A stretch of DNA of 64,000 bases from an uncultured Candidatus Poseidoniales archaeon. Its GTDB lineage: Archaea; Thermoplasmatota; Poseidoniia; Poseidoniales; Poseidoniaceae. The stretch is taken from contig CAJJAP010000001.1 in the NCBI GenBank assembly GCA_905182185.1, forward strand, positions 11,167 to 75,166. The letters run 5' to 3'. Positions 1-64,000 of this stretch are shown piece after piece. Both the position numbers and the translations under genes were made by a program. The notes under the pieces were generated by a model that saw only the letters and a list, made by a program, of their open reading frames with translations, was not told the origin of the DNA and did not search any database. Within the stretch, counting starts at the first letter, position 1; each line of letters opens with the position of its first letter.

Positions 1-1967
1 AATGGTTAGATACAGATAATGATGGCTATGGGGATAATTTTGAAGGAAATGAAGGAGATCATTGTCCTTACAGCCGAGGTTATTCAAATCTAGACCGATT
101 CGGCTGTCTAGATTCAGATGGCGACGGATTTTCTAATGAAGACCCCGGAGCATTGAATGGACTCAGTGCTTGGCATGCCCATCCTCTAGGTTCGGCAGAT
201 GCTTTTACTTACGATAATTCACAGTGGAATGATACCGATGAGGATGGCTTTGGAGATAATTGGCATGATGAATCATGGAATCAATCTCGAGCACAATGGG
301 GTATTGGTCAATGGTTGTTCAACACAACCACTCCAGACGCTTGTCCTTTCATTACAGGAGAATCAAACCAAGACCGCTATGGATGTCCGGATGACGATGC
401 TGATGGCTGGTCTAATGGTGATGAAAATTGGACAATAATGAATGGCTCAGATGCATTTGTTGATGAGCCCACTCAATGGAGTGATAGAGATTTTGACGGA
501 TGGGGAGATAATCATTCCGAAGGTGCAAAACAAGTTGATGATTTTTCAGATAACCCAACCCAATGGCGTGACACCGATGAAGATGGGTGGGGAGATAACA
601 GGACATACGGAGCCACTCAAATAGACGATTTTCCATTCGTAAACTCACAATATAGGGATACAGATGGTGATGGCTACGGTGATAATTTCACTGGCTTTGA
701 GGGGGATGTCTGCGTTTATTCCACCGCTGAAGAAGTAGAATCAGGTTGGATTTCACACTTTGACCGACGTGGTTGTAAGGATTCTGACATGGACGGCTAT
801 TCCGACCCTTCCAACGATTGGATATCCCATCCAGCAGGATTTGCCGATGCTTTTCCAGATGACCGTTCTCAATGGTTTGATAGTGATGATGACGAGTTTG
901 GTGATAACTTAGAGTACTTTGATGGCCAGTCGTGGAGAGAAGCGTTTAGAGGAGATTCTTGCCCCACAACGGAAGGTTCCTCAACAATGGATAGATGGGG
1001 CTGTCCCGATTATGATGGAGATGGCTGGTCCGATCCGACTGTTCATTGGTTAGCAAGTCCAGGGGGAAGTGCAGATTCTTGGCCACATGATGATACGCAG
1101 TGGCATGATATCGATGGCGATAATAGAGGTGATAATCCACTTGGAACAACCGCAGATGCCTGTGTTGATTCTGCAGGAACTTCGCTAGGCCCAGCCACAG
1201 GTGGAGATAGATGGGGTTGCCCTGACACAGACGGCGATGGTTGGTCCGATTTAGGCGATGCTTTCATTCACGAACCAACTCAATGGAGAGATTCTGATGG
1301 TGATGGATATGGTGATGAACAATTTGGAAATCGTGGTGATGCTTGCCCAGATACTAGAGGAACCTCTCTACTCGACCGGCTAGGTTGCCGAGATACCGAT
1401 GGTGATGGATGGAGCGATCCTACCGATAATTGGAAAGCGCATCCATTTGGTCAAGCAGATGCATTCCCTACCGAAGCACTACAATGGAAAGATAGCGATG
1501 GTGATGGCTTTGGTGATGTTCCATTAGGCGCACTACGTGATGATTGCCCAGATGTACATGGTTTGTCAAAGAAAGATGTACAAGGCTGTCCAGATAACAA
1601 TCGGGATGGTTGGTCGAATGAATATGGAGAATATGCAGCGGCTATAGCAATAATGGGCGAAGACCCTGCAGCATCTTGGATGACCTATTTGGTCATCGGA
1701 TTAGGATTTATTCTCGGTGCAGCAGCAGCTCTTACCGTGCGTATTAGTAGGGATAAACTGGGAGAGGAAGAAGCCTTATTCAATGCTAAAGTATCTGACG
1801 AAGAGGTTTTATTAATCTCACAAGGTGAACAAATAACCGGTGAAGGTTTAGATTCATTAGATGGAATGATTCCATTATCGGAATTGCCACCATTGCCACC
1901 ACTCAACGCCGATGGAACATTATCAGATTTACCTATGCCAAGTTTAGGAGGTGAAAACGATGCGTGA
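1..1967 (+). CDS. Surface protein with thrombospondin type-3-like Ca-binding repeats and a C-terminal TM anchor; its 5' end lies outside the window
   Basis: The frame is open from nt 3 (WLDTDNDGYGDNFEG...), so the listed ORF 153..1967 continues upstream. Many D-x-D-x-DG-[WYF]-[GS]-D loops alternate with C-P-x3-G-x6-GC units. The hydrophobic helix YLVIGLGFILGAAAALTV is followed by an E/P-rich tail. Confidence 0.8.
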   Translation, partial: WLDTDNDGYGDNFEGNEGDHCPYSRGYSNLDRFGCLDSDGDGFSNEDPGALNGLSAWHAHPLGSADAFTYDNSQWNDTDEDGFGDNWHDESWNQSRAQWGIGQWLFNTTTPDACPFITGESNQDRYGCPDDDADGWSNGDENWTIMNGSDAFVDEPTQWSDRDFDGWGDNHSEGAKQVDDFSDNPTQWRDTDEDGWGDNRTYGATQIDDFPFVNSQYRDTDGDGYGDNFTGFEGDVCVYSTAEEVESGWISHFDRRGCKDSDMDGYSDPSNDWISHPAGFADAFPDDRSQWFDSDDDEFGDNLEYFDGQSWREAFRGDSCPTTEGSSTMDRWGCPDYDGDGWSDPTVHWLASPGGSADSWPHDDTQWHDIDGDNRGDNPLGTTADACVDSAGTSLGPATGGDRWGCPDTDGDGWSDLGDAFIHEPTQWRDSDGDGYGDEQFGNRGDACPDTRGTSLLDRLGCRDTDGDGWSDPTDNWKAHPFGQADAFPTEALQWKDSDGDGFGDVPLGALRDDCPDVHGLSKKDVQGCPDNNRDGWSNEYGEYAAAIAIMGEDPAASWMTYLVIGLGFILGAAAALTVRISRDKLGEEEALFNAKVSDEEVLLISQGEQITGEGLDSLDGMIPLSELPPLPPLNADGTLSDLPMPSLGGENDA

Positions 1968-3282
1968 TTCAAAGTTTTCATTGATGATAATTACCATATT
2001 ATTCATAACTCTGCTTATCACCGCAAAATAGTGGTATCGTAAGCGCTGAAGAATCTACAACCACTTCACAAGAACAAATGTTATTGGATGAAGGTATCAC
2101 ATTGGTGGCATTAAGAAATGACACATTAGATCTTAATCAAGATGGTGAAACAGATGCTATTCGTGTTGTAGTAATGGTCAATACAAGCAGAGAATGGATA
2201 GACATGGAATTAAGAGTATTAGGCGATTACAAAGGAAAACAAGTGATTGAAAGTGTCACCTTATCCTTCACAGGACAAACCAATGCTAGCATCATGTATG
2301 ACGCGTGGTCTAGTGGCGAACATAGCCTTTCGTTACAATTTGTTAATGCAGATGGCAACGTTATCACAACTTACCAACTAGCAACATATTCATTAATTCC
2401 AGCATTAAAGACTCCTAGAATTAACCTACAACTGAGCGCACCGGCATGGATAGAAACAGGTGATGAATGCCTCATAGAGAGGAATTTTTCGGATGAAACA
2501 GGTCCTCGTTATGATGCGATAGGGACGAGAACTTTTTCAGGTGCGCCATTTTCAGTATTAGACGACCAACAAACTCTAGATTGTTCACATTGGCCTGCTG
2601 GAGATTATCAATTAAGGGAGTCATATAGGAATGGGTTGGGACAAACTGCAGAATCATGGCTCAACTTGACGATTCACAATAAAGAAGCGCCTAGTTTTTC
2701 TTTAGAAGTAAATGGAAACTATAATTCAACAGATATTCCTTGTAAAGTCATTATGGTAGCCAATATGGTTGTTGTGGATTTCGATGAGTTCGAAAAGGTT
2801 TGGAGAATCCAAGGTTCAATAATTCCACAAGCAAATGGGAGTGAATTTGATTGTTCAGTACTGCCCGCTGGAGTTCATTTGGTTTCCCTCGAAGTAATAA
2901 ATAATGAAAAGATTTCAACTATTGAAGGAATCAATTTAGTGCGATTACCTGGTGCTGATTTATCTGCGGAACAAGAAAAATCTCTACCATCTCGTTCTAA
3001 GGGTGAGAAACGCCTACAGAATCAGTAGGTTGGTTTTCAATAGGGGCCCTGGGACTGATCGTCAGTGTATTGGTATACATAATTCTGGTACGCGTCCAAG
3101 ACGGACCAGAGATGCGAGAACTTCCTAATCTTGGCCCTGAACCGCAAATATTAGCAGATGGTTCTCCAGATTCAGAAGGGTTGCCAACAACGACAGACGA
3201 TGATGGCGTTTTGTGGAGGCAAAACGCAGATGGAGCGATGGATTGGTGGGACCAAGAAATGCGAGTTTGGCATAGGTGGTGA
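1960..3282 (+). CDS. Hypothetical membrane-anchored extracellular protein whose reading frame is broken twice
   Basis: The main ORF is 2078..3028. A 23-codon signal-peptide-like ORF at 1960..2031 (MRDSKFSLMIITILFITLLITAK) lies in another frame. A TM helix plus tail (VGWFSIGALGLIVSVLVYIILV..., stop at 3282) lies in the third frame, open from 3007. The breaks sit at A-runs 2025-2028 and 3008-3010. The ATG at 1960 overlaps the stop of the upstream gene. Confidence 0.55.
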
Positions 3283-3286
3283 ACAT

Positions 3287-4156
3287 TTGATAGAGCAATT
3301 ATTTGATGACCCGATTCTATTAGGCCTATGCGCCATTGCATTGGTAGTAGCGATTACAATACTGTTGATGATTTTCATTTGGACGACAAAGATATGGCCT
3401 CTAAAACCTAAACTAGAGGCCAATTGGCGCTCAGATTGTGAGTTTCATGGCCAAGCAATAATCGATGGCACAAAAATTACATTTAAAAATGTCAGAGATT
3501 TCTTCTGGCGCACCACAAAAGATTTTGATGGCAATTGGATAGATGAAATAACAGTAGATTCCGAGGAAATCAAGGATATATGGTTCGTAGTAGACCAGTT
3601 CCATTCAATCAAAGGTTTGGCTCATACTTTGGTAACCATTGAATTTAATGACGGTGTTTGTCTCTCATTTTCATTTGAAGCAAGGAGGGTTGTTGGCCAA
3701 AGGTATCATCCATGGGATGGATTATGGCGTGCCTATGAATTGTATTTACTAGTTGGGCTAGAGAGCGATATAATGGGGCTTCGCACTAATGTTAGTAAGA
3801 ATAAAGATTACATGTTTAGAGCGATTACTCCACCAGGAAAAGATAAACAAATGCTCTTCGGTCTTGCAAAGAAGCTAAACAAGTTAGTTGAAGAGCCAGA
3901 ATTTTATCATTCATTACTCACAACTTGTAATACTTCAATAGTCAGTCTAGTCAACAAAGTGACGCCCGGTAGAATACCATTTACTTGGAGAAATTTACTT
4001 CCAGGATATACTCCAAGGGCCGCCTTCAAACTCGGATTGATTGAGGATTGGGGCGGTTTTGATCAAACGATAGAGGTATCCAGAATAGACTTAATTGCTC
4101 AAAAATGGGATGGAGAAGGAACATATTCTGAAATGCTTAGAGAACATTTGCCATAA
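3287..4156 (+). CDS. DUF4105 (Lnb N-terminal domain)-like membrane-anchored protein
   Basis: The listed ORF 3158..4156 overlaps the tail of the preceding gene at its first ~40 codons. The likely start is TTG 3287, after GGTGGTGA, or ATG 3371. It has an N-terminal TM helix, the conserved-His block GLAHTLVTIEF and a YHSLLTTCNTS block resembling the DUF4105 signature. Confidence 0.55.
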   Translation: MIEQLFDDPILLGLCAIALVVAITILLMIFIWTTKIWPLKPKLEANWRSDCEFHGQAIIDGTKITFKNVRDFFWRTTKDFDGNWIDEITVDSEEIKDIWFVVDQFHSIKGLAHTLVTIEFNDGVCLSFSFEARRVVGQRYHPWDGLWRAYELYLLVGLESDIMGLRTNVSKNKDYMFRAITPPGKDKQMLFGLAKKLNKLVEEPEFYHSLLTTCNTSIVSLVNKVTPGRIPFTWRNLLPGYTPRAAFKLGLIEDWGGFDQTIEVSRIDLIAQKWDGEGTYSEMLREHLP

Positions 4157-4161
4157 TTATT

Positions 4162-4806
4162 TCAACGTTCTAGCAATAATAGCAGGTGGCCTCCAAGGTG
4201 AGAGATTTGTATTTGTTGTCCGTTAGATTCGTTGTGTAATCCATTGGTTCCAGGTAATAATCGTTGATTGTTTAATGGCCACTTTACTCCACTGAGTTTA
4301 ACTCCATTGACAGTGCCAATTGCGAATAATGAAATGTTCTTTCCTTTTTCTATAGAATTAAAGGCTAAGCCTTCACTGGGGACTAATCTAGCAGTCCAGT
4401 TATCGAGGTGGAGAATTGCATTTGATCCCTGCTCACAAAGAGAGAAATAAGCACCGATTTGATGGTCTAACCGTCCTCCTTCTACTCCTATGACATCAAT
4501 GTTTGTGGCATCTAGGTGTTTGCAATATTGTAGGGCTTTTGCCAAATCATTCGAGTCTTGATTTGGCATTGGAATCACAGTAATGCCTAATTGTTCAATT
4601 TGCGAGCCAAACATTTGTTGCGGAATAGAATCTAAGTCACCAACAATGAAGTTGGGTATTATGTCATTTTGTAATAATTGCACTACTGCTCCATCACAAG
4701 CGATTATGATGTCAGAACAATCAACTAACGGCTTCCAAATCGCTTGATTAGGCCATGTACCATTGGCCGCGATGAGGACATTCTTAGCCTGCATAAAATA
4801 GCCCAA
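4162..4806 (-). CDS. thiN: Thiamine pyrophosphokinase
   Basis: Contains the GDLDS, NQDSNDLAKAL and GGRLDH motifs in TPK order. Its ~210-aa size fits the family. Confidence 0.75.
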   Translation of the reverse strand: MGYFMQAKNVLIAANGTWPNQAIWKPLVDCSDIIIACDGAVVQLLQNDIIPNFIVGDLDSIPQQMFGSQIEQLGITVIPMPNQDSNDLAKALQYCKHLDATNIDVIGVEGGRLDHQIGAYFSLCEQGSNAILHLDNWTARLVPSEGLAFNSIEKGKNISLFAIGTVNGVKLSGVKWPLNNQRLLPGTNGLHNESNGQQIQISHLGGHLLLLLER

Positions 4807-4866
4807 TCTCTCTTTATTTTCAAATACACCGCATCAATAATTAAGCATAAAATAGTACGATTTTGC

Positions 4867-4905
4867 GATTAGTTGACATGACCCCCTATGGGGGTCAAAC
4901 TAATC
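4867..4905. promoter_or_regulatory. Compound inverted repeat in a divergent intergenic region
   Basis: The sequence is gattagtt-gaca-tgaccccc-tat-gggggtca-aactaatc: two 8-bp stems, a 4-nt bulge and a triloop. It lies between the thiN start (4806, -) and the giant surface gene start (4950, +). Confidence 0.4.
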
Positions 4906-4949
4906 ATTTAGCGAGAAGCGTTTAGAAGTAACGCTGTCGTCATGATACT

Positions 4950-7900
4950 ATGTCGGATGCGGGTGGCAAGACTTTGCCAATAAAATCGATGCTTCTTGCG
5001 TTCTTTTTTGTTGCCCAAATACTGACTCCAATTCTCTCAAGTATGGCTGTAGACCAAGAAACCTTGCAGCCTGAAGAGATCGTAATGGGTACTTCTCTGG
5101 TTCCATTTTCTAATGGTTATAGTCATGACTTTGCTGACACTGTAATTGATTTTGATGGACTTCAGGGTGCTGAAGTTAGAAGTGAATCCGCATTGGATGT
5201 TTGGAGAAGTGAAGTACTGTATTCTCAACCGCTATGGGCCAATATGGTCAATGAAACACCAGGAACACCAGATATAGTTGTCACTGGGCGAGAGAAATTG
5301 AACTTCTGTTGGTCAACTCTTGAAGGTAATATTCGTGTTGCTGGGCGCTATTTAAATGGTAATTGGGATGGATCCTTAGTCGATACAGTGGCACCTGTAA
5401 CAAATCAATCCACATTAGTTGATTGTGCGATTTCGGTGACAAATAATGGCCGATATCAGTTATTATATGTAGACGGTAATGATCTCAAAATGGCAAGAAT
5501 CGCCTACGAATCTCCAGTTTATACCGCACAAGACGTGGCATACGAGAACAATAATTGAAGATTCTAATGTAACTCATTTAGAACTCTCAAATACCCTGAA
5601 CGACTTAGAATGGGGCTTATTTAGAAATACGGATGGGCAATTATGGCAGATAAGTTACACTGGCACAAGATGGCATACAACTCTGATGGACAATGGCCCT
5701 GTAGGTGAAGATTTTGAATTATCCATTGATTCAGATGATATTATACATATTTTGTACACATTGCCGTCCGATGGCGAAGTGCGCCTTATTAGAATTGAAA
5801 ACGGTGTCCAGGACAATCGTGTCTTAGCTCGTGATAGTAATCTTGGCCAAATGATTGGAATGGGATTAGATTCAAACTTATACGAACAAATAGCGACTTC
5901 GATTGTCGATGGCGACAATACTACAGTCCAACTTCTTCGTTCCCTTTCGGGACAGGATGATGGCCGGATAGACACACAAGCAAGTTGGGTTCTATCTGGA
6001 GCCAATGATGCTACTGAAGGAGAGTTATTGATAGGTGATTTCAATGATGATGGATTTGATGATTTTGCTTACAATAACCCTTCCGCTAATACCGATGGAC
6101 TGATTGAAAACGGTCAAGCGACCATATATTTCGGCGCTCCTACAGGTCCAAATACCACTCAAGCAGACATCATTATCAATGGAACATCTTCAGGTGATCG
6201 GCTGTCATCAGGCATTGCAGTTGGTGATTATAACGGCGATGGTTATGATGATTTAGCATTGGGTTCTCCTGGATTCGATGCACCAGATAATAGTAGCGAT
6301 GGGCATGGCAGAATAGAGATTTATCTTGGAGATTCCAATGGCCTCAGCAATACCACTTGGTGGAACCAAAGCGGTGCTGCTGGTGATGCATTGGGTTGGA
6401 AATTAGAATCCATTAACGATTGTGACTTTGATGGCGACTTTGAATTGGCAGCAGTTTCAAAGAATTGGTCGGAAGTAGTTACAGAAGTTAAAAATAATAC
6501 GGGTAAAGTTAGTATTTTCTTAGGGAGTTCATCATCATTAATCTTTAATAGAAACATTAGCCAAAGCATGGAAGGTAATTTATTCGGAAGAGCATTAGCA
6601 AGCGGGGGAGACCTCAATGGTGATGGTTTTGCTGATTTGGCAATCTCTAATACCGATTCAGAATTAAACCCTACAGGTTATTCTTCAATCGAAGTTTTCT
6701 ATGGTTCCTTATCAGGATATAATGGCACACCCGATGCAACGATACAATCTATTGTCCAAGGTCGTTTGATGGGTTGGCAAATTGAAATTATTTCGGATAT
6801 AAATGGTGACGGTTTTGACGAATTAGCATTCTCTGAAATATTCAATGGCACATCATCTTACCAAGCGGGCAAGGTGAGGATGTACCATGGTTCCGCTAAT
6901 GGAATTGGCGGAGAACCAGATTACACTATAGTCGGCGATTCTCCAAATGATAGAATGGGCTACGCATTACGTAGCGCTGGCGATGTAAACGAGGATGGAT
7001 ACGGAGATATGTTCATTGTTCAAGATGGGGCATTAAAGAACGGTGTAGTCAAATTATTCTTAGGTTCAGCATCAGGCTTGAGAAGTGATGTACAAACCAT
7101 TGTCCAAGGCGATAGCCAAGAAAAGTTCGGTACCTCGATTGCTACTAATGCCGATTTGGATGGCGATGGGTTAAATGAATTAATAATCAGTAAAAGAAAT
7201 GAAAATCTCGGAACCTCCTATGGATTAGAGTATCATATTTTATCTGAAAGAGATTGGGAAGCAACTGATTTCACTTACCAAGGAGATTTACAATCTCTCA
7301 ATTTGGCGACATCAGCATCGGGTGAATCGAGTATGATGTTGACACTTGTAGTGGATAATACTACACAATTACACAAATTAGAACATGCTAACGATGGCAG
7401 TCCTCTCGGCATTTGGCTAGATCAAGAAATTACTTTATCTAATCAAAATAATACTACAGTTGAATATGCAGTTTCAAATGCAGGTAGGCCAATTATTCTA
7501 ACAAGTGATGCAGTAAATGGTATTGTATATCATACTGCATCAGCATTTACTGCAGTTGAAAATCAACTGGCAACCCTTGGCACAATGGGTCAATATCTTG
7601 GCAGCACAATAGATGATTCAGGTCGCCAGCACCTCGCATATACTTCCGGCTCAGGAAATCAAATATTTGCTAGTATTGAAGGCGAATCTTCATGGACTCA
7701 TGAATTGGTTAGAGCTTCAATTGTCTTAGATGCTGAGATCTCAGTTATTGTAGATTCCAATAATAATACCAATTTAATTTATAGAGATTCATCCGATGAT
7801 AGTCTCGAGTTGGCTACAAAGTTTAGTTCATGGTCATTGACAGATATGGGTGATGTTGGTAGTGCGGTAAGCCTGGATCATCCAGCAGTATTACTACCAA

Positions 7901-10900
7901 ATGGTTCATTCGCAATCGCTCTGATAGAATCTGATGGCACCACTTCCAATTTGAGTCAATGGATTTGGAATGGAACCGCAATTTCCTCTACAGTTCTTCA
8001 GTCAGAAACTGATTTAGCCACTGATATTGAAATCGAATTATCTGTTGATGGTTATTTGTACATTACTGCATTGACAAATTCTGGAACGCTATCAGTATTC
8101 AAGAGTATGTGGAATGATAGCAACTGGACAAATCCTACCGTACCCCAACCGCAAGGCGGAATTAATGATTATCAAGTAGATTTAGAGGTTATAACCACTG
8201 CAACTTTGGCTATTAGAGGAAATGGAAATAGTGACGTCATCTACGTTGAAGATGATGATGGCAATTGGACAACTATTGCTACACAGCCATCTTCAACCGC
8301 AAGCGGAGTATGGGATCTAGTAGAATTAGATGACCATTATATTCTATTGACCAGTGAACCAACCAGTAACTTACTAACATGGAATTCTTTATCCAAAAAT
8401 CAAATCAACGGTGCACCAGCACCTTGGATGAGCATGACTTTCGGAGATATTAGAGCAGGTAATCACATCGATGCAGATATAGATTCAAATGGAACAGTAA
8501 TGCTATCAATTTGGGATTCGGTCAACAATGACGTAGACCTATTGAGATTATATTACGACCAAGATAGAGATTTGATTTTTGATTTATTGGATTCTTTCCC
8601 AACACTTGGAAATCAATGGAATGATAGCGACGGTGATAATTATGGAGACAATAATCTTGGACCATCATTTGATAGTTGCCCTACAACAGCAGGCCCTTCA
8701 TCATTCTTTGAAATGGGCTGTATAGATTATGATAGCGATGGTTATTCGGATTCAATAGATGACTGTTCAGACGTTGGAGGAACTTCATGGATAGACCGGC
8801 AGGGATGTATTGATGTAGACCAAGATGGTTGGTCTGATAATGACGGCAGCTATTATTCCGGAGACGAATTTTCAACTAATTGGAAACAATCTAAGGATAC
8901 CGACGGTGACGGTTATGGGGATAATTCAGGCCCTGATTGTTGTTCAACATGGCTAGAGCCTAGTGCTTCAGCAGGAGATTTGTTCCCTTTCAATCCAAGT
9001 CAATACCAAGATTATGATGGCGATGGATGGGGGGATAACGATTCAGACCCTATTGCTGGCGATAAATGTCCTTACGAATGGGGGTCTTCTTGGCGTGACA
9101 GATTTGGCTGCCTTGATTCCGATGGTGATGGTGCAAGTAATCCTTCAGCAATAGGTGAATTTCTAGAATACAATGCATCACATGGCGCTGATGCTTGGGA
9201 AAACGACTCGACTCAATGGGTTGATTCAGATGGGGATGGATATGGCGATAATAGCACAGAAGGTGCGGTAAATCCCGATTATTTCCCTAATAATATAGCC
9301 GCAGCCAATGATTTAGATTTTGATGGTTACCCCGATGCATGGACTTCTTATTATAACGGAACCAATAATAACGGTTTATCACTTGATGGATGCCCCGATA
9401 CGTGGGGTAATTCAACAAAGCCATATCCTGGATGTTCAGATCTAGATGGTGATGGGTGGATGGATTCACAAGATGATTTCCCACTGGAAAAGACCCAGTG
9501 GTTAGATAGTGATGGCGATGGTTTTGGAGATGAAGCAGATGGCTTTGAAGCGGATGTCTGTCCTATAGTTTCAGGTGTCATCAACGGCACAGAAGGAATG
9601 GGTTGTCCACTAATCAATTCCGAAGACGATGACCTTGATTCGGTATACGATGAATTTGACCAATGCCCTAATACCGGATTTGATTTAGAGGTCGATGCTA
9701 ATGGTTGTGCTCAAAATCAATTAGATTCAGATCAAGATGGGGTAACCAATGATGTTGATCAATGCCCAGATACTGAATTTGGCGATACTGTTGATGCAGA
9801 TGGTTGCAGTCAAACTCAACAAACGACAGACACTGATGGTGATGGCGTATATGATCCGGTAGACCTATGTCCATTAACTGCAAATGAAGAAACTGCCGAT
9901 GAAAATGGTTGTGGAGAATCACAAAAAGACGATGATTTAGATGGAGTCAATAATGACCTTGACCTATGTCCTGATACCGCAGTAGGATTCCCAGTAAGTT
10001 CTGATGGTTGTATTGATGAAACTGCATTGGATACAGATCTTGATGGCGATGGTTGGAAAGGAAATTATTCCTTTACATTAAATTCCACCACTGGACTGAG
10101 AGAAAACCAAAGTGGCGACGCATTCCCTCTAGAGGCAACACAATGGCATGACAAAGATGGTGATGGCTATGGTGACAATTTGAACGGGAATAATGGAGAC
10201 CAATGTCCCGATGAGCATGGGTTATCCTTCGAAGATTTCCTCGGTTGTTACGACGATGGTGACGGTTGGAGAGATTTATTTGAACCTGAATCTCTACGTG
10301 GTGATGCAACTCAATGGGAGGATTATGACTTAGATGGATATGGAGATAATGCTTCAGGAATAAACCCAGACCTTTGCCCAGAGACTCATATAAACTTTAA
10401 GAAAGAAGTAAATGAATATGGTTGCGATTCTCAGAACTGGGATAGTGACAATGATGGTGTGGTTGACTTCTATGATATTTGTATTGATGAGCCCAAAGGT
10501 GTTGATGGGTATTCCGATGGCTGCCCCAAACTCAAAACAACCGATACAGAATCATCAACAATTCTTGGATTTTCTAAGATGACCTTAATAGCTATAATTG
10601 GTGGTACAATTACATTATTGGTTGTCATTGCTATAGTATTGAGATTAGTTCGTGGAGATGACGACTATGATGTTGATGATGATGATGATGAGGATTGGGA
10701 TGATGAAGACGATTTCATGGCTTCATTGAGAAGCAGTCCAAAGAGTAGTTCAGCGAAAACACCTCCAAGCAGAGGTAATGACAGAAGTTCAACCACTCCT
10801 TCGAGTAGAGGCCCTCCTGGCAAGTCGCTTCCAAGTAGGGGCCCCCCAGGAAACTCTTCTCCGAGTAGAGGTCCTCCAGGCTCAACTGCGGGCAAAGCAA

Positions 10901-11169
10901 AACCAACTTCCAGCACTGAAGTTGCCGAACCTCAAGCAGATGATGAGGAAGAACAAGGCGCAAAGAAAACTAAGAGAAAGGCGACGATGAAAGTTGATTT
11001 GAGCATTTTCGAAAGACACCAAACCGCCGATAGAGAATCTGCTGCGAATTGGGTAAAACAAGCCTTATCCGATGGTGAAGAGCAAAGAAACATCATGATG
11101 CAATTGCAGGAAACAGGGTGGACGGCCGAACAATCTAGGGCTATTTTTGATTTAGGACGGAGTCGATGA
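4950..11169 (+). CDS. Giant surface protein with signal peptide, FG-GAP (integrin-alpha-like) repeats, thrombospondin type-3-like repeats, a TM anchor and a long cytoplasmic tail; one frame break near 5545
   Basis: ORF 4950..5558 (signal peptide LLAFFFVAQILTPILSSMA) and ORF 5479..11169 overlap and read as one protein if one base is removed near gagaacaat (~5545). FG-GAP-like blocks include GDFNDDGFDDFA, GDYNGDGYDDLALGSPG and GDLNGDGFADLAIS. There are many DSDGDGYGDN loops. The TM helix LIAIIGGTITLLVVIAIVL is followed by an acidic run and 3x PSRGPPG. Confidence 0.8.
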
Positions 11170-11256
11170 AGTGTCACAAATATTTCTGAAAGGAGTATCC
11201 TTTGGCATCAGCCATAAGAAGGGGACTAAGTACGGTAACAATTGAGGGGATTGAAT

Positions 11257-12939
11257 ATGTCTGATGCAGTACAAGAAGGAGCAGTTATGCCGGAGGGCAT
11301 AGAAGTCGATGAGGCTGCTGCATACTTCGGTGTTGTTGAAACATCCGATGCAGTTCATCAGTTGATGGCAATGAACCGATTTGAAGCGATGGAAAATTTC
11401 TTTGCTCAATTATCGGACATAGTTTTAACCGCTGGAGAATTTGATTTTGAAGCCGCAAGTGAAAGAATGCAATGTGAAGGTGGAGAAATTTACTTTTTGG
11501 TTGCAGGTCATTTGTCATTATTGAATGTTACAGACCCACTATTGAATTATCTTGGTCTTGAAAACTCACTTGGTCAAGGTGCGGGGAATTGTCAGAGGGA
11601 AGCAACAGGTGCAGATTATGATTCACTCAAAGAATTATCAGACCCTATGAAGATTCTCAAACTATTAGCGATCGCATATACAACGGGTGGAAAAGGAGAA
11701 GTTACCCGTTATTTCAATGGCTTTGAGGCCTTAATATCCAATCCAGGGGCAAATGAAAGTGCACTTTTATCAATCAGCAATGAATTAATTATTTCATTGG
11801 ATGTTGCCGGGCATGCACTTCCGATTCCGACTCTAGCAAGTGGTAAAGCAGCGTCTGCTGCAGTTGCAATTCCTGCTGAAACTGCAAAACCAACAGTACA
11901 AACAAAACAAGGAGTAGTGCCACTTCAAACTCCAGCACATGAAAGCATCCCGCTACCAAGCGAAGGAACAATCCCTTTACCTTCTGCAGAAAGTAACGTT
12001 TCTGTGCCTGTAGCTGTGCCTATTCCAGTACCAGTGCCGGTAATGGCGGCTGAGATTGAACAAGCACCGGTAAATAATGAGAATCTAAAAGAAGTCGCAA
12101 AAGCCACTCAAGACGCATTTGCTGGCGCATTCAATATTGGTGTTGAAGAAGAAACAGCACCAGTGATTGAAGAAGAAACAGCACCAGTGGTTGAAGAAGA
12201 ACTAGTACCGGTAGTAGTTCCACAAGAAGTTGTCGAAGAAATACAACCAGAAGTTGTACAAGTTGAGCAATTAATTGTAACTAAATCAGAAGAGAATAAG
12301 CCACAACAAGATAAATTTGTAAGTGCAGCAGAACATTTTATTGCTGCAGATTCCGATGGTAGTGGCCAATTATCAATTGAGGAATTAGCGGAAGCGACTG
12401 ATTCTACAATAGAAGAAGCCACAGCACTTCATGCCCAAGCAGATACAGATGGAGATGGTTCTGTATCACTTTCAGAATTCATGTCCTCCGCAGCTGGTGA
12501 AAAAGCCGCTTCATTGCCAAAGCCTGTTGCCCCGGTACGCAAGCCTTTGAACGATAATGTACAACCAAAGGTGGAACAAGGAACAACCCCCACTCCTCAA
12601 CCTCGACCGATTCAATCCAATCAGCAACAGCAGCAAGAATGGAACCAACAGCAGCAACAACTGCAGCAACAGCAACAACAACAGCAACAATGGGATCAAC
12701 AGCAGCAACAACTGCAGCAACAACAGCAACAGCAACAGCAACAGCAACAATGGAACCAGCAACAACAGCAACAGCAACAGCAACAATGGAACCAGCAGCA
12801 ACAACAAGGTTGGAATCAACCACAAACAGCAGTTCAACCAACAATTCGTTCTGGTGTTATGTGCCGTGGATGTGGAATTGGATTAGATCCAAATTGGAAG
12901 CATTGCCCGATATGTGGCTCTGCAAATGCAGGTTACTGA
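11257..12939 (+). CDS. EF-hand pair / polyQ / C-terminal zinc-ribbon protein (function unknown)
   Basis: Canonical EF loops DSDGSGQLSIEE and DTDGDGSVSLSE. A Q tract is punctuated by W (QQQQQEWNQQQQQ...WDQQQQQ...WNQQQ). The C-terminus reads CRGCGIGLDPNWKHCPICG. ATG 11257 is preferred over TTG 11242. Confidence 0.7.
   Translation: MSDAVQEGAVMPEGIEVDEAAAYFGVVETSDAVHQLMAMNRFEAMENFFAQLSDIVLTAGEFDFEAASERMQCEGGEIYFLVAGHLSLLNVTDPLLNYLGLENSLGQGAGNCQREATGADYDSLKELSDPMKILKLLAIAYTTGGKGEVTRYFNGFEALISNPGANESALLSISNELIISLDVAGHALPIPTLASGKAASAAVAIPAETAKPTVQTKQGVVPLQTPAHESIPLPSEGTIPLPSAESNVSVPVAVPIPVPVPVMAAEIEQAPVNNENLKEVAKATQDAFAGAFNIGVEEETAPVIEEETAPVVEEELVPVVVPQEVVEEIQPEVVQVEQLIVTKSEENKPQQDKFVSAAEHFIAADSDGSGQLSIEELAEATDSTIEEATALHAQADTDGDGSVSLSEFMSSAAGEKAASLPKPVAPVRKPLNDNVQPKVEQGTTPTPQPRPIQSNQQQQQEWNQQQQQLQQQQQQQQQWDQQQQQLQQQQQQQQQQQQWNQQQQQQQQQQWNQQQQQGWNQPQTAVQPTIRSGVMCRGCGIGLDPNWKHCPICGSANAGY
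12620..12810 (+). repeat. CAG/CAA (polyglutamine-coding) low-complexity tract
   Basis: Mixed cag/caa codons run almost uninterrupted, with periodic tgg codons. Confidence 0.85.
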
Positions 12940-14097
12940 TTAAATCAAAAAATTCCCATCTTCGATAATTTGGTTATCATCAAGCCATACACTTGCTTTT
13001 TTCAATACACCAGGAATGTGTATTCCAACTGCAGCCGAGCCACCGAGGGAAGTATTATCGCCAATTGCGAAATAACAAGTGCCCAATCTTTTTTCATCTT
13101 CAAGAACGTTGCCAAGTAGCCTTGCCATCGGGTTCATTCCGAATCCGAATTCCGCAACAGTCCAAACATTTTCTCTTTGTTTGACATTTTGCCTTCTAGC
13201 CGCTTCTCCAAACTCTTGGCGGATAGAAGCAGCGATTGCACCACCTTTCACATCTACTACCAACCCTTCTTCAATGATGAAAGTAACAGGTTCATCAATC
13301 AAGTTAGATTCCCATGAACCATCGATTACGATTGTCCCATTCATACTATTCTCTCTTGGCAATACGAATACTTTGCCAGCAGGTAAATTAGTCAGCATTT
13401 TCGGACGGTTGCAGATGCCATTATCATCCATTTTCCATTCTCTCCAATTAACTTCAAAAGTAACATCAGTCCCACTCTTTGATTTGACATTAACAATTCT
13501 TCTACGCCTCAATACGGGCGATAGTTCACTTATCTTGCGCTTGATTTCTGTGAAATCAGCAGAAATACCGCCTTTGGTGAACATTTCAACATTCATTCCG
13601 GGCATTGTTGCCACTCTTGCACCATCTTTTAGTGCCTGACGTATTGCTTTAGTGTGGGTTAAAGAATACCTGGTTGGAGCAATAATTACAGATTGCTGGC
13701 GCATTAAATTTGCAACTGGGGTAGGAGGTTCATCGCCATGATGACGTCCTTTGGGCATGACTATCAGTAAAACACGGTCTGTTCTTTCAATAGCGGCCTC
13801 ATGTAGTGACTGGCCTATCTCTCCTGTGGTTGGATCACACACAATCAATACATTATCTGCTCGGCGAATATCTAGGCAAGTTCGAATAACAGTTTGTGAA
13901 CTCTTTTTTAACAAAGATGGAATATCATCTTCTATCTTTTCGTCATTACTACCATTACTATCTGATTCTGGTTTCTCATTATTCAAGACAATTTCAGAAG
14001 TTTTGTCATCTATTTCTCCAATGACTTCGATTAATTCATTGTCATCGGCGATTGGCGAGGGTTCTTTTCCGCCTTTTCGTCGGAATGGTTTCACCAT
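12940..14097 (-). CDS. Aminopeptidase, M29 (AmpS/PepS, aminopeptidase T) family
   Basis: The C-terminal block EFGFGMNPMARLLGNVLEDEKRLGTCYFAIGDN...GIHIPGV is typical of M29. Start M32 (MVKPF, 14097) is chosen to avoid overlap with the divergent M32 gene. Confidence 0.65.
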   Translation of the reverse strand: MVKPFRRKGGKEPSPIADDNELIEVIGEIDDKTSEIVLNNEKPESDSNGSNDEKIEDDIPSLLKKSSQTVIRTCLDIRRADNVLIVCDPTTGEIGQSLHEAAIERTDRVLLIVMPKGRHHGDEPPTPVANLMRQQSVIIAPTRYSLTHTKAIRQALKDGARVATMPGMNVEMFTKGGISADFTEIKRKISELSPVLRRRRIVNVKSKSGTDVTFEVNWREWKMDDNGICNRPKMLTNLPAGKVFVLPRENSMNGTIVIDGSWESNLIDEPVTFIIEEGLVVDVKGGAIAASIRQEFGEAARRQNVKQRENVWTVAEFGFGMNPMARLLGNVLEDEKRLGTCYFAIGDNTSLGGSAAVGIHIPGVLKKASVWLDDNQIIEDGNFLI

Positions 14098-14163
14098 GCA
14101 CAGTCCAATCCGCTTGAACCCTTCAATGTGTGCCAGTATTGTTGATACTATAACAGTGAATAG

Positions 14164-15699
14164 TTGATGAAGAAAGACCTCTTCGCTCAAATTATGAGCG
14201 CATATGGTGAATTCATTGAATTGGTAAAAGACATCTATCGACTGGGTGCATTACAAGGGCACTTGGGGTGGGATCAAGAAACAATAATGCCTCCTAAAGG
14301 CGCAGAAGTACGTGGTGAAATATTGGCATGGTTGGCCAAAGAAAGACATTTACGCATTACAGATTCCAACCTAGGGGAATTACTGACCAAGGTAGAAGCA
14401 GAAACTGTTCTTGATAGCGACCAATCTGCCAATGTCAGAGAAATGAGAAGAGTTTACGACAAATCAATAAAACTTCCAAGTGAATTCGTTTCAGAGTTTG
14501 CTAAAGCACGTTCTGAAGCATTACTTGGCTGGCAAAAAGCCAGAGCAGATTCTGATTTTTCTGCCTTCGAGGCCCAATTACAAAAGTTGGTTGATATGAC
14601 CAAACAGAAAATAGACTATTTTGGTATTACAACTACGGCATATGACGTCCTTCTTGATGAATTTGAAGTTGGTATGACCGTAGAAGACTATGACCCATTA
14701 TTCGCTGGATTAAAGGAAAAGTTAGTACCTCTTTTACAAAAAATATTGCACTCACAAAAAACCAATCCAGTTCCTAAACTACCCGAGGGCCTAACATTTT
14801 CAATAGCCGCACAAACAGAATTCTGCGAGAAAGTATCAACCAATATGGGGTTTGATTTTGAAGCGGGAAGAATGGATGCATCAACTCATCCATTTTCCGC
14901 AGGTTTGTGGCCTGGAGATACTCGCTTCACAACAAGGTTTGATGAAAAAGACCCATTTTCATGTTTATATGCAGTTATGCATGAAACAGGACATGCGTTG
15001 TATGAACAAGGATTAGCACGTGATTTTTCATTCACCCCAAGAGGCCAAGCGGTTTCTCTAGGAGTTCATGAATCTCAAAGTCGTCTTTGGGAAAACCAAA
15101 TTGGCCGCACTGAAGCATTTTGGAAAGTTGCAAACCCATGGTTCAGGGAACTATTCCCCGATTCACCTCAATGGGATGCAAAAACATTGAACAAAATAGC
15201 TAATACAGTATCAACAGGTTTTATTCGTGTAGAAGCAGATGAAGTGACTTATAATTTACACGTTATGCTACGCTATGAAATTGAAAAGAAATTATTCAAT
15301 GGAGACTTAACTGTAAAGGAACTTCCAGAGACTTGGAATAATATGTTTGAGGAATGGTTTGGAAACAAAGTCCCTACAGATTCAGAAGGATGTCTACAAG
15401 ACATTCATTGGTCGATGGCAGCATTCGGATATTTCCCAACATATACACTTGGAAACTTGTATGCAGCCCAATTACTAGAGTCTATGAGTGATGATTTAGG
15501 AGATATCGACCAAATAATAGCAAAGGGAGACTGGTCTTCACTATTGCAATGGCTACGTCCTCGCATTCATCATCAAGGCTCGGTTATGACACCTGCACAA
15601 TTGATAGAATCTGCAACAGGAAAACCTCCAAGCCCAGATGCTTTCATCAGATACATAGAGAGCAAATATGGTGAACTATATTCTCTAGATGAGAACTGA
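14164..15699 (+). CDS. Carboxypeptidase Taq-type metallopeptidase (M32)
   Basis: Contains HETGHALYE (HExxH), HESQSRLWEN and IRVEADEVTYNLH blocks. The ~510-aa length fits. Confidence 0.85.
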   Translation: MMKKDLFAQIMSAYGEFIELVKDIYRLGALQGHLGWDQETIMPPKGAEVRGEILAWLAKERHLRITDSNLGELLTKVEAETVLDSDQSANVREMRRVYDKSIKLPSEFVSEFAKARSEALLGWQKARADSDFSAFEAQLQKLVDMTKQKIDYFGITTTAYDVLLDEFEVGMTVEDYDPLFAGLKEKLVPLLQKILHSQKTNPVPKLPEGLTFSIAAQTEFCEKVSTNMGFDFEAGRMDASTHPFSAGLWPGDTRFTTRFDEKDPFSCLYAVMHETGHALYEQGLARDFSFTPRGQAVSLGVHESQSRLWENQIGRTEAFWKVANPWFRELFPDSPQWDAKTLNKIANTVSTGFIRVEADEVTYNLHVMLRYEIEKKLFNGDLTVKELPETWNNMFEEWFGNKVPTDSEGCLQDIHWSMAAFGYFPTYTLGNLYAAQLLESMSDDLGDIDQIIAKGDWSSLLQWLRPRIHHQGSVMTPAQLIESATGKPPSPDAFIRYIESKYGELYSLDEN

Positions 15700-15707
15700 T
15701 ATTGAAA

Positions 15708-16001
15708 TTATTCCTCTTCAGTCTTGTGTGAATCGATTAATGAATCCATTTTTGCGGCTAATTCATTCAAGGCTTGTTGTAAATCATTGGACCGATCATC
15801 TTCATAGTTTGTTCCAAATGTTGTTCCCAGCAACGTGATCATAGCACCAGATAACATAATCACAGCAGGCCAATAAACATCTGCTGCAATCATATCAGTT
15901 CCAGCATTCATGCCACCCCATATCGCTCCAACTAGAAAGGTGATAAACCCAATTATTACTTGTTGGTATCCATCTCCTAAATTTTCCTTAAGTGTATTCA
16001 T
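15708..16001 (-). CDS. Small membrane protein, function unknown
   Basis: Two or three hydrophobic helices followed by an acidic helical tail. No recognisable family. Confidence 0.45.
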   Translation of the reverse strand: MNTLKENLGDGYQQVIIGFITFLVGAIWGGMNAGTDMIAADVYWPAVIMLSGAMITLLGTTFGTNYEDDRSNDLQQALNELAAKMDSLIDSHKTEEE

Positions 16002-16095
16002 GTTGTTTCCCTCAATTATGTCTTATCGGTTTTACTTATAATATTCTGCGCTAAATGAGGTCATAATAGCGTTAATTATGAGAGGATGAATTTCT

Positions 16096-17508
16096 TCATT
16101 GCCAAGGGGCCATCACTATTGGAGAGCCAACTTGACCCCTTTCAACCAATAATTTACCTTTCTGTCCTGTACTCTTATCGCGTTTGAATACAGGAATACC
16201 TGCTACGATAGTAATTTGAGGCCAGCCGACCAATCTCCGTCCTCTAAATGGACTCCAACCGACACGTGTCCAGGTATTTTCATCAATAACTTCAACTTCA
16301 TTTTCTAAGTCAACTAGTACGACGTCACCATCTGCGCCTTCTATCAATTTACCTTTTCCAGACATGTTGTAGCAATCAGCAACATTAGTTGACATCCAAT
16401 TTACAACATCTTCAACAGTACACATTCCATTCTTAGCATGTGTAAGCATTACTGCCAGTGAGGTGCCAACACCCGGCATTCCACTCGGAGCCTTTGGAAA
16501 ACCCTCGGATTTTGAACTTAAGGTATGAGGTGCATGGTCTGTAGCAATACATTGAATGGTACCATCGTGAATACGTTGCCATAAAATTTCTTTATCTTGT
16601 TGATAGCGAATTGGTGGATTCATCTTTAGCCTAGTACCTTCTTTTTCCACATCAGATTCGGTAAATGTGAGGTGTTGAGGTAAAGTTTCTGTTGTGATAA
16701 TAGCACCTTCTCCTCTTTGAGAAGGAAGTCGAGTCCTACCAGCCAGCCAGTTTGCTTCCAAACCACTTGTTAGATGCAGGATATGTAGTCGATGACCACT
16801 ATTCTCTGCTAATTCAACAGCTAGTTGGGTGGCGAGTAATGCGGTAATATCGTCTCTCCACTCTGCATGAGCAGCCATGTCAGTTCTATTTTTGTAACTT
16901 TCAAAACGCTCTACCAACCGTTCTTCATCTTCTGCATGAACTGAAATTAATCCAGCAGTATTATCAAAAATAGTTTTCAAAGCCTCGCGTTCATTGACAA
17001 GCAAGTTTCCTGTAGATGACCCCATGAATACCTTGATGCCACAAATACCCGGAATTGAAATTGCTTGTTTTGGTTTACCAACTGCTAATTGTAATTGTTC
17101 AACATTTTTAGGAGTTGCTCCGATGAAAAATCCATAGTTGTTAACACACTTTGCAGCGGCAGTATCCAACTTTCCTTGCATACCCTCCATCGTCGTTATC
17201 GATGGATTGTTATTTGGCATATCTAGAAAAGAAGTAATTCCACCACTAACTGCAGCAGCACTACCACTTGCTAAGTCTTCTTTATCTGACTGGCCAGGGT
17301 CTCTAAAGTGGCATTGAGGGTCTATTGCGCCTGGAAGTAAATGAAGTCCAGTACCATCTATTAGCAATTCATCATCATTTGGCAATAATCCACCACCTAC
17401 GAGAATTTCAGAGATAATTCCTTCACTAATTCTCAAATCTCCAATTGCGGTTTGACTTGGAGTCACCATTGTTGCTCCACAAATCAATGCATTACCCTGT
17501 CTTAGCAT
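16096..17508 (-). CDS. pyrC: Dihydroorotase / cyclic amidohydrolase
   Basis: Contains DPQCHFRDPG, the IKVFMGSS lysine block, VHAED and ATDHAPH metal-ligand blocks. Confidence 0.75.
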   Translation of the reverse strand: MLRQGNALICGATMVTPSQTAIGDLRISEGIISEILVGGGLLPNDDELLIDGTGLHLLPGAIDPQCHFRDPGQSDKEDLASGSAAAVSGGITSFLDMPNNNPSITTMEGMQGKLDTAAAKCVNNYGFFIGATPKNVEQLQLAVGKPKQAISIPGICGIKVFMGSSTGNLLVNEREALKTIFDNTAGLISVHAEDEERLVERFESYKNRTDMAAHAEWRDDITALLATQLAVELAENSGHRLHILHLTSGLEANWLAGRTRLPSQRGEGAIITTETLPQHLTFTESDVEKEGTRLKMNPPIRYQQDKEILWQRIHDGTIQCIATDHAPHTLSSKSEGFPKAPSGMPGVGTSLAVMLTHAKNGMCTVEDVVNWMSTNVADCYNMSGKGKLIEGADGDVVLVDLENEVEVIDENTWTRVGWSPFRGRRLVGWPQITIVAGIPVFKRDKSTGQKGKLLVERGQVGSPIVMAPWQ

Positions 17509-17577
17509 AACCTTCCCTCAACTGTATGGCGATGACTCTAGCCCATCAACTAATCGCCTAGTGGGGGGGGTGGTATC

Positions 17578-18153
17578 TCATTTCGATTTGGGCCTAAAGG
17601 CGTTACAAATTTCCAGATTCATATCAATAAATGGTCCCTTCATTAAATCAATACAATAGGGGACCGCTCTCCATATTTCATCGATAGTCTCTCTTATCGC
17701 CTTCGGCCTACCTGGCAAATTGAATATTAGACAAGAGCCCCGAGTTCCACCGATTTGCCTTGAAAGAATTGCAGTAGGAACAAATGACAATGAGATAGCC
17801 CTCATCTGCTCGCCAAAACCATCCAAAATTCTGTCACAAACAGCAGCAGTGGCCTCTGGCGTAACATCACGCTTGGCAGGCCCAGTCCCTCCAGTGGTTA
17901 CGACAACACAGCAACCGATTTCATCGACCAATTCCTTTATTGATTGTTCAATTATTTGTTGATCATCACTAACGCACCTATAATGGACATTAATCGGGCT
18001 TTTTATCGCCTCTTCAAAAAATCCTAAAATCGCTGGCCCCCCTTGATCTACATATTGGCCTGCACTGGCTCTATCACTGGTAGTGATGATGCCAATATTG
18101 GCCAACTCACCAACGTGGTTATCTCTTCCTTCAATGACGGTTATTGACTGCAA
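17578..18153 (-). CDS. moaB: Molybdenum cofactor biosynthesis protein MoaB/MogA family
   Basis: Contains the TTGGTGPAKRDVTPEA signature. The ~190-aa length fits. Confidence 0.75.
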   Translation of the reverse strand: MQSITVIEGRDNHVGELANIGIITTSDRASAGQYVDQGGPAILGFFEEAIKSPINVHYRCVSDDQQIIEQSIKELVDEIGCCVVVTTGGTGPAKRDVTPEATAAVCDRILDGFGEQMRAISLSFVPTAILSRQIGGTRGSCLIFNLPGRPKAIRETIDEIWRAVPYCIDLMKGPFIDMNLEICNAFRPKSK

Positions 18154-18162
18154 TGCAAAACC

Positions 18163-20271
18163 TCAATTTTCGCCATATTTTGCTTGAACATCAGCGTGAA
18201 AATTATCGAGTAAAGTGTCCTCAAATAACTCGGTTTGCCTACGCATTTTTGTTGAACGCATGTGGAATACCGCTAGTAGAATAAATACGGTAATTACCAA
18301 TGGGATCACTGCTTCTAATTTGTAATGATGCATGACCTTGACAATACCTTCTGCAGTATATGCCCATGTGACTGAAGCAGCAACACCGCCAAGTCCAGTC
18401 GCTAACAATACTCTGGTAAAGTTCATTCTTGATAATAGCCCTAACATTGCCCCAACCAATACACCTGATGCCATAAATGGAATCCAAACGAAAGCGATTA
18501 GGCCCCAAAATCCCCAGCGATTAATAAAATCACGTTTTTCATTTGCCATATATTCGACAGTGGATAAAGCGTTGCCAATGAATTTTGTTTGCAGCATTTT
18601 TCCACCTAAACCATCTTGCTTTGCAATAGCAACAACTCTTTCATCATCCGAGCCACTCTTTTCTATTCTTCCAGCACCAGATCTATCTGCGAGAGTTGAA
18701 ACTTGATTTCTAGTTTTTATTATCAATTCTTGACTACCGAGTAAGTCTGAGTTACGTTGAGATATATATTCATATAATTCATCATGGATTTGGTCTGAGG
18801 TTTTCTTAAATCTAAAGAAAGCAAATCTCTGTGTAGGGTAATAAATCACTGATACGAATATCACTTTGTCATCACTTGTGACAACAGCGCCTTCCAAATT
18901 GACATCCGAACGACGTGTGAAGAAAAGGTCTAGAGAATCTCTTACTTCATCTTCAACTACGGATAATGTATGTAATTCCTTGAAGAATGAAGTGTAATCT
19001 TGCTCTGATTGGTCAGAATCCTTTCCTGCAGAACCGACGCCGACTCCAGAATCAAAGTCAACAACATGTCCGGTGCCTATTGTTCTAACAGTTAGTTGAA
19101 CTGGCTTGAATACTCTGAAAATTGCAAATTCATCAAGGATTTCTTTCAATACTTCCGCACGGACATCTCTATTATCTGAAAATGTCCCATCTGTATTCTT
19201 GTAGGGGACCATAATATCAATCGACAATTCTCTGGGTTCAATTTTATATAATTCCCAATCTATATCGATTTGTAATCTAGTAGCAGTATTTGTAATGGTA
19301 TCTTCAACCAGTCTCGTAATATGGGAGCGAGACAGCATATCGTCAGCTTCTTGATGGTATACCTTGTATGTAATTGGGTACAAGACCATCAATGAAATAA
19401 CTGAAAGTGAAAGCGAAACAAAAGCCATCCACCAAGCGGGGATGCCAGCAGAACCACCAGTTAGCATTGCAGTTTCTCTGCCGCCACCCAATTCAGCTCC
19501 CATCAAGAGATAGCCCCAATCTCCTAAATCCTGTACGCCCCAACACGATCTAGCACCTTGGTCAGTTATTCTAATATCTCTAATAGTTCCACTTGAGACG
19601 AATGGGAGGAAGTCAAAAGCCTTCTCTTTGTCCTCTATTTCAAAAAGTATTTTTTTACTTATTTGTTCTCCACCTTCAACTATAGTTGCATTTTGAAGAT
19701 CTGTATCATTATACACAGTTACGCGTAATATGATTTCATAATTACCAGTTTCAAGTTCTACATAAGATGCTCTATGGGAGGCTCTACCAGCAGCAGTTTC
19801 ACCTTCTCCGGCAACGGCTCTCGTAGTTTCTTCGGATGAAACAACATTTTCACTCTCGGCATGTATCTCTAGTATTGTATAATTCAGTACTGCAATTCCC
19901 AGCGGGAGGTTATGCCCTGCGATTGAAAATAGTTCGCGGTCAGTATCTGGGAAAATATGCAACCAAGGTTCATCGGTAATCTCTTCACATTCGTCGCCAA
20001 TATCCAAGAATGTAGTAGATGCTTTGTGGTCGATTGAGGTTGTATTGCCCACCATTCCGGAAGACATTGCAAATAGGAGGAGGGCGAAAACACCAGCGTA
20101 TACTATTCCTCCAAAAAGAACCAAATCTTCTTTACTACTCAAAAATGATTTGTTATCATTAGTTCTTCTTCGGCGAATCGTGCCAAGTTCTTTTGCGGTT
20201 TTATCGCGGATTTTTGTCTCGGGGTCAAGGCTCTCTTTAGGCATGTCTCCCCCGCTCACCGACTTCCCCAT
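18163..20271 (-). CDS. Large multi-pass membrane protein with a C-terminal small-multidrug-export-like (COG2426-type) domain
   Basis: The last ~130 aa (RWGFWGLIAFVWIPFMASGVLVGAMLGLLSRMNFTRVLLATGLGG...) resemble the Sm_multidrug_ex family. The ~560-aa N-terminal region has two TM segments and no recognisable domain. Confidence 0.5.
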   Translation of the reverse strand: MGKSVSGGDMPKESLDPETKIRDKTAKELGTIRRRRTNDNKSFLSSKEDLVLFGGIVYAGVFALLLFAMSSGMVGNTTSIDHKASTTFLDIGDECEEITDEPWLHIFPDTDRELFSIAGHNLPLGIAVLNYTILEIHAESENVVSSEETTRAVAGEGETAAGRASHRASYVELETGNYEIILRVTVYNDTDLQNATIVEGGEQISKKILFEIEDKEKAFDFLPFVSSGTIRDIRITDQGARSCWGVQDLGDWGYLLMGAELGGGRETAMLTGGSAGIPAWWMAFVSLSLSVISLMVLYPITYKVYHQEADDMLSRSHITRLVEDTITNTATRLQIDIDWELYKIEPRELSIDIMVPYKNTDGTFSDNRDVRAEVLKEILDEFAIFRVFKPVQLTVRTIGTGHVVDFDSGVGVGSAGKDSDQSEQDYTSFFKELHTLSVVEDEVRDSLDLFFTRRSDVNLEGAVVTSDDKVIFVSVIYYPTQRFAFFRFKKTSDQIHDELYEYISQRNSDLLGSQELIIKTRNQVSTLADRSGAGRIEKSGSDDERVVAIAKQDGLGGKMLQTKFIGNALSTVEYMANEKRDFINRWGFWGLIAFVWIPFMASGVLVGAMLGLLSRMNFTRVLLATGLGGVAASVTWAYTAEGIVKVMHHYKLEAVIPLVITVFILLAVFHMRSTKMRRQTELFEDTLLDNFHADVQAKYGEN

Positions 20272-20376
20272 ATTATCGGAAGAAAAGCATTAGCACATGA
20301 AGTATACTCTTGAAATCTACAAAAAATTGTTCTTGAAAGAAAAACAATTAATGCGAATCGCGAACATTTGAACAGT

Positions 20377-20452
20377 TGGTGGGTAAGGCCGGACTTGAAC
20401 CAGCGACCTCGGCATCTTCAGTGCCGCGCTCTCCCAACTAAGCTACTTACCC
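20377..20452 (-). tRNA. tRNA-Phe (GAA) with genomically encoded CCA
   Basis: The reverse complement folds as GGGTAAG-TA-GCTT-AGTTGGGA-GAGC-G-CGGCA-CTGAAGA-TGCCG-AGGTC-GCTGG-TTCAAGT-CCGGC-CTTACCC-A-CCA. All stems pair. Confidence 0.9.
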
Positions 20453-20525
20453 TTACACATTGGCGGTTCCCCTCGCCATATCAAGGCTTTTGTTGCAGTG
20501 CTTTGCTTCTCTCAAGGTCAAAGAT

Positions 20526-21353
20526 TTACTCAATACCTTCAAGAATCAGTTTTTGAGCATCAAATAGGACCTCTAATCCGCCATCAGCACGTCCGAGCAG
20601 TGACGTCAACTCATCGCCAGAGAATGTTGCTTCTTCTCCAGTCCCTTGAATTTCAACATATTTTCCATCAGCTGTTTTGACGACATTCATGTCAACATCA
20701 GCATTAGAATCTAGTAAATAGTCTAGGTCTAGCCAAACTTCATGGTCAATTAATCCAACAGATATCGCAGCCAAATCATGTGGAATTACTGTGTTTTCGT
20801 GGTTTGTGGCCTCAATCTCAGATAATTTCGGGGCAACCCAATTGCCTTCCTTTTGTTGTTCAAAGGTTGGTCGAAGATCCTTTGGAAGACAAATTCCCTT
20901 GGCAATAAGTCTTCTAACCGCTAATCTTAATGCAAGGTTTGCTGCAGTGATCGAAGCACATCGAGTCCCTCCATCAGCATTTAGAACATCACAATCAACA
21001 TTGAGTGCGATTGGACCTAGAGCCTCTAAATCAACAGCGGCACGTAGTGAACGAGCAATAAGACGTTCAATTTCTTGAGTTCTGCCTTTTGCACCTCTTC
21101 TTTCACGGCGGAAGCGAGAATCGGTTGAACCAGGTAGAAGTGAATATTCAGCATGAACCCAGCCCTTTGAAGAATCTCTCGGAAACCAACCAGGTAGCCT
21201 TGATTCTTTTGTGACACATACTAGTATTACGGTGTCCCCTTGCCTGTAAAGAATTGATGCAAGTGCATTTGGTGTGAAATCTATCTCTACTTCAACATGT
21301 CTCATTTCGTCTTTTGCCCGAGTCGGTTCAAAACCGGTCTTGAATTTGCTCAT
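20526..21353 (-). CDS. rph: Ribonuclease PH (bacterial-type) with an internal insertion
   Basis: Contains GWVHAEYSLLPGST, GRTQEIERLIARSLRA and DCDVLNADGGTRCASIT blocks. There is an extra ~35 aa after LIAKG. Confidence 0.75.
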   Translation of the reverse strand: MSKFKTGFEPTRAKDEMRHVEVEIDFTPNALASILYRQGDTVILVCVTKESRLPGWFPRDSSKGWVHAEYSLLPGSTDSRFRRERRGAKGRTQEIERLIARSLRAAVDLEALGPIALNVDCDVLNADGGTRCASITAANLALRLAVRRLIAKGICLPKDLRPTFEQQKEGNWVAPKLSEIEATNHENTVIPHDLAAISVGLIDHEVWLDLDYLLDSNADVDMNVVKTADGKYVEIQGTGEEATFSGDELTSLLGRADGGLEVLFDAQKLILEGIE

Positions 21354-21437
21354 GCCGAGGCGAGTCGGTTTGCTTCATCAAGGCTTCTCATGGTAATTAT
21401 TGTTTAACATCACATTGAAAGGTATGCTTTTACTCGG

Positions 21438-22637
21438 ATGGTTATGCCCCTACCTCGTGTTGCCATATGTGCAGTCGCCCGTACACCGATTGGTAAGTTC
21501 ATGGGAACTCTATCCACTTTTTCAGCGGTTGAGTTAGGAATTCTCAGTGTCAAAGAATTATGCGACAGGATGCAAATTGACGCCGCATCAGGAATCGTTG
21601 ACGAGTTAATTTTTGGGCAAGTTTTGCAGGCAGGTGCAGGTCAAAACCCTGCGCGGCAAGTCGCTTTAGGAGCGGGATTACCTGTTTCAACTCCTTGTAT
21701 GACTTTGAACAAAGTGTGTGGCTCATCCCTAAAAGCAGCAATGACGGCAGCAAATAGTATTCGTGCTGGCGAGTATAATGTGATTATTGCTGGAGGGATG
21801 GAGAGCATGACCAATGCACCTCAGTTGTTAATGGGTCAGAGGTCTGGTAAGAAAATGGGAAATTCCAAACTCATAGATTCAATGGTTCATGATGGACTTT
21901 GGGATGTTTATGACAATGTTCACATGGGCAATACTGGGGAGACAGTAGCACAAGAAAGTTCAATCTCTCGTCAAGATTCTGACAACTTCGCAGTAAGGTC
22001 TCAACAAAAAGCAGCAACTGCATGGGAAAACGGATGGTTTGATTGGGAAACCTTTAGCATCGAAATCCCGCAAAGAAAGGGTGTTCCAATACAATTTTCA
22101 CAAGATGAAGGGGTTCGCGCTGGCACCACTGCAGAATCATTAGCAAATCTAAAGCCAGTATTCAACAAAGAAGGGCAAGTAACAGCAGGTAATGCAAGTA
22201 CAATTAATGATGGAGCAAGTGCAATCTTGTTGGCCAATGCTGATTTTGCTAAGCAACAAGGCTGGGAAATAATCGCTTATGTTGAAGATTATGTGACATC
22301 TGGTGTTGAACCATCCCGGGTCATGAGTGCGCCGATTCCAGCAGTAAAAGACCTCTTGAAAAGAAATAATTTAGAGGTTTTGGATGTAGATATTTATGAA
22401 CATAATGAAGCCTTTGCAAGTGCTTCATGCGCAGTTGCCAAAGAAGTCGGAATCCCTGATGATAGATTCAATCTCCATGGTGGCGCAGTTGCCTTAGGAC
22501 ACCCATTAGGTTCAAGCGGAACAAGATGTTTGATCACAATGCTTGGAGTCATGCGCAGAACCGGTGGCAAATCAGGAATTGTAACCCTGTGCTTGGGCGG
22601 CGGAAATGCAGTTGCAATGCTCGTTTACAAGGAATAA
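21438..22637 (+). CDS. Acetyl-CoA C-acetyltransferase (thiolase)
   Basis: Contains NKVCGSSLKA (active-site Cys), NEAFAS, GHPLGSSG and CLGGGNAVAM. Confidence 0.9.
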   Translation: MVMPLPRVAICAVARTPIGKFMGTLSTFSAVELGILSVKELCDRMQIDAASGIVDELIFGQVLQAGAGQNPARQVALGAGLPVSTPCMTLNKVCGSSLKAAMTAANSIRAGEYNVIIAGGMESMTNAPQLLMGQRSGKKMGNSKLIDSMVHDGLWDVYDNVHMGNTGETVAQESSISRQDSDNFAVRSQQKAATAWENGWFDWETFSIEIPQRKGVPIQFSQDEGVRAGTTAESLANLKPVFNKEGQVTAGNASTINDGASAILLANADFAKQQGWEIIAYVEDYVTSGVEPSRVMSAPIPAVKDLLKRNNLEVLDVDIYEHNEAFASASCAVAKEVGIPDDRFNLHGGAVALGHPLGSSGTRCLITMLGVMRRTGGKSGIVTLCLGGGNAVAMLVYKE

Positions 22638-22711
22638 TCAACTATATAATGTTTCATTATTGCCCCTTTTTAACTGATGGTGCTAAATAGGGTAGGCAGG
22701 CGGGCACAGAC

Positions 22712-24791
22712 ATGGACACTGAAAATGTTACATTCGCTGACCTCGGCGTGGACCCAAAGGTCGTACGTGTTTTACAGTCCCAGGGCATCCTTTCTCCCTT
22801 TGAAGTACAACTTGCAGCTATACCAGATGGAATGGCTGGAAGGGACATTTGTTGTCGTGCTCCAACAGGGTCTGGTAAGACTCTTGCATTCGGACTTCCG
22901 CTATTGTCAAAGACGACCGAATCAAAACCATTCTGTCCAACTTCTCTGATTCTAACTCCAACTCGTGAACTTGCAGAACAAATTTACAATGTATTAGAAC
23001 CTCTTGCATGGGAACTCAAATTGTACGTACTTGCAGTTTATGGTGGTGTGTCGTACACCAAGCAATTCAAAGCACTCGACCGTGGTGTCGATGTTTTGGT
23101 AGCGTGCCCAGGTCGATTATTGGATTTGATTGATAGAGGAAATGTATCACTTCAAGATGTCAATTGTGTCGTTCTTGACGAAGCGGACAGAATGGCTGAC
23201 ATGGGATTCATGGAACCAGTTTGTAAGATTCTTAATATGTGTAAAAAGGATAGGCAAACCATCCTTTTCAGTGCAACCTTGGATGAAGAAGTTGCAGACT
23301 TGGTTAGAGATTACCAAACAGATCCTGTAACAATTGAAGTTGGACCAAAGGAAGTTTCAATGGAATCAATGCAACATCTCTTTTGGATGATGCCAGGTGC
23401 AAAGAAAGGGCCAGTGAGTGCTGAATTAATTCGAAAAACTGGTCGCGCTATTGTATTCTGCCGAACTCGTGCAGGTGTTGATAGAGTTGGAGATGAATTG
23501 GAGTACGATGGTGTTTCAGTTGAAACATTACATGGTGGATTAAGCCAACATAACAGAGATAGAGCCATGGAACGATTCCAGCACGGAGAAACAATGGCTC
23601 TAGTGGCGACAGATGTAGCTGCTAGAGGTATCGATGTTGCCGGCGTAAATTGTGTAATTCATTATGACCCACCAGAAAATGGTAAGGCCTACAAGCACCG
23701 AAGTGGAAGAACTGCTCGTGCTGGTACATCTGGAGTTGTAGTCTCTCTCGTTCAAAAACCTCAGAAGAGGTCTTATGTCCGAATTCAACAACAAGTTGGA
23801 ATTAGATGTAATTTCGATCCTCCAGAGTTTTCTGATATTCCTGAATTCGAAGTAGAGTTTATCGCACCAAAGGCAAAATCATATGGACGTCAAGGTTCTA
23901 ATTCTAGAAATGATAACGGTGGAAGGCATAACCGCAGCAATAACGACCGAGGTGGAAACCGAGGTGGCTACAGAGGCGGCGGTGGCGGAAGAGATTCTGG
24001 ACGCGGCGGCGGTGGCTACAGAGGCGGCGGCGGCGGAAGAGATTCTGGACGTGGCGGCGGCGGTGGCTACAGAGGCGGCGGCGGTGGAAGAGATTCTGGA
24101 CGCAGCGGCGGTGGCTGGCTATGGTGGCGGCGTGACGGCGGAAGAGATTCAGGACGCAGCAGCGGTGGCGGTGGCTACAATGGCGGCGGTCGAGACGGCG
24201 GAAGAGATTCTGGACGTAGCGGCGGTGGCGGTGGTACGGTGGCGGCGGCGGTGGCTACAGAGGCGGCGGCGGTGGAAGAGATTCAGGACGCAGCGGCGGC
24301 GGGGCTACAAGGCGGCGGCGGAGGAAGAGATTCGGACGTACAATGGCGGCGGTCGAGACGGTGGAAGAGATTCTGGCAATGGAGGATACCGTGGTGGTGA
24401 CAGAAATTCATACCAAGGTCGTGACAGTGGCAGAGATTCTGGCCGTGGTGGAGACAGAGATTCTGGCCGTGGTGGAGACAGAGGCGGAAACCAAAATGAT
24501 AGATCCAATTCCAATCAAGGTGATAGAGCACCTAAACAGGATAATAGAGAGCCTGCTAAAGCAAAACAGGATAAGTCTAGTTCCAACAAGGAATCAAGCA
24601 GTAGTGGCTATCGTGGAGAAGCAAAAGGTAGAACTTACACTCCAACACATTCTGAAAAGAAGGGATTCTTAGGTGGGAGAAGACCACTCACTCGTGATCA
24701 ATTACGCAACAGACCAGAGCACACACGCGAAGGCGGTCGTGGTGGGAAAGTTGCTAGTAAGCGTAACAAGCATGCACAAAAAGATGATTGA
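22712..24791 (+). CDS. DEAD-box RNA helicase with a long C-terminal GGRDSGR/RGG-like repeat tail; the frame is broken several times inside the repeats
   Basis: Contains APTGSGKT, PTRELA, DEADRM, SAT, ARGID and HRSGRTARAG. The tail is spread over ORFs 22712..24400 and 23883..24791, which share the repeat region. The sense reading resumes as YNGGGRDGGRDSGNGGYRGG... and runs to the stop at 24791. Confidence 0.85.
23940..24490 (+). repeat. G-rich coding tandem repeats (GGRDSGR[GS]GGGGY units)
   Basis: The unit ggaagagattctggacg[cgt]...ggcggtggctac recurs. A 53-nt stretch at 24184-24236 matches the reverse complement of 49541-49593 at all but 2 positions (manual comparison). Confidence 0.85.
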
Positions 24792-24792
24792 A

Positions 24793-25443
24793 TCAATCTC
24801 TTTGTAAGTGGATTCTAACAACTCTTGCTTGTCCCTTGTGTAGCGCTGATTCATCGAGAACAGTGCTTGTAATCGCAGTATGAATAATGTTCATTTGGGG
24901 TGCTTTTTCACCAACTAATTCGCCTAATACTTCATCCAAGTCGAATAATAAATCAAGTGATTTCGGACCACCACTATGCAAAGGCATTTGGCTTGTATGA
25001 TAACCTTCCATAACGAAATGGCCACCACTTTTCAGTGAATGCAACATTCTCGGCATGTGGACTTTTCTTATCTCACTGGGTGTATGAAACCATGAACAAG
25101 CGATTAGATCATACGACTGTTGTGGAAATACTCTCAAAGCTAAATCATCAACTTCATAATCGACAGTAACTGCATGTTCTTGTGCTAATAGGTGGCATTT
25201 TTGTTTGCCGACAACCGATAGGTCAAACACTTCGCTATTCCAACCAATTCTCGCAGCCCAAACTGCATTTCGACCCTCGCCATCAGCAGGGAATAGTGCA
25301 CGATTATTAGGGGGTGGGTCGATTTGAGAAACACGTTCACTCAACCAAATATTTGCTTCTTTGCCATATGCATATTCATCTGAAGAAAAGCGCTCATCCC
25401 ACATTTCTCCACCGCTTTTGATTTTATCGTCAGTCATTTTCAC
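24793..25443 (-). CDS. Class I SAM-dependent methyltransferase, substrate unknown
   Basis: Has a Rossmann-type motif I region (ALFPADGEGRNAVWAA) and an acidic motif II (VFDLS). Its size and layout resemble TehB/type-11 methyltransferases. Confidence 0.55.
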   Translation of the reverse strand: MKMTDDKIKSGGEMWDERFSSDEYAYGKEANIWLSERVSQIDPPPNNRALFPADGEGRNAVWAARIGWNSEVFDLSVVGKQKCHLLAQEHAVTVDYEVDDLALRVFPQQSYDLIACSWFHTPSEIRKVHMPRMLHSLKSGGHFVMEGYHTSQMPLHSGGPKSLDLLFDLDEVLGELVGEKAPQMNIIHTAITSTVLDESALHKGQARVVRIHLQRD

Positions 25444-27614
25444 TCCTCCTCTTGTTCAATTTGCTTGGGTGGTGAAAAGATTCCATGGTCTTCAATAATT
25501 TGACCAGAACCTGGCAGAATACCAAGAATATCATCGGTCATCAATCCTGTATTCTTGTAAATCTGATTAGCAAGTTGTTCTTTTTTAGTTAATCCTGGTG
25601 AAAGAATTGCATACCTTTTACAGATATTTTTGATAGTAGCAGGTGTTGCACCCATCAATAATGGAACTCCATTGATTGCGACAATTCCAATGCCGATTCG
25701 AACATCTAAATCCTTGAACCATGTGCGCTGCCCTCTAACAATAAATGCTCCTTTACCAACGAATTCCCCAGTGTTAGCAGTCTTTGAAACTTGAGCAGGC
25801 TTAACCGAATAAACAGTTCCATGTGCCCCTCCTCCTGCCCATGCACGACTCCAACAAAGTGCCATTGTAGCAGCCTCAAGTAATTTATCATCATCAAGAG
25901 CAGAATCCTCTAATTTATCTGCAACGCGAAAAGCAGGGATGTCATCTGGAATATGTGCAGGTTTTTGTTGGTCAACAATAAATCCTTGAGCTGAACGTAA
26001 ACTGCACGAAGGAGCACCATGTATGTCTGCATGTAAGTACAGGTCATTTACTGACAGGTGTCTTTTGACAACGGAATCATTACCTTTGGCATCCTTGCCT
26101 CCAACTAGTAAATGGCCACCGGAAATCATTGACCAGCGATGTGTTTCAAACCAAAACCTCTTGCTACGTTTAATTCGGTTTAACTTCCCAGTTGCTTCCG
26201 CTTTGGTTTCTTTTTTCTGAGCTGTTTTTAATCTGGTAACAGTTTCTTTGAGTGCATCGACTGCACCCTTATTCTTATTCTTCTGTTTTCTTGCAGATGC
26301 AAAATGTCGTTGAGAGTTTTGATGTACTGTTTCATCAAGTGATAATGTTGCTTGTGGGCCATTTGGATGACCATCTTCATCAGGGAGTATAGTGACAAAA
26401 GTCCTCTCAGCAGCATTCACAGAAACAATCCAAGCAATTTCTTTTATTGCCTTTTTTGTCGCTTTCCAACCTTGAACCTCAACAGCCTCATCAACTTGTG
26501 ATAATAATGATTCAATATGAGTCCAATTTTCTTGAATCATATGGCCAAGAGCCTGTTGTTTGTCTATTTTTTCTGAAAAAGAAATCATAGAACTCTCTTG
26601 TTGAACAAGCCTTCTTTGCAATCTCTCAACATCGGTTGAATGACCTCTTCCCGGAGCAGCAATATCCATTTTTTCAGCCTCTCGCCTTGCTAACGCTGCC
26701 GAGTCGTGAGAACCTCTCCAAGCATCGACAGCAGCCCCAAGAGTGTCAAAACGAACCGATACCCTATCAGCATGAGACGGTAGTAAAATCGGCGTTGCTT
26801 CCTCTGCATGTAACTCTAGGAATCTATCACGGATAACGCCCATAATCTGTTTATCTGCTACAGCCTGTAATTCCTCAACAGGAACTTCATCACTTGGCTT
26901 CAGAATTAAGAACCCTGAATTGCTATTTGATAGGTCGTTTAGCAACTCGTGTAATGCAGAATGAACCTTACCAATATCGGCATCTTCTGCCTCCATGTTT
27001 GGTTGATGACCTGCAAGTTGGCAAATAGCATTGGCATGAGTTCCACCGAGGTTTAATTTGCCTCCAAGGGTTGAAACTAGATCTCTATCCGTGTCCTTAA
27101 ATAATTCAGTTAACCCTTGTTCATCGAGTGAAAATGGATTTATCGCAGCGGGAGGGGGGGTATATTCAAAACCCTTTTTGAGAGTTCTTCCTGCATAAGC
27201 CGCATGAGTAAGGGGCTGAATAATAATTCCTTCTTGATCAACCAAAATGATATTTCCATCTCTAAAAACTTCTACGTAAATGTGTCTCGTACCAAATTTA
27301 GTCTCAAAATCAAATGATAATACACGGTCAAAGCCAAGTTGTCTTACTCCGGTGAAGCGTGAATTTTTGAGGTGCTTTCGCAGTAACATAGCGAATGGTG
27401 GTGGCGTCATTGGCATAGGGCGGTCGCGGTTTGAAGTGTAAATTCGTGAACCTCTAACAAAGACTAAATCGAATTGGTCCATTTCTTTAGGATTGATTCG
27501 AAGGACTATTTGCTCATAATGAGGCATGTACGCCTTCTTGACATATGCATTAGTGCATTTGTTCAATTCGTTGGCCATTGCAAATAGGTCAAAACCGCTC
27601 ATCGCCTCCTTCAT
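25440..27614 (-). CDS. NFACT-family protein (archaeal Rqc2/RqcH/FbpA homologue, ribosome quality control)
   Basis: The N-terminal NFACT-N pattern reads MSGFDLFAMANEL...FTGVRQLGFDRVLSFDF...IYVEVFRDGNIILVD. A central coiled coil follows. The C-terminal NFACT-R/DUF814-like block reads GGKDAKGNDSVVKRHL..LYLHADIHGAPS. Confidence 0.8.
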   Translation of the reverse strand: MKEAMSGFDLFAMANELNKCTNAYVKKAYMPHYEQIVLRINPKEMDQFDLVFVRGSRIYTSNRDRPMPMTPPPFAMLLRKHLKNSRFTGVRQLGFDRVLSFDFETKFGTRHIYVEVFRDGNIILVDQEGIIIQPLTHAAYAGRTLKKGFEYTPPPAAINPFSLDEQGLTELFKDTDRDLVSTLGGKLNLGGTHANAICQLAGHQPNMEAEDADIGKVHSALHELLNDLSNSNSGFLILKPSDEVPVEELQAVADKQIMGVIRDRFLELHAEEATPILLPSHADRVSVRFDTLGAAVDAWRGSHDSAALARREAEKMDIAAPGRGHSTDVERLQRRLVQQESSMISFSEKIDKQQALGHMIQENWTHIESLLSQVDEAVEVQGWKATKKAIKEIAWIVSVNAAERTFVTILPDEDGHPNGPQATLSLDETVHQNSQRHFASARKQKNKNKGAVDALKETVTRLKTAQKKETKAEATGKLNRIKRSKRFWFETHRWSMISGGHLLVGGKDAKGNDSVVKRHLSVNDLYLHADIHGAPSCSLRSAQGFIVDQQKPAHIPDDIPAFRVADKLEDSALDDDKLLEAATMALCWSRAWAGGGAHGTVYSVKPAQVSKTANTGEFVGKGAFIVRGQRTWFKDLDVRIGIGIVAINGVPLLMGATPATIKNICKRYAILSPGLTKKEQLANQIYKNTGLMTDDILGILPGSGQIIEDHGIFSPPKQIEQEEE

Positions 27615-27746
27615 GCTCCCGCCTCCATACTTCGCTAGGTGGCTAGGGGTCTTGAACTCTCAGCCCATCATTATCAGTATAGGTCGCAAAATATTGGTTG
27701 AATAACACCGTCATGCCTTGATTAAATTATTTTCAATAGTCTATTT

Positions 27747-29255
27747 TCAAACAATTTTCCAATTGTGATCTTCCTCAACTACCTTTCCATCTCTTTGGTG
27801 AGAGAGCAGATGTGACAGGGTTTGGTCTTGGGCTAGAAGAGGATGTGCATCTGGGCTATCTTGGTATGCAACTACAGAGATTTGAGCAAGTTTATTATTT
27901 CCAGCAGCTACAGCATCAAGCACTCTTTGATGGCGAGCAGCCCTATGTTGAAGGTAATATTTCAGTTTCTTTTCTGGTAGTGGAATTACTGGTCCATGAC
28001 TTGGAAAAATCAAATGTGGTTTCAAATCAATAAGGCGTTGTAATTGCTGTAAATATTGGTCCATATCTCCTTCACTTGGAGGTATCAGGATGGTGCCAAT
28101 ACCCGCTACCATGTCGCCAGCGACTAAACCAGCATCTCCGAGCAAGCATATGTGACCAGGGTGATGACCTGGTGTTTGCAACACCTGCCATTTTTGTTCC
28201 CCGAGTTGCAACATTTCTCCATCATGCAATATGCGTTGGCATGGAATCTGTTCTGATGTTTGTTGACTACCCCAAATTGGTACATCAAATGCTTCTCTTA
28301 ACAAATCAAAGTCACCTAAATGATCACTATGAGGGTGGGTAAATACAATGGCTAGTAAATTACCATTATGCCGTTCAACAGCAACTGCTAAATCCTCCAT
28401 TCCCTCTCGCATTCTGGCAGCAGGGTCAACTAATACGAAGTCACCTTCTGGGTCACCGATAAGGTAGGAGTTAGTGTGATCTGCAGGTGGTAATGTTGCT
28501 GTTTTTACAGGAACGACTTCGACTCCATACGCAAATAAGATTGAACGGCGACCTATCTGTCGTTTTTCCATTTCCTCAGCAGATGAGTCCATATCACCAC
28601 CAAATTGCGCCAGAGTGCGTTTCAATTGCATCATCAGAGTGACAACTGGTGGAGCAATTTTCATTTCGTGCGCCTTCCATTTTAGCAACAACTGATCAGC
28701 GCTTTGCCAAGTGAATTCGACAAATTCAGTTTGTCCTACTATACTTGGTTGCGGAACTTCTTGTGAACTTCCGCCATGAATGTGGAGGAAAGTATTCTCA
28801 AATAACACAGGCCCGAATGGAGGGGTGGTACGTGATGAAATATGACGTATCCCACTTGTATCACATGGAATATTCCCTTGTTTTACCTGTGGCAGCCAGT
28901 TCGCCTTATCTGCAACAACGAGGCTTCTCGCAGCATCATCGACCACGATAATTTTTCCATCAACACAGGCGAAGCCTAGTTCCTCAACAATCTCTCGCAT
29001 AATAGCAGCAAAAGCAGCAGCATTTGGTCCATCTAATTGTTCCAGTTCCTCAACTGCCAACTTATCAACGCGAGATAACCCACCACCAGGAAACGCCCAA
29101 TAACCCGGAAAAGCAGGCATCGACTCGGCCCTTCTACCGAGTAAGACCTCAACTCCATTGGAACCATCACGGGTGATCATCATAGTTGCAGAAGGTCTAA
29201 TTTTACGTGAGACAGAATCCATCTTGACACCCTTAGGAACTTCGCTCATGGTCAA
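27747..29255 (-). CDS. Nudix-like N-terminal domain fused to an MBL-fold metallo-hydrolase
   Basis: The Nudix-box remnant is PGGGL...REIVEELGF, with an insertion. The MBL motifs are THPHSDHLG, HHPGH and GD. Confidence 0.6.
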   Translation of the reverse strand: MTMSEVPKGVKMDSVSRKIRPSATMMITRDGSNGVEVLLGRRAESMPAFPGYWAFPGGGLSRVDKLAVEELEQLDGPNAAAFAAIMREIVEELGFACVDGKIIVVDDAARSLVVADKANWLPQVKQGNIPCDTSGIRHISSRTTPPFGPVLFENTFLHIHGGSSQEVPQPSIVGQTEFVEFTWQSADQLLLKWKAHEMKIAPPVVTLMMQLKRTLAQFGGDMDSSAEEMEKRQIGRRSILFAYGVEVVPVKTATLPPADHTNSYLIGDPEGDFVLVDPAARMREGMEDLAVAVERHNGNLLAIVFTHPHSDHLGDFDLLREAFDVPIWGSQQTSEQIPCQRILHDGEMLQLGEQKWQVLQTPGHHPGHICLLGDAGLVAGDMVAGIGTILIPPSEGDMDQYLQQLQRLIDLKPHLIFPSHGPVIPLPEKKLKYYLQHRAARHQRVLDAVAAGNNKLAQISVVAYQDSPDAHPLLAQDQTLSHLLSHQRDGKVVEEDHNWKIV

Positions 29256-29335
29256 AGCAAAGCACGCCGTCCTTCAATGATTTCCATTAATGGCCTCAAA
29301 GCCAATTTGAAGTGAGAGTAACGCTTGGGCTTGTT

Positions 29336-29527
29336 ATGGCGGATACAATAGAGGAGGAACTAGCCCTTCTTGCAAGAGTTGTAGATGAGGCTGAAAGAAT
29401 GGGTATTGACCCATGGCCAAAGTCCAAGCCACAGAGGCCTTGGGCAAAATATGCAATCGCTTCTTTTATGGTAATAATGATGCTGAGTTGGGTTTCAAAA
29501 ATATTATTTAGATTCATAAACGTCTAG
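29336..29527 (+). CDS. Small tail-anchored membrane protein, function unknown
   Basis: MADTIEEELALLARVVDEAERMGIDPWPKSK... is followed by the TM helix YAIASFMVIMMLSWV. ATG 29336 lies within listed ORF 29312..29527. Confidence 0.4.
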   Translation: MADTIEEELALLARVVDEAERMGIDPWPKSKPQRPWAKYAIASFMVIMMLSWVSKILFRFINV

Positions 29528-29535
29528 TTAAATGG

Positions 29536-29807
29536 TAGCCCCCCTCGGACCTTAAGAATGACCAGCATCAAGCGATTCATTCGCAGGTCTAGCGTGAACT
29601 GAACAAATTGTAGCAATATGACTGTTCACGCGAAGGTGTGGAACTAATGCCTTGAATTGATTGATAACAGATAGCCCCCCTCGGACCTTAAGAATGACCA
29701 GCATCAAGCGATTCATTCGCAGGTCTAGCGTGAACTGAACAAATTGTAGCAATATGACTGTTCACGCGAAGGTGTGGAACTAATGCCTTGAATTGATTGA
29801 TAACAGA
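29536..29807. repeat. Perfect tandem duplication (2 x 136 bp), each unit beginning with the terminal 14 nt of tRNA-Gln
   Basis: Units 29536-29671 and 29672-29807 read identically. Both start with tagcccccctcgga, which is the complement of TCCGAGGGGGGCTA at the 3' end of the adjacent tRNA (29808-29821). Confidence 0.9.
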
Positions 29808-29880
29808 TAGCCCCCCTCGGATTTGAACCGAGGTCGGCGGGATCAGAACCCACCATGATGGACCACTACACTAGGGGACT
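29808..29880 (-). tRNA. tRNA-Gln (CTG), no encoded CCA
   Basis: The reverse complement is AGTCCCC-TA-GTGT-AGTGGTCCA-TCAT-G-GTGGG-TTCTGAT-CCCGC-CGAC-CTCGG-TTCAAAT-CCGAG-GGGGGCT-A. The acceptor, anticodon and T stems pair, and the D arm is typical of archaeal Gln/Glu tRNAs. Confidence 0.85.
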
Positions 29881-29947
29881 ATGCTCCTTCCGATTAGCCA
29901 TCACTTCTTCAATTAAACGGTGTAGATATTAGATTTTTTTATTCTGC

Positions 29948-30837
29948 CTATTCTTTTATCGCTCTTGGAAGAATTGTGAATGTCGTAACCATTTGGATGG
30001 CTTGGCCGTATGTGATGCTACCCTGATACTCTCTGCTATTATCATCTACAACAACACGCAATCTGAATTTACAGGTTTTCTTTGACCTTTTCTTACGATA
30101 ATGTTTGTAAAAATGAACACCAACCTTGTACTTCCCAGGGGGGGGATATTCTCCCACACAATATTCTCAACGGGATTATTACTGACCGGCTTAACGTTCA
30201 TATCAACATCCAATATACCACCACACTCACTTATTTTGTTGTTGAAATATATGCGCTCGCCATCAGGGCAAAATAAATGTAGATCTAAATCGTTATAATC
30301 GTCCCAAGAAAGAGTCACTTGAACAGCACCCGATTTGCCACCTTCTCTCATCAGGCGCTCATCCATGTCATCATCTATCGGAGCCTCAGCGATAGTAATA
30401 CCACTTCCAATCTCCTCTTCCGCAACTAGTACTGAATGTTGTTCCAATCCTTCTTGATTCTCTTCAATCCATTCACCGCGGCCATCTAATTCCATTATTC
30501 GGCGCTGTTCATCATCGGTTTCTTGTTCATCATTTATGTCTTCAATTATGTCGGACAGAATTAATCTTAAATCCACGAAATTTTGATCTCTGTGAGAATC
30601 TCTTTCTAAATAGTCTGAATATTCATCTTCTGATAACTCTGTGGTTTGCCTTGAACGCAATACCATTAGTCCATCTCTTTCAACAGATTCAATTGATTCG
30701 AAACCGCCATATTTTTGATGATGAGCGAGATCAGCTAATCTTTGATGTTTTCTTTTGATTCTCATGTAAATGGAACGTAATACCAGTGATGAGATTAGTA
30801 TTAGGGCAATTCCGCCCGCTATGACTATGCCCTCCAT
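29948..30837 (-). CDS. N-terminally anchored protein with an acidic linker and a C-terminal DUF2135/YfaP-like beta-domain; frame break at a C8 tract
   Basis: ORFs 30046..30837 and 29948..30157 join as ...VENIVWENIPPPGKYKVGVHFYKHY... if the G8/C8 run at 30138-30145 had 9 bases. The block VTLSWDDYNDLDLHLFCPDGERIYFNN..GGILDVDMN resembles DUF2135 (from memory). Confidence 0.5.
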
Positions 30838-30908
30838 AACCAGTATTGTACACTACTCCTTTATTGGAGATTTGGCTACTTTAGGTAAAATAACCGGGTA
30901 ATCCAGCC

Positions 30909-31964
30909 TCAAGATAAGAATGCAGCATTTAATTTATCCAATATTTCTCGACTTGGTCGCAATTCGCTATCAGGAACATCTATTAGAGCAGTTTCAACAA
31001 GGTCTAAGTCTTCTATGAGTGAAGGTTTGCTTCCATCGAAGTAGAGTAATCCAGTGACGTGCTTTGATTCAGTATCAGCAGCGTGCAGCGCACTTAGGGC
31101 GGCAACAGCATTTGTCGGGTCGTGCTCTTCAGAGATTGTTTCCAAACGAATTACAGAGCCATCGTGAAGAGTAATGTCACGGAAATGTCCTTCGGGAACT
31201 TCAACTTCCTTCATCGGTTCACGGTTTGGGATATAATCGGCAATGTGCAAGGTTACATTGTTATCTTTAACATAGCCATAAGACTTCAAAGATTCATCGT
31301 TATTGTTGAATGTAACGCATGGGGAAATAATATCTATCAATGCAAATCCTTTGTGTGACATTGCTGCTTTTATCAATGAATTAAGTTGCTTCTTTGAACC
31401 TGAAAAGGAACGGGCTACGAATGAACATCCAAGATTGATTGCAAGTGCGCACAAATCAATAGGCTGCGTCTGATTCGGAGTACCCTTCTTTTTCTTAGAA
31501 CCGATGTCTGCAGTAGCAGAATATTGGCCCTTGGTCAATCCATAAACTCCATTGTTTTCTAAGATGTATACCATATCCACATTTCGTCTAATTGCATGAA
31601 TTAATTGTCCAATTCCGATAGATGCAGAATCACCGTCTCCTGAAACTCCTAAGTAAAGCAAGTCTTTGTTGACAGCATATGCACCTGTGGTTACAGATGG
31701 CATTCTTCCATGAACAGTGTTGAATCCATGTGATTGTCCAAGATAATATGCAGGGGTCTTGGAAGAGCAACCAATACCAGACATTTTAGCAATACGGTGA
31801 GGTTCAATTCCATTTTCCCACGCGGCTGCAATAATGACATTTGAGATTTGATCGTGACCACAACCAGGACACAGAGAAGAAGGTCCACCGGTGTAGGAAT
31901 CCTTCGGTTCGTTAATCATATTCAATTTTATTACCTTTGCAGGTCTTGTTGGTACTTCACTCAT
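30909..31964 (-). CDS. korB: 2-oxoacid:ferredoxin oxidoreductase, beta (TPP-binding) subunit
   Basis: Contains CPGCGH, GIGCSS and the GDGD..IG TPP motif. It overlaps the alpha subunit gene by 4 nt. Confidence 0.85.
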   Translation of the reverse strand: MSEVPTRPAKVIKLNMINEPKDSYTGGPSSLCPGCGHDQISNVIIAAAWENGIEPHRIAKMSGIGCSSKTPAYYLGQSHGFNTVHGRMPSVTTGAYAVNKDLLYLGVSGDGDSASIGIGQLIHAIRRNVDMVYILENNGVYGLTKGQYSATADIGSKKKKGTPNQTQPIDLCALAINLGCSFVARSFSGSKKQLNSLIKAAMSHKGFALIDIISPCVTFNNNDESLKSYGYVKDNNVTLHIADYIPNREPMKEVEVPEGHFRDITLHDGSVIRLETISEEHDPTNAVAALSALHAADTESKHVTGLLYFDGSKPSLIEDLDLVETALIDVPDSELRPSREILDKLNAAFLS

Positions 31965-33748
31965 TGTTTCACCTCCTCAAGTTTTGCCATAATTAAGTCT
32001 GAATAGACTCTTGCTCGAGGTGGTTGACCATCAGAATAAGCAACAGAATGAACCTTTGTGACCAAATCATTTGGCAACTCCTTTCTTAGAATTCCCCACA
32101 GTTGCCCATCTCTATTGATTTCAAGAACAATAATAGTTTCGTGACGTCTAATGAACTCTCCAACTTGGTTTGATATTGGTAGTGCGCGAATTCGACATTG
32201 ACTGACCTTTAGGCCAGTCGCTTCAAGCATATCGTCAATTTCTTGGATCGTATTTTCCATACTTCCGATATAGATAATTCCAACTTCACATTCAATTTCT
32301 TCTCGCAGGAGTGGTGCAGGAAGAAGTTCTCTTGCACCGTTTATCTTCATCTTTAATCTAGCCATAAGGTCAACGTAGTCCTTTGGTTTTTCAGAATAAA
32401 CTCCCTTGGTGTTGTGTCCAGTTCCTCGATAAAGGACAGGGTCCATTCCCGAGCCAGGTAAAGTACGGTATGGGATTCCATCTCCATCGACATCAAGGTA
32501 ACGCCCGAAGTCTTCAAACGCTTCAAAGACCTCACGATCTCTTACTACCTTTCCTCGGTCCATATCTTGCTCAGGATAAGTAAATCCTTCACAGGCCCAG
32601 CGGTTCATTCCTAAGTCTAGGTCTGATAATCCGAATACAGGGGTTTGGAATCTTTCAGAATAATCCATTGCTCTCCAGCCAAACTCAAAACATTCTTCAA
32701 CGGTCCCTGGAATCAAAACGATATGTTGAGTATCACCATGACTTCCTTCGTAAAGCATTGTAATATCAGATTGTTGAGTACGAGTCGGCAGTCCAGTAGA
32801 TGGACCAACACGATTAACATCCCAGAAAACAGAAGGTACTTCTGCAAAATAAGCCAGTCCAATGAATTCCTGCATTAGAGAAATACCAGGTCCTGAGGTT
32901 GCAGTCATTCCACGACCGCCAGCCCATCCAGCACCGATTACCATACCAGCAGCAGCCAATTCATCTTCAGCTTGAATAATAGCACATGTTGATTCACCTT
33001 CATCATTTGTTCGAAGTTGAGGGACATATTCGATAATTGCTTCTGCAATTCCTGAAGATGGGGTGATTGGGTACCAAGCAAGCATTTGAACTCCACCGAA
33101 ATGGCAACCCAAAGCAGTCGCTTCATTACCATCGATGAAGAATTTTGCAGTATCTTGTTGTCTCTCCTCAACAACATATGGGTCTTCCTTAGAGAGATTT
33201 TCTTTGAAGTAATCACGACCCAATCCGAGTGCAGTGAGATTCAGTCCAATCGCTTTTTCCTTTCCTTTGAATTGCTTGGACAATGCAGATTCTAGTGCAG
33301 ATTGGTCGATGCCAAGTATTTCTGCTAGTATTCCTACATAGATGATATTGGTGACTAACTTAGCTATTTTTGGATTGATTTTGCGTGCCAATGAAGACAT
33401 TGGGACCGGATATGAGATAACATCCTCTCTGTTCATCTCTTTCTTTGCATCTGAATTCCAAATTACTACTGAGCCGGTTTCAAGAGATTCCAAGTCTTCA
33501 TCCCATGTTGCGGGGTTGACCAATACTTGGATGTGAGTTCTGTCGCCTGGTGCTTGATATCCCAAGTCAGAAAGTCTTACGATATACCAAGTTGGTAGCC
33601 CAGAAATATTTGATGGGAACATATTTTTCCCAGAAACAGGAATTCCCATTTCAAATAATGATTGAAGTAGAATTAGGTTCGCACTTTGAGAACCTGTTCC
33701 ATTTGCTGTAGCGATATTTATCGTGAAATCGTTTGCAATAGTTGCCAT
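31961..33748 (-). CDS. korA: 2-oxoacid:ferredoxin oxidoreductase, fused gamma/alpha subunit
   Basis: An N-terminal gamma-like domain (NIATANGTGSQSANLIL) is followed by the alpha domain (YPITPSS, ELAAAGMVIGAGWAGGRGMTATSGPG). Confidence 0.85.
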   Translation of the reverse strand: MATIANDFTINIATANGTGSQSANLILLQSLFEMGIPVSGKNMFPSNISGLPTWYIVRLSDLGYQAPGDRTHIQVLVNPATWDEDLESLETGSVVIWNSDAKKEMNREDVISYPVPMSSLARKINPKIAKLVTNIIYVGILAEILGIDQSALESALSKQFKGKEKAIGLNLTALGLGRDYFKENLSKEDPYVVEERQQDTAKFFIDGNEATALGCHFGGVQMLAWYPITPSSGIAEAIIEYVPQLRTNDEGESTCAIIQAEDELAAAGMVIGAGWAGGRGMTATSGPGISLMQEFIGLAYFAEVPSVFWDVNRVGPSTGLPTRTQQSDITMLYEGSHGDTQHIVLIPGTVEECFEFGWRAMDYSERFQTPVFGLSDLDLGMNRWACEGFTYPEQDMDRGKVVRDREVFEAFEDFGRYLDVDGDGIPYRTLPGSGMDPVLYRGTGHNTKGVYSEKPKDYVDLMARLKMKINGARELLPAPLLREEIECEVGIIYIGSMENTIQEIDDMLEATGLKVSQCRIRALPISNQVGEFIRRHETIIVLEINRDGQLWGILRKELPNDLVTKVHSVAYSDGQPPRARVYSDLIMAKLEEVKQ

Positions 33749-33986
33749 TGTGGGTTGTCCCCTGAGAGTTTAGTGGCGATGAAACTCACTCCTCTTGACA
33801 TTTGGGGTCCGCATACACCCTTTGAACATGTTGGAGGCGCGCTCACATTTTGAGTGCTATTTGAACATACTATTACCAATAAAGAATTCTGTCATAATGT
33901 GATTTTTTAAGTCTCTTTAGGTTTCTGTTGTATGTGGTAATGCTGACGGTTTAGGGGTGATACTCAAAACCGATTAGTATCTGGGA

Positions 33987-35011
33987 TTGAACATGGCCGA
34001 AGACAATATGTCGGAATCATGGCAAAAAGCAGAGAAATTGATCATCAAAGGGAAAGCCGAAGGCGCTCTTCTGGAACTGCGTGAAATCGATGTTAACGGA
34101 ACCCATCCAACAACTCTGCGTATTGCCGGTGAGGCAACTTGGGCAATAGCAAAAAGCGCTCGCAATAAAGGCGGGTACCGCAAGGCAGCATCATTGTTGA
34201 AAGAGTCGGTTAAGAATGCACCAAAGGATAAGAGAGCGAATGCATCTTATAACGAATTATTGAATGAAATGCAAGATTTAGGCTATTCGGAAACATCAAT
34301 GCCTCGTCTACTTAATGATGGAACTCCAACATTAGCAGGAATGGTGGCAATGGGCATGGCATTGGTTTTGGTTCTCGCCGGAATAACAGTTGCAAATACT
34401 GAGCGAACGGTAACCGCAACAGAAGCATATCTAAATGTGACATGGACTGATTCTTCAGGCTTGTTTAATAATGAAGTGATTACAATTAAATTAAATCCTG
34501 ATTCAGCACCTATCCATGTTGAGAACTTTGTTCTAAATGCGGACAATGGGGATTACGATGGAACCAATTTCCACAGAGTTATTGATAATTTCATGATTCA
34601 AGGTGGCGATTTCACCAATGGTGACGGAACCGGTGGTCATGCTGCTAAGTGGTTTGGTTATTGTAATGGACAAGCGCAAGCGAGTTCTTCGATGTGTGCG
34701 GAGACAAGTTGGACCATCCCAGACGAAGCATCAAATGGTTTGAAGCATACAGCAGGAGCACTTTCAATGGCGAAAACAAGTGCTGATAATACCGGTGGTT
34801 CTCAATTCTTCATCGTACCGAGTGATGGTGGTGCTTCTCATCTAAATGGAGTACACACTGTATTTGGCTACGTTACAGATGGCTTGGAACATATAGACTC
34901 AATTTCTAACAGTCCTACTGGGCTCAAGACGTACCAACCAATGCTGTAACATTGGTTAGTGTAACTACCGATTCGACTGAAAATATTCCTTGGTACCGTA
35001 CATACTTCTGA
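33987..35011 (+). CDS. Membrane-anchored cyclophilin-type peptidyl-prolyl isomerase; frame break near 34920
   Basis: Contains FHRVIDNFMIQGGD and GALSMAKTS..GGSQFFI. The listed ORF stops at 34949, but the expected family C-terminus (QDVPTNAVTLVSVTTDS...) continues in another frame to the stop at 35009-35011. One extra G in the ggg at 34920-34922 restores it. Confidence 0.75.
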
Positions 35012-35081
35012 GAGTAATCAATTGATTTGTTGAGCACCTTTGATGGGTGTATTCATAGATGTGTTCCTAATCGGATGCAAT

Positions 35082-37745
35082 ATGGCTATGATTGACACCT
35101 TCAATGCCCGACGAAATCTTTCGGTTGGCGGAGAATATTACTCTCTATCTGGACTCGATGAAAATGGTGTCGATACCAGCGCATTACCATACTCTATTCG
35201 TATTCTATTAGAAGGGGCATTGCGTGGTAATGATGGCTTCTTGATCAGCGAAGATGACATTAGAAATATTGCTGCTTGGACTGCAAATGGCGAGCGAGGA
35301 GAAATACCGTTTAGGCCATCAAGAGTAATTCTTCAAGATTTTACTGGAGTTCCAGCAGTGGTTGATTTGGCTGCACTAAGAGATGCAATGGTTGAGATGG
35401 GCGGAGACCCTGAAAAAGTCAATCCACAAGTTCCAGTTGACCTTGTTATCGACCATTCAGTTCAAGTTGATGTTTCAGGTGCTCATAGTAATGCATTGGA
35501 AATGAATTTAGATATTGAATATCACAGAAATATGGAAAGATACACATTCCTAAAATGGGGTCAACAATCCTTAGCAGATTTCCAAGCAGTACCACCCTCA
35601 AGAGGAATTGTTCACCAAGTGAATTTAGAGTATTTGGCAAGCGTTGCTAGACAAGAAAATGGACTTTGGTTGGCAGATACACTCGTAGGAACCGATTCTC
35701 ATACAACAATGATCAATGGATTAGGAGTTCTTGGTTGGGGTGTTGGCGGAATTGAGGCTGAAGCTGTAATGCTTGGTCAACCAATTTACATGCTAGCACC
35801 AGACGTTGTCGGAGTTCGTTTAACCGGTAAACTAAATCCAGGTGTTACCGCTACCGATATGACTCTTAGAATCGTAGAAATTCTTAGAAAGAAAGGCGTT
35901 GTTGGAAAATTTGTTGAATTCTTTGGCCAAGGTATGACCGCATTATCTCTTGCAGATAGAGCCACAATCGCTAATATGGCTCCAGAATATGGTGCAACCT
36001 GTGGTTTCTTCCCTGTAGATGAAAGAACATTGGAATATTTGCGTTTGACCGGAAGAGAAGAGAGTGCAATAGAAGGCGTTGAAGCGTATTCTAAGGCGCA
36101 GGGACTTTGGTATTCATCTACAGATCCTGAGAAATCATATACTTCAACAGTGGAATTGGACTTGACTACCATTCAGCCAGCACTTGCAGGTCCAAAAAGG
36201 CCTCAAGATAGAGTTGATTTGAGCGCTATGAAGCAACACTTTGAGCATTCATTAACCAACGAATTAGGCCATCATGGTCACGGTTTGGAAACTGAGGAGT
36301 TGTCAAATGGAGCAATGGTTGATTTGGATGGGGAACGATTTGATTTGAACCATGGCGACGTTGTAATCGCGGCTATTACCTCTTGTACCAACACATCAAA
36401 CCCTGGTGTGATGTTGGCTGCGGGCTTACTTGCTAAGAAGGCTCGACAAAAAGGACTTACAGTTAAGCCATGGGTCAAGACTTCACTCGCTCCGGGTTCA
36501 AGAGTTGTTACAGAATACTATCAAGCAGCAGGTTTGCAAGAAGACCTCAATGCCATGGGGTTCAATGTTGTCGGATATGGCTGTACCACCTGTATCGGAA
36601 ACTCCGGTCCACTCGCTCCACCTATTGAAAGTGCAATTGATGAAGCAGGGCTAATAGTGGGTTCTGTAATCTCAGGAAATAGAAATTTTGAAGGCCGAGT
36701 TCATGGTAAAGTAAAGGCTTCATATTTGGCAAGTCCTCCGCTTGTTGTCGCTTATGCAATCGCTGGTACTCTCGAAATTGATATGTCTACAGAGCCACTT
36801 GGATATTCTAGTGATGGGGAGCCAGTGATGCTTTCTGATATTTGGCCAAGCGATGAAGAAATAGCAGAATCGCTTTCTGTTATCACTCCTGAAATGTTCC
36901 GTCAACGATATGCTGATGCAATGAATGAACCAAGATGGGATGGCATACCTTCCGAAGCAAGCCCACTATATCCTTGGCAAGCCGATTCAACATATATCCG
37001 ACTTCCAACATTCTTCAGTGGATTAGATTCCGAACCATCTCCAATACAATCGATTGAAAATGCGCGTGTACTGCTAAAACTTGGCGACTCTATCACCACA
37101 GATCACATCTCTCCGGCAGGCTCATTCCCAGCCGATGGTGCGGCTGGAAAATGGTTGGTTGAACGCGGTATTGAGGCAGGAGATTTCAACTCATTTGGTT
37201 CAAGGCGAGGTAATCATGAAGTAATGATGCGAGGAACATTCGCCAATGTTAGAATTAGAAATCAAATGGCTCCTGGTACGGAAGGTGGATACGCTCTCAA
37301 CCATGAAACAGGTGAGATAACTTCAGTCTATGAGGCAGCACAAACAGCAGGTCCAAAGGTCGTATTAGCAGGTTCGGAATATGGGACTGGTTCAAGTAGA
37401 GATTGGGCTGCTAAAGGGACATATCTGTTGGGGATTAAAGCGGTGATAGCGACCTCTTTTGAACGGATTCACCGTTCTAACTTAGTAGGGATGGGCGTTT
37501 TGCCGATGACCTTTGTGGAAGGGCAATCACACGACTCATTGGGTCTTGATGGTTCTGAATTTTTCAATATTCCAGTTACAGATTCTGTTAAGCCTTTAGA
37601 GGTAATGAAAATCACTGCAACAAAACTGGATGGTACTCAAATTGATTTCGATGCACAAGTTAGATTGGACACACCTGTAGAAGTTGAATATTATCGTAAC
37701 GGTGGCATCTTGCACACTGTATTAAGGCAACTTGCTAAACAATGA
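35082..37745 (+). CDS. acnA: Aconitate hydratase
   Basis: Contains DSHTTMINGLG, CTTCIGNSG, NRNFEGR and SSRDWAAKG blocks. ATG 35082 (MAMIDTF) is preferred over the upstream TTG at 35040. Confidence 0.9.
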   Translation: MAMIDTFNARRNLSVGGEYYSLSGLDENGVDTSALPYSIRILLEGALRGNDGFLISEDDIRNIAAWTANGERGEIPFRPSRVILQDFTGVPAVVDLAALRDAMVEMGGDPEKVNPQVPVDLVIDHSVQVDVSGAHSNALEMNLDIEYHRNMERYTFLKWGQQSLADFQAVPPSRGIVHQVNLEYLASVARQENGLWLADTLVGTDSHTTMINGLGVLGWGVGGIEAEAVMLGQPIYMLAPDVVGVRLTGKLNPGVTATDMTLRIVEILRKKGVVGKFVEFFGQGMTALSLADRATIANMAPEYGATCGFFPVDERTLEYLRLTGREESAIEGVEAYSKAQGLWYSSTDPEKSYTSTVELDLTTIQPALAGPKRPQDRVDLSAMKQHFEHSLTNELGHHGHGLETEELSNGAMVDLDGERFDLNHGDVVIAAITSCTNTSNPGVMLAAGLLAKKARQKGLTVKPWVKTSLAPGSRVVTEYYQAAGLQEDLNAMGFNVVGYGCTTCIGNSGPLAPPIESAIDEAGLIVGSVISGNRNFEGRVHGKVKASYLASPPLVVAYAIAGTLEIDMSTEPLGYSSDGEPVMLSDIWPSDEEIAESLSVITPEMFRQRYADAMNEPRWDGIPSEASPLYPWQADSTYIRLPTFFSGLDSEPSPIQSIENARVLLKLGDSITTDHISPAGSFPADGAAGKWLVERGIEAGDFNSFGSRRGNHEVMMRGTFANVRIRNQMAPGTEGGYALNHETGEITSVYEAAQTAGPKVVLAGSEYGTGSSRDWAAKGTYLLGIKAVIATSFERIHRSNLVGMGVLPMTFVEGQSHDSLGLDGSEFFNIPVTDSVKPLEVMKITATKLDGTQIDFDAQVRLDTPVEVEYYRNGGILHTVLRQLAKQ

Positions 37746-38500
37746 GCCCGCTACAAATTGTAATGATTTACAAAGCACTACCTTCAAGGATGTTGGCGAT
37801 TCACCTTTGGTTGATGGCAGAGCTAAGCGGTCAAGTAAGGTATCGATTCAGGTCGGATGACCATGAGGTTCAGGTTTCCCTAGAAGGCGAAGCTGAATGG
37901 GTCGCTGAAAGAGTAGGGGAACTCGGATTAGAGGGTGTAGGATGGACTATGCCGGTCGGTGAAGCGGTGAAAGCGGTCAATCTCTCGCAAGTTTCTAAAA
38001 GTAATTCAAAAAAGTCAGACGGACGTCAAAAAGTTGTCATTGACGACACTCCTTTAGGCGATAAACCGCTGGATATGGGTCCAACGCCAGACCCTAGCCG
38101 CATCCCAGTTGTTCGCAGGCCAATCGGTGAATTAAACCTTCAAAAAGAGATAGATAAGATCGGAGTAGAAGGCGCTAGAAAACCAGATCCGATTGAATTA
38201 ATGGAGATGCTTGATGATACCGATGAGCCTATGCCGGCTCAAGGGAAAATGAGCGTTGACCCAATGGCAGAAGCTTGGTTAAGAGAACTGATGGAAATAG
38301 TTGTTAGAGAAAATGGTGGAACTGCTCTAAGGACCGAAGACATTGAAGAGGTTGCGAGTTCAAAACTCGGGAATCGCCAAGGAGTCGAACTTGAAGTCTG
38401 GTTGCAGTCTCTTTTCTCAGCAGGAAAGTTGGTCAAAATACATGGCGGTGACGCTGTCGGATGGGGCCCTTCTCCGAGATGGTTAAATGGGCGTATCTGA
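37742..38500 (+). CDS. Hypothetical protein, translationally coupled to acnA
   Basis: An ATGA start/stop overlap links it to acnA. No recognisable motifs. Confidence 0.45.
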   Translation: MSPLQIVMIYKALPSRMLAIHLWLMAELSGQVRYRFRSDDHEVQVSLEGEAEWVAERVGELGLEGVGWTMPVGEAVKAVNLSQVSKSNSKKSDGRQKVVIDDTPLGDKPLDMGPTPDPSRIPVVRRPIGELNLQKEIDKIGVEGARKPDPIELMEMLDDTDEPMPAQGKMSVDPMAEAWLRELMEIVVRENGGTALRTEDIEEVASSKLGNRQGVELEVWLQSLFSAGKLVKIHGGDAVGWGPSPRWLNGRI

Positions 38501-38720
38501 TAAAAATAGTAATGTTTTACTACTTTTCTCGATTAACAAGATATCCATTGGTCATAATCTTAAATTTAGGCGGATTTTTTAACAAAAACTCAACGCTTAT
38601 TATTGGGGCACTGTGGCGGGGGGGGTTTGTCCAAATGGGCCACTGGAGGCCAATTTGGGGTTTTAATTACGAATCTTAAAGGCAACACCATTAAAGTGGA
38701 AGCGACGCTCGCGGTAAGCA

Positions 38721-41700
38721 GTGATGATGATGTCAATCAAAACAGAGCAACTGAAGGCCCAAGTTCGCAGCACTTTCCTAGTGCTGATAATGCTACTTTC
38801 AACCACTGCCGCTTTAGCCACAACTTCGAGCGCTTCAATGAGCCGAAGTTATACAACCGGACGGGACCCCCAAGATGTTGCAATCGGAGATTTCAATTGT
38901 GATGGAGCAAATGATATTGCCATGGCTACTGATGGAGCTCACACGATAACTATCCTGTGGAATGATGGAAATGGTGATTTTTCAGAGCGCCAAGACATTT
39001 GGATTTCAAAGAATGTATCACGAGATGCTGAGTGGGATGAATTTTCTAATGTGCAATTCATAGAAGTTGGAGAGTTTACAGGCGACAACGCCCTTGACAT
39101 CGTAATTTTCCAAAGAAATAATCCATTCAAAACAGATGACAATAATGCACCAGCAGGTGAACCAGGTAACGTTACAATCATCGAAAACCAAGGCTGTAAT
39201 AATCACGACTGGGCCATCGGTGCTAGATTCACTCACTTTTGGGCATGGGATTTAGCAGTTGGTGATGCAGACCAAGATGGTGACGATGATGTTTACGTGC
39301 TTGATTTGCTGACCGATATAGACACGCAAAGAGTCGTCACCTATAGAGGACCAATAACCTCCTCAACTCCTGCAATGGTCACTTCACTCGGATCGGCTAA
39401 AGCTAATTCTTACCGTTCTATGGAAGTTGGAGATTGGGGGGAATCACAGACCGGCTTATCCGGCGCATGTACCGATGACGACATATTTCTCCTGAGGTCT
39501 TCAGGTGTTGATTACAGCACTGGCCAAACAACTAATCCTGGTAACGATGATAACGTGTCAATCGTGCAATTCGACTGTTTGACAAACATATATCCGACGA
39601 CTTATTCATATGGCTCAAGTCAAGTTAATACAAATACAATTAACATGGCAACTACATTTTCTAGTGGTTTTGATATCGGTGATATGGACGGCGACTTAGT
39701 GACTGATACAATCGTTTTGAACGATGGTAATGTAGAAAATGTGACCTATGTGACATCATCCGCAGTAGGAACTTGGTCCACGCCATCACTTGCGTATTTC
39801 GGGCCGTATATTTCGTATGCAGTCTCAGTTGCAGATTTGAATGGTGACAATGAACCAGATTTCGTCAACCCTACCGTTGCATATCAACAAAACACTAGCG
39901 ACTCTGCTGGAGGAACAACCTCTAATTTCTGGCTTAACTTCCCAACAACTGTACAAGTTACACTGTCAAATGGTGCCGGAGGCCACGTAAGTCCTCTATC
40001 ATACGAGGCAGGCCGCAGACCTAGCATGGCTGAGGTAGGCCAACTTGCAGGCGCATCAGGTTCAGCTCCAGATATTGTAGTTGGACACACATCTTACGAC
40101 TTTGGAAATTGGATTGACAACTTAGGATGGGAAGGGCAATACGATTCAATCTCGGTTATTGAAATGGATAATCAAGATCTATCTGTCACCGATTTAGAGA
40201 TTTCACCAGTCGACAGGTTCTTTGGAATCGTTGGTGAAGGAACACGCGACCTCAATGTTACGGTCATCAATACTGGAATGGATACTTTGAACGGACAAAC
40301 TGCTACTTTGGATGTCGAATTAAAGATAGTTGATGAAGCCAATTCAACCAATACTACAGTATATGCAATGGATTGGGACACAGCAGAGAATAAAGCAGGC
40401 TGTGGAACTGGATGTGCTTGGACTTATGAAGAGTATATCGACCAATCAACTCGCTGGCACGAAGAAGTGAATCACTCTGAGTTTGAGAGTGGTAGTGAAA
40501 ACTTCGCAGCCAACCAAAACAATCCTACAGATTTCATGTGGGCTGGTATCTATGATACAAATGCAAGTGGCGACACTTGGACCGGATACGGGCGTAACTG
40601 GGACGATGCTATGACGCTAAACGCAGTAGACCTAACAGGGTCTGACCGCGCATTCATGGGAATTGAAGTATTCCAATCCTTATCTTATGGTGCACTTGGA
40701 GGCGCTGATGCAAATGGCTGGATTATTGGCGATGTCTGGGATGACTTAGCGATTATTGAGGTTGGGAGCATCGAAACCGGTTGGGCAACGATCAACTGTC
40801 CACAAGAGGCTTTGATCAACGCAGCCTGTTCTTCAGGTTCATCAATATGGGGTGGTTATGACAATGACCGCTTAACCAAGCAGGGATTAGGAGGAGTTGC
40901 TGAAGGTAGTCTACAATTATGGAGTATACTATAGCGGAACTCACTACGGTTGGAACAATTTCACAGAAGATGGAGTTGGTGCATTTGACCTAAGTAGTTG
41001 GGCTGGAGAAACAGTTGACATTCGATTTAGATTTAGAACTGGATTTGATGGAAGTATTGCTGATAGCAATGAAAGCAGGTGGTCTGGACTTGACGGATAT
41101 GCAGTCGACAATATCACAATTTGGAAACAAACTACTGCATTCTTAGGTAACCCACAAACACAACAAAGTCAAATTTCATTAACAAATCTTGGACCTGGTG
41201 AAGAATATACGACCTCTTTGTCAGTGAATGTTCTCAATGACACTACATACAGAGTTAGTGCGTCATTGTCAAGCAATGCTTGGGATGAGCAATCACTTAA
41301 TGATGAAATCGTTGGATATTTGACTCCATTCAATCTTTACGACCCAGCGGTTGAAGGAATTGATTACTTCAAACCTGGTGGTTTGTATGCAGAAGGAATC
41401 TTCGACATTGGAGTGACGACAAATAATTGGGGTAATACCTTGGTTGATTTTGATGTTGAAGCAAAGGTATTCACCGCAACTCCTTCAGATATTTACTGTG
41501 GAGTTCCTTCAGAGATTTGTAAAGAATCATTCGAAGGCGGTTCGGAAGGATATCGATATATTGAAAGTAATAATCCTCGAGGAGCTGTATACAATGAAGC
41601 AAGTTGTAATGACAAGATTTTCAATAATAACGCATATTGGTTTGGACATCCATGTGAGACCGCTACTAAAGGATACGGAGATGCATGGGCAAATGAAACA

Positions 41701-44700
41701 ATGACATTGCCAGAAGTAGACCTTACCAGTATGTCTGGTGATTTCGTTTCACTTAACTTTGAATATTATGCTGATACATTCTTTGGAATCGATTCTGATG
41801 GTACAAGTATTGTTGATGTCAATGACTATGCAGCAATCACTTTAGATTACACCAATAGCGCTGGAAACTTCAGTGCAGTATTAATGGGACAATGGAACGA
41901 TTATAACGAAGATGGATCTTGTAGAGTTGACGATAACAACGATGGTTTTACCAATTCTTCAGAATCCTTTGACAATGTTGAAATTCTTGGCGTTGGAGAT
42001 TCAGGTTCTACTGATGGTTCAGGTGCTAATTACGCTCTCTTCTTCAATACTGATGATTTAGTTAAGACTGCTAATATTGACTTGACTCACATCTATGTCC
42101 TCAATACATCTGATTCAAACAATCAGAATTGGAATTATGAATGTATCTCTTTAGCAGGTTCTACTGCACAAATCAATTTCGAATTCCAATCCGATGACGA
42201 TGGACGAAATGGTATTAATGATGGCTTCAAGGGTGTTGCATTCAACAATATTTCTCTTCAAGAGTATACCTTCTTGGAAGAAGCATCATACACAATGTCT
42301 CGTACAAATGTAGACGCTGAAGATGTATCCACAGATATTATTGCTGCTCATGAATTCACATCAGGTGTATATATGGTGCAAGTGGAAACAATATTTGACA
42401 ATACAACAGTGGGTCAGAATTGGTTTAATGACGACGAAATATCAGTCGCTAATAACAAGAAGAGAGTTATTTTCAACGTTGAATCAGTTGATGTGACTAT
42501 TGGGAAACCAGAAACATTATCGTGTATTTCAGACCAAGCACTCGAGTGTGTAATGCCAATTGATGGTGCTTTAACCCATTCATGGGATATTGTAGTCACA
42601 AATGGTGTTCTTGGAGGAGATTATATCTTTAACATGAACATTGAAGATATTACGGCAGGTTCTACTGCACACACCACTACTGCTGGCCCACAACAAAGTT
42701 TGTCCGCACACCAGCGTATCACTGTAGGGTTCACTCCATGGAATGGATGGCAAGATGGCCACCAATACAATATCAGTTTCTCTGCAGAATTAGCTAATGG
42801 TAACCCGTCAGGTAATGTCCGCTATTTCATTGCAACCTTTGAAAGTAATATCGATGTAGCAATACTGGGAGATACATCTGCTCGTACTACTGCGATAAAG
42901 CAAGACTTGAATCTGTTGGGTATGTCATATACTCAATACAGCATCAATGACTGGGAGACATATTTCGATGCAGGTTGGTTTACTCATTATGACAAGATTA
43001 TTCTACCGTGGCAAGATACACTTGCAGCCAAGGATATAGAAAATGGTGGACGCGGATACTTCCAAAAGATTGGAAGTACTTCTAATCGCCAAATCCTAGA
43101 AGGATTCATGTCTGCGGGTGGAACTGTTCAAGCTCACCTTGGACCTCAAGGAAGCCAAATTTATGGTACTGACCAGGGGTTATCTGGACGTCTACCATTT
43201 GGTTTGGATATCCAAAGTAGAAACACTCCTGAGAGTAAGATTACATACACAGATATGGATCTAGCAGACCCATACCACCCGTTGATGGAAAATATCAATT
43301 CTAATGCATTCCAAGGGTTTGATGCAGAATCCACTGTTGCAGAAGCAGTGCTCAATACCAAGTCGGTTAGTGCGAATGAAGTGCCAGTTACATGTAATGG
43401 ATACATGGAGGATGGAGGATACTTCCAAAGAGTCATCCGTTCCTCCTCAGATATCCAAGATACAGTTCTTGGAGTTTGTTCTTACTATGATGGTGGACTA
43501 ATCGTTACTACAATGGATATTGCAACTGTCTCTGACCGTGCAGATAGTATGACCTTCCCTCTCTTGGGCAACATGCTGTCATACCAAGTAAGTCCATACC
43601 CTGAAGGATTTGGAACACTCGGTAACGGTTTGGAATTGACTATCAATGGAGATACTCCAAATATCGACCCTTCAACTGGAAAGTATGCTGTAAAGTACAT
43701 GAAGAGTGATGCAACGGTTACATTTGGATTTACAACCAGCACTTCATCAACTTTGTCAACAGATTGGATTGTTGATGGACCAACCTCGTGGGATGGTTCA
43801 ACAATGGCAAGTGGAGTTGGACACACTACGGATATGAGTCCAGTAATGCAATTCTGTAAGAATGATTTGTCAAGTGCAACAGGATGTGCACAAGGTGAAC
43901 AATGGAATGTCAAGTTGATGCTACACGATGACGCAGGTCACTCACGTATCATCGATGTCACCGTTGAAACAAACGATGTCTATGCGGATGAATACAGACC
44001 AACAGCAAATGCTGAGATCGACATGCGTCCTGAATATGTAGACCAAGTTGAATTTACTGGAACCAAAACGGTTTCAAGTACCGAATGGGATATTTACAGG
44101 ATAACTCTTGATGATGATGGTGAAACAACAATCCATTTCGATGCAAGTAATTCAAGCGATCAAGATGCTTTGGAAGGAAACGGAATTGAGACTTATCAAT
44201 GGAAGGTTTTGTTTGATGCACCATATGGTGTTGACGACTTTGCATTAGAAGGTCATACATTTGTTCAAAGCGACGCAAGTGATGGTGAATGGGCATATAA
44301 TTTCAAGAATGAAACAGTTGACTCAACTGGTGCAAATGAAAATACCATCCGCATGGAATTAGTGACTTATGATAAGGCGGGTAAGATTTCAGAGAAATTC
44401 CGTATGTTCTTCGTTATCGTTCCAGCCGGATTCGGCGATGAAGAGCCAGTTGTACAACTCGACTCTCCAAATGCTAATTCTCGCGTTGATACAGACACAA
44501 TTACAATCTCTGGGTCTGTTCTAAGTGGTAGTGAGCAAAATGAAGTATATATCGAAACAGCATTTGTTCTTGCAGACTTCAATGAATCATTCGTACAACA
44601 GTACAACAAGAAGATTCTAGGAACTTGGAACAAGACCACATCTGGACTTGGTAATGGTGAAGCATTTGACTTGACATTATCAATGGATGGAATGTATACA

Positions 44701-45405
44701 AACAAATCTCAAGTAATCCTCATTTACATCAAGATCTATGAAGGAATTGGAGATGACCAACGTTGGATTTCTTACAAGCAAATAGAAATCAACTTACCAG
44801 CCTGTCAAGGAACTGAAGCTGACGTCGCTGCAGAAGCGGCTGGCGGAGAGTGGATTCTAGATGCTGATGGTGAATGCCAATGGGATGGTGCTTGGGCATT
44901 CGAGGATGGTGAATGGAAGGCTCCTTCTGATGGCGGCGACAGTTCTGAAACAAGTGGTGAAATGGATATGGCTACAATAGGAATCATTGCGGCTGTAATC
45001 ATCGCTATCCTGGCTGTAACAATGGTAATAATGCGCAAGGGTAGTTCGGATTCAATGGATGACACTTCCAAGGATTTCCACGCTGCTGCTAGCGGATTTG
45101 CTGCAGCACAGTTAGACCCTGTTGAACAATATGTACAACAATTGGTTGCACAAGGATATCCTGAGGAAACTGCACGTCAGTATGCACAACAATATGCAGC
45201 TCAGGCTGGAATCGGTGAAGGTGCTGCAGCAGCAGCGCCAGTTGCCGCAGCACCAGTTGCCGCTGCACCAGTTGCTGCAACTCAAGTTGACCCAGCAGTT
45301 TACCAGCAATATCTACAGCAATTCATGGGCCAAGGATATGATGAGGCTACTGCAGCGCAATATGCACAGCAGTATGCTTTGCAATATGCACAGCAACAAG
45401 GTTGA
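38721..45405 (+). CDS. Giant surface protein with an N-terminal signal/anchor, FG-GAP/VCBS-like repeats, large beta-rich regions, a TM anchor and a Q/A-rich cytoplasmic tail; one frame break near 40900
   Basis: ORFs 38721..40934 and 40897..45405 overlap by 38 nt, and the second frame opens only at 40891. Contains GDFNCDGANDIAMA, GDADQDGDDDVYV and DLNGDNEPDF. The TM helix is IGIIAAVIIAILAVTMVIM. The tail carries AAPVAAAPVAAAPVAA and two QGY[PD]E[EA]TA.QYAQQYA motifs. Confidence 0.75.
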
Positions 45406-45500
45406 GTTTTGCCTTGGGCAAATTCCGATCACTGTATTGAGCGTAAGCGATGAATAATCGGGTGCTTATATTCAATTAGTATGGGCTACGGGGACTGCTC

Positions 45501-46766
45501 ATGGACAAGACTGAGCAGTATACTGTCGCGGATATTTCCTTAGCCCCAAAGGGTGCTTTGAGAGTCGATTGGGCAAGGGCTAGAATGCCAGTATTGGAAG
45601 CGCTACGCGAAGAGGCATTGAAGACAAAACCCCTAGCAGGAATGCGTGTGACAGGATGTCTTCACGTTACCAAAGAAACTGCAATACTAATCGAAACGAT
45701 CGCAGCTGCAGGTGCTGAGATTTCCTGGTCAGGATGTAATCCCCTCTCAACCCAAGATGATGTAGCAGCATGGCTTGCAACTGAAGGATATTCAGTTCAC
45801 GCTTGGCATGGACAATCTGTAGAAGATTTCTATTGGTGTATCGACAAGACTCTTGAATTCAGACCAACATTAACTTTAGATGATGGAGCAGATTTAATCG
45901 TCCGTGTTCATGGAGAGAAGAAAGAGTATGCAGTAGATGTAATCGGTGGTACTGAAGAAACAACCACAGGTGTTCACCGGCTAAGAGCAATGGGAGAGGC
46001 AGGAGACTTGCTTTACCCTGTATTAGCAGTAAACGATGCAATCACAAAGTGGGACTTTGACAATGTCTATGGAACAGGTCAATCCACATTGGATGGAATT
46101 CTTAGAGCAACATCCGTATTGATTGCTGGAAAGACATTCGTTGTCGCAGGTTATGGTCACTGTGGAAGTGGTCTAGCAATGCGTGCAAAGGGAATGGGTG
46201 CAAATGTAGTTATCACAGAAATTGACCCATTAGCAGCACTTAGAGCAGTGATGGATGGTTTCAGAGTAATGAAGATGGACGATGCAGCAGCGATTGGTGA
46301 TATCTTCTGTACTGCTACTGGAATGAAGGACATTATAGTTGAGAGACACTTTGCTTCAATGAAGGATGGTGCAATTATTTCAAACACAGGCCACTATGAT
46401 TGTGAAATAAATATTGAAGATTTGAATAGTCTTTCACAAAGTGTTAGAACCATTAGAAGCGAGAATCAAGAGTACGTCTTAGCGGATGGACGTAAGATAT
46501 ACTTGCTTGCAGAAGGACGTTTAGTAAATCTTGCAGCTGCTGAAGGACATCCGTCAGAAGTAATGGACATGTCATTCGCTAACCAATATCTAGCATTATG
46601 CCGCTTAGCGGCAGAAGCAAAGGACATGGATCCAATTGTTTATGATATATCCAAACAGCAAGACATAGATGTTGCATCAACCAAACTTGCAACCCTTGGA
46701 TTCACTATTGATGAATTAACTCAAGAGCAAATTGTGTATGCAACAGATTACACTGCAGGAACATGA
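45501..46766 (+). CDS. ahcY: Adenosylhomocysteinase
   Basis: Contains EETTTGVHRL and the NAD-binding block VAGYGHCGSGLA. The ~420-aa length is the archaeal-type size. Confidence 0.9.
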   Translation: MDKTEQYTVADISLAPKGALRVDWARARMPVLEALREEALKTKPLAGMRVTGCLHVTKETAILIETIAAAGAEISWSGCNPLSTQDDVAAWLATEGYSVHAWHGQSVEDFYWCIDKTLEFRPTLTLDDGADLIVRVHGEKKEYAVDVIGGTEETTTGVHRLRAMGEAGDLLYPVLAVNDAITKWDFDNVYGTGQSTLDGILRATSVLIAGKTFVVAGYGHCGSGLAMRAKGMGANVVITEIDPLAALRAVMDGFRVMKMDDAAAIGDIFCTATGMKDIIVERHFASMKDGAIISNTGHYDCEINIEDLNSLSQSVRTIRSENQEYVLADGRKIYLLAEGRLVNLAAAEGHPSEVMDMSFANQYLALCRLAAEAKDMDPIVYDISKQQDIDVASTKLATLGFTIDELTQEQIVYATDYTAGT

Positions 46767-46991
46767 ATCTAAGATGTCTCTTCCGCTCATAGCCGGATAG
46801 ACATTTGCGAGAAAATCAATCACTTGGCCAACAGAATATGGCATCAATTGTATGTGTACAGTGTAAGTGGGTCTGAATTACCATTGTACTCCTCCATAAG
46901 TTCTTGAAGGGGTTTCGGATACCCCTTGCGACTTATCCGAAAAATTAATTTAGCGGTATAATACTATTAACCACTATGCAATGCCAGTTAC

Positions 46992-47228
46992 ATGGAAGCA
47001 CAAGCAATGGAACAAGTAAGCTCTGAAAAAGACTGGATAATTACATTAGTTTTAGCTTTCTTAGTGGGCACATTTGGTATTGACCGATTTTATTCTGGTT
47101 CAATTCTTCTAGGTGTGCTCAAGCTTGTCACTTTTGGCGGACTTGGACTTTGGTGGCTCATCGATCTTATCATGCTCGTCACTGGCAGTTACAAAGACGG
47201 AAACGGCAATCCTATCACAACTAAGTGA
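46992..47228 (+). CDS. TM2 domain-containing small membrane protein
   Basis: Contains the TM2 pattern FLVGTFGIDRFYSG...GGLGLWWLIDLI. Confidence 0.7.
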   Translation: MEAQAMEQVSSEKDWIITLVLAFLVGTFGIDRFYSGSILLGVLKLVTFGGLGLWWLIDLIMLVTGSYKDGNGNPITTK

Positions 47229-47436
47229 TTCGAAAGAGACCCCTTCTGAAACGTATACGTTCAAATGTTACACATTGAACTGTAAAGAAAAATATTGAGG
47301 GTTCTCTAACCTTTCAGCACTGAAGAGTTACTCTATTACTCTGGTTTCGTCAAAACATCCATTCAAACCCTTGCATTCAATGGAATTTTGATTGCTGCTG
47401 AATGAGTTTATCAGTTGTGGTGTACATCTTTACTAC

Positions 47437-48117
47437 ATGGGGTGGAAACTTGGAGAAGATGGAAAACCCAAGCGAACCTCTACAATAGAAAACAGGCAAT
47501 GGATTGATTTTGATCCTTCATGGTTCATAGAGAATCTCCCGGAAGGGCGGTTCTTCGAAGGTGTGGACAAATTGGGCATAAGTGTTTTACAAGACTTATA
47601 CGATTACAAAAGAAATCATGTAAACATGTTCGTGGATCCTACGCTTTTATTTAGCTCAAAAAGTTATGAGGATTACGAAGTGATTATGATACAAAGAGTG
47701 GTGGGTAATACCTTCTTGGATTTCAAAGCATATGTGGAATTCTATCGGAGGATTCAGAATCCTCCAGAGGTTTCGGCTATTGCTGAACATTGCTGCATTG
47801 TTCCCGACGCCTCTTATGGGATTGATGTTGATATCTGGACTCAGAGCGTTGGTATTATTGGCGTTGGTTTAGGGTTGAAAAAGGTGACCTGGAGTGATGG
47901 TTTAGTTATTGATGACATGGTCCATGTATCATTTCTTAATTTCGGTGGCTGGTATGAAACGAAGGATTTGTTCTTTTCACGAATCATGGATGCTATTGGC
48001 TTAGATTCAGATCATATTAATAATCTCAATATAGAAGAAATAAAACAGATGTTAGAAGATAAGTTTGAAGGACTTGAACTTGAAGATATCGAGTACGTGT
48101 TGATGAACTTCTACTAG
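47437..48117 (+). CDS. Hypothetical protein
   Basis: The ORF is intact and ATG 47437 (MGWKLGEDG) is preferred over the upstream TTG. No recognisable family. Confidence 0.4.
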   Translation: MGWKLGEDGKPKRTSTIENRQWIDFDPSWFIENLPEGRFFEGVDKLGISVLQDLYDYKRNHVNMFVDPTLLFSSKSYEDYEVIMIQRVVGNTFLDFKAYVEFYRRIQNPPEVSAIAEHCCIVPDASYGIDVDIWTQSVGIIGVGLGLKKVTWSDGLVIDDMVHVSFLNFGGWYETKDLFFSRIMDAIGLDSDHINNLNIEEIKQMLEDKFEGLELEDIEYVLMNFY

Positions 48118-48196
48118 ATTCACTGAAAATAAGAAAGAACATTATGTTTTTATTAGAGTATACTGTGAATGAACTATATCGAATGGATTTGAGAAA

Positions 48197-49243
48197 TCAC
48201 TCTTCCTCAAACTGTTCTAATTGTTCATCTTCGTATTCTTCATCAATGTAACCCATCTCATCTAGATGAGAATCAAAGTCTGGTAATTGAGGTTTCCAAC
48301 CTTGGGGTAATTCCTTTCCAGAATCAATGATTTTTATCATTCTCTCTTGCCATGCAATTGGTTTTCTTTGCATAATGTATAGGTAAAGAACGGATAATCG
48401 TATATCTTCATCGATTATAGTTAATCCAGTTGAAGCTTCAAAATTCATAGCCCTTAACAAATTATAAGCGGGCTTATTTAACAACCCAGTCCATCGTTTT
48501 GCCAGCCTCATTCCAACTAATACAGTCATAAATATCACTAGTGATGTTAAACAAAATCCACCCCATCCCTCACCAAATATTTTGTCGCTTAATACAACTT
48601 CAAGCAAAAGAAATGGCATGGTAGCCATCATGAAGATAAATGTTTCAGAAACAGGGGGTTTTCTCATTTTACTGGTGATTGCACCCCAGCCGTCATGATT
48701 TTTTTCCCACGGATAAAAATAAGTTCCCGAGGTACCTTCCGCAGCAGCCTTTACCAAGTTCATCAAATAGTATAATTTTCCAGTTTGAGATGTTGCAATC
48801 TCCATATTGTTTTCAACAATTGATTTCAACCTAGTGTCTGCTTCACCATATAATCCCATATCGGTTAGAATCGTTGCTTGTTCTACAATGGGTGTAACTT
48901 CATCTGGGGCATGATGTCTACAGTCTTGCCACCATTGCAATGAATCATCAAGTAATCCAAGATTATCTGAAAGGAGTTGTCCACCTCTAACCCACATTTG
49001 CAGTAGCATTGGGTCTAATTGTATGGCTTTACGACATCCATTGAGAGATTTAGCCGCCTGTGCGAGAGTTGGGTTTTTCGTTTCACCTGCGAGTGCAGAA
49101 TCGGAATATAGTACCCATGCATCAACATGTTCAGGATCTAGTTTTGTAGCAGCTTTTGCTTGATCGAAGGCTAATTCAAAATCGCCTTTATCAAATGCTT
49201 CAACCGCATCTAAATAATGGTGTTCTGCACCCATTCTAATCAC
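48197..49243 (-). CDS. TPR-repeat membrane protein
   Basis: The N-terminal half has TPR-like helices (AVEAFDKGDFELAFDQAKAATKLDPEHVDAW...). Two TM helices and an acidic C-terminus follow. It starts 2 nt after the gar1-fusion stop. Confidence 0.55.
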   Translation of the reverse strand: MIRMGAEHHYLDAVEAFDKGDFELAFDQAKAATKLDPEHVDAWVLYSDSALAGETKNPTLAQAAKSLNGCRKAIQLDPMLLQMWVRGGQLLSDNLGLLDDSLQWWQDCRHHAPDEVTPIVEQATILTDMGLYGEADTRLKSIVENNMEIATSQTGKLYYLMNLVKAAAEGTSGTYFYPWEKNHDGWGAITSKMRKPPVSETFIFMMATMPFLLLEVVLSDKIFGEGWGGFCLTSLVIFMTVLVGMRLAKRWTGLLNKPAYNLLRAMNFEASTGLTIIDEDIRLSVLYLYIMQRKPIAWQERMIKIIDSGKELPQGWKPQLPDFDSHLDEMGYIDEEYEDEQLEQFEEE

Positions 49244-49245
49244 AC

Positions 49246-50912
49246 CTAATCTTGAGTTTTATCGTAATTTCGGGGCCGGATATCACTAGGGGCACGGTTA
49301 TGAGCATGCCCATCTTTCTTTCCTTTAGATCTTCTAAACTCAGACGCTTCTGGCTTTCCTCTTGGAGCTGAATCGTCTCTTCTTCCACGTCCAGAATCTC
49401 TTCCACCGTCTCGACCGCCACCATAGCCACCGCCACCGCCGCTACGTCCGGAATCTCTTCCACCGTCTCGACCGCCACCATAGCCACCGCCACCGCCGCT
49501 GCGTCCGGAATCTCTTCCACCGTCTCGACCGCCACCATAGCCACCGCCACCGCCGCTACGTCCAGAATCTCTTCCACCGTCTCGACCGCCACCATAGCCA
49601 CCGCCACCGCCGCTACGTCCAGAATCTCTTCCGCCGTCTCGACCGCCGCCATCTGTAGCCACCGCCACCGCTGCTACGTCCAGAATCTCTTCCACCGTCT
49701 CGACCGCCCCATAGCCACCCCACCGCCGCTGCGTCCGGAATCTCTTCCGCCGCCGCCACCATAGCCGCCACCGCCGCTACGTCCGGAATCTCTTCCGCCG
49801 CCGCCGCCATAGCCACCACCGCCGCTACGTCCGGAATCTCTTCCACCGCCGCCACCATAGCCGCCACCGCCGCTGCGTCCGGAATCTCTTCCAGCCGCCG
49901 CCAGCCATAGCCGCCACCGCCGCTGACGTCCGGAATCTCTTCCGCCGCCGCCGCCATAGCCGCCACCGCCGCTGCGTCCAGAATCTCTTCCAGCGCCGCC
50001 TGAACGAGCCAGACCACATCGATTGCACTCATCTCTTCTTGCGAAGTTATTGTTATGGCATTTAGGACATTCCCAATCTCCGTCCATGCGGTTTTCATTA
50101 CCACCGCTACGGTTATCGGATCCACTGAATCTATCTCTTCCACTATCTCTGCGGTCTCTGTTTCCACCATCTCTTCCACCGCTTCTGTCACTTCTTTGGC
50201 GAGAAGGGCTAGGTGCTCCGCCTTCCTTTTCAAGACCACATCGGTTACATTCTGAACGGAATGAGAAATTACTGTTTTGACATTTAGGACATTCCCAATC
50301 ATTGCTGTTATCTGGACCATCTCGTTGTCCATTGGAACGATTAGAGTCACGTCCACCGTCACGACTTCCACGACGGTCATCACGACCTCTGTTTTCATCA
50401 CGCCCACCTCTTCGCTCATCCCTACCGCCGTATCTTTCATCGCGACGAGAGCTTGAACGACCTGAACTTGGTCGAGGCGCTTCACAGCGGTTACAGTTTT
50501 GACGGAATGAATAATTATTATTTTGACATTGAGGGCAATCCCAATCTTCACTTGGTTGGTGACTTTTATCCTGCCTTCTTTCGTCACGAGTTCCACGATA
50601 TCCATCACGGTCTCCACTTCTTTCAGTGCGTTGGTCGCGGCGTTGGTCACGCTCATTTTGGCGTTCTACGCGAGGTTTTTTAGATCTCACACCAACTTCC
50701 TTTCCAACTAAGGATTCTAAGTCGAGTTTTCTTTCAATATGTGCAACATGAACTAATGGAGAATTAGTGTTTCCTAATACCGAATCTACCTTGCCAATGT
50801 AATCGCCAGTGGCAGCATCAGTGATTATAGATTCAAGCGCAGGTGACGAACCTGTAAATTTGACGAGTAATCCACCTTCGTGGCTCAACGACTCAATAGT
50901 ACCAGTAAACAT
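49246..50912 (-). CDS. gar1: H/ACA RNP protein Gar1 fused to three RanBP2-type zinc fingers and a long GGRDSGRSGGGGY repeat tail; the frame is broken inside the repeats
   Basis: The Gar1 core is MFTGTIESLSHEGGLLVKF...GDYIGKVDSVLGNTNSPLVHVAHIE...LVGKEV. The three fingers match W-x-C-x2-C-x3-N-x6-C-x2-C: DWDCPQCQNNNYSFRQNCNRC, DWECPKCQNSNFSFRSECNRC and DWECPKCHNNNFARRDECNRC. The repeats are spread over ORFs 49674..50930 and 49246..49695. Confidence 0.8.
49375..50000 (-). repeat. G-rich coding tandem repeats (57-nt/19-aa and ~48-nt/16-aa units)
   Basis: The 57-nt unit gaatctcttccaccgtctcgaccgccaccatagccaccgccaccgccgctacgtccg is repeated about 4-5 times (GRSGGGGGYGGGRDGGRDS). Upstream units encode GRDSGRSGGGGYGGGG. 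Confidence 0.85.
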
Positions 50913-50964
50913 GGTATTCCCTAAACACAATGCGGAAGCCCTCCTCCTTTAAGGGGGTCGGTAT

Positions 50965-52920
50965 TCACAAATATTGTTTTCTTTGCCAAAATGCCATTGC
51001 TAATAATGTGATTATCAGCGTTGAAAGCATAGATAGCGAAGGAAGTCCACCTTCTTCAGAAGGTTCTCCATCAACGATTACGGTATCGCTATCGTCCTCA
51101 GCATAAGGATCGGTAATGAACACAGATAAGGTTCCGATAACTCCGGATTCATCAGTAGCAGAAATGATTACATCATATTCAGTTATTCCTTGGCTCATGC
51201 AAGAAGCGATTGAAACATCGATTTCCCAATTAGTTCCAACTTGGGTGAAATCAGTTGTTGAACCACTGCAAAGTGATAGCATTAGGGTCACTTCTTCGCC
51301 ATCAGGGTCAATTACTATACCTTTCAAAGTAAATTTCAATCCACTATCATCCCATGTAGCATTTTCTTGACTAATTCCAGTAATCAATTCTATAACAGGT
51401 GGAGAACTTGATTTTTCAAGACCAAAGTTTAGCATAAAGGAATATGTCAACATATTAGTCGCATCAGCAGTTCCCATTACCATTACCAGACCTGGTCTTA
51501 ATTTTTTGAGTGATAAACCAGTTGTTAATTCATTTGTTGCAACAGTGATTGTTTTTGCATCAGCCATATTATTCGATTGGTGGGCATGAGCTATGATTGT
51601 CATTTCTCCAACCAATCCAGTTGGTGTGATGGTAAATTCTAATTCCTCACTTTGTTCATTCATCGCAGCGCTTGCCGTAAATAGTTGACCAAATGTCCAA
51701 GTTCTAGATAGTTCTGAAGTTTCCCCATATGGGTCGACGAGGTTACATGTTGCTTGTGAAGAACCAGTGCCAACTGATGTGATGATAAATGCCCCATCCT
51801 CATCCATTTGACTTGACCAGCCATCTTCAACAAAGTTACAATCTAATGTCCAACCATGGTTATCACTTGCCCAATTTTCAGTAATGTCTCCATTCACTAC
51901 TACAACGGTACCATCATCAGATAAAGGGATTATCTTGCCTTCATCAGGTGCACTACTGCTCCAGATTGGTATGTCATTATCTTCAACTTCTTGAGTCGTA
52001 AAGTCAACGTATATTTCACGAATTGCCGGGTAGTTGGAATCAGGATATTCAACGTCAATTGTAACTCTCATTCTCCCGTTTGGAAGGTTTTCTACTACTG
52101 GAATTTCAAGTGCATCATTCTGAATACCATCATCCATTGTTGAGAATTCTAACATTCTCAAACCTTGAGTTTGAGGGAATGTCAATACAAAGGATGCATC
52201 GGTGACATTGGTCACATTTAATGCGAGAGTGAAATTTGATACACCTTTGTTAGGTAATTGGTTAAATTCAGCATTATATGTCTCTTCATCGGCAACGAAC
52301 ATACTGATCTCTAAATCATCAGTTGCTGAAACAGGAATTTCGTAGCAACCATTAGATGCTAACAAATTTTGACAATTTCTTTTTTCTTCATGATCAGATG
52401 GAACTAGATTTACTTCATCAAGTTGAATTCCATCCTGAATGAAACTCCAATTATTCCAATCCACACCAGTGCGATGTGCCACTCCTTCTTTCAACCCAAT
52501 TCTTGTATCCATGTCGGCGATACAATCAGGTCCAATCGCTCTGACAGCATCTCTTTCATCAGTACTTAACCATCCGTTACCGCCGCCTGGTACATCTTGA
52601 GAACCTATTAGCTCATCAAGATTTTCTCTAACAGTCGCTGCATTTGAACCGTTTACCCAAGCGTTTGCATAATAATCTGCGGTAGCCCAATCATCAAGGA
52701 TATTGATGCTAAAACTTGCAAAATCATAATCAAATAAATCTTCAAAAGTCAAACCGCTACAGTTAACTTGTCCTACATCATCTTCTCTTGCTTCAACATT
52801 GGGAACAATGTTCTCTTCAAAACTATTATCTTGAATTTGTGTCGGTGAAAATGTCATCATCAGCAATATCGCGCTGAGAATCAATGAAGAAATTTTCAAC
52901 CTAGTGTTACCATCTGCCAT
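50965..52920 (-). CDS. Extracellular protein with an N-terminal signal/anchor and a C-terminal TM helix, function unknown
   Basis: The signal-like N-terminus is ISSLILSAILLMMTF and the C-terminal helix is LSMLSTLIITLLAMAFW. It lies directly downstream of the ABC-2 pair on the same strand. Confidence 0.5.
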   Translation of the reverse strand: MADGNTRLKISSLILSAILLMMTFSPTQIQDNSFEENIVPNVEAREDDVGQVNCSGLTFEDLFDYDFASFSINILDDWATADYYANAWVNGSNAATVRENLDELIGSQDVPGGGNGWLSTDERDAVRAIGPDCIADMDTRIGLKEGVAHRTGVDWNNWSFIQDGIQLDEVNLVPSDHEEKRNCQNLLASNGCYEIPVSATDDLEISMFVADEETYNAEFNQLPNKGVSNFTLALNVTNVTDASFVLTFPQTQGLRMLEFSTMDDGIQNDALEIPVVENLPNGRMRVTIDVEYPDSNYPAIREIYVDFTTQEVEDNDIPIWSSSAPDEGKIIPLSDDGTVVVVNGDITENWASDNHGWTLDCNFVEDGWSSQMDEDGAFIITSVGTGSSQATCNLVDPYGETSELSRTWTFGQLFTASAAMNEQSEELEFTITPTGLVGEMTIIAHAHQSNNMADAKTITVATNELTTGLSLKKLRPGLVMVMGTADATNMLTYSFMLNFGLEKSSSPPVIELITGISQENATWDDSGLKFTLKGIVIDPDGEEVTLMLSLCSGSTTDFTQVGTNWEIDVSIASCMSQGITEYDVIISATDESGVIGTLSVFITDPYAEDDSDTVIVDGEPSEEGGLPSLSMLSTLIITLLAMAFWQRKQYL

Positions 52921-52982
52921 ATCAATTGATACTAGGTGTCATCTAATACACTTGCCCCTTTAGGGGCAGTATTTTACTTATT

Positions 52983-53813
52983 TCAAGGAACTAAATCTTC
53001 CATTCGTTTTGCAAGTATCCAAAGTGGCAAAACAGTCCAAGCGATTGTCATTAGCCAAATCTGCCAACCAGAAACACCCCGTTGAACACCCGACAATCGT
53101 GTTTCTAGTATGTGGTGATATACACCATTTGGTGAAAATAAATCAAGAGCTCCTTCTAATGCAATCCAAGATGAATCATTATCTTGGCCGATGGCAATTC
53201 CAGAAGCAAGGGCAACCATACTTGTTACCAATGCCCACAAGAATGTGAAGAAAAACCAAATCCCGACTCCAAAAGCCATCGCAGTCCCTTGCTCTCTCGC
53301 TTTTGAAGAAGCGATTAATGTGAATAATGTATACCATGTTAAGATCAATCCAGTTGCGATAATATGGATGATGATATCCATTAATTCTGGCCAAGCACCC
53401 ATTCTATAACGAATAATAAATACTGAGATTAGCAACAAAATGGTTACAGGAATAATTACAGCGACAGAAGTACCATGCACTAGGGCAAGTGTTTGACTTA
53501 ATCGAGACATAGGTTGAGCCAATTTTACTTCTAGCACTCCACTTGCTCTTTCTTTGCTTACACCATCAAATGCCATTAAAACCGCACACATAGTACCACC
53601 GAAAACAATACCAAGACTGGAATAAAACAACACTTCCATAGGGGTTTCAGGGCGGTGACCACCTGGGAGAATGATGCTAGGGTCTGAAAATCCCCAAGCC
53701 ATTCCTGGAATAAACAATAGTAGTATTGGGAACATCAATAACATTCTTGTCGAGAATATTTTCTCTTTGATAATTAGAGAGGTTACTTTTCGGTATGATA
53801 CCTTTCCGCTCAT
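52983..53813 (-). CDS. ABC-2 type transporter permease
   Basis: Six predicted TM helices. It overlaps the ATPase gene by 4 nt. Confidence 0.6.
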   Translation of the reverse strand: MSGKVSYRKVTSLIIKEKIFSTRMLLMFPILLLFIPGMAWGFSDPSIILPGGHRPETPMEVLFYSSLGIVFGGTMCAVLMAFDGVSKERASGVLEVKLAQPMSRLSQTLALVHGTSVAVIIPVTILLLISVFIIRYRMGAWPELMDIIIHIIATGLILTWYTLFTLIASSKAREQGTAMAFGVGIWFFFTFLWALVTSMVALASGIAIGQDNDSSWIALEGALDLFSPNGVYHHILETRLSGVQRGVSGWQIWLMTIAWTVLPLWILAKRMEDLVP

Positions 53814-54853
53814 TCTTCTTCCACCCCCCTATTAATCAATGGTAGGAATGCCGATGAAGTAATTTCTAAGCCCACATCTTCCACCCTAAGACCTGTTGAA
53901 GAACATAACATCTCTACCAAATCGGGTGCATGCGGTTGCCAAGACTCTACTTCAATCCCTTCACTGATGAGTTTTTTCAGTACACCATCTGGATTCCCCT
54001 TCAGTTGCATTTGCCAAGAGTTTTGATCAGTTTCAGATTTAAGCAGTTCCATTCCCAATTTTTTAACCAACTTAGATGATGGTGGCTGTGAAGTTCCTGT
54101 TAGGTCAAACCTATCGCTCAATTCTAAATCTTTTTCGACCGATTTTATTTCACCTTCGATCAGTAGTTGGCCACGGTGAAGTAATGCGATTCTATCTATT
54201 ATCCCAATTAACCCTGATACCTGGTGAGATGATATCACGATAGAAACTCCCTTTTCACTCAATTGTTGCAATAGTTGGGTAAATGCTTGTGCTGCAACAG
54301 GGTCTAATCCATTGAATGGTTCGTCTAGAAGTAGAATATCTGGGGAGCCTAGTAAAGCAGTAGCCAAAGTTAGACGTTGTCGCATACCTTGACTCAATTC
54401 ATCTAAGGGGGAATCGATTCGTGAGTTCAAACCTACCAGTTTAATCAATCCAAGAATACGATGTTCTGAAGAGCCTCTCATCGCAGCAATTTCAGTTATT
54501 GCATCGTGAACTGATTTCTTGCCTTGCCAGCGAACTTGCTCCGGCATATGTCCAATAACTTTTCTCAATTCTACGCTGGTTGACAATTCTCTTTCAATGG
54601 TTTGGTCACCCTTTAAAGAGGTAAAAACAGCAGTCCCTTTTTGCAAAGGTAAGACACCTGCCAACATTCGTAACAAGGTCGTTTTTCCAGCACCATTTGG
54701 GCCAACCAGGCCCAGTATTGTACCTCTGTACAAGGCTAAGTCGATTTTAGGAATGCCGGGTCCACGAATTTTCTTCCATGGTTTTGTTAGCGTTGGGGCG
54801 CTAATATAGTGGCGGCAAGATGCGCCAACAAGTTGTAAAACGACCTCCGCCAT
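53810..54853 (-). CDS. ABC transporter ATP-binding protein with a C-terminal extra domain
   Basis: Walker A is GPNGAGKTT, the signature is LSQGMRQRL and Walker B is LLLDEP. Confidence 0.85.
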   Translation of the reverse strand: MAEVVLQLVGASCRHYISAPTLTKPWKKIRGPGIPKIDLALYRGTILGLVGPNGAGKTTLLRMLAGVLPLQKGTAVFTSLKGDQTIERELSTSVELRKVIGHMPEQVRWQGKKSVHDAITEIAAMRGSSEHRILGLIKLVGLNSRIDSPLDELSQGMRQRLTLATALLGSPDILLLDEPFNGLDPVAAQAFTQLLQQLSEKGVSIVISSHQVSGLIGIIDRIALLHRGQLLIEGEIKSVEKDLELSDRFDLTGTSQPPSSKLVKKLGMELLKSETDQNSWQMQLKGNPDGVLKKLISEGIEVESWQPHAPDLVEMLCSSTGLRVEDVGLEITSSAFLPLINRGVEEE

Positions 54854-54956
54854 GTGTACGCCTAAATCGCAATCACTTGATATTCTACCGTTTCATAGTC
54901 GCTCAAAGCAAAAGTATCATCACTGAAAGGTATCCAATCCATTTACGGGAACAGCA

Positions 54957-55877
54957 ATGCTAGGGGGTATAATTTATTCTGCGGGCCTTGTTGTTGCGAT
55001 TATTGTTGTCATATATTTGCAGTATAGAACATTCGTTAAGCAACAAGCAGTTGTCGAAGGAGACACTTCAAACATTTTCAATTACAAAGAAGTATTTGGG
55101 CCGATGGGTCTAGAATTTCTCATCTTATCTCTAGTTCTGATTTGGATAGTACCTTACGGTGTTTTGGTGATTGCACCAATTGGTTTGATATTGTCAGTAT
55201 TGTCACCTGCTGGCCGAATAACATGGTCGCAAACAAAAGTTCCTAGAACAATGGTTTGTGCTTTCTTAATCAGCATGATAATGCTTGGAAGTTTAGCCCC
55301 TGTAGCTCAACCTAAATCTCCTGATTCTTGGGGCAATCCGCTGTTAACTGAAAATCCAAATGCACCCATTTGGCCAGCTAGTCAGCAATATACGTGGCTT
55401 ATGACACCATCTGCTGGTGAATTGGATTTAGAAATAATTCAATCTATTTCGATTAGAACACCCCATCAATTAGGCGTCTATGGTGCAGCGGGTTCAAGTT
55501 TAAATTTGGCATCATTGATGGGATTGGAGCAATCTAGATTACACCAAGCCATTGAATTATTAGATGATGAATTATCATTTGTTAGATTAAACCCTGAAGA
55601 AATGGCACTCACTCTCATACCGAATCAAGAGACTCATCGCTATGTTAGTACTACACTTGGAATTGATGAAAATATTGTGATTCGTCAATATGAACTGCGT
55701 TCATTATCAATAGGGTCTAATGAAGATGGAGTCAAAGTCGGCGAGGTGCTTTGTGCAGCGACTTCTACCTGGGGTGGTGAATTACAGGTTTTGGTAATCA
55801 TTAGACCTCTGGGGCACCCAGATCTTACAACCGATCGGTATGCTGAGGAATTAGTATTAGATTGGCTTTCTGCGTGA
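54957..55877 (+). CDS. Membrane protein, function unknown
   Basis: Three or four N-terminal TM helices followed by a soluble domain. No recognisable family. Confidence 0.4.
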   Translation: MLGGIIYSAGLVVAIIVVIYLQYRTFVKQQAVVEGDTSNIFNYKEVFGPMGLEFLILSLVLIWIVPYGVLVIAPIGLILSVLSPAGRITWSQTKVPRTMVCAFLISMIMLGSLAPVAQPKSPDSWGNPLLTENPNAPIWPASQQYTWLMTPSAGELDLEIIQSISIRTPHQLGVYGAAGSSLNLASLMGLEQSRLHQAIELLDDELSFVRLNPEEMALTLIPNQETHRYVSTTLGIDENIVIRQYELRSLSIGSNEDGVKVGEVLCAATSTWGGELQVLVIIRPLGHPDLTTDRYAEELVLDWLSA

Positions 55878-55925
55878 AATGTCCTCATACGGTAAAATTC
55901 AGCAGTAATGCCGCCATAGAGTGCG

Positions 55926-55979
55926 GTTTAGGGCGCCCTAAACTTTCATATAGGGGGGTGTTTTAGGGCGGCCTAAACC
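55926..55979 (+). promoter_or_regulatory. Candidate promoter with a paired palindromic operator upstream of the transferrin-like ABC operon
   Basis: A perfect 18-bp palindrome GTTTAGGGCGCCCTAAAC lies at 55926-55943. The TATA-like TTTCATATA lies at 55944-55952. A second copy, TTTAGGGCGGCCTAAAC at 55962-55978, has one mismatch. GGAGTG precedes ATG 55993. Confidence 0.45.
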
Positions 55980-55992
55980 GGAGTGTCATATC

Positions 55993-58107
55993 ATGAAGCC
56001 ACAAACGCTAAAATCAACATTGCTCGTATTTTTAATTGCCACAGCCTCAATAGCGGGCTGCTTAGGTAGTAAAGATGAAAAAGAAACCTCAGACTCAGAA
56101 GAGTTCGTAATTGCATACAGTGTCAAAGACGATTACACCAACGTTGATGAGAATCCTCAGCGATTAGCTGATTATTTGAGTGAAGAACTTAATATGGATG
56201 TAACACTGTATCCAATTGATTCCGAAGGGGCTGCTCTTGAAGCACTTCGCTTTGGAAATGTAGACATGGCTTTCATGGATGGCGGTGCTGCTTGGGTCGG
56301 TTGGCAACAATACGGTCTAGAGGCGCTTGCAGCAGATCAAAAATCCGATGGCCGAACTTATTACAGCGCTCATGCCATTGTTCTCAAGGATTCTGATATG
56401 GCAGCTGCCTACCTCGATTCGGACCCAAATACGGACCCATTTTCACTTTTAGCAGGTAAGACTTCGTGCCACACAGGGTGGCTAAAATCTGCTGGAATGT
56501 TGCTACCTATGGGATTCCTAATTGGAAATGGATACGCTAATGTCATTGGCGATTCCAGTGATGTAGAATCACTTCGTAACACTATTACTCACTTTTTCAG
56601 TGAAGATTCAAGTATTCCGGACTCCGGAACTCCTTACTATTCCTATTCTGGAGCAGTCAAGTGTCTTTCCGAAGGCGTAGGTGACGTTGCCTTCGTAAAA
56701 GATTCTACAGTTGCTTCCTATTGTGGAAATACAAATGTTTCTGAAAACCTTGAATGGTGTCTTCCAGAATCAGATTATATCTTGCTTCCTTCGTACGGAA
56801 ATGCTCCATCACACCCAGTGATGTACAATCCTGACTTTATGTCATCTGACAGGATTACTCTAGTTCAAAATGCACTGGTTGCTATGAAGGATTCAACAGA
56901 AGGATCATCTATTCTTTCTGATGTCCTCAACACTCCAGCAATCTCGGCTACAAATGCACTTGACCACCTTGGATCATATGGAAACCTCATTGAAGATGTC
57001 CCTGGAATCTCGGCATACTATAGTACTAAATTCACCATTAACGATACTGTCGCTCCTACAGTTTCAAACATTAGAATCGCGTTTGAACTGAAAGATGACT
57101 ACACCAATACTGATGAAAACCCGCAAATCCTTGCCGATTACATTGCTGAACAAACTGGAGTAACTGTAACTTTGTATCCTGTTTCATCAGAAGGCGCTAT
57201 CATCGAAGCTCTTCGTTTTGGCAATGTTGACATCGCCTTTATGGATGGCGGAGCCGCTTGGGTTGGCTGGAAAGAATATGGCCTTGCTACAATGGCTGCT
57301 GACCAGAAAGATGATGGAAGAACATATTACAACGCTCATGCAGTCGTATTGAACGGTTCAGATATTGCAGAGGCTTATCTTGATAACGATACATCAACCG
57401 ATCCATTTGCAATGATGGAAGGCAAGACTTCTTGCCACACAGGTTGGCTAAAATCAGCCGGTATGTTGCTCCCAATGGGTCACTTGATTTCCCAAGGCTA
57501 TGCACCAGTTGTCGGCCCACAAGATGATATTGAGTCACTCCGAGATACCATCCACGCTTTCTTTAACGAAAACGCAAGTATCCCAGACTCCGGAACACCT
57601 TATTATTCTTACAACGGAGCCATAAAATGCCTCTCCGAAGGCGTAGGGGATGTTGCATTTGCCAAGGACTCCACAGTCGCAAAGTACTGTGGTTCCGACA
57701 ATGCAAGCCTGAATGAAGAGTGGTGTCTACCTGAATCAGATTACGTCTTGCTCCCTTCATACGGATCAGCACCATCTCACCCAGTCATGTACAACCCTGC
57801 TAAACTTGACGTTCAAACACGCACTGCAATTCTCAATGCACTGCTTTCATTGAACGGAGAGATGTATGTCGAAAATTACTCCATGCAAGGGCAAGAATAC
57901 ACTGGATGTTACAGCATGACAACTCACATGGTTGACAGCACCTCTCCACAAAATCAGTGTGGTGATCAAATTCTGCTGAATGTTCTCAATACTCCAGGGC
58001 TTGTTGAAGCAAACACCCAAGAACATCTTGGAAGTTACAGTAGTCTTATCAGTGCGATTCCAGGGATTTCATCTTACTTTGATTCCAAATTTGAAATTAC
58101 TGAATGA
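55993..58107 (+). CDS. Bilobal transferrin-like / PhnD-superfamily substrate-binding lipoprotein
   Basis: The lipobox is IAGC. Two colinear ~320-aa halves each carry FMDGGAA, RTYY.AHA.VL, GKTSCHTGWLKSAGMLLPMG, YYSY.GA.KCLSEGVGDVAF.KDSTV and APSHPVMYN, which match transferrin lobe signature blocks. Confidence 0.75.
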   Translation: MKPQTLKSTLLVFLIATASIAGCLGSKDEKETSDSEEFVIAYSVKDDYTNVDENPQRLADYLSEELNMDVTLYPIDSEGAALEALRFGNVDMAFMDGGAAWVGWQQYGLEALAADQKSDGRTYYSAHAIVLKDSDMAAAYLDSDPNTDPFSLLAGKTSCHTGWLKSAGMLLPMGFLIGNGYANVIGDSSDVESLRNTITHFFSEDSSIPDSGTPYYSYSGAVKCLSEGVGDVAFVKDSTVASYCGNTNVSENLEWCLPESDYILLPSYGNAPSHPVMYNPDFMSSDRITLVQNALVAMKDSTEGSSILSDVLNTPAISATNALDHLGSYGNLIEDVPGISAYYSTKFTINDTVAPTVSNIRIAFELKDDYTNTDENPQILADYIAEQTGVTVTLYPVSSEGAIIEALRFGNVDIAFMDGGAAWVGWKEYGLATMAADQKDDGRTYYNAHAVVLNGSDIAEAYLDNDTSTDPFAMMEGKTSCHTGWLKSAGMLLPMGHLISQGYAPVVGPQDDIESLRDTIHAFFNENASIPDSGTPYYSYNGAIKCLSEGVGDVAFAKDSTVAKYCGSDNASLNEEWCLPESDYVLLPSYGSAPSHPVMYNPAKLDVQTRTAILNALLSLNGEMYVENYSMQGQEYTGCYSMTTHMVDSTSPQNQCGDQILLNVLNTPGLVEANTQEHLGSYSSLISAIPGISSYFDSKFEITE

Positions 58108-58142
58108 ATTGCTGGAGATAACCTTTGAAATACATCGTCGCT

Positions 58143-58183
58143 GAAATAGCCCCTTTCTCTATTCCAATTATGGGGGCTATTTC
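58143..58183 (+). promoter_or_regulatory. Intercistronic hairpin between the binding-protein gene and the ATPase gene
   Basis: A perfect 11-bp inverted repeat, GAAATAGCCCC ... GGGGCTATTTC, has a 19-nt loop. It lies in the 179-nt gap after the stop at 58107. Confidence 0.5.
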
Positions 58184-58286
58184 ACTGACCTTTGGAGTGA
58201 TATAAATGAAAAGAAACTTAAATCCTTTTTTGCTATACCCAACCGTTTCAAAAAGTAAAGGCAGCAGGACTGCTTGAGGGGTCTCT

Positions 58287-58970
58287 ATGGTGGAAGCAGT
58301 ACTTGAACTCAAGAACTTGAGTGTTGGTTACGATGAACCGTTGATATCCAACATCAACTTGGAAGTCTTTCCAGGGGAAGTCATAACCATTCTAGGTCCT
58401 TCTGGAATAGGAAAAACAACATTGGTTCGTACGATTGCAGGGCTTATTAGACCCCTTTCCGGATCCTTTGACTTGAATGTTGAGAGGCGAGGTGGATTAG
58501 GATATATCCCTCAACGCTTAGGATTGGTACGACACGCAACAGTTGCGCACAATGTCTCTCTTGGCGCCCGGACAAGAGTTGGTTTTTCACTAAACATGTG
58601 GAAGGAGCGTTCTCAAAGAACAATGGACGCATTACGTATGCTCGGGATTGCTGACAAATCTAATGAACCTGTTCGGCGATTATCTGGTGGGCAGCAGCGC
58701 CGTGTTGCAACAGCCAGAACTTTAGCTCAGAGGCCTCAATTGATGCTGGCAGATGAATTCCTTGGCGAACTAGATCATTCAAATGTTGAAATTGTATTCG
58801 AAGCAGTTCAGAATTTGGTCGATGATGGTACCGCTGTAATCATGATTGAACACCATGATGATAACGCTCAATTATTCGCTACACGAATATGGGAAATCCA
58901 GGACGGCAAAATCGCAGATATTTCAATCAAAGAGTGGAAAAACCGAAAGACTGGGGGTGAAGAGGAGTGA
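58287..58970 (+). CDS. ABC transporter ATP-binding protein, PhnC-like
   Basis: Walker A is GPSGIGKTT, the signature is LSGGQQRRV and Walker B is MLADEF. The size and layout match phosphonate-type importer ATPases. Confidence 0.8.
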   Translation: MVEAVLELKNLSVGYDEPLISNINLEVFPGEVITILGPSGIGKTTLVRTIAGLIRPLSGSFDLNVERRGGLGYIPQRLGLVRHATVAHNVSLGARTRVGFSLNMWKERSQRTMDALRMLGIADKSNEPVRRLSGGQQRRVATARTLAQRPQLMLADEFLGELDHSNVEIVFEAVQNLVDDGTAVIMIEHHDDNAQLFATRIWEIQDGKIADISIKEWKNRKTGGEEE

Positions 58971-59824
58971 AATACCGTCTCTTTGGAATTATTTCCATTT
59001 TGTTGTTACTTGCTTGGCAAACTCTCGATGGATTAATTGAAGGTGATTGGGGCCGACTTGAGGGCGGACTTGGAAATCTCTCAGTATTTTTTTCTGAAAG
59101 TATGTGGCCTCCAAATTGGAGTGTCATAGAAGCACGCCCGTATCCCGTGTGTGAATCTGAAATTGAATTCTTCTGTTCAGTTGGTTATCTCGGCATGATG
59201 GAAACAATAAAAATCGCCTTTGTTGCAACAATTCTGGGATTTATAGGAGCCTTGTTTTTCTCATCTCTCGCAGCACGCAATCTTGTCCCTCTCTATGTAG
59301 CAATCCCCGTACGAATTTTACTCTCTGCGATTCGAAGTTTGCCAAGTCTAATTTGGGCGATTCTATTTGTGATTGTGATTGGTTTTGGTCCTCTTTCAGG
59401 TGTTTTGGCTATGACTTTCTACACCGTTGGGTATCTTGGTAAATTGCAGTATGAAACATTTGAAGGAATGGCCAATGATTCTCTTGAAGCCAGTCGGGCA
59501 ATGGGCCTTCCACGGAGTAGCATTTTGCTGAATGTAGTTATCCCTGAAAATAGTAATCATCTATTGAGCCAATTAATGTTCATGTTTGAATATAATGTCC
59601 GCCATGGAACAGTAATTGGAATTGTTGGTGCCGGTGGAATTGGTTATTACATTAGCACTTATCTCAAATTCCTCCAATATGAGAAAGTCTTTGCACTTCT
59701 CATTTTGATATTTGTAGTCGTTGTAATCATTGACTTACTTTCAATGATGGTTCGCTCTTTTGTTAACGATGAAGGGGATGTCCGTCGTCCAACATGGTTG
59801 AATGTTGTACTTTCAGAAAAATGA
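58967..59824 (+). CDS. ABC transporter permease, PhnE-like
   Basis: Multi-pass membrane protein with the EAA-type loop LEASRAMGLPRSSILLNVVIPE. It overlaps the ATPase gene by 4 nt. Confidence 0.7.
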   Translation: MKYRLFGIISILLLLAWQTLDGLIEGDWGRLEGGLGNLSVFFSESMWPPNWSVIEARPYPVCESEIEFFCSVGYLGMMETIKIAFVATILGFIGALFFSSLAARNLVPLYVAIPVRILLSAIRSLPSLIWAILFVIVIGFGPLSGVLAMTFYTVGYLGKLQYETFEGMANDSLEASRAMGLPRSSILLNVVIPENSNHLLSQLMFMFEYNVRHGTVIGIVGAGGIGYYISTYLKFLQYEKVFALLILIFVVVVIIDLLSMMVRSFVNDEGDVRRPTWLNVVLSEK

Positions 59825-59847
59825 TGGTAATACATTTCTGCCAATTT

Positions 59848-60063
59848 TTATTCGACAGCGATGTGAAGTGAACCATTTTTGTAAAAGACTTGAATACGAT
59901 CAGGGACTTTCTTTGTCAAGGAAGCAATCGCTTCGTAAACAGCATCATCTTCAACTTCAAAAACTTGTGCAGCATCCTCTGTTGACCACGGAGTAAGATG
60001 GAAATCTGATTGACGTAGCCACTCAAATAATCTAGCTTCTAACTCTGTCAATTCCGCCGCCAT
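59848..60063 (-). CDS. Small winged-helix-like protein, function unknown
   Basis: This 71-aa protein has a helix-helix-helix-hairpin pattern (ELEARLFEWLRQ / STEDAAQVF / DDAVYEAIASLTKK / IQVFYKNGSLHIAV). It is convergent with the ABC operon. Confidence 0.4.
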   Translation of the reverse strand: MAAELTELEARLFEWLRQSDFHLTPWSTEDAAQVFEVEDDAVYEAIASLTKKVPDRIQVFYKNGSLHIAVE

Positions 60064-60128
60064 AGTATTGCCATAACGCTACCATTCAAAACAGCACCGC
60101 AGAATAAGTGGTTTTACAAAGATTCAAC

Positions 60129-61136
60129 TCAACTGAGGGTGACCATTCTTCTACAGCATTCTTCAGCATTGATATCCCCATTAAGCAATGTATTCAATGC
60201 CTTGGTGAATGGAATTTGGATATTATCATCCTCTGCTCTATCAATAAACATCCTTGTTGCTCTTACTCCTTCAGCAACCATGTGCATCTCTTCCAATGCC
60301 TCATCAAGTGTTAATCCAGTTCCCAGTTTTTCACCTAGAGTACGGTTTCTTCCATGTGGTGAAGTCGCAGTAACGTACAGGTCACCCAATCCAGCAGGGC
60401 CGAATGCAACTTCTGCTCTTGCGCCTAGTTGGGGTAGCAATAAGCAACCTTCTTTGAATCCGGCCATAAAAATCGCAGCCTTGAGATTATCGCCACCCAA
60501 TGTACCAACTTGTTTCAATCCATCAACCAATCCACATGCAAGTGCAACTACATTTTTGAAAGCACCCCAAAGTTCAGCACCGACGGGGTCGGATGCAGGA
60601 TGTAAGATGAAAGTTTGAGTCGTTAACGTCTTTGCTAGTTTTTTAGCAACAGAGATATCTTCGCTTGCAACCAATGCAGTAGTCATTACTCCCGCGGCGG
60701 CTTCTGGTGCGATTGTTGGACCTGTGACAACCGCCAAAGGATTAGCCATACCAGCAGCAGTCAACTTCTCCTGAATCGCATGTGAAATCATTTGATTGTC
60801 AGGGGCTAACCCCTTTGCTAAATCGATAATGACATGTCTTGGTCGCAGGTGTGGAATCACTTGGTCTACGACATCCAAAATCACAGAGGAAGGTACGGCA
60901 AGAACCACAACTTCAACCCCATCGAGGGTGTCTGCAATGTGCATTGATACATCCATGCCTTTGAGAGATAGTTTTGGGAGATACTTATGATTGATATTTT
61001 CCATTGTTATGGACTCATATACTTCTGATTCAATAGTCCATCCTTTGACCTTATGACCATCATCAAGCCACATTTTAGCGATAGCGCTTCCCCAATTACC
61101 GAGGCCTAAAATTCCAATGGATACCATGTCAACCAA
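60129..61136 (-). CDS. gpsA: NAD(P)H-dependent glycerol-3-phosphate dehydrogenase
   Basis: Has the N-terminal Rossmann motif IGILGLGNWGSAIA, plus NVVALACGLVDGL and GLGDLYVTATSPHGRNRTLGEKLG blocks. Confidence 0.85.
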   Translation of the reverse strand: MVDMVSIGILGLGNWGSAIAKMWLDDGHKVKGWTIESEVYESITMENINHKYLPKLSLKGMDVSMHIADTLDGVEVVVLAVPSSVILDVVDQVIPHLRPRHVIIDLAKGLAPDNQMISHAIQEKLTAAGMANPLAVVTGPTIAPEAAAGVMTTALVASEDISVAKKLAKTLTTQTFILHPASDPVGAELWGAFKNVVALACGLVDGLKQVGTLGGDNLKAAIFMAGFKEGCLLLPQLGARAEVAFGPAGLGDLYVTATSPHGRNRTLGEKLGTGLTLDEALEEMHMVAEGVRATRMFIDRAEDDNIQIPFTKALNTLLNGDINAEECCRRMVTLS

Positions 61137-61223
61137 TGGTCACCCTGCACCCTTTGCTTAAGTCGCTTACCACTGTAAGAGAATGGTACAGTTAAGTTTT
61201 ACAACTCATTTGATAATGCCAAA

Positions 61224-62367
61224 TCAGAAAAGATCGTCGTCAGCATCATCTAAATTAATTGCTTCTTTGCCATCTTTTTTGGATTCTTTGGCAGCAGGTG
61301 TTTGTTCAACTGCATCAGTTTCATTTATCTCAAGGGATTCTGCAACTTCCTCAAGGTGCATTTGTTGTTGTGCTTTGCGAGCAGCGATTGCATTTTCAGA
61401 ACTTCCACCTTGAAGGGTGAGTGCTCTTCTTCGATCCTCACGGGCCTTACGCTCAAGTTGTCTATGACGAGACTTTTCGATATTTTGTAGCATATACATT
61501 GCATCGTGTTCTAGCAATGGTGAATCCGAGATCAATGTGATGTCTAACCATCCACCATCTTCAACGATAAAATCAGCTAGTGGCTCAAAGTTCAAGTCAG
61601 ACTTCTTGATTTGAGTATAATGCATTGCATTTCCACCGCGGTGGTCAACTCCAGAGAAGTGACAATAGAATTCTTTTGTACCAATCGATTCTCTAACTTG
61701 GTCAAATAATTCTCCATAATCTTCAGAGGTTCTCATTCGTCCATGCCCTCGGGCGTGAATATGTGCGATATTGAGGACAGGTATTGTACCTTCAACGTGA
61801 TTGACAACTTCTAGAACTTCTTCTAAACTACCCCATAACTCTTGTCTTCCTGATGTTTCAACTCCGATTTTAGAAGGAGTGCCATCTTTTATCCAAGGGA
61901 ATACAGGGAATTCGTCTTCATCATCATGCCAGATATCGGCGACACGGTCGACAATTCCTGCGAATACATTAGCAACTTGCTCGTTAGCAGCAGTTCCACG
62001 ACTCATGCCACCATAATGGCCAGCGTGTAAAGTGATATGACGGGCATTAATTGTACGGGCCGCTTGTAAAGTAGATTCAATCTTGGTTAAACTTCTGACC
62101 TCTCTCAACTCTGTTACCCAATAATTCTGAATAATATGGCCCATGAATGTTCATTTCAAACTCGGTTTTATTTGAAAGTACACCGGCTTGCCAATATTGC
62201 TCAAAGTGATTTGGAGCAACCATACGAACGGTTTGAACTTCCATTGTTTCCAATCCGAGTGAAATTATATCGTCCATTCCTTCAACAATTGTCCTTCCTT
62301 TACAGGACAATGGAATTCCGGCTGGACCTAACTTGATTGGCATAGCATGACCTCCCCGCAGAACCAA
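61224..62367 (-). CDS. Endonuclease IV-like (AP_endonuc_2 TIM-barrel) protein with a K/R/E-rich C-terminal tail; frame break near 62110
   Basis: ORFs 62077..62367 (...EMNIHGPYYSELLG) and 61224..62144 (...TELREVRSLTKIESTLQAARTINARHITLHAGHYGG...IGVETSG...NIAHIHARGHG) read as one TIM-barrel protein after a 1-nt correction. Confidence 0.55.
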
Positions 62368-62489
62368 TCCAATGGTCGTCTCTCCTTAACCCCTTTCTGT
62401 TGACTGTTTGCCAAATCTATTCTTTTTCTTCCCATTTCACTATAATGCGACATACGACTATCTATGAAGTAGAGACACAACGAGTGGCC

Positions 62490-63197
62490 ATGGACGAGAC
62501 GATATCTAGGGCTATTGAAGCTTTCAAAAGCGGAAATCCGATTTGCCTTTTTGACTCGGAAAACAGGGAAGGAGAAACCGATTTATTATTCCCTGGACAA
62601 TTCGCCCAGCCGGCCACTATGCGTCAATTGAGAAAGGATTGCGGAGGATTACTCTTTTTGGCAATAGGGCACGACATAGGGGAATTGTTTTCTCTACCGT
62701 TTTTACAAGACCTGCACACTCATCCAGCATTGGTTGCAGATAATTTAGTGCTAAAGGAATTAGTCACCAATGATTTACGCTATGATTCACGTTCAGCATT
62801 TACGCTATCATTGAATCACCGAGGAACATATACTGGAATTACAGATCACGACAGAGCTTTGACAACACGACGCTTTGCAGAATTGTCCGAAGAATGCCAA
62901 CAGGCTGGACTTAGCGGAGAAGATGCAAGAAAAGCACTTGGCAACGAGTTCAGAACTCCAGGGCACATTCCGGTTTGCAGAGAGTCAGAAGGTGGATTAT
63001 CTCGGCGCCAAGGACATACTGAACTAGCGGTAGGATTGGCGCGTCTTGCGGGAATGACTCCTGTGGTCATCGGCGCAGAGATGCTACAGCCAGATGGTGA
63101 CGGAGCATTGTCAGTAGAGGATGCACGCGCATGGGCCCTGCAGAGAGACATTCCATTCCTAGAAGGGGCACAACTAACCGCTGCTCTAAATTTGTAA
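62490..63197 (+). CDS. ribB: 3,4-dihydroxy-2-butanone 4-phosphate synthase
   Basis: Contains NREGETDLLFPG, TPGHIPV and GHTELAVGLARLAG. ATG 62490 is preferred over the upstream TTG at 62400. Confidence 0.8.
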   Translation: MDETISRAIEAFKSGNPICLFDSENREGETDLLFPGQFAQPATMRQLRKDCGGLLFLAIGHDIGELFSLPFLQDLHTHPALVADNLVLKELVTNDLRYDSRSAFTLSLNHRGTYTGITDHDRALTTRRFAELSEECQQAGLSGEDARKALGNEFRTPGHIPVCRESEGGLSRRQGHTELAVGLARLAGMTPVVIGAEMLQPDGDGALSVEDARAWALQRDIPFLEGAQLTAALNL

Positions 63198-63252
63198 TTA
63201 GCAACCGATATTAACAAGAATAGCAACCTGTTGCAAGTGATAAGGTGAGACG

Positions 63253-63717
63253 ATGAAGAGAGTGATGGCAGTTGGAGTTTTTGACTTACTCCACGCAGGC
63301 CATTTGCATTACTTAGAGCAAGCCAAAGCATTGGGAGACCACCTCACAGTAGTTGTTGCACATGATGATACGGTGCGAAAGCGAAAGCATGAACCCGTAA
63401 CCGGACAAGACCTTCGTTGTAGAATGGTCGAAGGATTAAAACCAGTAGATGATTCAATAATTGGCAATCCACCAAACGTCCCTATTTTTGACATCTTGCC
63501 GATTGTCAACCCAGATATCATTGCACTTGGTTATGACCAAATACATGCGGTTGAGAAAATAAAATCCAAATTGTCGGAATTAGGTCTTAATTCAATAGAG
63601 GTGACCAGAGTTGAAGGTCTTAGTGATGATTTAGATGGTACCCGTAAGATTATTGCCAGAATATTAGAATTGGCTTCAGAGAGAAAACAATTCGATGATT
63701 CAAAGGGGGGTGAGTGA
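63253..63717 (+). CDS. ribL: Archaeal FAD synthetase (FMN adenylyltransferase)
   Basis: The cytidylyltransferase-fold N-terminus is GVFDLLHAGHLHYLEQAKALGDHLTVVVAHD. The ~150-aa size fits. Confidence 0.75.
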   Translation: MKRVMAVGVFDLLHAGHLHYLEQAKALGDHLTVVVAHDDTVRKRKHEPVTGQDLRCRMVEGLKPVDDSIIGNPPNVPIFDILPIVNPDIIALGYDQIHAVEKIKSKLSELGLNSIEVTRVEGLSDDLDGTRKIIARILELASERKQFDDSKGGE

Positions 63718-64000
63718 ATGTTCACTGGAATCGTCCAAGGTATTGCAACTATCAATGATACTTCACAAGGTGAGTCTGTTATGACATTGTCAATCACCTT
63801 ACCAGCAACTGAAAATCTACAAATTGGTGCGAGCGTTAGTATCGATGGAGTTTGTTTGACCGTGACTTCAATAGATGGCTTAAATGTCAATTTTGATGTT
63901 ATTACGGAAACATTGCACAGAACAACACTCTCCGATTTAGAAATAGGCAGTCAAGTTAATTTTGAACGAGCACTTCGTTTTGGAGATGAGTTGGGCGGTC
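63718..64000 (+). CDS. ribE: Riboflavin synthase alpha chain (bacterial/eukaryotic type), 3' end outside the window
   Basis: Not in the ORF track because there is no stop in the window. The ATG overlaps the ribL stop (TGAATG). Translation gives MFTGIVQGIATINDT...IGASVSIDGVCLTVTS...VNFERALRFGDELGG. Confidence 0.8.
   Translation, partial: MFTGIVQGIATINDTSQGESVMTLSITLPATENLQIGASVSIDGVCLTVTSIDGLNVNFDVITETLHRTTLSDLEIGSQVNFERALRFGDELGG

Follow-up and report, generated by a model that had tools for sequence, protein, structure and literature searches.

A coding minisatellite shared by the tails of a DEAD-box helicase gene and a Gar1 gene in a Poseidoniales subclade probably evolves in concert between two inverted loci

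Concerted evolution by gene conversion is well known from rRNA operons, duplicated tuf genes and the Ser-Asp repeat region of the staphylococcal Clf/Sdr surface proteins. The locus described here resembles these systems in that copies within a genome stay closer to each other than orthologous copies do between lineages. It differs in that the host genes are non-paralogous, only an array coding for a disordered tail is shared, the copies are inverted, and the organism is an archaeon. As for helicase tails, PMC11260450 reports that those of RhlE1 and RhlE2 from Pseudomonas aeruginosa help the proteins to bind RNA and to phase-separate, and that swapping them gives active chimeras; a 2026 preprint (10.64898/2026.09.17.752289) describes condensates of Escherichia coli CsdA that gather ribosome-biogenesis factors at rDNA. 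The archaeal helicase is built like these proteins, with a DEAD-box core followed by a basic low-complexity C-terminal tail, but its tail is encoded by a near-perfect tandem DNA array that is shared with a non-helicase gene. Eukaryotic Gar1, according to PMC8096250, has RGG domains absent from its archaeal counterpart. The archaeal Gar1 protein treated here is like eukaryotic Gar1 and the GAR/RGG region of fibrillarin in placing a Gly/Arg-rich disordered region on an H/ACA-RNP subunit, and like the FET proteins FUS and TAF15 in that RanBP2 fingers adjoin a Gly/Arg/Tyr repeat. Judged by titles and abstracts, no paper listed by the literature searches, some of them full-text, deals with shared or co-evolving tails in archaea; the helicase passages of PMC6741140 deal with a different helicase. 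Within the titles and abstracts searched, a tail-coding array homogenised between two non-homologous archaeal genes is a variant for which no precedent was found.

The window, that is, the whole 64,000-nt stretch of DNA that was analysed, comes from an assembly of 1.55 Mb in 11 contigs with 42% G+C and a completeness of 63%. The proteins most closely related to its own carry database names that assign it to the Poseidoniales (Marine Group II archaea). This assembly is labelled G000; other G numbers denote species genomes, P numbers relative proteins from databases and L numbers metagenome contigs. The features of the two genes are collected in Table 1. The first gene encodes a DEAD-box RNA helicase: PF00270 (154.5 bits, cut-off 26) and PF00271 (106 bits, cut-off 23.5) were both found above their curated cut-offs, the translation contains VLDEADRM, and the nearest solved chains were those of Hera (4kbf, the best, E = 2.3e-75), CshA (5ivl) and DbpA (7pli). 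Assignment to a named bacterial subfamily (CshA, DbpA, SrmB or RhlE) was rejected, all NCBIfam equivalog scores being far under their cut-offs (e.g. 327 against 646 for CshA). Tandem Repeats Finder called array A at 23963-24251 with a period of 48-51. In the window, the array is entered in one frame and the conserved C-terminus is read in another. The near-identical contig L020 carries an intact helicase of 702 aa, whose tail comprises 148 residues (59% Gly, 16% Arg, 11% Ser, 8% Asp and 6% Tyr; net charge +11), with a G+C content of 68% in the tail versus 43% in the core. The C-terminal extension behind the array was conserved in P0121-P0151, and a shorter form (YRGEARGQTYKPSK…) was present in remoter relatives.

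Table 1. Positions of the helicase and Gar1 genes, their repeat arrays and associated features in the window
Feature	Position	Strand	Description
DEAD-box RNA helicase gene	22712..24791	+	Core, repeat array and conserved C-terminal extension; frame broken within the array in this assembly
Array A	23963..24365	+	Seven units, 40-74 nt as assembled (true units 48-63 nt), coding for GGYRGGGGGRDSGRGGG and GGYNGGGRDGGRDSGRSSGG
Exact match of 55 nt (I9)	24180..24234	+	100% to the reverse complement of 49598-49652
Exit from array A	24366..24490	+	Helicase-specific degenerate RDSGR/GGDR repeats
Helicase conserved C-terminal extension	24491..24791	+	…GYRGEAKGRTYTPTHSEKKGFLGGRRP…KHAQKDD
Interval between the two genes	24792..49245	.	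About 24.5 kb separating the helicase and Gar1 genes; would invert upon a crossover between the arrays
Gar1 conserved C-terminal peptide	49246..49386	-	…EFRRSKGKKDGHAHNRAP…
Gar1 gene (predicted)	49246..50930	-	Gar1 domain, three RanBP2 zinc fingers, repeat array and conserved C-terminal peptide; frame broken within the array
Array B	49387..50000	-	Five 48-nt units (GGYGGGGGRDSGRSGG), then six 55-61-nt units (GGYGGGRDGGRDSGRSGGG)
Unit B7	49630..49690	-	Helicase-type unit inside the Gar1 array: SS…GGY, extra GGC, GAC-GGC-GGA

The identity of the second gene as Gar1 was weak from its sequence. PF04410 scored 18 bits, under the cut-off of 29.3, and sub-threshold matches to this family also occurred in bacterial control genomes; a profile of the full-length protein matched only zinc fingers in the PDB. 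However, a profile built from 33 N-domains across the order found Gar1 in all of its top five PDB chains (best E = 9.5e-4), and PF04410, and no other family, was matched (E up to 0.01) by 27 of these 33 domains. The AlphaFold (AF2) model of the N-domain had a pLDDT of 89.3, and Foldseek placed it closest to the archaeal Gar1 chains 2ey4_D, 2ey4_C and 2hvy_B (TM to target 0.81-0.85, rmsd 1.5-1.9), with eukaryotic GAR1 next in rank. The profile, the Pfam scan of order members and the model support a Gar1 identity, and the N-domain, which was present in 60 of the 61 sampled genomes of the order, is predicted to adopt the six-stranded barrel of the Gar1 fold. The three stretches that follow matched PF00641 with 72.5 bits (cut-off 27); their PDB matches included ZNF265, FUS and ZRANB2, with profile matches to FUS (6g99) and TAF15 (8ons), and their pattern (W-x-C-x2-C…C-x2-C) marks them as RanBP2-type zinc fingers. 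Array B was called by Tandem Repeats Finder at 49387-49992 (period 57, 11.3 copies), and in its units B2, B6 and B7 the length is not divisible by three or letters have been inserted. The C-terminal motif GHAHNR was found in 47 of the 120 Gar1 relatives listed, many of the others being truncated proteins; P0001 (451 aa) is an intact relative.

Arrays A and B, each at the 3' end of its gene, are inverted copies of one coding repeat of 48-57 nt. A scan for inverted repeats found 27 arm pairs between the two arrays, among them the 55-nt exact match and a weaker pair (I25, 44 nt at 89%) in which 24343-24386 pairs with the Gar1 array and which reaches the first 21 nt of the helicase exit repeats. 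BLASTN of 23900-24500 against the reverse complement of 49300-50050 gave 84-87% identity over 280-321 columns with gaps. As a control for chance, the helicase array was compared with all other parts of the window on both strands; exact matches there reached 14 nt at most, as against 55 nt to the Gar1 array. These results bear out the preliminary description of this DNA, which had reported the same near-identical repeat module in the two genes in inverted orientation about 25 kb apart. Its worked example is slightly out: 24184-24236 and the reverse complement of 49541-49593, said to differ at two of 53 positions, differ at 39 of 53 when compared ungapped, and with a shift of 2 nt (49539-49591) the mismatches number four. 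The further carriers of the module for which it had proposed a search did not appear. BLASTN and a six-frame motif scan of the 1.55-Mb, 63% complete G000 assembly revealed none beyond the two loci, all 16 array matches in five further genomes of the subclade mapped to the flanks of the same two genes, and no match occurred in viral contigs. An exact 26-mer of the module occurred in the genome collection at two loci of one species genome. A Gly/Arg-rich stretch on contig C7 of G000 was considered as a third carrier and rejected, as it belongs to an unrelated membrane protein.

The module is shared only in a narrow subclade of one Poseidoniales genus, which comprises eight of the 72 species genomes sampled (G000, G106, G139, G141, G147, G148, G149 and G125, the last for Gar1 only). 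GGRDSGR units occurred in helicases with at least 90% core identity (P0121-P0151) and in Gar1 proteins with at least 80% identity (P0001-P0006 and P0008). Remoter Poseidoniales helicases had GGGRSGGGGYRGG or GGGNR units instead, and remoter Gar1 proteins DDGGRPPRRDD or DDRRGGDRRGG. The tails of the two genes were unrelated in three outgroup genomes from this genus, where their longest exact match within one genome was 9 nt in G012, 10 nt in G023 and 13 nt in G168; the sharing is thus a derived state of the subclade. Both genes lie on one contig, tail to tail and about 23-36 kb apart, in G000 and 13 other genomes of the genus, and this arrangement is older than the sharing of the module.

Within single genomes of the subclade, the helicase array matched the Gar1 array exactly over at most 55 nt in G000, 87 nt in G139 (a lower bound, as this match lies at two contig ends and may equal the word length of the assembler), 53 nt in G147 and 28 nt in G141, where 170 N interrupt the helicase array. 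Between genomes, the corresponding values were 12-46 nt for helicase versus Gar1, 17-41 nt for helicase versus helicase and 17-53 nt for Gar1 versus Gar1. When single units were compared, every Gar1 unit (15 of 15 in lineage I and 11 of 11 in lineage III) had a helicase unit of the same lineage closer to it than any Gar1 unit from the opposite lineage, with a mean edit distance of 3.9 as compared to 9.4 and 8.9, in a test whose unequal pools (47 helicase units of lineage I versus 11 Gar1 units of lineage III) favour near helicase units somewhat. The same grouping was seen at three synonymous positions. The two genes of lineage I share CGA-GAC for Arg-Asp, CGC or CGT behind DSG, and GGT-GGC-TAY, where those of lineage III share CGT-GAT, CGA and GGA-GGC-TAC. 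The codon usage of three flanking genes was alike in the two lineages (e.g. GAT:GAC 66:30 versus 65-67:27-28). Short-read assemblies collapse or break the arrays, and in the seven other species genomes of the subclade contigs end in or just before them in five of six cases on the helicase side and five of seven on the Gar1 side, so that inner units may be mis-assigned. However, the units adjoining the unique exits carry the same synonymous states as the rest of the arrays, and the covariation therefore does not come from mis-assigned inner units.

Copies within a lineage were thus more alike than orthologous copies between lineages, and the synonymous states were shared beyond what codon bias accounts for, a pattern that points to concerted evolution. 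Since selection on the peptide cannot explain shared synonymous states, the data indicate that the two loci have exchanged DNA since the lineages diverged. The contrast reflects one split (I versus III) and hence few independent events, and the Gar1 arrays in it come from five genomes and one chimeric contig, the array of G000 itself carrying errors. The preliminary description had proposed a recent exchange or gene conversion of the repeat, and the clustering of units together with the lineage-specific synonymous changes common to both genes argues for an exchange that was recent or repeated. Taken as a whole, the account that we consider probable is that of one shared coding minisatellite undergoing concerted evolution, likely by gene conversion, with the frame breaks in the window being assembly errors. 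The simplest mechanism would be non-crossover homologous recombination between the inverted arrays. Conversion is suggested by these sequence patterns, and unit B7 and the 55-nt identity, which overlap, are suggestive of a tract. The products of crossovers, namely an inverted interval and swapped C-terminal peptides, would probably be removed by selection. The helicase is the more likely original donor, because outgroup helicase tails are already of the GGYRGGG type and outgroup Gar1 tails are without tyrosine.

Crossovers between the arrays lead to an alternative that we regard as unlikely, namely that the 25-kb interval is truly invertible and that crossovers in natural populations swap the C-terminal peptides of the helicase and Gar1. 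Six database proteins (P0133, P0139, P0252, P0254, P0255 and P0257) run from a helicase core through the array into a Gar1 C-terminus; they span at least three helicase subtypes, each with the matching Gar1 C-terminal subtype. Contig L026 has a thiolase gene, the helicase, the array, the Gar1 C-terminus and a TPR gene on the same strand, which is exactly what an inversion predicts. However, all six chimeric proteins derive from one data source (ENA assemblies), the coverage of L026 is only 3.6, and a chimeric assembly path through shared words yields the same contig as a true inversion. Among 23 metagenome contigs of the subclade, 17 were parental, including all 14 with Ga identifiers, five ended in the array and one was chimeric, so that 17 of the 18 resolved contigs had the parental order. 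The resolved junctions in species genomes were also all parental (G141 on both sides, with an N gap on the helicase side; G125, likewise over an N gap; and G012, G023 and G168), and the pieces that the DNA search recovered from the other species genomes of the subclade were the expected inner flanks. The orientation of the interval in the window is that seen in all relatives. The reciprocal form, Gar1 with a helicase C-terminus, was absent from the 120 listed relatives of near length, and a search for reciprocal chimeras longer than 545 aa gave four weak zinc-finger matches and no Gar1 relative, a blank that counts as weak evidence. The inversion that the inverted repeats had been suggested to mediate was found in no fixed form, and where an invertible segment would present both orientations and both swapped junctions, there was one chimeric contig against 17 parental ones. 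That a rare inversion polymorphism exists in the population seems quite unlikely to us. We give similarly little credence to a fuller version, in which the arrays form a natural recombination switch, the interval is inverted in part of the population with the C-terminal peptides of the helicase and Gar1 exchanged, the six chimeras are real alleles, and the shared tail is kept identical to place both proteins in one RNA-processing condensate, a nucleolus-like archaeal body.

If the array had passed from one gene to the other just once, long ago, and the copies had since evolved independently without further exchange, this would fit the two-part structure of both arrays, in which short units come first and longer RDGGRDSGR units after. 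This explanation would, however, need parallel synonymous changes at three positions in both genes of each lineage without a shift in codon usage, and would leave the grouping of units by lineage (26 of 26) to coincidence; we thus consider it very unlikely.

It is still less probable that the sharing arose in assembly, through reads of one locus being put at the other, or that both genes are real pseudogenes in the strain. The many single-base indels in the arrays of the window are what such explanations lead one to expect, as is the resemblance of the Gar1 unit B7 to a helicase unit. An extra letter of B7, at 49653, is omitted by the public contigs in each of four runs, contigs that may themselves derive from the helicase locus; B7 is the best candidate for a recent conversion tract, or else an error of the long-read consensus. 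These public contigs, built from k-mers, stop at the edges of array B (49416 on one side and 49950-49981 on the other, with next to no cover at 49893-49939) and consequently cannot show the orientation, the array length or the locus of a unit. Against an artefact, unique flanks enclose the module in 17 independent helicase contigs, in the Gar1 contig of G141 and, across an N gap, in that of G125; six complete Gar1 proteins carry it, and the array matches in five further subclade genomes are all at the flanks of the same two genes. Independent assemblies thus place the module in each gene with unique flanks on both sides, and the possibility, raised at the outset, that long reads would expose the repeat of one gene as an artefact does not hold, although misplaced reads may explain details inside the arrays of the window. 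Against pseudogenes, relatives have conserved the C-terminal peptide that follows each array, and this requires arrays that normally stay in frame.

The frame breaks, which lie inside the arrays in both genes, are on the preferred account of a shared minisatellite probably residual assembly errors confined to the shared repeat. L020 is 98.4% identical to the window over 10.8 kb, and 31 of the 33 gap positions between them fall at 24115-24345, many of them single-base; this agrees with the earlier proposal that the repeats are the likely cause of the frame errors. Other near-identical helicase relatives were intact (643-692 aa). Residual indels limited to a repeat that occurs twice would fit an unpolished long-read consensus.

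Convergence of the two tails on the same peptide by selection, without common DNA descent, would suit the Gly/Arg-rich character of both tails and of the tails of other Poseidoniales helicases, but it is contradicted by the synonymous states common to both genes, by within-genome exact matches of 53-87 nt as compared to 9-13 nt in the outgroups and by the use of GGC for 43 of the 87 Gly codons in the array versus three of 32 in the helicase core, and its probability appears negligible.

The array is predicted to encode a disordered tail in which Gly, Arg, Asp, Ser and Tyr abound. RGG counts differed between the two proteins: the helicases P0123 and P0124 have 13-15 RGG, 4-5 di-RGG and 0-1 tri-RGG, and the Gar1 proteins P0001, P0003 and P0005 have 1-3 RGG, no di-RGG and 22-25 GR. 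The arginines of the Gar1 tail stand mostly before Asp or Ser, and its net charge is only about +1 per unit. The stricter definition of tri-RGG and di-RGG motifs, Thandapani's of 2013, reportedly takes a spacing of 0-4 residues. Judged by its residues, the shared module does not appear to be a classical RGG box, whereas the helicase tail seems to fit the broad RGG definition. The analogy with the GAR and RGG tails of eukaryotes that had been drawn for both proteins is accordingly loose; the Gar1 tail differs from eukaryotic GAR/RGG regions in being almost without RGG, and no common DNA descent is implied. A neighbouring gene encodes a methyltransferase of 216 aa, which was rejected as an arginine methyltransferase and as evidence of tail methylation, there being no NCBIfam hit; its best PDB relative was Slr1183, a methyltransferase-like protein for which the PDB entry gives no function.

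By comparison with known families, the two tails may act as generic, interchangeable RNA-binding and self-associating disordered regions. Matched tails are not needed in this genus, as the outgroups show, and a tolerated accident that recombination maintains is a likelier reason for the sharing than any requirement. Co-localisation of the two proteins, with the common partner or compartment suggested in the preliminary description, is a testable hypothesis. Gly/Arg-rich disordered tails tend to be regarded as gene-specific appendages that drift; here, one array is common to two non-homologous RNA-biogenesis genes and homogeneous across 25 kb. The locus amounts to a natural tail-swap experiment, which indicates that a helicase and an H/ACA-RNP subunit can exchange such tails, and is a tractable system in which to ask whether two archaeal proteins co-localise because their tails are identical. 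In addition, short-read assemblies of this very abundant marine group break or are wrongly joined at the arrays, long-read assemblies retain frame errors there, and truncated, chimeric or falsely pseudogenised calls are to be expected for both genes in annotations.

The Gar1 array in the window (positions 49387-50000), which lies in the Gar1/zinc-finger gene and contains the coding repeat shared with the DEAD-box RNA helicase gene, was composed of 11.3 units versus only ca. 3 to 7 in intact database relatives, and the total length of helicases with an identical or near-identical core ranged from 643 to 692 aa. Since unit numbers of Gar1 and lengths of the helicase vary among relatives, array lengths taken from short-read assemblies are either unreliable or truly polymorphic. 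On G000:C7, another contig of the source assembly, a membrane protein has N-terminal repeats rich in Thr, Asn, Gly, and Asp, a transmembrane helix, and, behind the helix, a Gly-rich C-terminal stretch, in which the reading frame shifts as it does in the helicase and Gar1 arrays. This fact suggests that repeats rich in G+C are prone to frame errors throughout this assembly.

Behind their arrays, Gar1 and the helicase each carry a short C-terminal peptide whose conservation reaches well outside the subclade of the genus in which both genes bear the shared tail module. These peptides look like docking motifs at the tip of a flexible tether.

A gene encoding a SAM-methyltransferase-like protein was present on the 3' side of the helicase gene in all 17 parental metagenome contigs of the subclade that cross the helicase array into the C-terminus. 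It was missing beside the helicase gene in all outgroup contigs extending to the next gene, NFACT (39 of 39), and this site also lacks it in G012, G023, and G168, outgroup genomes of the same genus. The closest PDB relative of the protein was Slr1183, which is methyltransferase-like. The clade with the shared tail module coincides in distribution with the clade in which this gene arrived.

Elsewhere in the window, one end of a tRNA-Gln gene lies inside a tandem duplication, which may be the scar of an integration event or a product of misassembly.

Locations of the features in the window and on contig G000:C7
Feature	Position	Strand	Remarks
CAACAG-type coding repeat	12625-12807		imperfect; periods of 12 to 42 nt
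Helicase C-terminal peptide	24491-24791	+	conserved, …YRGEA(K/R)GxTYxP…KKGF…; behind disordered array
SAM-methyltransferase-like gene	24793-25443	-	216 aa; tail to tail with helicase
Tandem duplication	29536-29821		perfect; 136-nt unit, 2.1 copies, 100% matches
tRNA-Gln	29806-29881		
Gar1 C-terminal peptide	49246-49386	-	conserved, …KGKxPGHAHNRPP…; behind disordered array
Membrane protein, C-terminal stretch	G000:C7, about 61,000-61,700		Gly-rich, G+C-rich; reading frame changes

What the first reader, a model, noticed from the sequence alone, without database searches (positions are those of the whole stretch)
49246..50912. Archaeal Gar1 fused to three RanBP2-type zinc fingers and an RGG-like glycine/arginine array (eukaryote-like GAR/FET architecture)
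The N-terminal ~75 aa match the Gar1 core of H/ACA pseudouridylation RNPs (G.I.S..HEGGLLVKF...IGKVDSVLGN.NSPLV.V). Archaeal Gar1 proteins are normally just this small core.

Here the core is followed by R/D/E-rich linkers and three fingers. All three fit W-x-C-x2-C-x3-N-x6-C-x2-C. They carry the N[FY].[FR]R..CNRC residues typical of the single-stranded-RNA-binding ZRANB2/FUS-type subclass.

After the fingers come about 200 aa of GRDSGRSGGGGYGGGG and GRSGGGGGYGGGRDGGRDS repeats. Glycine/arginine-rich (GAR) domains flank eukaryotic Gar1, and RGG plus a RanBP2 finger is the FET-protein module. Neither is an expected feature of an archaeal H/ACA protein. This may point to extra RNA tethering or condensate-like behaviour of the H/ACA RNP in this lineage.
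Basis: partly seen in the sequence, partly recalled or inferred. Interest (0 to 1): 0.8.

Follow-up and report, generated by a model that had tools for sequence, protein, structure and literature searches.

The report
Archaeal Gar1 with RNA fingers and glycine-arginine tail
A marine archaeon (Poseidoniales) encodes the Gar1 subunit of its RNA-guided pseudouridine machine fused to three eukaryote-type RNA-binding zinc fingers and a long glycine/arginine-rich disordered tail, an architecture that is the rule in this archaeal order but that I could not find described in the literature I could search.

Summary
Window 49246-50912 (- strand) is one gene. It has an N-terminal Gar1 beta-barrel, three RanBP2-type zinc fingers separated by R/D/E-rich linkers, eleven 48/57-nt tandem repeats coding a Gly/Arg/Asp/Ser/Tyr array, and a conserved C-terminal FRxxxGKxxGHAHN motif. 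The Gar1 assignment fails Pfam's threshold. It is supported by profile-profile comparison, a profile hit to P. furiosus Gar1, and a confident model whose best structural matches are Gar1 chains. The fingers carry the ZRANB2/FUS single-stranded-RNA-binding residues, almost invariant in 208 family fingers. The tail is only loosely 'RGG-like', with a single RGG.

The reading frame is broken by six indel events confined to the repeats. Near-identical relatives read through, so these are probably assembly errors. The corrected protein is 553 aa.

The fusion is lineage-wide. At least 209 species-level genomes carry a relative, and the 80 inspected are nearly all labelled Poseidoniales. Some MGIIb members lack fingers.

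A DEAD-box helicase 25 kb away carries the same repeat module with the same codon string.

Most likely function: Gar1 of the H/ACA RNP with added RNA-tethering modules. RNA binding, Cbf5 binding and condensation are untested. Verdict: a new variant of a known kind.

The parts
49246..50912 (-). Whole gene for Gar1-(RanBP2 ZnF)x3-G/R-rich tail. It is 553 aa after removal of six indel events. As assembled, the frame breaks at about 49690-49745 and the C-terminus is in another frame.
   Evidence: P0001 is 100% identical over the first 308 aa and reads through to the same C-terminus.
50679..50912 (-). Gar1 core domain (aa 1-78), a six-stranded beta-barrel.
   Evidence: AF2 pLDDT 89. Foldseek top hits are P. 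furiosus Gar1 2ey4/2hvy with TM 0.73-0.86. hhalign against Thermococcales Gar1 gives probability 95.4%, E=1.6e-8. The family profile hits 2hvy_B at E=2.3e-6. Pfam Gar1 is sub-threshold in 29/29 members. Translation.
50544..50678 (-). R/D/E/Q-rich linker 1, predicted disordered.
   Evidence: Sequence. pLDDT is below 50 in the full-length model.
50484..50543 (-). RanBP2-type zinc finger 1 (WDCPQCQNNNYSFRQNCNRC).
   Evidence: (best PDB match FUS ZnF 6g99).
50238..50297 (-). RanBP2-type zinc finger 2 (WECPKCQNSNFSFRSECNRC).
   Evidence: (matches ZRANB2 F2 2k1p/3g9y).
50016..50075 (-). RanBP2-type zinc finger 3 (WECPKCHNNNFARRDECNRC).
   Evidence: (best match ZNF265/ZRANB2 F1 1n0z, E=2.7e-6; also RBM10).
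49402..49988 (-). Tandem repeat array of 5 units of 48 nt and 6 units of 57 nt. It encodes the Gly/Arg/Asp/Ser/Tyr low-complexity tail.
   Evidence: Predicted disordered.
49890..49940 (-). Repeat unit with three single-base insertions. The frame is restored within the unit, giving 'QRRWRLWLAAA' instead of 'SGGGGYGGGGG'.
49630..49745 (-). Two repeat units with -2 and +4 (CAGA) indels. The net +2 frameshift truncates the called ORF at 49674.
   Evidence: Apart from a compensating 1-nt pair at ~46905-46921 and one in-frame 12-nt insertion (~45270), there are no indels outside the repeats relative to the 98.2-98.6% identical contig L001.
49288..49338 (-). Conserved C-terminal short motif FRRSKGKKDGHAHNRAP. 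Family consensus is [FY]-R-[KR]-[AS]-[RK]-G-[KN]-x-x-G-H-A-H-N-x-x-P.
   Evidence: G, H, H and N are invariant and A is 69/70 across 70 distinct C-termini.
22712..24791 (+). DEAD-box RNA helicase gene whose C-terminal tail (about 23990-24400) is built from the same repeat module and is likewise frameshifted in this assembly. It is related context, not part of the Gar1 gene.

Best explanation
The gene encodes the Gar1 subunit of the archaeal box H/ACA pseudouridylation RNP in a Poseidoniaceae (Marine Group IIa) archaeon. It carries a lineage-specific C-terminal extension.

The Gar1 beta-barrel (aa 1-78) would dock on the pseudouridine synthase Cbf5, as in Pyrococcus.

Three RanBP2-type zinc fingers are strung on disordered Arg/Asp-rich linkers. 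They keep the ZRANB2/FUS residue set that reads single-stranded GGU/GGN RNA. They would give the RNP extra multivalent affinity for single-stranded substrate RNA such as pre-rRNA.

The roughly 200-aa Gly/Arg/Asp/Ser/Tyr repeat tail would add sequence-independent RNA binding or chaperoning, possibly with self-association. This is functionally analogous to the GAR domains of eukaryotic Gar1.

The conserved C-terminal GHAHN motif is a further docking element with an unknown partner.

The frame breaks in the window are most likely assembly or polishing errors inside the repeat array, not biology.

Shown here: domain identities, one-gene architecture, conservation, distribution.
Inferred: Cbf5 binding, RNA binding by the fingers and tail, and the effect on the RNP.
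For: Gar1 identity:
- The AF2 model of the N-domain has pLDDT 89.1.
- Its best PDB structural matches are P. furiosus Gar1 (2ey4_D/C, 2hvy_B; TM 0.73-0.86, rmsd 1.6-2.0), followed by eukaryotic Gar1 and Naf1.
- hhalign of the Poseidoniales profile against the Thermococcales Gar1 profile gives 95.4% probability, E=1.6e-8 over 77 collinear columns.
- hmmsearch of that profile against the PDB puts Pfu Gar1 first at E=2.3e-6, followed by yeast and human GAR1 at non-significant E-values (0.02, 0.22).
- Pfam Gar1 is the only family matched by all 29/29 N-domains.
- JGI names these proteins 'rRNA processing protein Gar1'.
- Finger-less MGIIb members (P0183, P0214; 155-166 aa, core plus basic tail) look like ordinary archaeal Gar1 and belong to the same family.

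One gene:
- 50 of 80 species-level loci have an uninterrupted ORF from the Gar1 core through the fingers to GHAHN.
- Synteny is shared with L001 and L002.

Fingers:
- Pfam E=1.5e-20.
- The closest solved sequences are ZNF265/ZRANB2, FUS and RBM10 RNA-binding fingers.
- In 208 distinct family fingers, D-W is present in 207, the stacking aromatic in 208, the second Arg in 208, and position 19 is F/W/R in 195. These are the determinants of GGU/GGN binding described in PMC6384913.

Disorder:
- In the full-length model the core and fingers have pLDDT about 90 and the linkers and tail are below 50.
- Composition is conserved across 90 family members, with medians of 24% G, 28% R, 18% D+E and 1% K.

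Frameshifts as artefacts:
- All indels against the 98.2-98.6% identical L001 lie in the repeats, except a compensating 1-nt pair at ~46905-46921 and one in-frame 12-nt insertion (~45270).
- P0001 to P0003 read through.
- The helicase repeat array in the same window is also frameshifted, while its orthologues are intact.
- 25 of 80 assemblies break inside this gene before the C-terminal motif, and 2 more run to the contig end after it.
Against: - The Pfam Gar1 score is below the gathering threshold (13.8-18.4 bits against 29.3). NCBIfam Gar1 equivalogs score only 20 bits against a cut-off of 139.
- A narrower family profile did not reach Gar1 in the PDB.
- I could not check that Poseidoniales genomes lack a second, canonical Gar1, nor that they encode Cbf5, Nop10 and H/ACA guide RNAs. 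None of these is in this window.
- No direct evidence exists for RNA binding, Cbf5 binding or expression.
- Real frameshift mutations in this strain cannot be excluded without reads.
Confidence: 0.7

Rival explanations
1. The protein uses a Gar1-fold barrel but is not the H/ACA subunit. It would be a lineage-specific general RNA-binding or RNA-chaperone protein (hnRNP-like), possibly a paralogue, with the true Gar1 encoded elsewhere.
For: The Gar1 models of Pfam and NCBIfam are not met. The family is sharply delimited, with only 120 representatives at E<=1e-3 among 1.84 billion and no canonical Gar1 among them. The invariant residues (SHEGG, H55, H58, R61) differ from the Thermococcales invariants. 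No H/ACA partner gene lies nearby.
Against: Gar1 is the top hit by three independent methods. The hallmark P-x-L and G-x-V-x-x-V-x-G-(P) positions align collinearly. Finger-less members of the same family look like ordinary archaeal Gar1. No candidate for another Gar1 was seen, although whole genomes were not searched.
Confidence: 0.15
2. The copy in this genome is a true pseudogene or a truncated variant. The frameshifts are real, so the cell makes a 412-aa protein that lacks the C-terminal motif.
For: The window sequence as given carries a net +2 shift. 2 of 80 other assemblies (L023, L043) also show frame breaks in their arrays.
Against: There are six separate indel events within about 300 nt of repeats, and essentially none in 9 kb of flanks, relative to a 98.2-98.6% identical contig. 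The same kind of damage is present in the helicase array of the same assembly, whereas 100%-identical-core orthologues are intact. The C-terminal motif is invariant in the family, and 50 of 53 loci where the ORF ends at a stop codon are intact.
Confidence: 0.07
3. The zinc fingers mediate protein-protein contacts, as Npl4-type (ubiquitin) or Nup153-type (Ran) fingers do, rather than RNA binding. The extension would be an assembly or localisation scaffold.
For: The RanBP2 finger fold is used for protein binding in several eukaryotic proteins. Nup153 is a weak hit (E=0.0063).
Against: The four best sequence matches are RNA-binding fingers. The RNA-contact set (D4, aromatic 17, R20, and F/W/R at 19) is close to invariant in 208 fingers (PMC6384913). 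From my own knowledge, the T-F dipeptide of ubiquitin-binding NZFs and the L-V of Ran-binding fingers are absent from these sequences.
Confidence: 0.08

Closest known systems
Archaeal Gar1 (for example P. furiosus PF1791; PDB 2EY4, 2HVY, 3HAY)
   Same: Same fold and collinear core motifs. N-terminal position of the core, followed by a basic tail.
   Different: Pfu and other Thermococcales Gar1 proteins are 90-128 aa with a short Lys-rich tail. This one is 553 aa, with three zinc fingers, an Arg/Gly/Asp-rich disordered region of about 360 aa containing almost no Lys, and a conserved C-terminal motif. Core sequence identity is only about 23%, and Pfam and NCBIfam thresholds are not reached.
Eukaryotic Gar1/GAR1 with flanking GAR (glycine-arginine-rich) domains
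   Same: A Gar1 core attached to a Gly/Arg-rich low-complexity region that is expected to bind RNA. A review treats GAR domains as absent from archaeal Gar1 (PMC1865073), so this is a functional parallel.
   Different: The extension is C-terminal only. The repeats are GRDSGRSGGGGYGGG rather than RGGF/RGG boxes, with 1 RGG in this protein and a family median of 3. It is rich in Asp and Ser. Eukaryotic Gar1 has no zinc fingers. The origin is almost certainly independent, because the tails differ even among Poseidoniales.
ZRANB2 (ZNF265), FUS/EWS/TAF15 and RBM5/RBM10 RanBP2-type single-stranded-RNA-binding zinc fingers
   Same: Same consensus and the same RNA-contact residues. Finger 3 (NFARR) resembles ZRANB2. 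Fingers 1 and 2 (N[YF]SFR) resemble FUS (NFSWR) (PMC6384913). Fingers flanked by Gly/Arg-rich disorder recall FET proteins.
   Different: The host protein is an H/ACA subunit in an archaeon. Pfam finds no RRM in the ORF, and the family has no SYGQ-type or RS domain. RNA specificity is untested.
DEAD-box helicases with Gly/Arg-rich C-terminal tails
   Same: The window's own DEAD-box helicase (22712-24791) carries the same GGGRDSGRSGGGGY repeat with the same codon string. Its Poseidoniaceae orthologues all have G/R/Y-rich tails.
   Different: Different catalytic domain. The helicase has no zinc fingers and no GHAHN motif.

Membership tests
Gar1/Naf1 family (PF04410) | Score at or above the curated Pfam or NCBIfam threshold | tested here: not met
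   Pfam gives 13.8 bits for the full ORF and 18.4 for the domain alone, against 29.3. The best family member reaches E=2e-5. NCBIfam NF009631 gives 20.2 bits against 139.
Gar1/Naf1 family (PF04410) | Six-stranded beta-barrel of the Gar1 type | tested here: met
   AF2 pLDDT is 89. The three best Foldseek matches are Pfu Gar1 chains (TM 0.73-0.86). Ranks 4-16 are eukaryotic Gar1 or Naf1.
Gar1/Naf1 family (PF04410) | Significant profile-level sequence homology to bona fide Gar1 | tested here: met
   hhalign gives 95.4% probability and E=1.6e-8 against the Thermococcales Gar1 profile. hmmsearch of the order-wide profile against the PDB puts 2hvy_B first at E=2.3e-6. The narrower profile A1 did not reach it.
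Gar1/Naf1 family (PF04410) | Binds Cbf5 and is the Gar1 of the H/ACA RNP (sole orthologue in the genome) | not testable with these tools
   Whole Poseidoniales genomes could not be scanned, and no complex prediction was available. No Cbf5, Nop10 or H/ACA RNA lies in the window.
RanBP2-type zinc finger (PF00641) | W-x-C-x2-4-C-x3-N-x6-C-x2-C consensus and Pfam threshold | tested here: met
   Three exact matches. Pfam gives 72.5 bits against 27, E=1.5e-20, in 3 stretches. Each finger is modelled with pLDDT about 90.
RNA-binding subclass of RanBP2 fingers (ZRANB2/FUS type) | D4, aromatic at position 17, R20, and R or an aromatic at position 19 (PMC6384913) | tested here: met
   All three fingers carry D-W, Y/F, F/F/R and R. 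In 208 family fingers these occur in 207, 208, 195 (F/W/R) and 208 (for the criteria).
RNA-binding subclass of RanBP2 fingers (ZRANB2/FUS type) | Demonstrated binding of single-stranded GGU/GGN RNA | not testable with these tools
   Requires biochemistry.
Eukaryotic-type GAR/RGG domain | Clustered RGG/RG boxes, usually with interspersed Phe or Tyr | tested here: inconclusive
   The disordered region has 44 RG/GR dipeptides and is 40% Gly and 20% Arg, but has only 1 RGG. Arg is followed by Asp or Ser. Other family members have 0-19 RGG.
Eukaryotic-type GAR/RGG domain | Arginine methylation by a PRMT | not tested
   No proteomic data. No PRMT-like gene was seen in the window.
FET (FUS/EWS/TAF15) protein family | SYGQ-rich N-terminal domain plus RRM plus RanBP2 finger plus RGG boxes | tested here: not met
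   Pfam finds no RRM in the ORF, and there is no SYGQ-type domain. Only the finger-plus-Gly/Arg module resembles FET. This is an analogy, not membership.

The most novel reading that the evidence does not exclude
Poseidoniales have independently built a nucleolus-like toolkit. A eukaryote-type single-stranded-RNA zinc finger, possibly acquired from eukaryotic plankton, is attached to an rRNA-modifying factor (Gar1). A shared, concertedly evolving Gly/Arg/Tyr low-complexity module is attached to both Gar1 and a DEAD-box helicase. The two proteins would then co-partition with pre-rRNA into a common condensate or RNP hub in a cell without a nucleus.
Probability: 0.15. Interest if true: 0.85.

Novelty: new variant of a known kind. 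Interest (0 to 1): 0.55.

Why it matters
GAR domains on Gar1 and fibrillarin are usually presented as eukaryotic additions to an otherwise archaeal-type RNP (PMC1865073). Here an abundant, uncultured order of marine archaea has attached to the same subunit a Gly/Arg-rich disordered tail and up to five ZRANB2/FUS-type RNA fingers.

This gives a natural, independent replicate of the idea that a modification RNP benefits from extra non-specific and semi-specific RNA tethers. It also provides a compact prokaryotic system for testing what such tails do for substrate loading or turnover and for condensate formation.

The shared repeat module between Gar1 and a DEAD-box helicase hints at exchange of low-complexity cassettes between RNA-handling genes.

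There is also a practical consequence. The repeats break or corrupt assemblies: about one third of species-representative contigs end inside this gene. Automated annotation therefore calls most copies 'hypothetical', 'partial' or 'zinc finger protein', so Gar1 may be scored as missing in these MAGs.

Tried and rejected
- The Poseidoniaceae-only N-domain profile (A1) against the PDB found no Gar1 hit at E<=10. Success required adding the MGIIb sequences (A3).
- The HMM search of 1.84 billion representatives with A1 stayed inside the family, with 120 hits and no bridge to canonical Gar1.
- A homologue search with P. furiosus Gar1 returned only Thermococcales. It could not show whether Poseidoniales have a second Gar1.
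- The search for related loci with A3 failed because no block was conserved enough. It was rerun with A1.
- Six literature searches found no paper that describes this fusion. The searches were Gar1 + RanBP2 + archaea; Poseidoniales + Gar1; RanBP2-type finger + archaea; Marine Group II + RanBP; Cbf5/Nop10/Gar1 + Thermoplasmat*; and archaea + RGG + DEAD-box.
- The Rfam scan of the window found only two tRNAs and no H/ACA RNA.
- Pfam annotation of the other ORFs found no Cbf5, Nop10, L7Ae or PRMT.
- Rejected: assembly chimera or two separate genes, because 50 species-level loci have intact ORFs.
- Rejected: coding significance of the overlapping ORFs in other frames of the repeats, on either strand. 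Examples are 49362-49658 (+) and 49613-50656 (-). They are by-products of the repeat.
- Rejected: TTG 50930 as the start codon, because family N-termini begin MF.G at the ATG at 50912.
Full report
**What is at the locus**

On the - strand, an ATG at 50912 opens a reading frame that encodes three things in order. First comes an ~80-aa N-terminal domain. Then come three C4 zinc fingers separated by Arg/Asp/Glu-rich linkers. Last comes a long Gly-rich repeat region.

The mechanical ORF (49674-50930) stops inside the repeats. The repeat continues in another frame (49246-49695) and ends with ...FRRSKGKKDGHAHNRAPSDIRPRNYDKTQD* at 49246.

Tandem Repeats Finder reports one array at 49387-50000 with periods of 48 and 57 nt and about 11 copies. 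The finger pattern W-x-C-x2-C-x3-N-x6-C-x2-C occurs three times in the six-frame translation of the whole window, all in this gene, and never in 50 shuffles.

The family's N-termini all begin MF.G, so the ATG at 50912 is the real start, not the upstream TTG.

**The frame breaks**

Splitting the array at the recurring AGAGATTC anchor gives five 48-nt units (RDSGRSGGGGYGGGGG) followed by six 57-nt units (RDSGRSGGGGGYGGGRDGG). Three units deviate:
- Unit 49890-49940 carries three separate 1-nt insertions.
- Unit 49691-49745 carries two 1-nt deletions.
- Unit 49630-49690 carries a 4-nt insertion (CAGA).

The net shift is +2. Removing these events gives a 553-aa protein.

Four observations point to assembly or polishing errors rather than biology:
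- Contig L001 is 98.2-98.6% identical and shares the same gene order. Its only indels against the window outside the repeats are a compensating 1-nt pair at ~46905-46921 and one in-frame 12-nt insertion (~45270).
- The L001 protein (P0001) is 100% identical over the first 308 residues and reads straight through to the same C-terminus. So do P0002, P0003 and others.
- The second array of this repeat type in the window, in a helicase gene, is frameshifted in the same way, whereas its 96-100% identical orthologues are intact.
- Among 80 species-representative genomes, 50 have an uninterrupted ORF from the N-domain to the C-terminal motif. 25 contigs end inside the gene before the C-terminal motif, and 2 more run to the contig end after it. 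Two loci have frame breaks within their own repeats (L023, L043), and one has scaffold gaps (L044).

Real mutations in this strain cannot be excluded without reads. I put that possibility at about 7%.

**Is the N-terminal domain Gar1?**

Curated models say 'not quite':
- Pfam Gar1 scores 13.8 bits on the ORF and 18.4 on the isolated domain, against a cut-off of 29.3.
- NCBIfam Gar1 equivalogs score 20 bits against 139, although the match covers 4-94 of 95 profile positions.
- Gar1 is nevertheless the only Pfam family hit by all 29 of 29 diverse N-domains.

A Poseidoniaceae-only profile did not reach any Gar1 chain in the PDB. An exhaustive HMM search of 1.84 billion representatives found just 120 proteins, all of this family. 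That search did reveal a more divergent tier. Those whose clusters carry a taxon label are Thalassarchaeaceae (MGIIb), other Poseidoniales or unclassified Thermoplasmatota.

Adding that tier gave profile A3, which produced clear results:
- A3 hits P. furiosus Gar1 (2hvy_B) as the top PDB sequence at E=2.3e-6, with yeast and human GAR1 next at non-significant E-values (0.02, 0.22).
- hhalign of A3 against a Thermococcales Gar1 alignment gives 95.4% probability and E=1.6e-8 over 77 collinear columns. The P-x-L and G-x-V-x-x-V-x-G-P motifs align.

Independently, AlphaFold2 models the domain confidently (pLDDT 89.1). Foldseek ranks Pfu Gar1 chains first (TM 0.73-0.86, rmsd 1.6-2.0 Å). They are followed by human, insect and yeast Gar1 and by Naf1.

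I conclude that it is a Gar1 domain. Whether it is the only Gar1 of the organism, and whether it binds Cbf5, could not be tested.

**The fingers**

Pfam Zn_ribbon_RanBP scores E=1.5e-20 in three stretches. The nearest solved sequences are the RNA-binding fingers of ZNF265/ZRANB2 (1n0z, 2k1p/3g9y), FUS (6g99) and RBM10 (2mxv). Nup153 is a distant fifth.

According to PMC6384913, the RNA-binding subclass has four marks:
- D4.
- A stacking aromatic residue at position 17.
- R19 and R20.
- R19 replaced by Trp in FUS/EWS without loss of GGU/GGN specificity.

The three fingers here read DW...N[YF]SFR, DW...NFSFR and DW...NFARR. In 208 distinct fingers from the family, the Asp is present in 207, the aromatic in 208, the second Arg in 208, and position 19 is F/W/R in 195. 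That degree of conservation argues that the RNA-binding face is under selection.

**The disordered parts**

After correction, the non-domain part of the protein is about 360 aa and is 40% Gly, 20% Arg and 14% Asp+Glu. It has 44 RG/GR dipeptides but only one RGG, and the arginines sit in GRD and GRS contexts. 'RGG-like' is therefore only loosely apt.

Across 90 family members the sequences of the linkers and tails differ completely. Examples are GGRPPRRDD, RGNFDRGSRDGG and GGDSRGGSSYGGGGQ. The composition is nevertheless conserved, with medians of 24% G, 28% R, 18% D+E and 1% K.

A full-length AF2 model of P0001 with a family alignment shows beads on a string. The core and each finger have pLDDT about 90, and everything else is below 50.

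About 22 residues from the C-terminus there is a short motif, [FY]-R-[KR]-[AS]-[RK]-G-[KN]-x-x-G-H-A-H-N-x-x-P. Its G, H, H and N are invariant and the Ala is 69/70 in 70 distinct C-termini. A sister subclade has KGHHRKL[RK]DPPPL instead. The function of this motif is unknown.

**Distribution**

The architecture is not peculiar to this genome.
- 364 clustered proteins match at E<=1e-3. Wherever the listed top 120 carry a taxon label, that label is Poseidoniales or 'Euryarchaeota' MAGs, with one 'Woesearchaeota' exception.
- All of the top 120 carry the N-domain, and 119 of them carry 1-5 fingers.
- 209 GTDB species representatives encode a relative. Of the 80 listed, nearly all are labelled Poseidoniales or with generic archaeal labels, including the original MG-II genome CM001443.1 and a long-read MAG with an intact ORF.
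- In MGIIb, some members have no finger and just a basic tail (P0183, P0214). Others have one or two fingers, or a variant finger ending CNRxxC.

The window's protein has the longest disordered region in the set examined. The gene is followed immediately by a conserved TPR/transmembrane-protein gene in all loci inspected.

**A second gene with the same tail**

Pfam annotation of the window turned up a DEAD-box helicase at 22712 (+). Its C-terminal extension reads ...GGYRGGGGGRDSGRGGGGYRGGGGGRDSGRSGGG....

The two arrays share 75-85% nucleotide identity over 280-520 nt. They use the same codon string for GRDSGR, namely GGA-AGA-GAT-TCY-GGA-CGY. This holds in 12 of 12 Gar1 units and 6 of 7 helicase units, even though Arg and Gly codon use in the window is mixed.

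Intact helicase orthologues of 643-709 aa carry repeat variants such as YSGGGGRDSGRS and YRGGRDGGRDSGR. The same variants recur in Gar1 tails of close relatives (P0003, P0005).

I infer a common origin or gene conversion between the two tails. The likely direction is helicase to Gar1, because the helicase orthologues inspected across Poseidoniaceae (70-100% core identity) mostly have G/R/Y-rich tails, whereas more distant Gar1 tails are different. Two similar arrays in one genome would also explain the polishing errors.

**Mechanism**

Established knowledge from PMC1865073:
- Archaeal Gar1 binds Cbf5 next to the beta7/beta10 'thumb'.
- It does not touch the guide RNA.
- It is needed for full activity, probably through substrate loading and release.
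- Eukaryotic Gar1 additionally carries GAR domains that are thought to contact RNA.

The most likely reading is that Poseidoniales Gar1 keeps the core role and has gained RNA tethers. These are multivalent GGU/GGN-type single-stranded-RNA fingers on flexible mixed-charge linkers, plus a Gly/Arg/Tyr tail for non-specific RNA binding or chaperoning and possibly self-association. These additions would raise the local concentration of the RNP on pre-rRNA.

The domain identities, the one-gene architecture and their conservation are shown here. Every functional step is inferred.

**Comparison and novelty**

The protein works like a Gar1 and passes the fold and profile tests for the family, while failing the curated score thresholds. 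Its fingers are members of PF00641 of the RNA-binding type. It is not a FET protein, and its tail is not a canonical GAR/RGG box.

Automated pipelines already label some copies 'rRNA processing protein Gar1/predicted nucleic-acid-binding Zn-ribbon protein' or 'zinc finger protein'. Six full-text literature searches found no description of the fusion.

I rate it a new variant of a known kind. It is moderately surprising to an H/ACA or RNP-evolution specialist, and it is experimentally tractable.

Noticed in passing
window 22712-24791 (+): A DEAD-box RNA helicase (Pfam DEAD + Helicase_C) has a C-terminal tail built from the same GGGRDSGRSGGGGY repeat as the Gar1 tail. It uses the same codon string (GGA AGA GAT TCY GGA CGY). 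It is also broken by frameshifts in this assembly at about 24150-24330. Orthologues of 643-709 aa are intact.
   Followed up: yes
window 49288-49338 (-): A short C-terminal motif, FRRSKGKKDGHAHNRAP, lies about 22 aa from the end of the protein. In 70 distinct family C-termini its G, H, H and N are invariant and the Ala is 69/70. A sister subclade has KGHHRKL[RK]DPPPL instead. Its function is unknown. It is modelled with only intermediate confidence (pLDDT 52-61).
   Followed up: partly
loci L003-L082 (genome contigs): 25 of 80 species-representative contigs end inside this gene before the C-terminal motif, and 2 more run to the contig end after it. Two loci (L023, L043) have frame breaks in their repeat arrays, and L044 has runs of N. 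The gene is a systematic assembly and annotation trouble spot, so Gar1 may be scored as missing or 'partial hypothetical' in Poseidoniales MAGs.
   Followed up: partly
window 48197-49243 (-); also L001, L002, L023, L043, L047, L034: The gene directly downstream, which starts within a few bases of the Gar1 stop codon, encodes a ~345-aa protein that starts MGAEHHYLDAVEA... Its sequence shows hydrophobic, apparently membrane-spanning C-terminal segments, and it has only a weak sub-threshold Pfam match (T7SS_EccA1_N). The adjacency is conserved in the Poseidoniaceae loci inspected, so the two genes may be co-transcribed. Its function is unknown.
   Followed up: no
proteins P0191, P0196, P0197, P0200, P0211 (MGIIb / Thalassarchaeaceae Gar1 relatives): Some MGIIb Gar1 proteins carry a variant finger, GDW[IM]CPKC.NHNYA....CNR..C..., with a different spacing of the last Cys pair. 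JGI annotates these as 'Gar1/predicted nucleic-acid-binding Zn-ribbon protein'. Others in the same family have no finger at all.
   Followed up: partly
L080 (NZEQ01000076.1) and P0099: One locus that carries this Poseidoniales-type gene is deposited as 'Verrucomicrobiales bacterium', and one protein as 'Candidatus Woesearchaeota archaeon'. These are probably binning or labelling errors in the source MAGs.
   Followed up: no
window 5479-11169 (+), 38721-40934 (+), 40897-45405 (+), 50965-52920 (-): There are several very large ORFs. Two have FG-GAP repeats (1896 aa and 737 aa). The 1502-aa and 651-aa ORFs have no Pfam match. The 651-aa ORF lies just upstream of Gar1 and is syntenic in L001 and L002.
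   Followed up: no
window 20380-20452 (-), 29808-29880 (-), 20526-21353 (-), 25440-27614 (-): Two tRNA genes are present. So are other RNA- or translation-related genes: an RNase PH-domain (exosome-type) protein and an NFACT-family protein. No H/ACA guide RNA and no Cbf5, Nop10 or L7Ae gene was found in the window.
   Followed up: partly

Follow-up and report, generated by a model that had tools for sequence, protein, structure and literature searches.

What does an operon of abundant ocean archaea, long read as a phosphonate transporter, carry into the cell if its binding protein is a relative of animal transferrin? The window, that is, the whole 64,000-nucleotide stretch of DNA that was analysed, comes from a Poseidoniales (MGII) archaeon, an assignment of the host that was upheld. 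Three genes lie on its forward strand, where the coordinates of the first-pass annotation are exact, and their features are as follows:

55993..58107, forward strand: reading frame of the binding protein, a 704-aa lipoprotein with two lobes
55993..56061, forward strand: signal peptide and lipobox ...S-I-A-G-C23, residues 1-23 (sequence and orthologue alignment)
56098..57045, forward strand: N-lobe, residues 36-351 (profile searches, AlphaFold and Foldseek)
57064..58104, forward strand: C-lobe, residues 358-704 (lobe-to-lobe alignment and profile alignment)
58137..58189, forward strand: stem-loop with 17-nt arms followed by a T-run, just 3' of the binding-protein stop codon
58287..58970, forward strand: ABC ATPase of 227 aa, closest to PhnC (Pfam and TIGR scores)
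58967..59824, forward strand: PhnE-family permease of 285 aa (Pfam and TIGR scores)

The binding protein had been called a lipoprotein on the strength of an IAGC lipobox, and orthologues bear this out: C23 stands in I-A-G-C, A21, G22 and C23 do not vary among 20 orthologues, and the consensus of one-lobed relatives is LAGC. The genes that follow, described earlier as PhnC-like and PhnE-like, keep these names. For the ATPase (Pfam ABC_tran, 98 bits), the best TIGR model is TIGR02315 PhnC at 132.6 bits, far under the equivalog cut-off of 266, while the permease (BPD_transp_1, 58 bits) sits at the threshold of TIGR01097 PhnE, with 216.4 against 216.7. The permease start and the ATPase stop codon overlap by 4 nt, and the two genes are present in 67 and 71 of 79 species loci, respectively. 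The stem-loop probably acts as a partial terminator or as a stabiliser and would thereby yield a surplus of binding-protein mRNA. In some other species, an extra copy of the operator described below replaces the stem-loop in this spacer.

Judged by profile and sequence searches, the binding protein is a genuine transferrin (PF00405) homologue, as had been proposed from its motifs. Each half passes both of the Pfam models that bear on this, Transferrin with 71-75 bits (138.7 for the whole protein, gathering cut-off 20.3) and Phosphonate-bd with 74-87 bits (157 for the whole protein). When the N half was compared with all PDB sequences by phmmer, the best 60 matches, from E 9.7e-29, were only lactoferrin, transferrin, ovotransferrin and melanotransferrin. 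Chance resemblance of the motif blocks was ruled out by these matches and the per-half Transferrin scores. Among 1.84 billion representative clusters, 411 match at E<=0.001, and outside the archaea the nearest of these are transferrins of ichthyosporean (probably Corallochytrium), algal and animal origin.

The Phosphonate-bd score also favours another reading, in which the operon would import phosphonate, phosphite or phosphate by ABC transport and the Asp, Tyr, Tyr and His would hydrogen-bond an oxyanion and hold no metal. On TIGR01098, where the cut-off is 112.05, the binding protein reaches 111.5 bits, the permease scores as PhnE-like, and Foldseek matched the AlphaFold model of the N-lobe (pLDDT 95) to PtxB, AioX and ArrX as well as to transferrin lobes, all at E ~1e-15 and not separable. 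JGI labels the system phosphonate transport, and Tully 2019 treats it in the same way. However, the PhnD equivalog model is badly failed (74.5 bits, cut-off 261), and a profile built from archaeal lobes gives about 103 bits on the human transferrin N-lobe but 27 on E. coli PhnD.

The predicted site separates the two groups further. The proposed iron ligands are D96, Y124, Y218 and H274 in the N-lobe and D418, Y446, Y540 and H596 in the C-lobe, accompanied by candidate anion sites T161/K165 and T483/K487; such D-Y-Y-H ligands together with an anion site constitute the classical Fe(III) site. In the profile alignment, the same columns hold D63, Y95, Y188, H249, T120 and R124 of transferrin. The ligand set read by eye in the first-pass annotation therefore stands in all four columns of both lobes, except that Tyr95 corresponds to Y124/Y446 and not to Y123, a register error of one; Y123 stands in the Phe94 column, which varies (Y in 31, H in 19, F in 10). 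The Thr and the Lys in place of Arg124 are likewise present in both lobes, but the Lys is not peculiar, since non-vertebrate transferrins usually have it. Across 64 aligned archaeal lobes, Y124, T161, Y218 and H274 are found in all 64 and D96 and K165 in 62. The ligand and anion positions are shared with about 60 one-lobed archaeal relatives and are fixed in both lobes of all 20 two-lobed orthologues. Cys pairs are C159-C224 and C244-C256 in the N-lobe and C481-C546 and C566-C578 in the C-lobe, where an insertion of about 30 residues adds C639/C656; C159 and C224, which align with C118 and C194 of transferrin, occur in 64/64 lobes. E. coli PhnD has a Tyr in the Y124 column, a point in favour of the oxyanion reading, but it is without the Asp and cannot be aligned across the Thr/Lys, second-Tyr and His columns.

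The internal duplication is clear, with residues 40-349 and 362-704 aligning colinearly at 62% identity (E 1e-157) and all five transferrin blocks recurring in the same order in each half (residues 94/416, 121/443, 159/481, 215/537 and 271/593). In other MGII genomes, one-lobed versions are found at this locus, and in 100% of bootstraps the window protein's lobes group with those of its nearest two- and three-lobed relatives in a clade that contains no eukaryotic lobe. Because of these two observations, bilobality is not a common ancestral trait; the lobe tree places the duplication inside MGII, independent of the eukaryotic one.

At least 395 species genomes carry the family. It belongs to the core of both MGII families and also occurs in MGIII, in other Thermoplasmatota and in a Halobacteriales MAG. 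The Pfam scores form a gradient that begins with PhnD, continues with the archaeal family and then protist transferrins, and ends with animal transferrins; in a tree rooted on PhnD, archaeal and eukaryotic proteins together make up a single clade. By these scores and this tree, the family stands between PhnD and eukaryotic transferrins, to which no closer prokaryotic relative is known. The protein had been described as an intermediate form, which fits the family as a whole but not its bilobality. A eukaryotic transferrin might instead have been captured by marine archaea through horizontal transfer, with PhnCE attached later, in which case the family would be silent on transferrin origins. Marine protist transferrins are the nearest non-archaeal relatives, one disulfide is held in common with transferrin, and the prokaryote/eukaryote split in the lobe tree has a support of only 65-70%. 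We nevertheless regard such a capture as unlikely, given that archaea fall within eukaryotes in 9 of 200 PhnD-outgroup bootstraps, against 84 for the reverse and 61 for sister groups, and that the family is so widespread in archaea. Nitrosopumilus proteins with D-Y-Y-H, without the Cys pair and with much higher PhnD-model scores, bridge the family to PhnD, and the GC content of the region is unremarkable.

A further line of evidence comes from the promoter, in which the following elements are predicted:

55927..55942, unstranded: operator 1, TTTAGGGCGCCCTAAA, a perfect palindrome of 16 bp that immediately precedes the TATA-like element
55944..55952, forward strand: TATA-like element TTTCATATA between the operators, read from sequence as a putative archaeal promoter
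55962..55977, unstranded: operator 2, TTTAGGGCGGCCTAAA, at a distance of 35 bp from operator 1 and with 15 nt between its end and the ATG

Transcription would start near 55978-55982. The motif TTTAGG-N4-CCTAAA has 2 matches in the 64-kb window, with 0.17 expected by chance, and at practically all 79 species loci it flanks the promoter of the orthologous binding protein. The paired sites lie about 33-35 bp apart in most loci and 44-46 or about 79 in some lineages. Over the 820 kb of these loci there are 175 sites against 7.6 in shuffles, of which 154 lie in the binding-protein promoter, usually paired. No DtxR-family gene is present in the 64-kb window, and therefore the link of the regulator to the window promoter rests on the shared operator. 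A DtxR-family gene adjoins the operon in locus L006, and in 8 genome loci one lies divergently, about 130 nt off. Among 80 metagenome loci picked by the DtxR-type regulator alone, 76 have the operator 46-128 nt upstream of the regulator gene. The regulator gene diverges from this operon in 26 loci, from an FTR1 iron permease with a REALE motif in 22 and from a Peripla_BP_2/FecCD importer in 11. A three-lobed homologue also stands directly upstream of a Peripla_BP_2/FecCD cassette. The operon is thus probably switched by an iron-sensing DtxR/IdeR-type repressor. This operator and regulon, a new finding, supports iron uptake independently of the evidence in the first-pass annotation.

An importer for another hard ion, such as Mn(III)/Mn(II) or tri- or tetravalent Al, Ga, Ti or V, under a manganese or general metal sensor, would share several of these features. 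The DtxR family includes the Mn sensors MntR, SloR and ScaR, which are also among the PDB matches of the regulator, the regulator of L006 resembles MntR-type proteins in having Glu where Met10 would be, and transferrin sites accept several hard cations, with Ti(IV)-transferrin and Ce-lactoferrin entries among the Foldseek matches. We consider it improbable, in view of the classical Fe(III) site, of the operator shared with the FTR1 and FecCD iron systems, and of the primary Fe site of DtxR/IdeR (Met and Cys-x-x-Glu-His; the IdeR site M10/C102/E105/H106) that MGII and MGIII regulators carry. The same operator, which belongs to an iron-type regulon and not to a phosphate regulon, counts against the oxyanion importer. 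Moreover, neither the window nor 1.5 Mb of related loci yielded C-P lyase homologues, and a single-cell genome survey in which 80% of the archaea were MGII contained no phosphonate-consuming archaea. Phosphonate, phosphite or phosphate import thus appears very unlikely.

Transferrin kinship, the retained ligands, the importer genes and the probable iron repressor together make iron uptake the most likely function, a reading strengthened by the conserved DtxR/IdeR-type operator and regulon. The operon, so far annotated as phosphonate transport, is probably an iron-repressed, high-affinity Fe(III) ABC importer. In such a system, each lobe of the lipid-anchored, two-lobed binding protein would be a hinge-bending type-II binding-protein fold that clasps one Fe(III) through Asp96/418, Tyr124/446, Tyr218/540 and His274/596, and Thr161/483, Lys165/487 and the N-terminus of the adjacent helix would carry a synergistic anion, either carbonate or possibly phosphate. 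Once loaded, the lobe would dock on the PhnE-like permease, with import powered by the PhnC-like ATPase. In iron-replete cells, a DtxR/IdeR-type repressor, its gene presumably located elsewhere in this genome, would occupy both palindromes around the TATA box and turn the promoter off. To our knowledge, all characterised PhnCDE-type systems handle phosphorus or arsenic oxyanions, and none moves a metal, which speaks against this reading.

Compared with eukaryotic transferrins (PF00405), of which the nearest are ichthyosporean (probably Corallochytrium) and green-algal and the others serotransferrin, lactoferrin, ovotransferrin and melanotransferrin, the archaeal protein has the same lobe fold, Asp-Tyr-Tyr-His columns, Thr plus Arg/Lys anion site and C118-C194-equivalent Cys pair, with 32-40% identity per lobe and repeated lobes on both sides. 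It differs as a lipoprotein encoded with ABC genes, whereas transferrins are secreted or GPI-anchored carriers taken up by receptor or endocytosis. It also has only two (N-lobe) or three (C-lobe) Cys pairs, scores equally high on a PhnD-type Pfam model, and shows 62-72% identity between lobes, consistent with a recent, independent duplication, where the measured eukaryotic proteins have about 41-46%. With PhnD, PtxB, HtxB, AioX and ArrX (PF12974), it shares the superfamily fold, the kind of partner genes and a permease at the PhnE threshold, and with E. coli PhnD the Tyr already mentioned. It departs from this group in failing the PhnD equivalog, in the transferrin ligand set and Cys pair that PhnD is without, in a DtxR/IdeR-type operator instead of a phosphate-regulon layout, and in having no phosphonate-catabolism neighbours in the window or the 1.5 Mb of related loci.

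FbpA, SfuA and FutA, the "bacterial transferrins", are hinge-bending proteins that bind naked Fe(III) through Tyr, His and acidic ligands with a synergistic anion and deliver it to an ABC importer, and the archaeal system may by analogy work on this principle. FbpA resembles transferrin by convergence or distant fold similarity only, whereas the archaeal protein is a true PF00405 homologue of another sequence family, with no FbpA-type Pfam family at E<=1, and its permease is PhnE-like with a single BPD_transp_1 domain, unlike that of FbpABC. The diatom phytotransferrin ISIP2a is a cell-surface, carbonate-dependent Fe(III) binder in marine plankton for which a phosphonate-binding-protein origin common with transferrin has been proposed, as far as McQuaid 2018 is related in PMC7676907. 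Compared by Pfam profiles and description only, the archaeal protein has no ISIP2a/Fea1-type family at E<=1, and ISIP2a works by endocytosis in a eukaryote, not through an ABC importer. The promoter recalls DtxR/IdeR regulons and Archaeoglobus MDR1 in the palindromic operators that overlap it, in the regulator gene that adjoins or diverges from metal-uptake operons, and in the Met/Cys/Glu/His primary site kept by MGII and MGIII regulators. MDR1 is the archaeal DtxR homologue that represses its own metal-ABC operon. The IdeR/DtxR box has 19 bp, and the predicted archaeal operator is a shorter, 16-bp palindrome, TTTAGG-N4-CCTAAA.

Judged by its sequence, the likeness of the window protein to transferrins is genuine. 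Its matches extend beyond the PhnD family, with 138.7 bits for the whole protein against the Pfam Transferrin profile (PF00405, gathering score 20.3) and 157 bits against Phosphonate-bd (PF12974, threshold 27); the ligand columns are aligned, and each half passed both profiles, at 71-75 bits (74.8 and 70.9) for the former and 74-87 bits for the latter. The TIGR01098 subfamily model was just missed (111.5 vs 112.05), the PhnD equivalog model TIGR03431 of NCBIfam was clearly failed (74.5 bits vs a cut-off of 261.1), and no Pfam or NCBIfam match of the FbpA/SfuA/FutA family to the window protein was found at E<=1. When the N half was compared with all PDB sequences using phmmer, the best 60 matches, starting from E 9.7e-29, were all lactoferrins, transferrins, ovotransferrins and melanotransferrin. 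A profile of 64 archaeal lobes gave the human transferrin N-lobe about 103 bits and E. coli PhnD 27 bits. Searched exhaustively, 1.84 billion representative proteins yielded only 411 clusters at E<=0.001, which indicates a compact family rather than the broad PhnD superfamily. The closest proteins belong to Poseidoniales (MGII) archaea, and the nearest non-archaeal members are green-algal (Bryopsis), animal and marine unicellular holozoan transferrins, the last from Chromosphaera, Creolimax, Amoebidium, Ichthyophonus, Abeoforma, Sphaeroforma and probably Corallochytrium. Among known prokaryotic proteins, this archaeal family stands nearest to the eukaryotic transferrins.

The five transferrin hallmark blocks described in the first-pass annotation were all recovered in both halves, and profile alignment assigned the individual positions as listed here.

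Human transferrin positions and their counterparts in the window protein, from profile alignment
Asp63: N-lobe D96, C-lobe D418
Tyr95: N-lobe Y124, C-lobe Y446
Thr120: N-lobe T161, C-lobe T483
Arg124: N-lobe K165, C-lobe K487
Tyr188: N-lobe Y218, C-lobe Y540
His249: N-lobe H274, C-lobe H596
Cys118-Cys194: N-lobe C159-C224, C-lobe C481-C546

The human transferrin N-lobe sequence that served as the marker for this alignment agrees in its ligand columns with vertebrate and amphioxus transferrins (P0219, P0245 and P0146) and with PDB lactoferrin alignments. At the alignment level, the D-Y-Y-H quartet is present in both lobes. The complete ligand set and Thr/Lys site that had been predicted align in each lobe and are unvarying or nearly so in the family; among the 64 archaeal lobes, the Tyr95, Thr, Tyr188, His and paired Cys positions are retained in all 64, and Asp and Lys in 62 each. 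Across 20 two-lobed orthologues, every predicted ligand, anion and Cys position is unvarying in both lobes. One assignment had to be changed: Tyr95 had been placed on Y123, which varies, while the profile alignment puts it on Y124, in keeping with that variability and with the A-x-A-x-V strand pattern. In transferrins the synergistic-anion site is made of Thr and of Arg (or Lys) where helix 5 begins; its predicted counterparts, T161/K165 and T483/K487, lie inside an unvarying S-C-H-T-G-x-x-K-S-A-G block, and non-vertebrate transferrin lobes have Lys at the Arg124 column more often than any other residue. The pairs C159-C224 and C481-C546 presumably form disulfides. In the divergent two-lobed relatives P0122-P0127, ligands have been lost in one lobe, as in some animal transferrins.

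The AlphaFold model of the N-lobe (pLDDT 95, pTM 0.89) predicts a two-domain hinge-bending fold, but one that is not exclusive to transferrins. Foldseek comparison of this model with the PDB returned melanotransferrin at 2e-16, PtxB at 7e-16 and the human transferrin N-lobe at 2e-15, and transferrin lobes, PtxB, AioX and ArrX scored alike (about E 1e-15, TM 0.5-0.64, the TM values being limited by the comparison of open with closed hinge states), so that fold alone cannot settle family membership. What the fold supports is membership of the shared superfamily; assignment of the protein to the transferrins comes from its sequence signatures. The full-length model, built from an alignment of 20 orthologues with 62-91% identity, reached a pLDDT of 47.6 and was unusable for judging lobe-lobe packing.

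The genomic setting matches the earlier description of an operon at 55993-59824, with PhnC- and PhnE-like genes behind a 704-aa lipoprotein gene, and two palindromes precede it.

Operators and genes of the operon, the genes from ORF reading
55927-55942, operator 1, 16-bp palindrome TTTAGGGCGCCCTAAA
55962-55977, operator 2, 16-bp palindrome TTTAGGGCGGCCTAAA
55993..58107 (+), binding-protein ORF, 704 aa
58287..58970 (+), ABC ATPase gene, 227 aa
58967..59824 (+), permease gene, 285 aa, overlapping the ATPase stop codon

The signal peptide of the binding protein ends in the lipobox I-A-G-C23, as had been read, and A21, G22 and C23 are unvarying in 20 orthologues. A spacer of 179 nt separates the binding-protein gene from the ATPase gene, whose best-scoring model is PhnC, yet with a score under the PhnC cut-off; the permease reached 216.4 against a PhnE cut-off of 216.7. 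This gene order, with PhnC ATPase and PhnE permease, is kept in 67-71 of 79 species loci.

The surrounding genes are as follows, those at 60129-63717 carrying the precomputed Pfam labels of syntenic genes in L001, a related MGII locus.

Neighbouring genes in the window
50965-54853 (-), block with an ABC-2-type exporter pair (ATPase 53810-54853, permease 52983-53813), followed by a protein of 651 aa, secreted or anchored, that matches no Pfam family
54957-55877 (+), predicted membrane protein of 306 aa without a Pfam match, directly upstream of the operator
60129-61136 (-), glycerol-3-phosphate dehydrogenase gene, TTG start
62400-63717 (+), riboflavin-related genes: DHBP-synthase-like ORF 62400-63197 and cytidylyltransferase-like ORF 63253-63717

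Synteny of the exporter block extends to other MGII genomes (L001 and L007), and the riboflavin/glycerol-3-phosphate dehydrogenase arrangement is likewise kept in other MGII genomes. The 306-aa protein has a homologue in 38 of the 79 species loci and lies outside the operator-controlled unit.

The internal duplication claimed for the protein was confirmed by its two colinear halves, which share 62% identity (E 1e-157); the window lobes share 32-40% with eukaryotic lobes. Trees built from single lobes put those of the window protein and those of its nearest two- and three-lobed relatives in a clade free of eukaryotic lobes (100/100 bootstraps), and a one-lobed gene occupies the window-syntenic locus in one MGII genome. 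The inter-lobe identity, this clade and the one-lobed syntenic forms together indicate that the two-lobed state arose by an archaeal duplication independent of that in eukaryotes, and it is convergent with eukaryotic bilobality. Relatives are encoded in at least 395 species-level genomes, and the best 80 of these comprise MGIIa, MGIIb, MGIII-labelled and other Thermoplasmatota genomes, including the original 2012 MG-II genome. The 79 species loci hold 43 two-lobed genes, 31 one-lobed genes and five cut by a contig end.

Several unusual members were encountered. Three apparently bacterial ones, in L055 (Yoonia sp.), L083 (Salinimicrobium sp.) and L077 (a deltaproteobacterial single-cell genome), were rejected; they carry the MGII-specific upstream gene and MGII-like sequences and are probably mis-binned or contaminating contigs. 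A three-lobed homologue, P0030 (1156 aa; TARA scaffold L004:2018-5488, also L005), has its ligands intact in all three lobes, is preceded by three operator copies and is followed by CarboxypepD_reg and Peripla_BP_2/FecCD/ABC genes, which replace PhnC/PhnE. One long-read MGII assembly of 1.9 Mb shows the ATPase gene behind its one-lobed gene (L007:9091-9948) split into short ORFs, which is probably an assembly frameshift error and not a pseudogene. One MGII genome has two-lobed binding-protein genes in tandem; the second of the two (L037:8354-10471) has a degenerate His motif in its N-lobe (TPSDVFM vs APSHPVM), and an extra operator copy precedes the ATPase gene.

The regulation of the operon bears on its function. 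The two operators flank a TATA-like element directly upstream of the start codon, and no further site of this kind occurs in the 64-kb window. Across the 79 species loci (820 kb), 175 matches to the consensus TTTMGG-N4-CCKAAA were counted, compared with 7.6 in shuffled sequence; 154 of these sites, mostly paired, lie in the binding-protein promoter and 11 in the spacer before the ATPase gene. The operator also precedes distant one-lobed and three-lobed homologues. The sole copy in the 79 genome loci that is unlinked to the binding-protein operon (L044:9033) is followed by a gene for a small membrane protein of about 120 aa. These counts come from regulator-anchored and binding-protein-anchored locus sets, instead of a collection-wide scan, because the 12-base core would be swamped by chance matches.

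One Thermoplasmatota contig has a DtxR-family gene (Pfam Fe_dep_repress and Fe_dep_repr_C) directly before the operon, and in eight genome loci such a gene is divergent from the operon, about 130 nt away; none was found in the 64-kb window. In the 219-aa MGII/MGIII regulator, M13, C105, E108 and H109 align with Met10, Cys102, Glu105 and His106 of IdeR from M. tuberculosis. This Met/Cys/Glu/His set is the Fe-sensing primary site of DtxR/IdeR; in MntR, Asp stands in place of the Met and Glu in place of the Cys. When 80 metagenome loci were chosen by the regulator alone, including loci with no transferrin-like gene nearby, the regulator gene was preceded by the operator, at a distance of 46-128 nt, in 76, which indicates that the operator travels with the regulator. 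The divergent partner was scored in the 65 loci with enough upstream sequence.

Divergent partners of the regulator gene
Transferrin-like operon, 26/65 loci
FTR1-family iron permease (Pfam 115 bits, REALE motif), 22/65 loci
CarboxypepD_reg protein with Peripla_BP_2/FecCD importer, 11/65 loci
Other, 6/65 loci

The three-lobed homologue stands directly upstream of the same FecCD-type cassette. The transferrin-like operon is thus one of three alternative members of a putative regulon. The operator is common to the regulator's own gene and to recognised iron-uptake genes, and the regulon of transferrin-like operon, FTR1 and FecCD looks like an iron-uptake regulon. In L110 the dtxR-like gene is followed by DsrE-like and thioredoxin genes (L110:6028-6528 and L110:5660-6013), as it is in L111, L143 and L159. 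Some loci also have a flavodoxin gene close by; flavodoxin classically replaces ferredoxin when iron is low.

The most likely function of the operon, regarded as a probable one, is iron-repressed import of Fe(III) together with a synergistic anion. The lipid-anchored transferrin-type binding protein would hand iron to the PhnE-like permease. The existing annotation is phosphonate transport: JGI labels these proteins phosphate/phosphonate binding proteins, and Tully 2019 lists 'transport of phosphonates' in the MGII core genome (PMC6336850). The window protein does pass the broad PF12974 model, and the PhnE/PhnC-type transporter is the remaining argument for phosphonate. No PhnE/PhnC-type system is known to move a metal. 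Phosphonate transport is opposed by the failure to find any homologue of PhnF/G/H/I/J/M/N/P, the C-P lyase set covered by the search, either in the window or across 1.53 Mb from related archaeal loci, and by a single-cell genome survey that found no phosphonate-consuming archaea, MGII making up 80% of its archaea.

Derivation of transferrin from phosphonate-binding proteins is an earlier proposal based on phylogeny, and the scores on the two Pfam profiles are graded between these families.

Scores against the Pfam Transferrin and Phosphonate-bd profiles
E. coli PhnD: Transferrin 0 bits, Phosphonate-bd 268 bits
P0234, a one-lobed protein branching with Nitrosopumilus-type proteins: 22 and 171 bits
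Archaeal lobes: ~75-80 and ~80-87 bits
Ichthyosporean lobes: ~105 and ~50 bits
Vertebrate lobes: ~340 and ~20 bits

In trees rooted on E. coli PhnD, Nitrosopumilus-type proteins branch first, and Thermoplasmatota proteins form one clade with eukaryotic transferrins (154/200 bootstraps). Within the replicates, eukaryotes were nested in archaea in 84/200, the two were sister groups in 61/200, and archaea were nested inside eukaryotes in 9/200. The rooted tree is suggestive of a prokaryotic-to-eukaryotic direction, and because it was built by neighbour-joining with a single distant outgroup, it does not settle the direction of descent. The family is intermediate between PhnD and eukaryotic transferrins. 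The suggestion in the first-pass annotation of an intermediate form accordingly holds for the family, on the graded scores and the PhnD-rooted tree, and falls for bilobality, which came from the independent archaeal duplication.

The Nitrosopumilus 'phosphonate-binding protein' (the P0263/P0467 family; L089:7001-8089 in Nitrosopumilus adriaticus, CP011070.1) has more than 1600 relatives. The columns that hold the transferrin ligands are occupied by Asp, Tyr, Tyr, His and Thr in 121 of 121 sequences. The Arg/Lys column has Gly, the Cys pair is absent, and of the two Pfam models only that of PhnD gives a score. The operon of N. adriaticus comes after the cobalt-transporter genes cbtB-cbtA, and the protein may bind metal, not phosphonate.

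A bolder reading can be offered only tentatively and is rather doubtful: marine Thermoplasmatota would be the direct prokaryotic stock of eukaryotic transferrins and would possess an unrecognised class of iron importer, serving as a core route in abundant ocean archaea. The Fe(III)/anion site, the D-Y-Y-H quartet and the first disulfide would have been assembled in binding proteins of archaeal ABC importers, passing from a PhnD-like protein through a Nitrosopumilus-type D-Y-Y-H form to the Thermoplasmatota form with its Cys pair, and the gene would then have been transferred to an early eukaryote. In the new prokaryotic class, a PhnE-type permease would be supplied by a transferrin-type binding protein.

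Database names already imply the homology: NCBI uses 'PhnD/SsuA/transferrin family substrate-binding protein', and JGI calls one entry 'melanoma-associated antigen p97'. Literature searches found no paper describing the archaeal family, none pairing 'transferrin' with 'Poseidoniales', none with 'archaeal transferrin' or 'prokaryotic transferrin', and none with 'phytotransferrin' together with 'PhnD'; apparent matches for 'transferrin' with 'Marine Group II' proved to be the word 'transferring'. The tree of McQuaid et al. 2018 may include such archaeal sequences.

The transferrin-like operon belongs to the core genome of MGII. These are among the most abundant planktonic archaea, and we know of nothing established so far about their iron acquisition. 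If the operon is an iron importer, the inferred nutrient physiology of MGII changes, their supposed phosphonate trait is removed, and metatranscriptomic studies of iron stress gain an archaeal marker gene with a defined operator and regulon. Two questions thereby become directly testable, the iron supply of MGII and the rise of transferrin from phosphonate-binding proteins. The archaeal family would represent living forms that retain the ABC transporter yet carry the full predicted metal and anion site of transferrins, which opens the transition from PhnD to transferrin to biochemistry and structural work.
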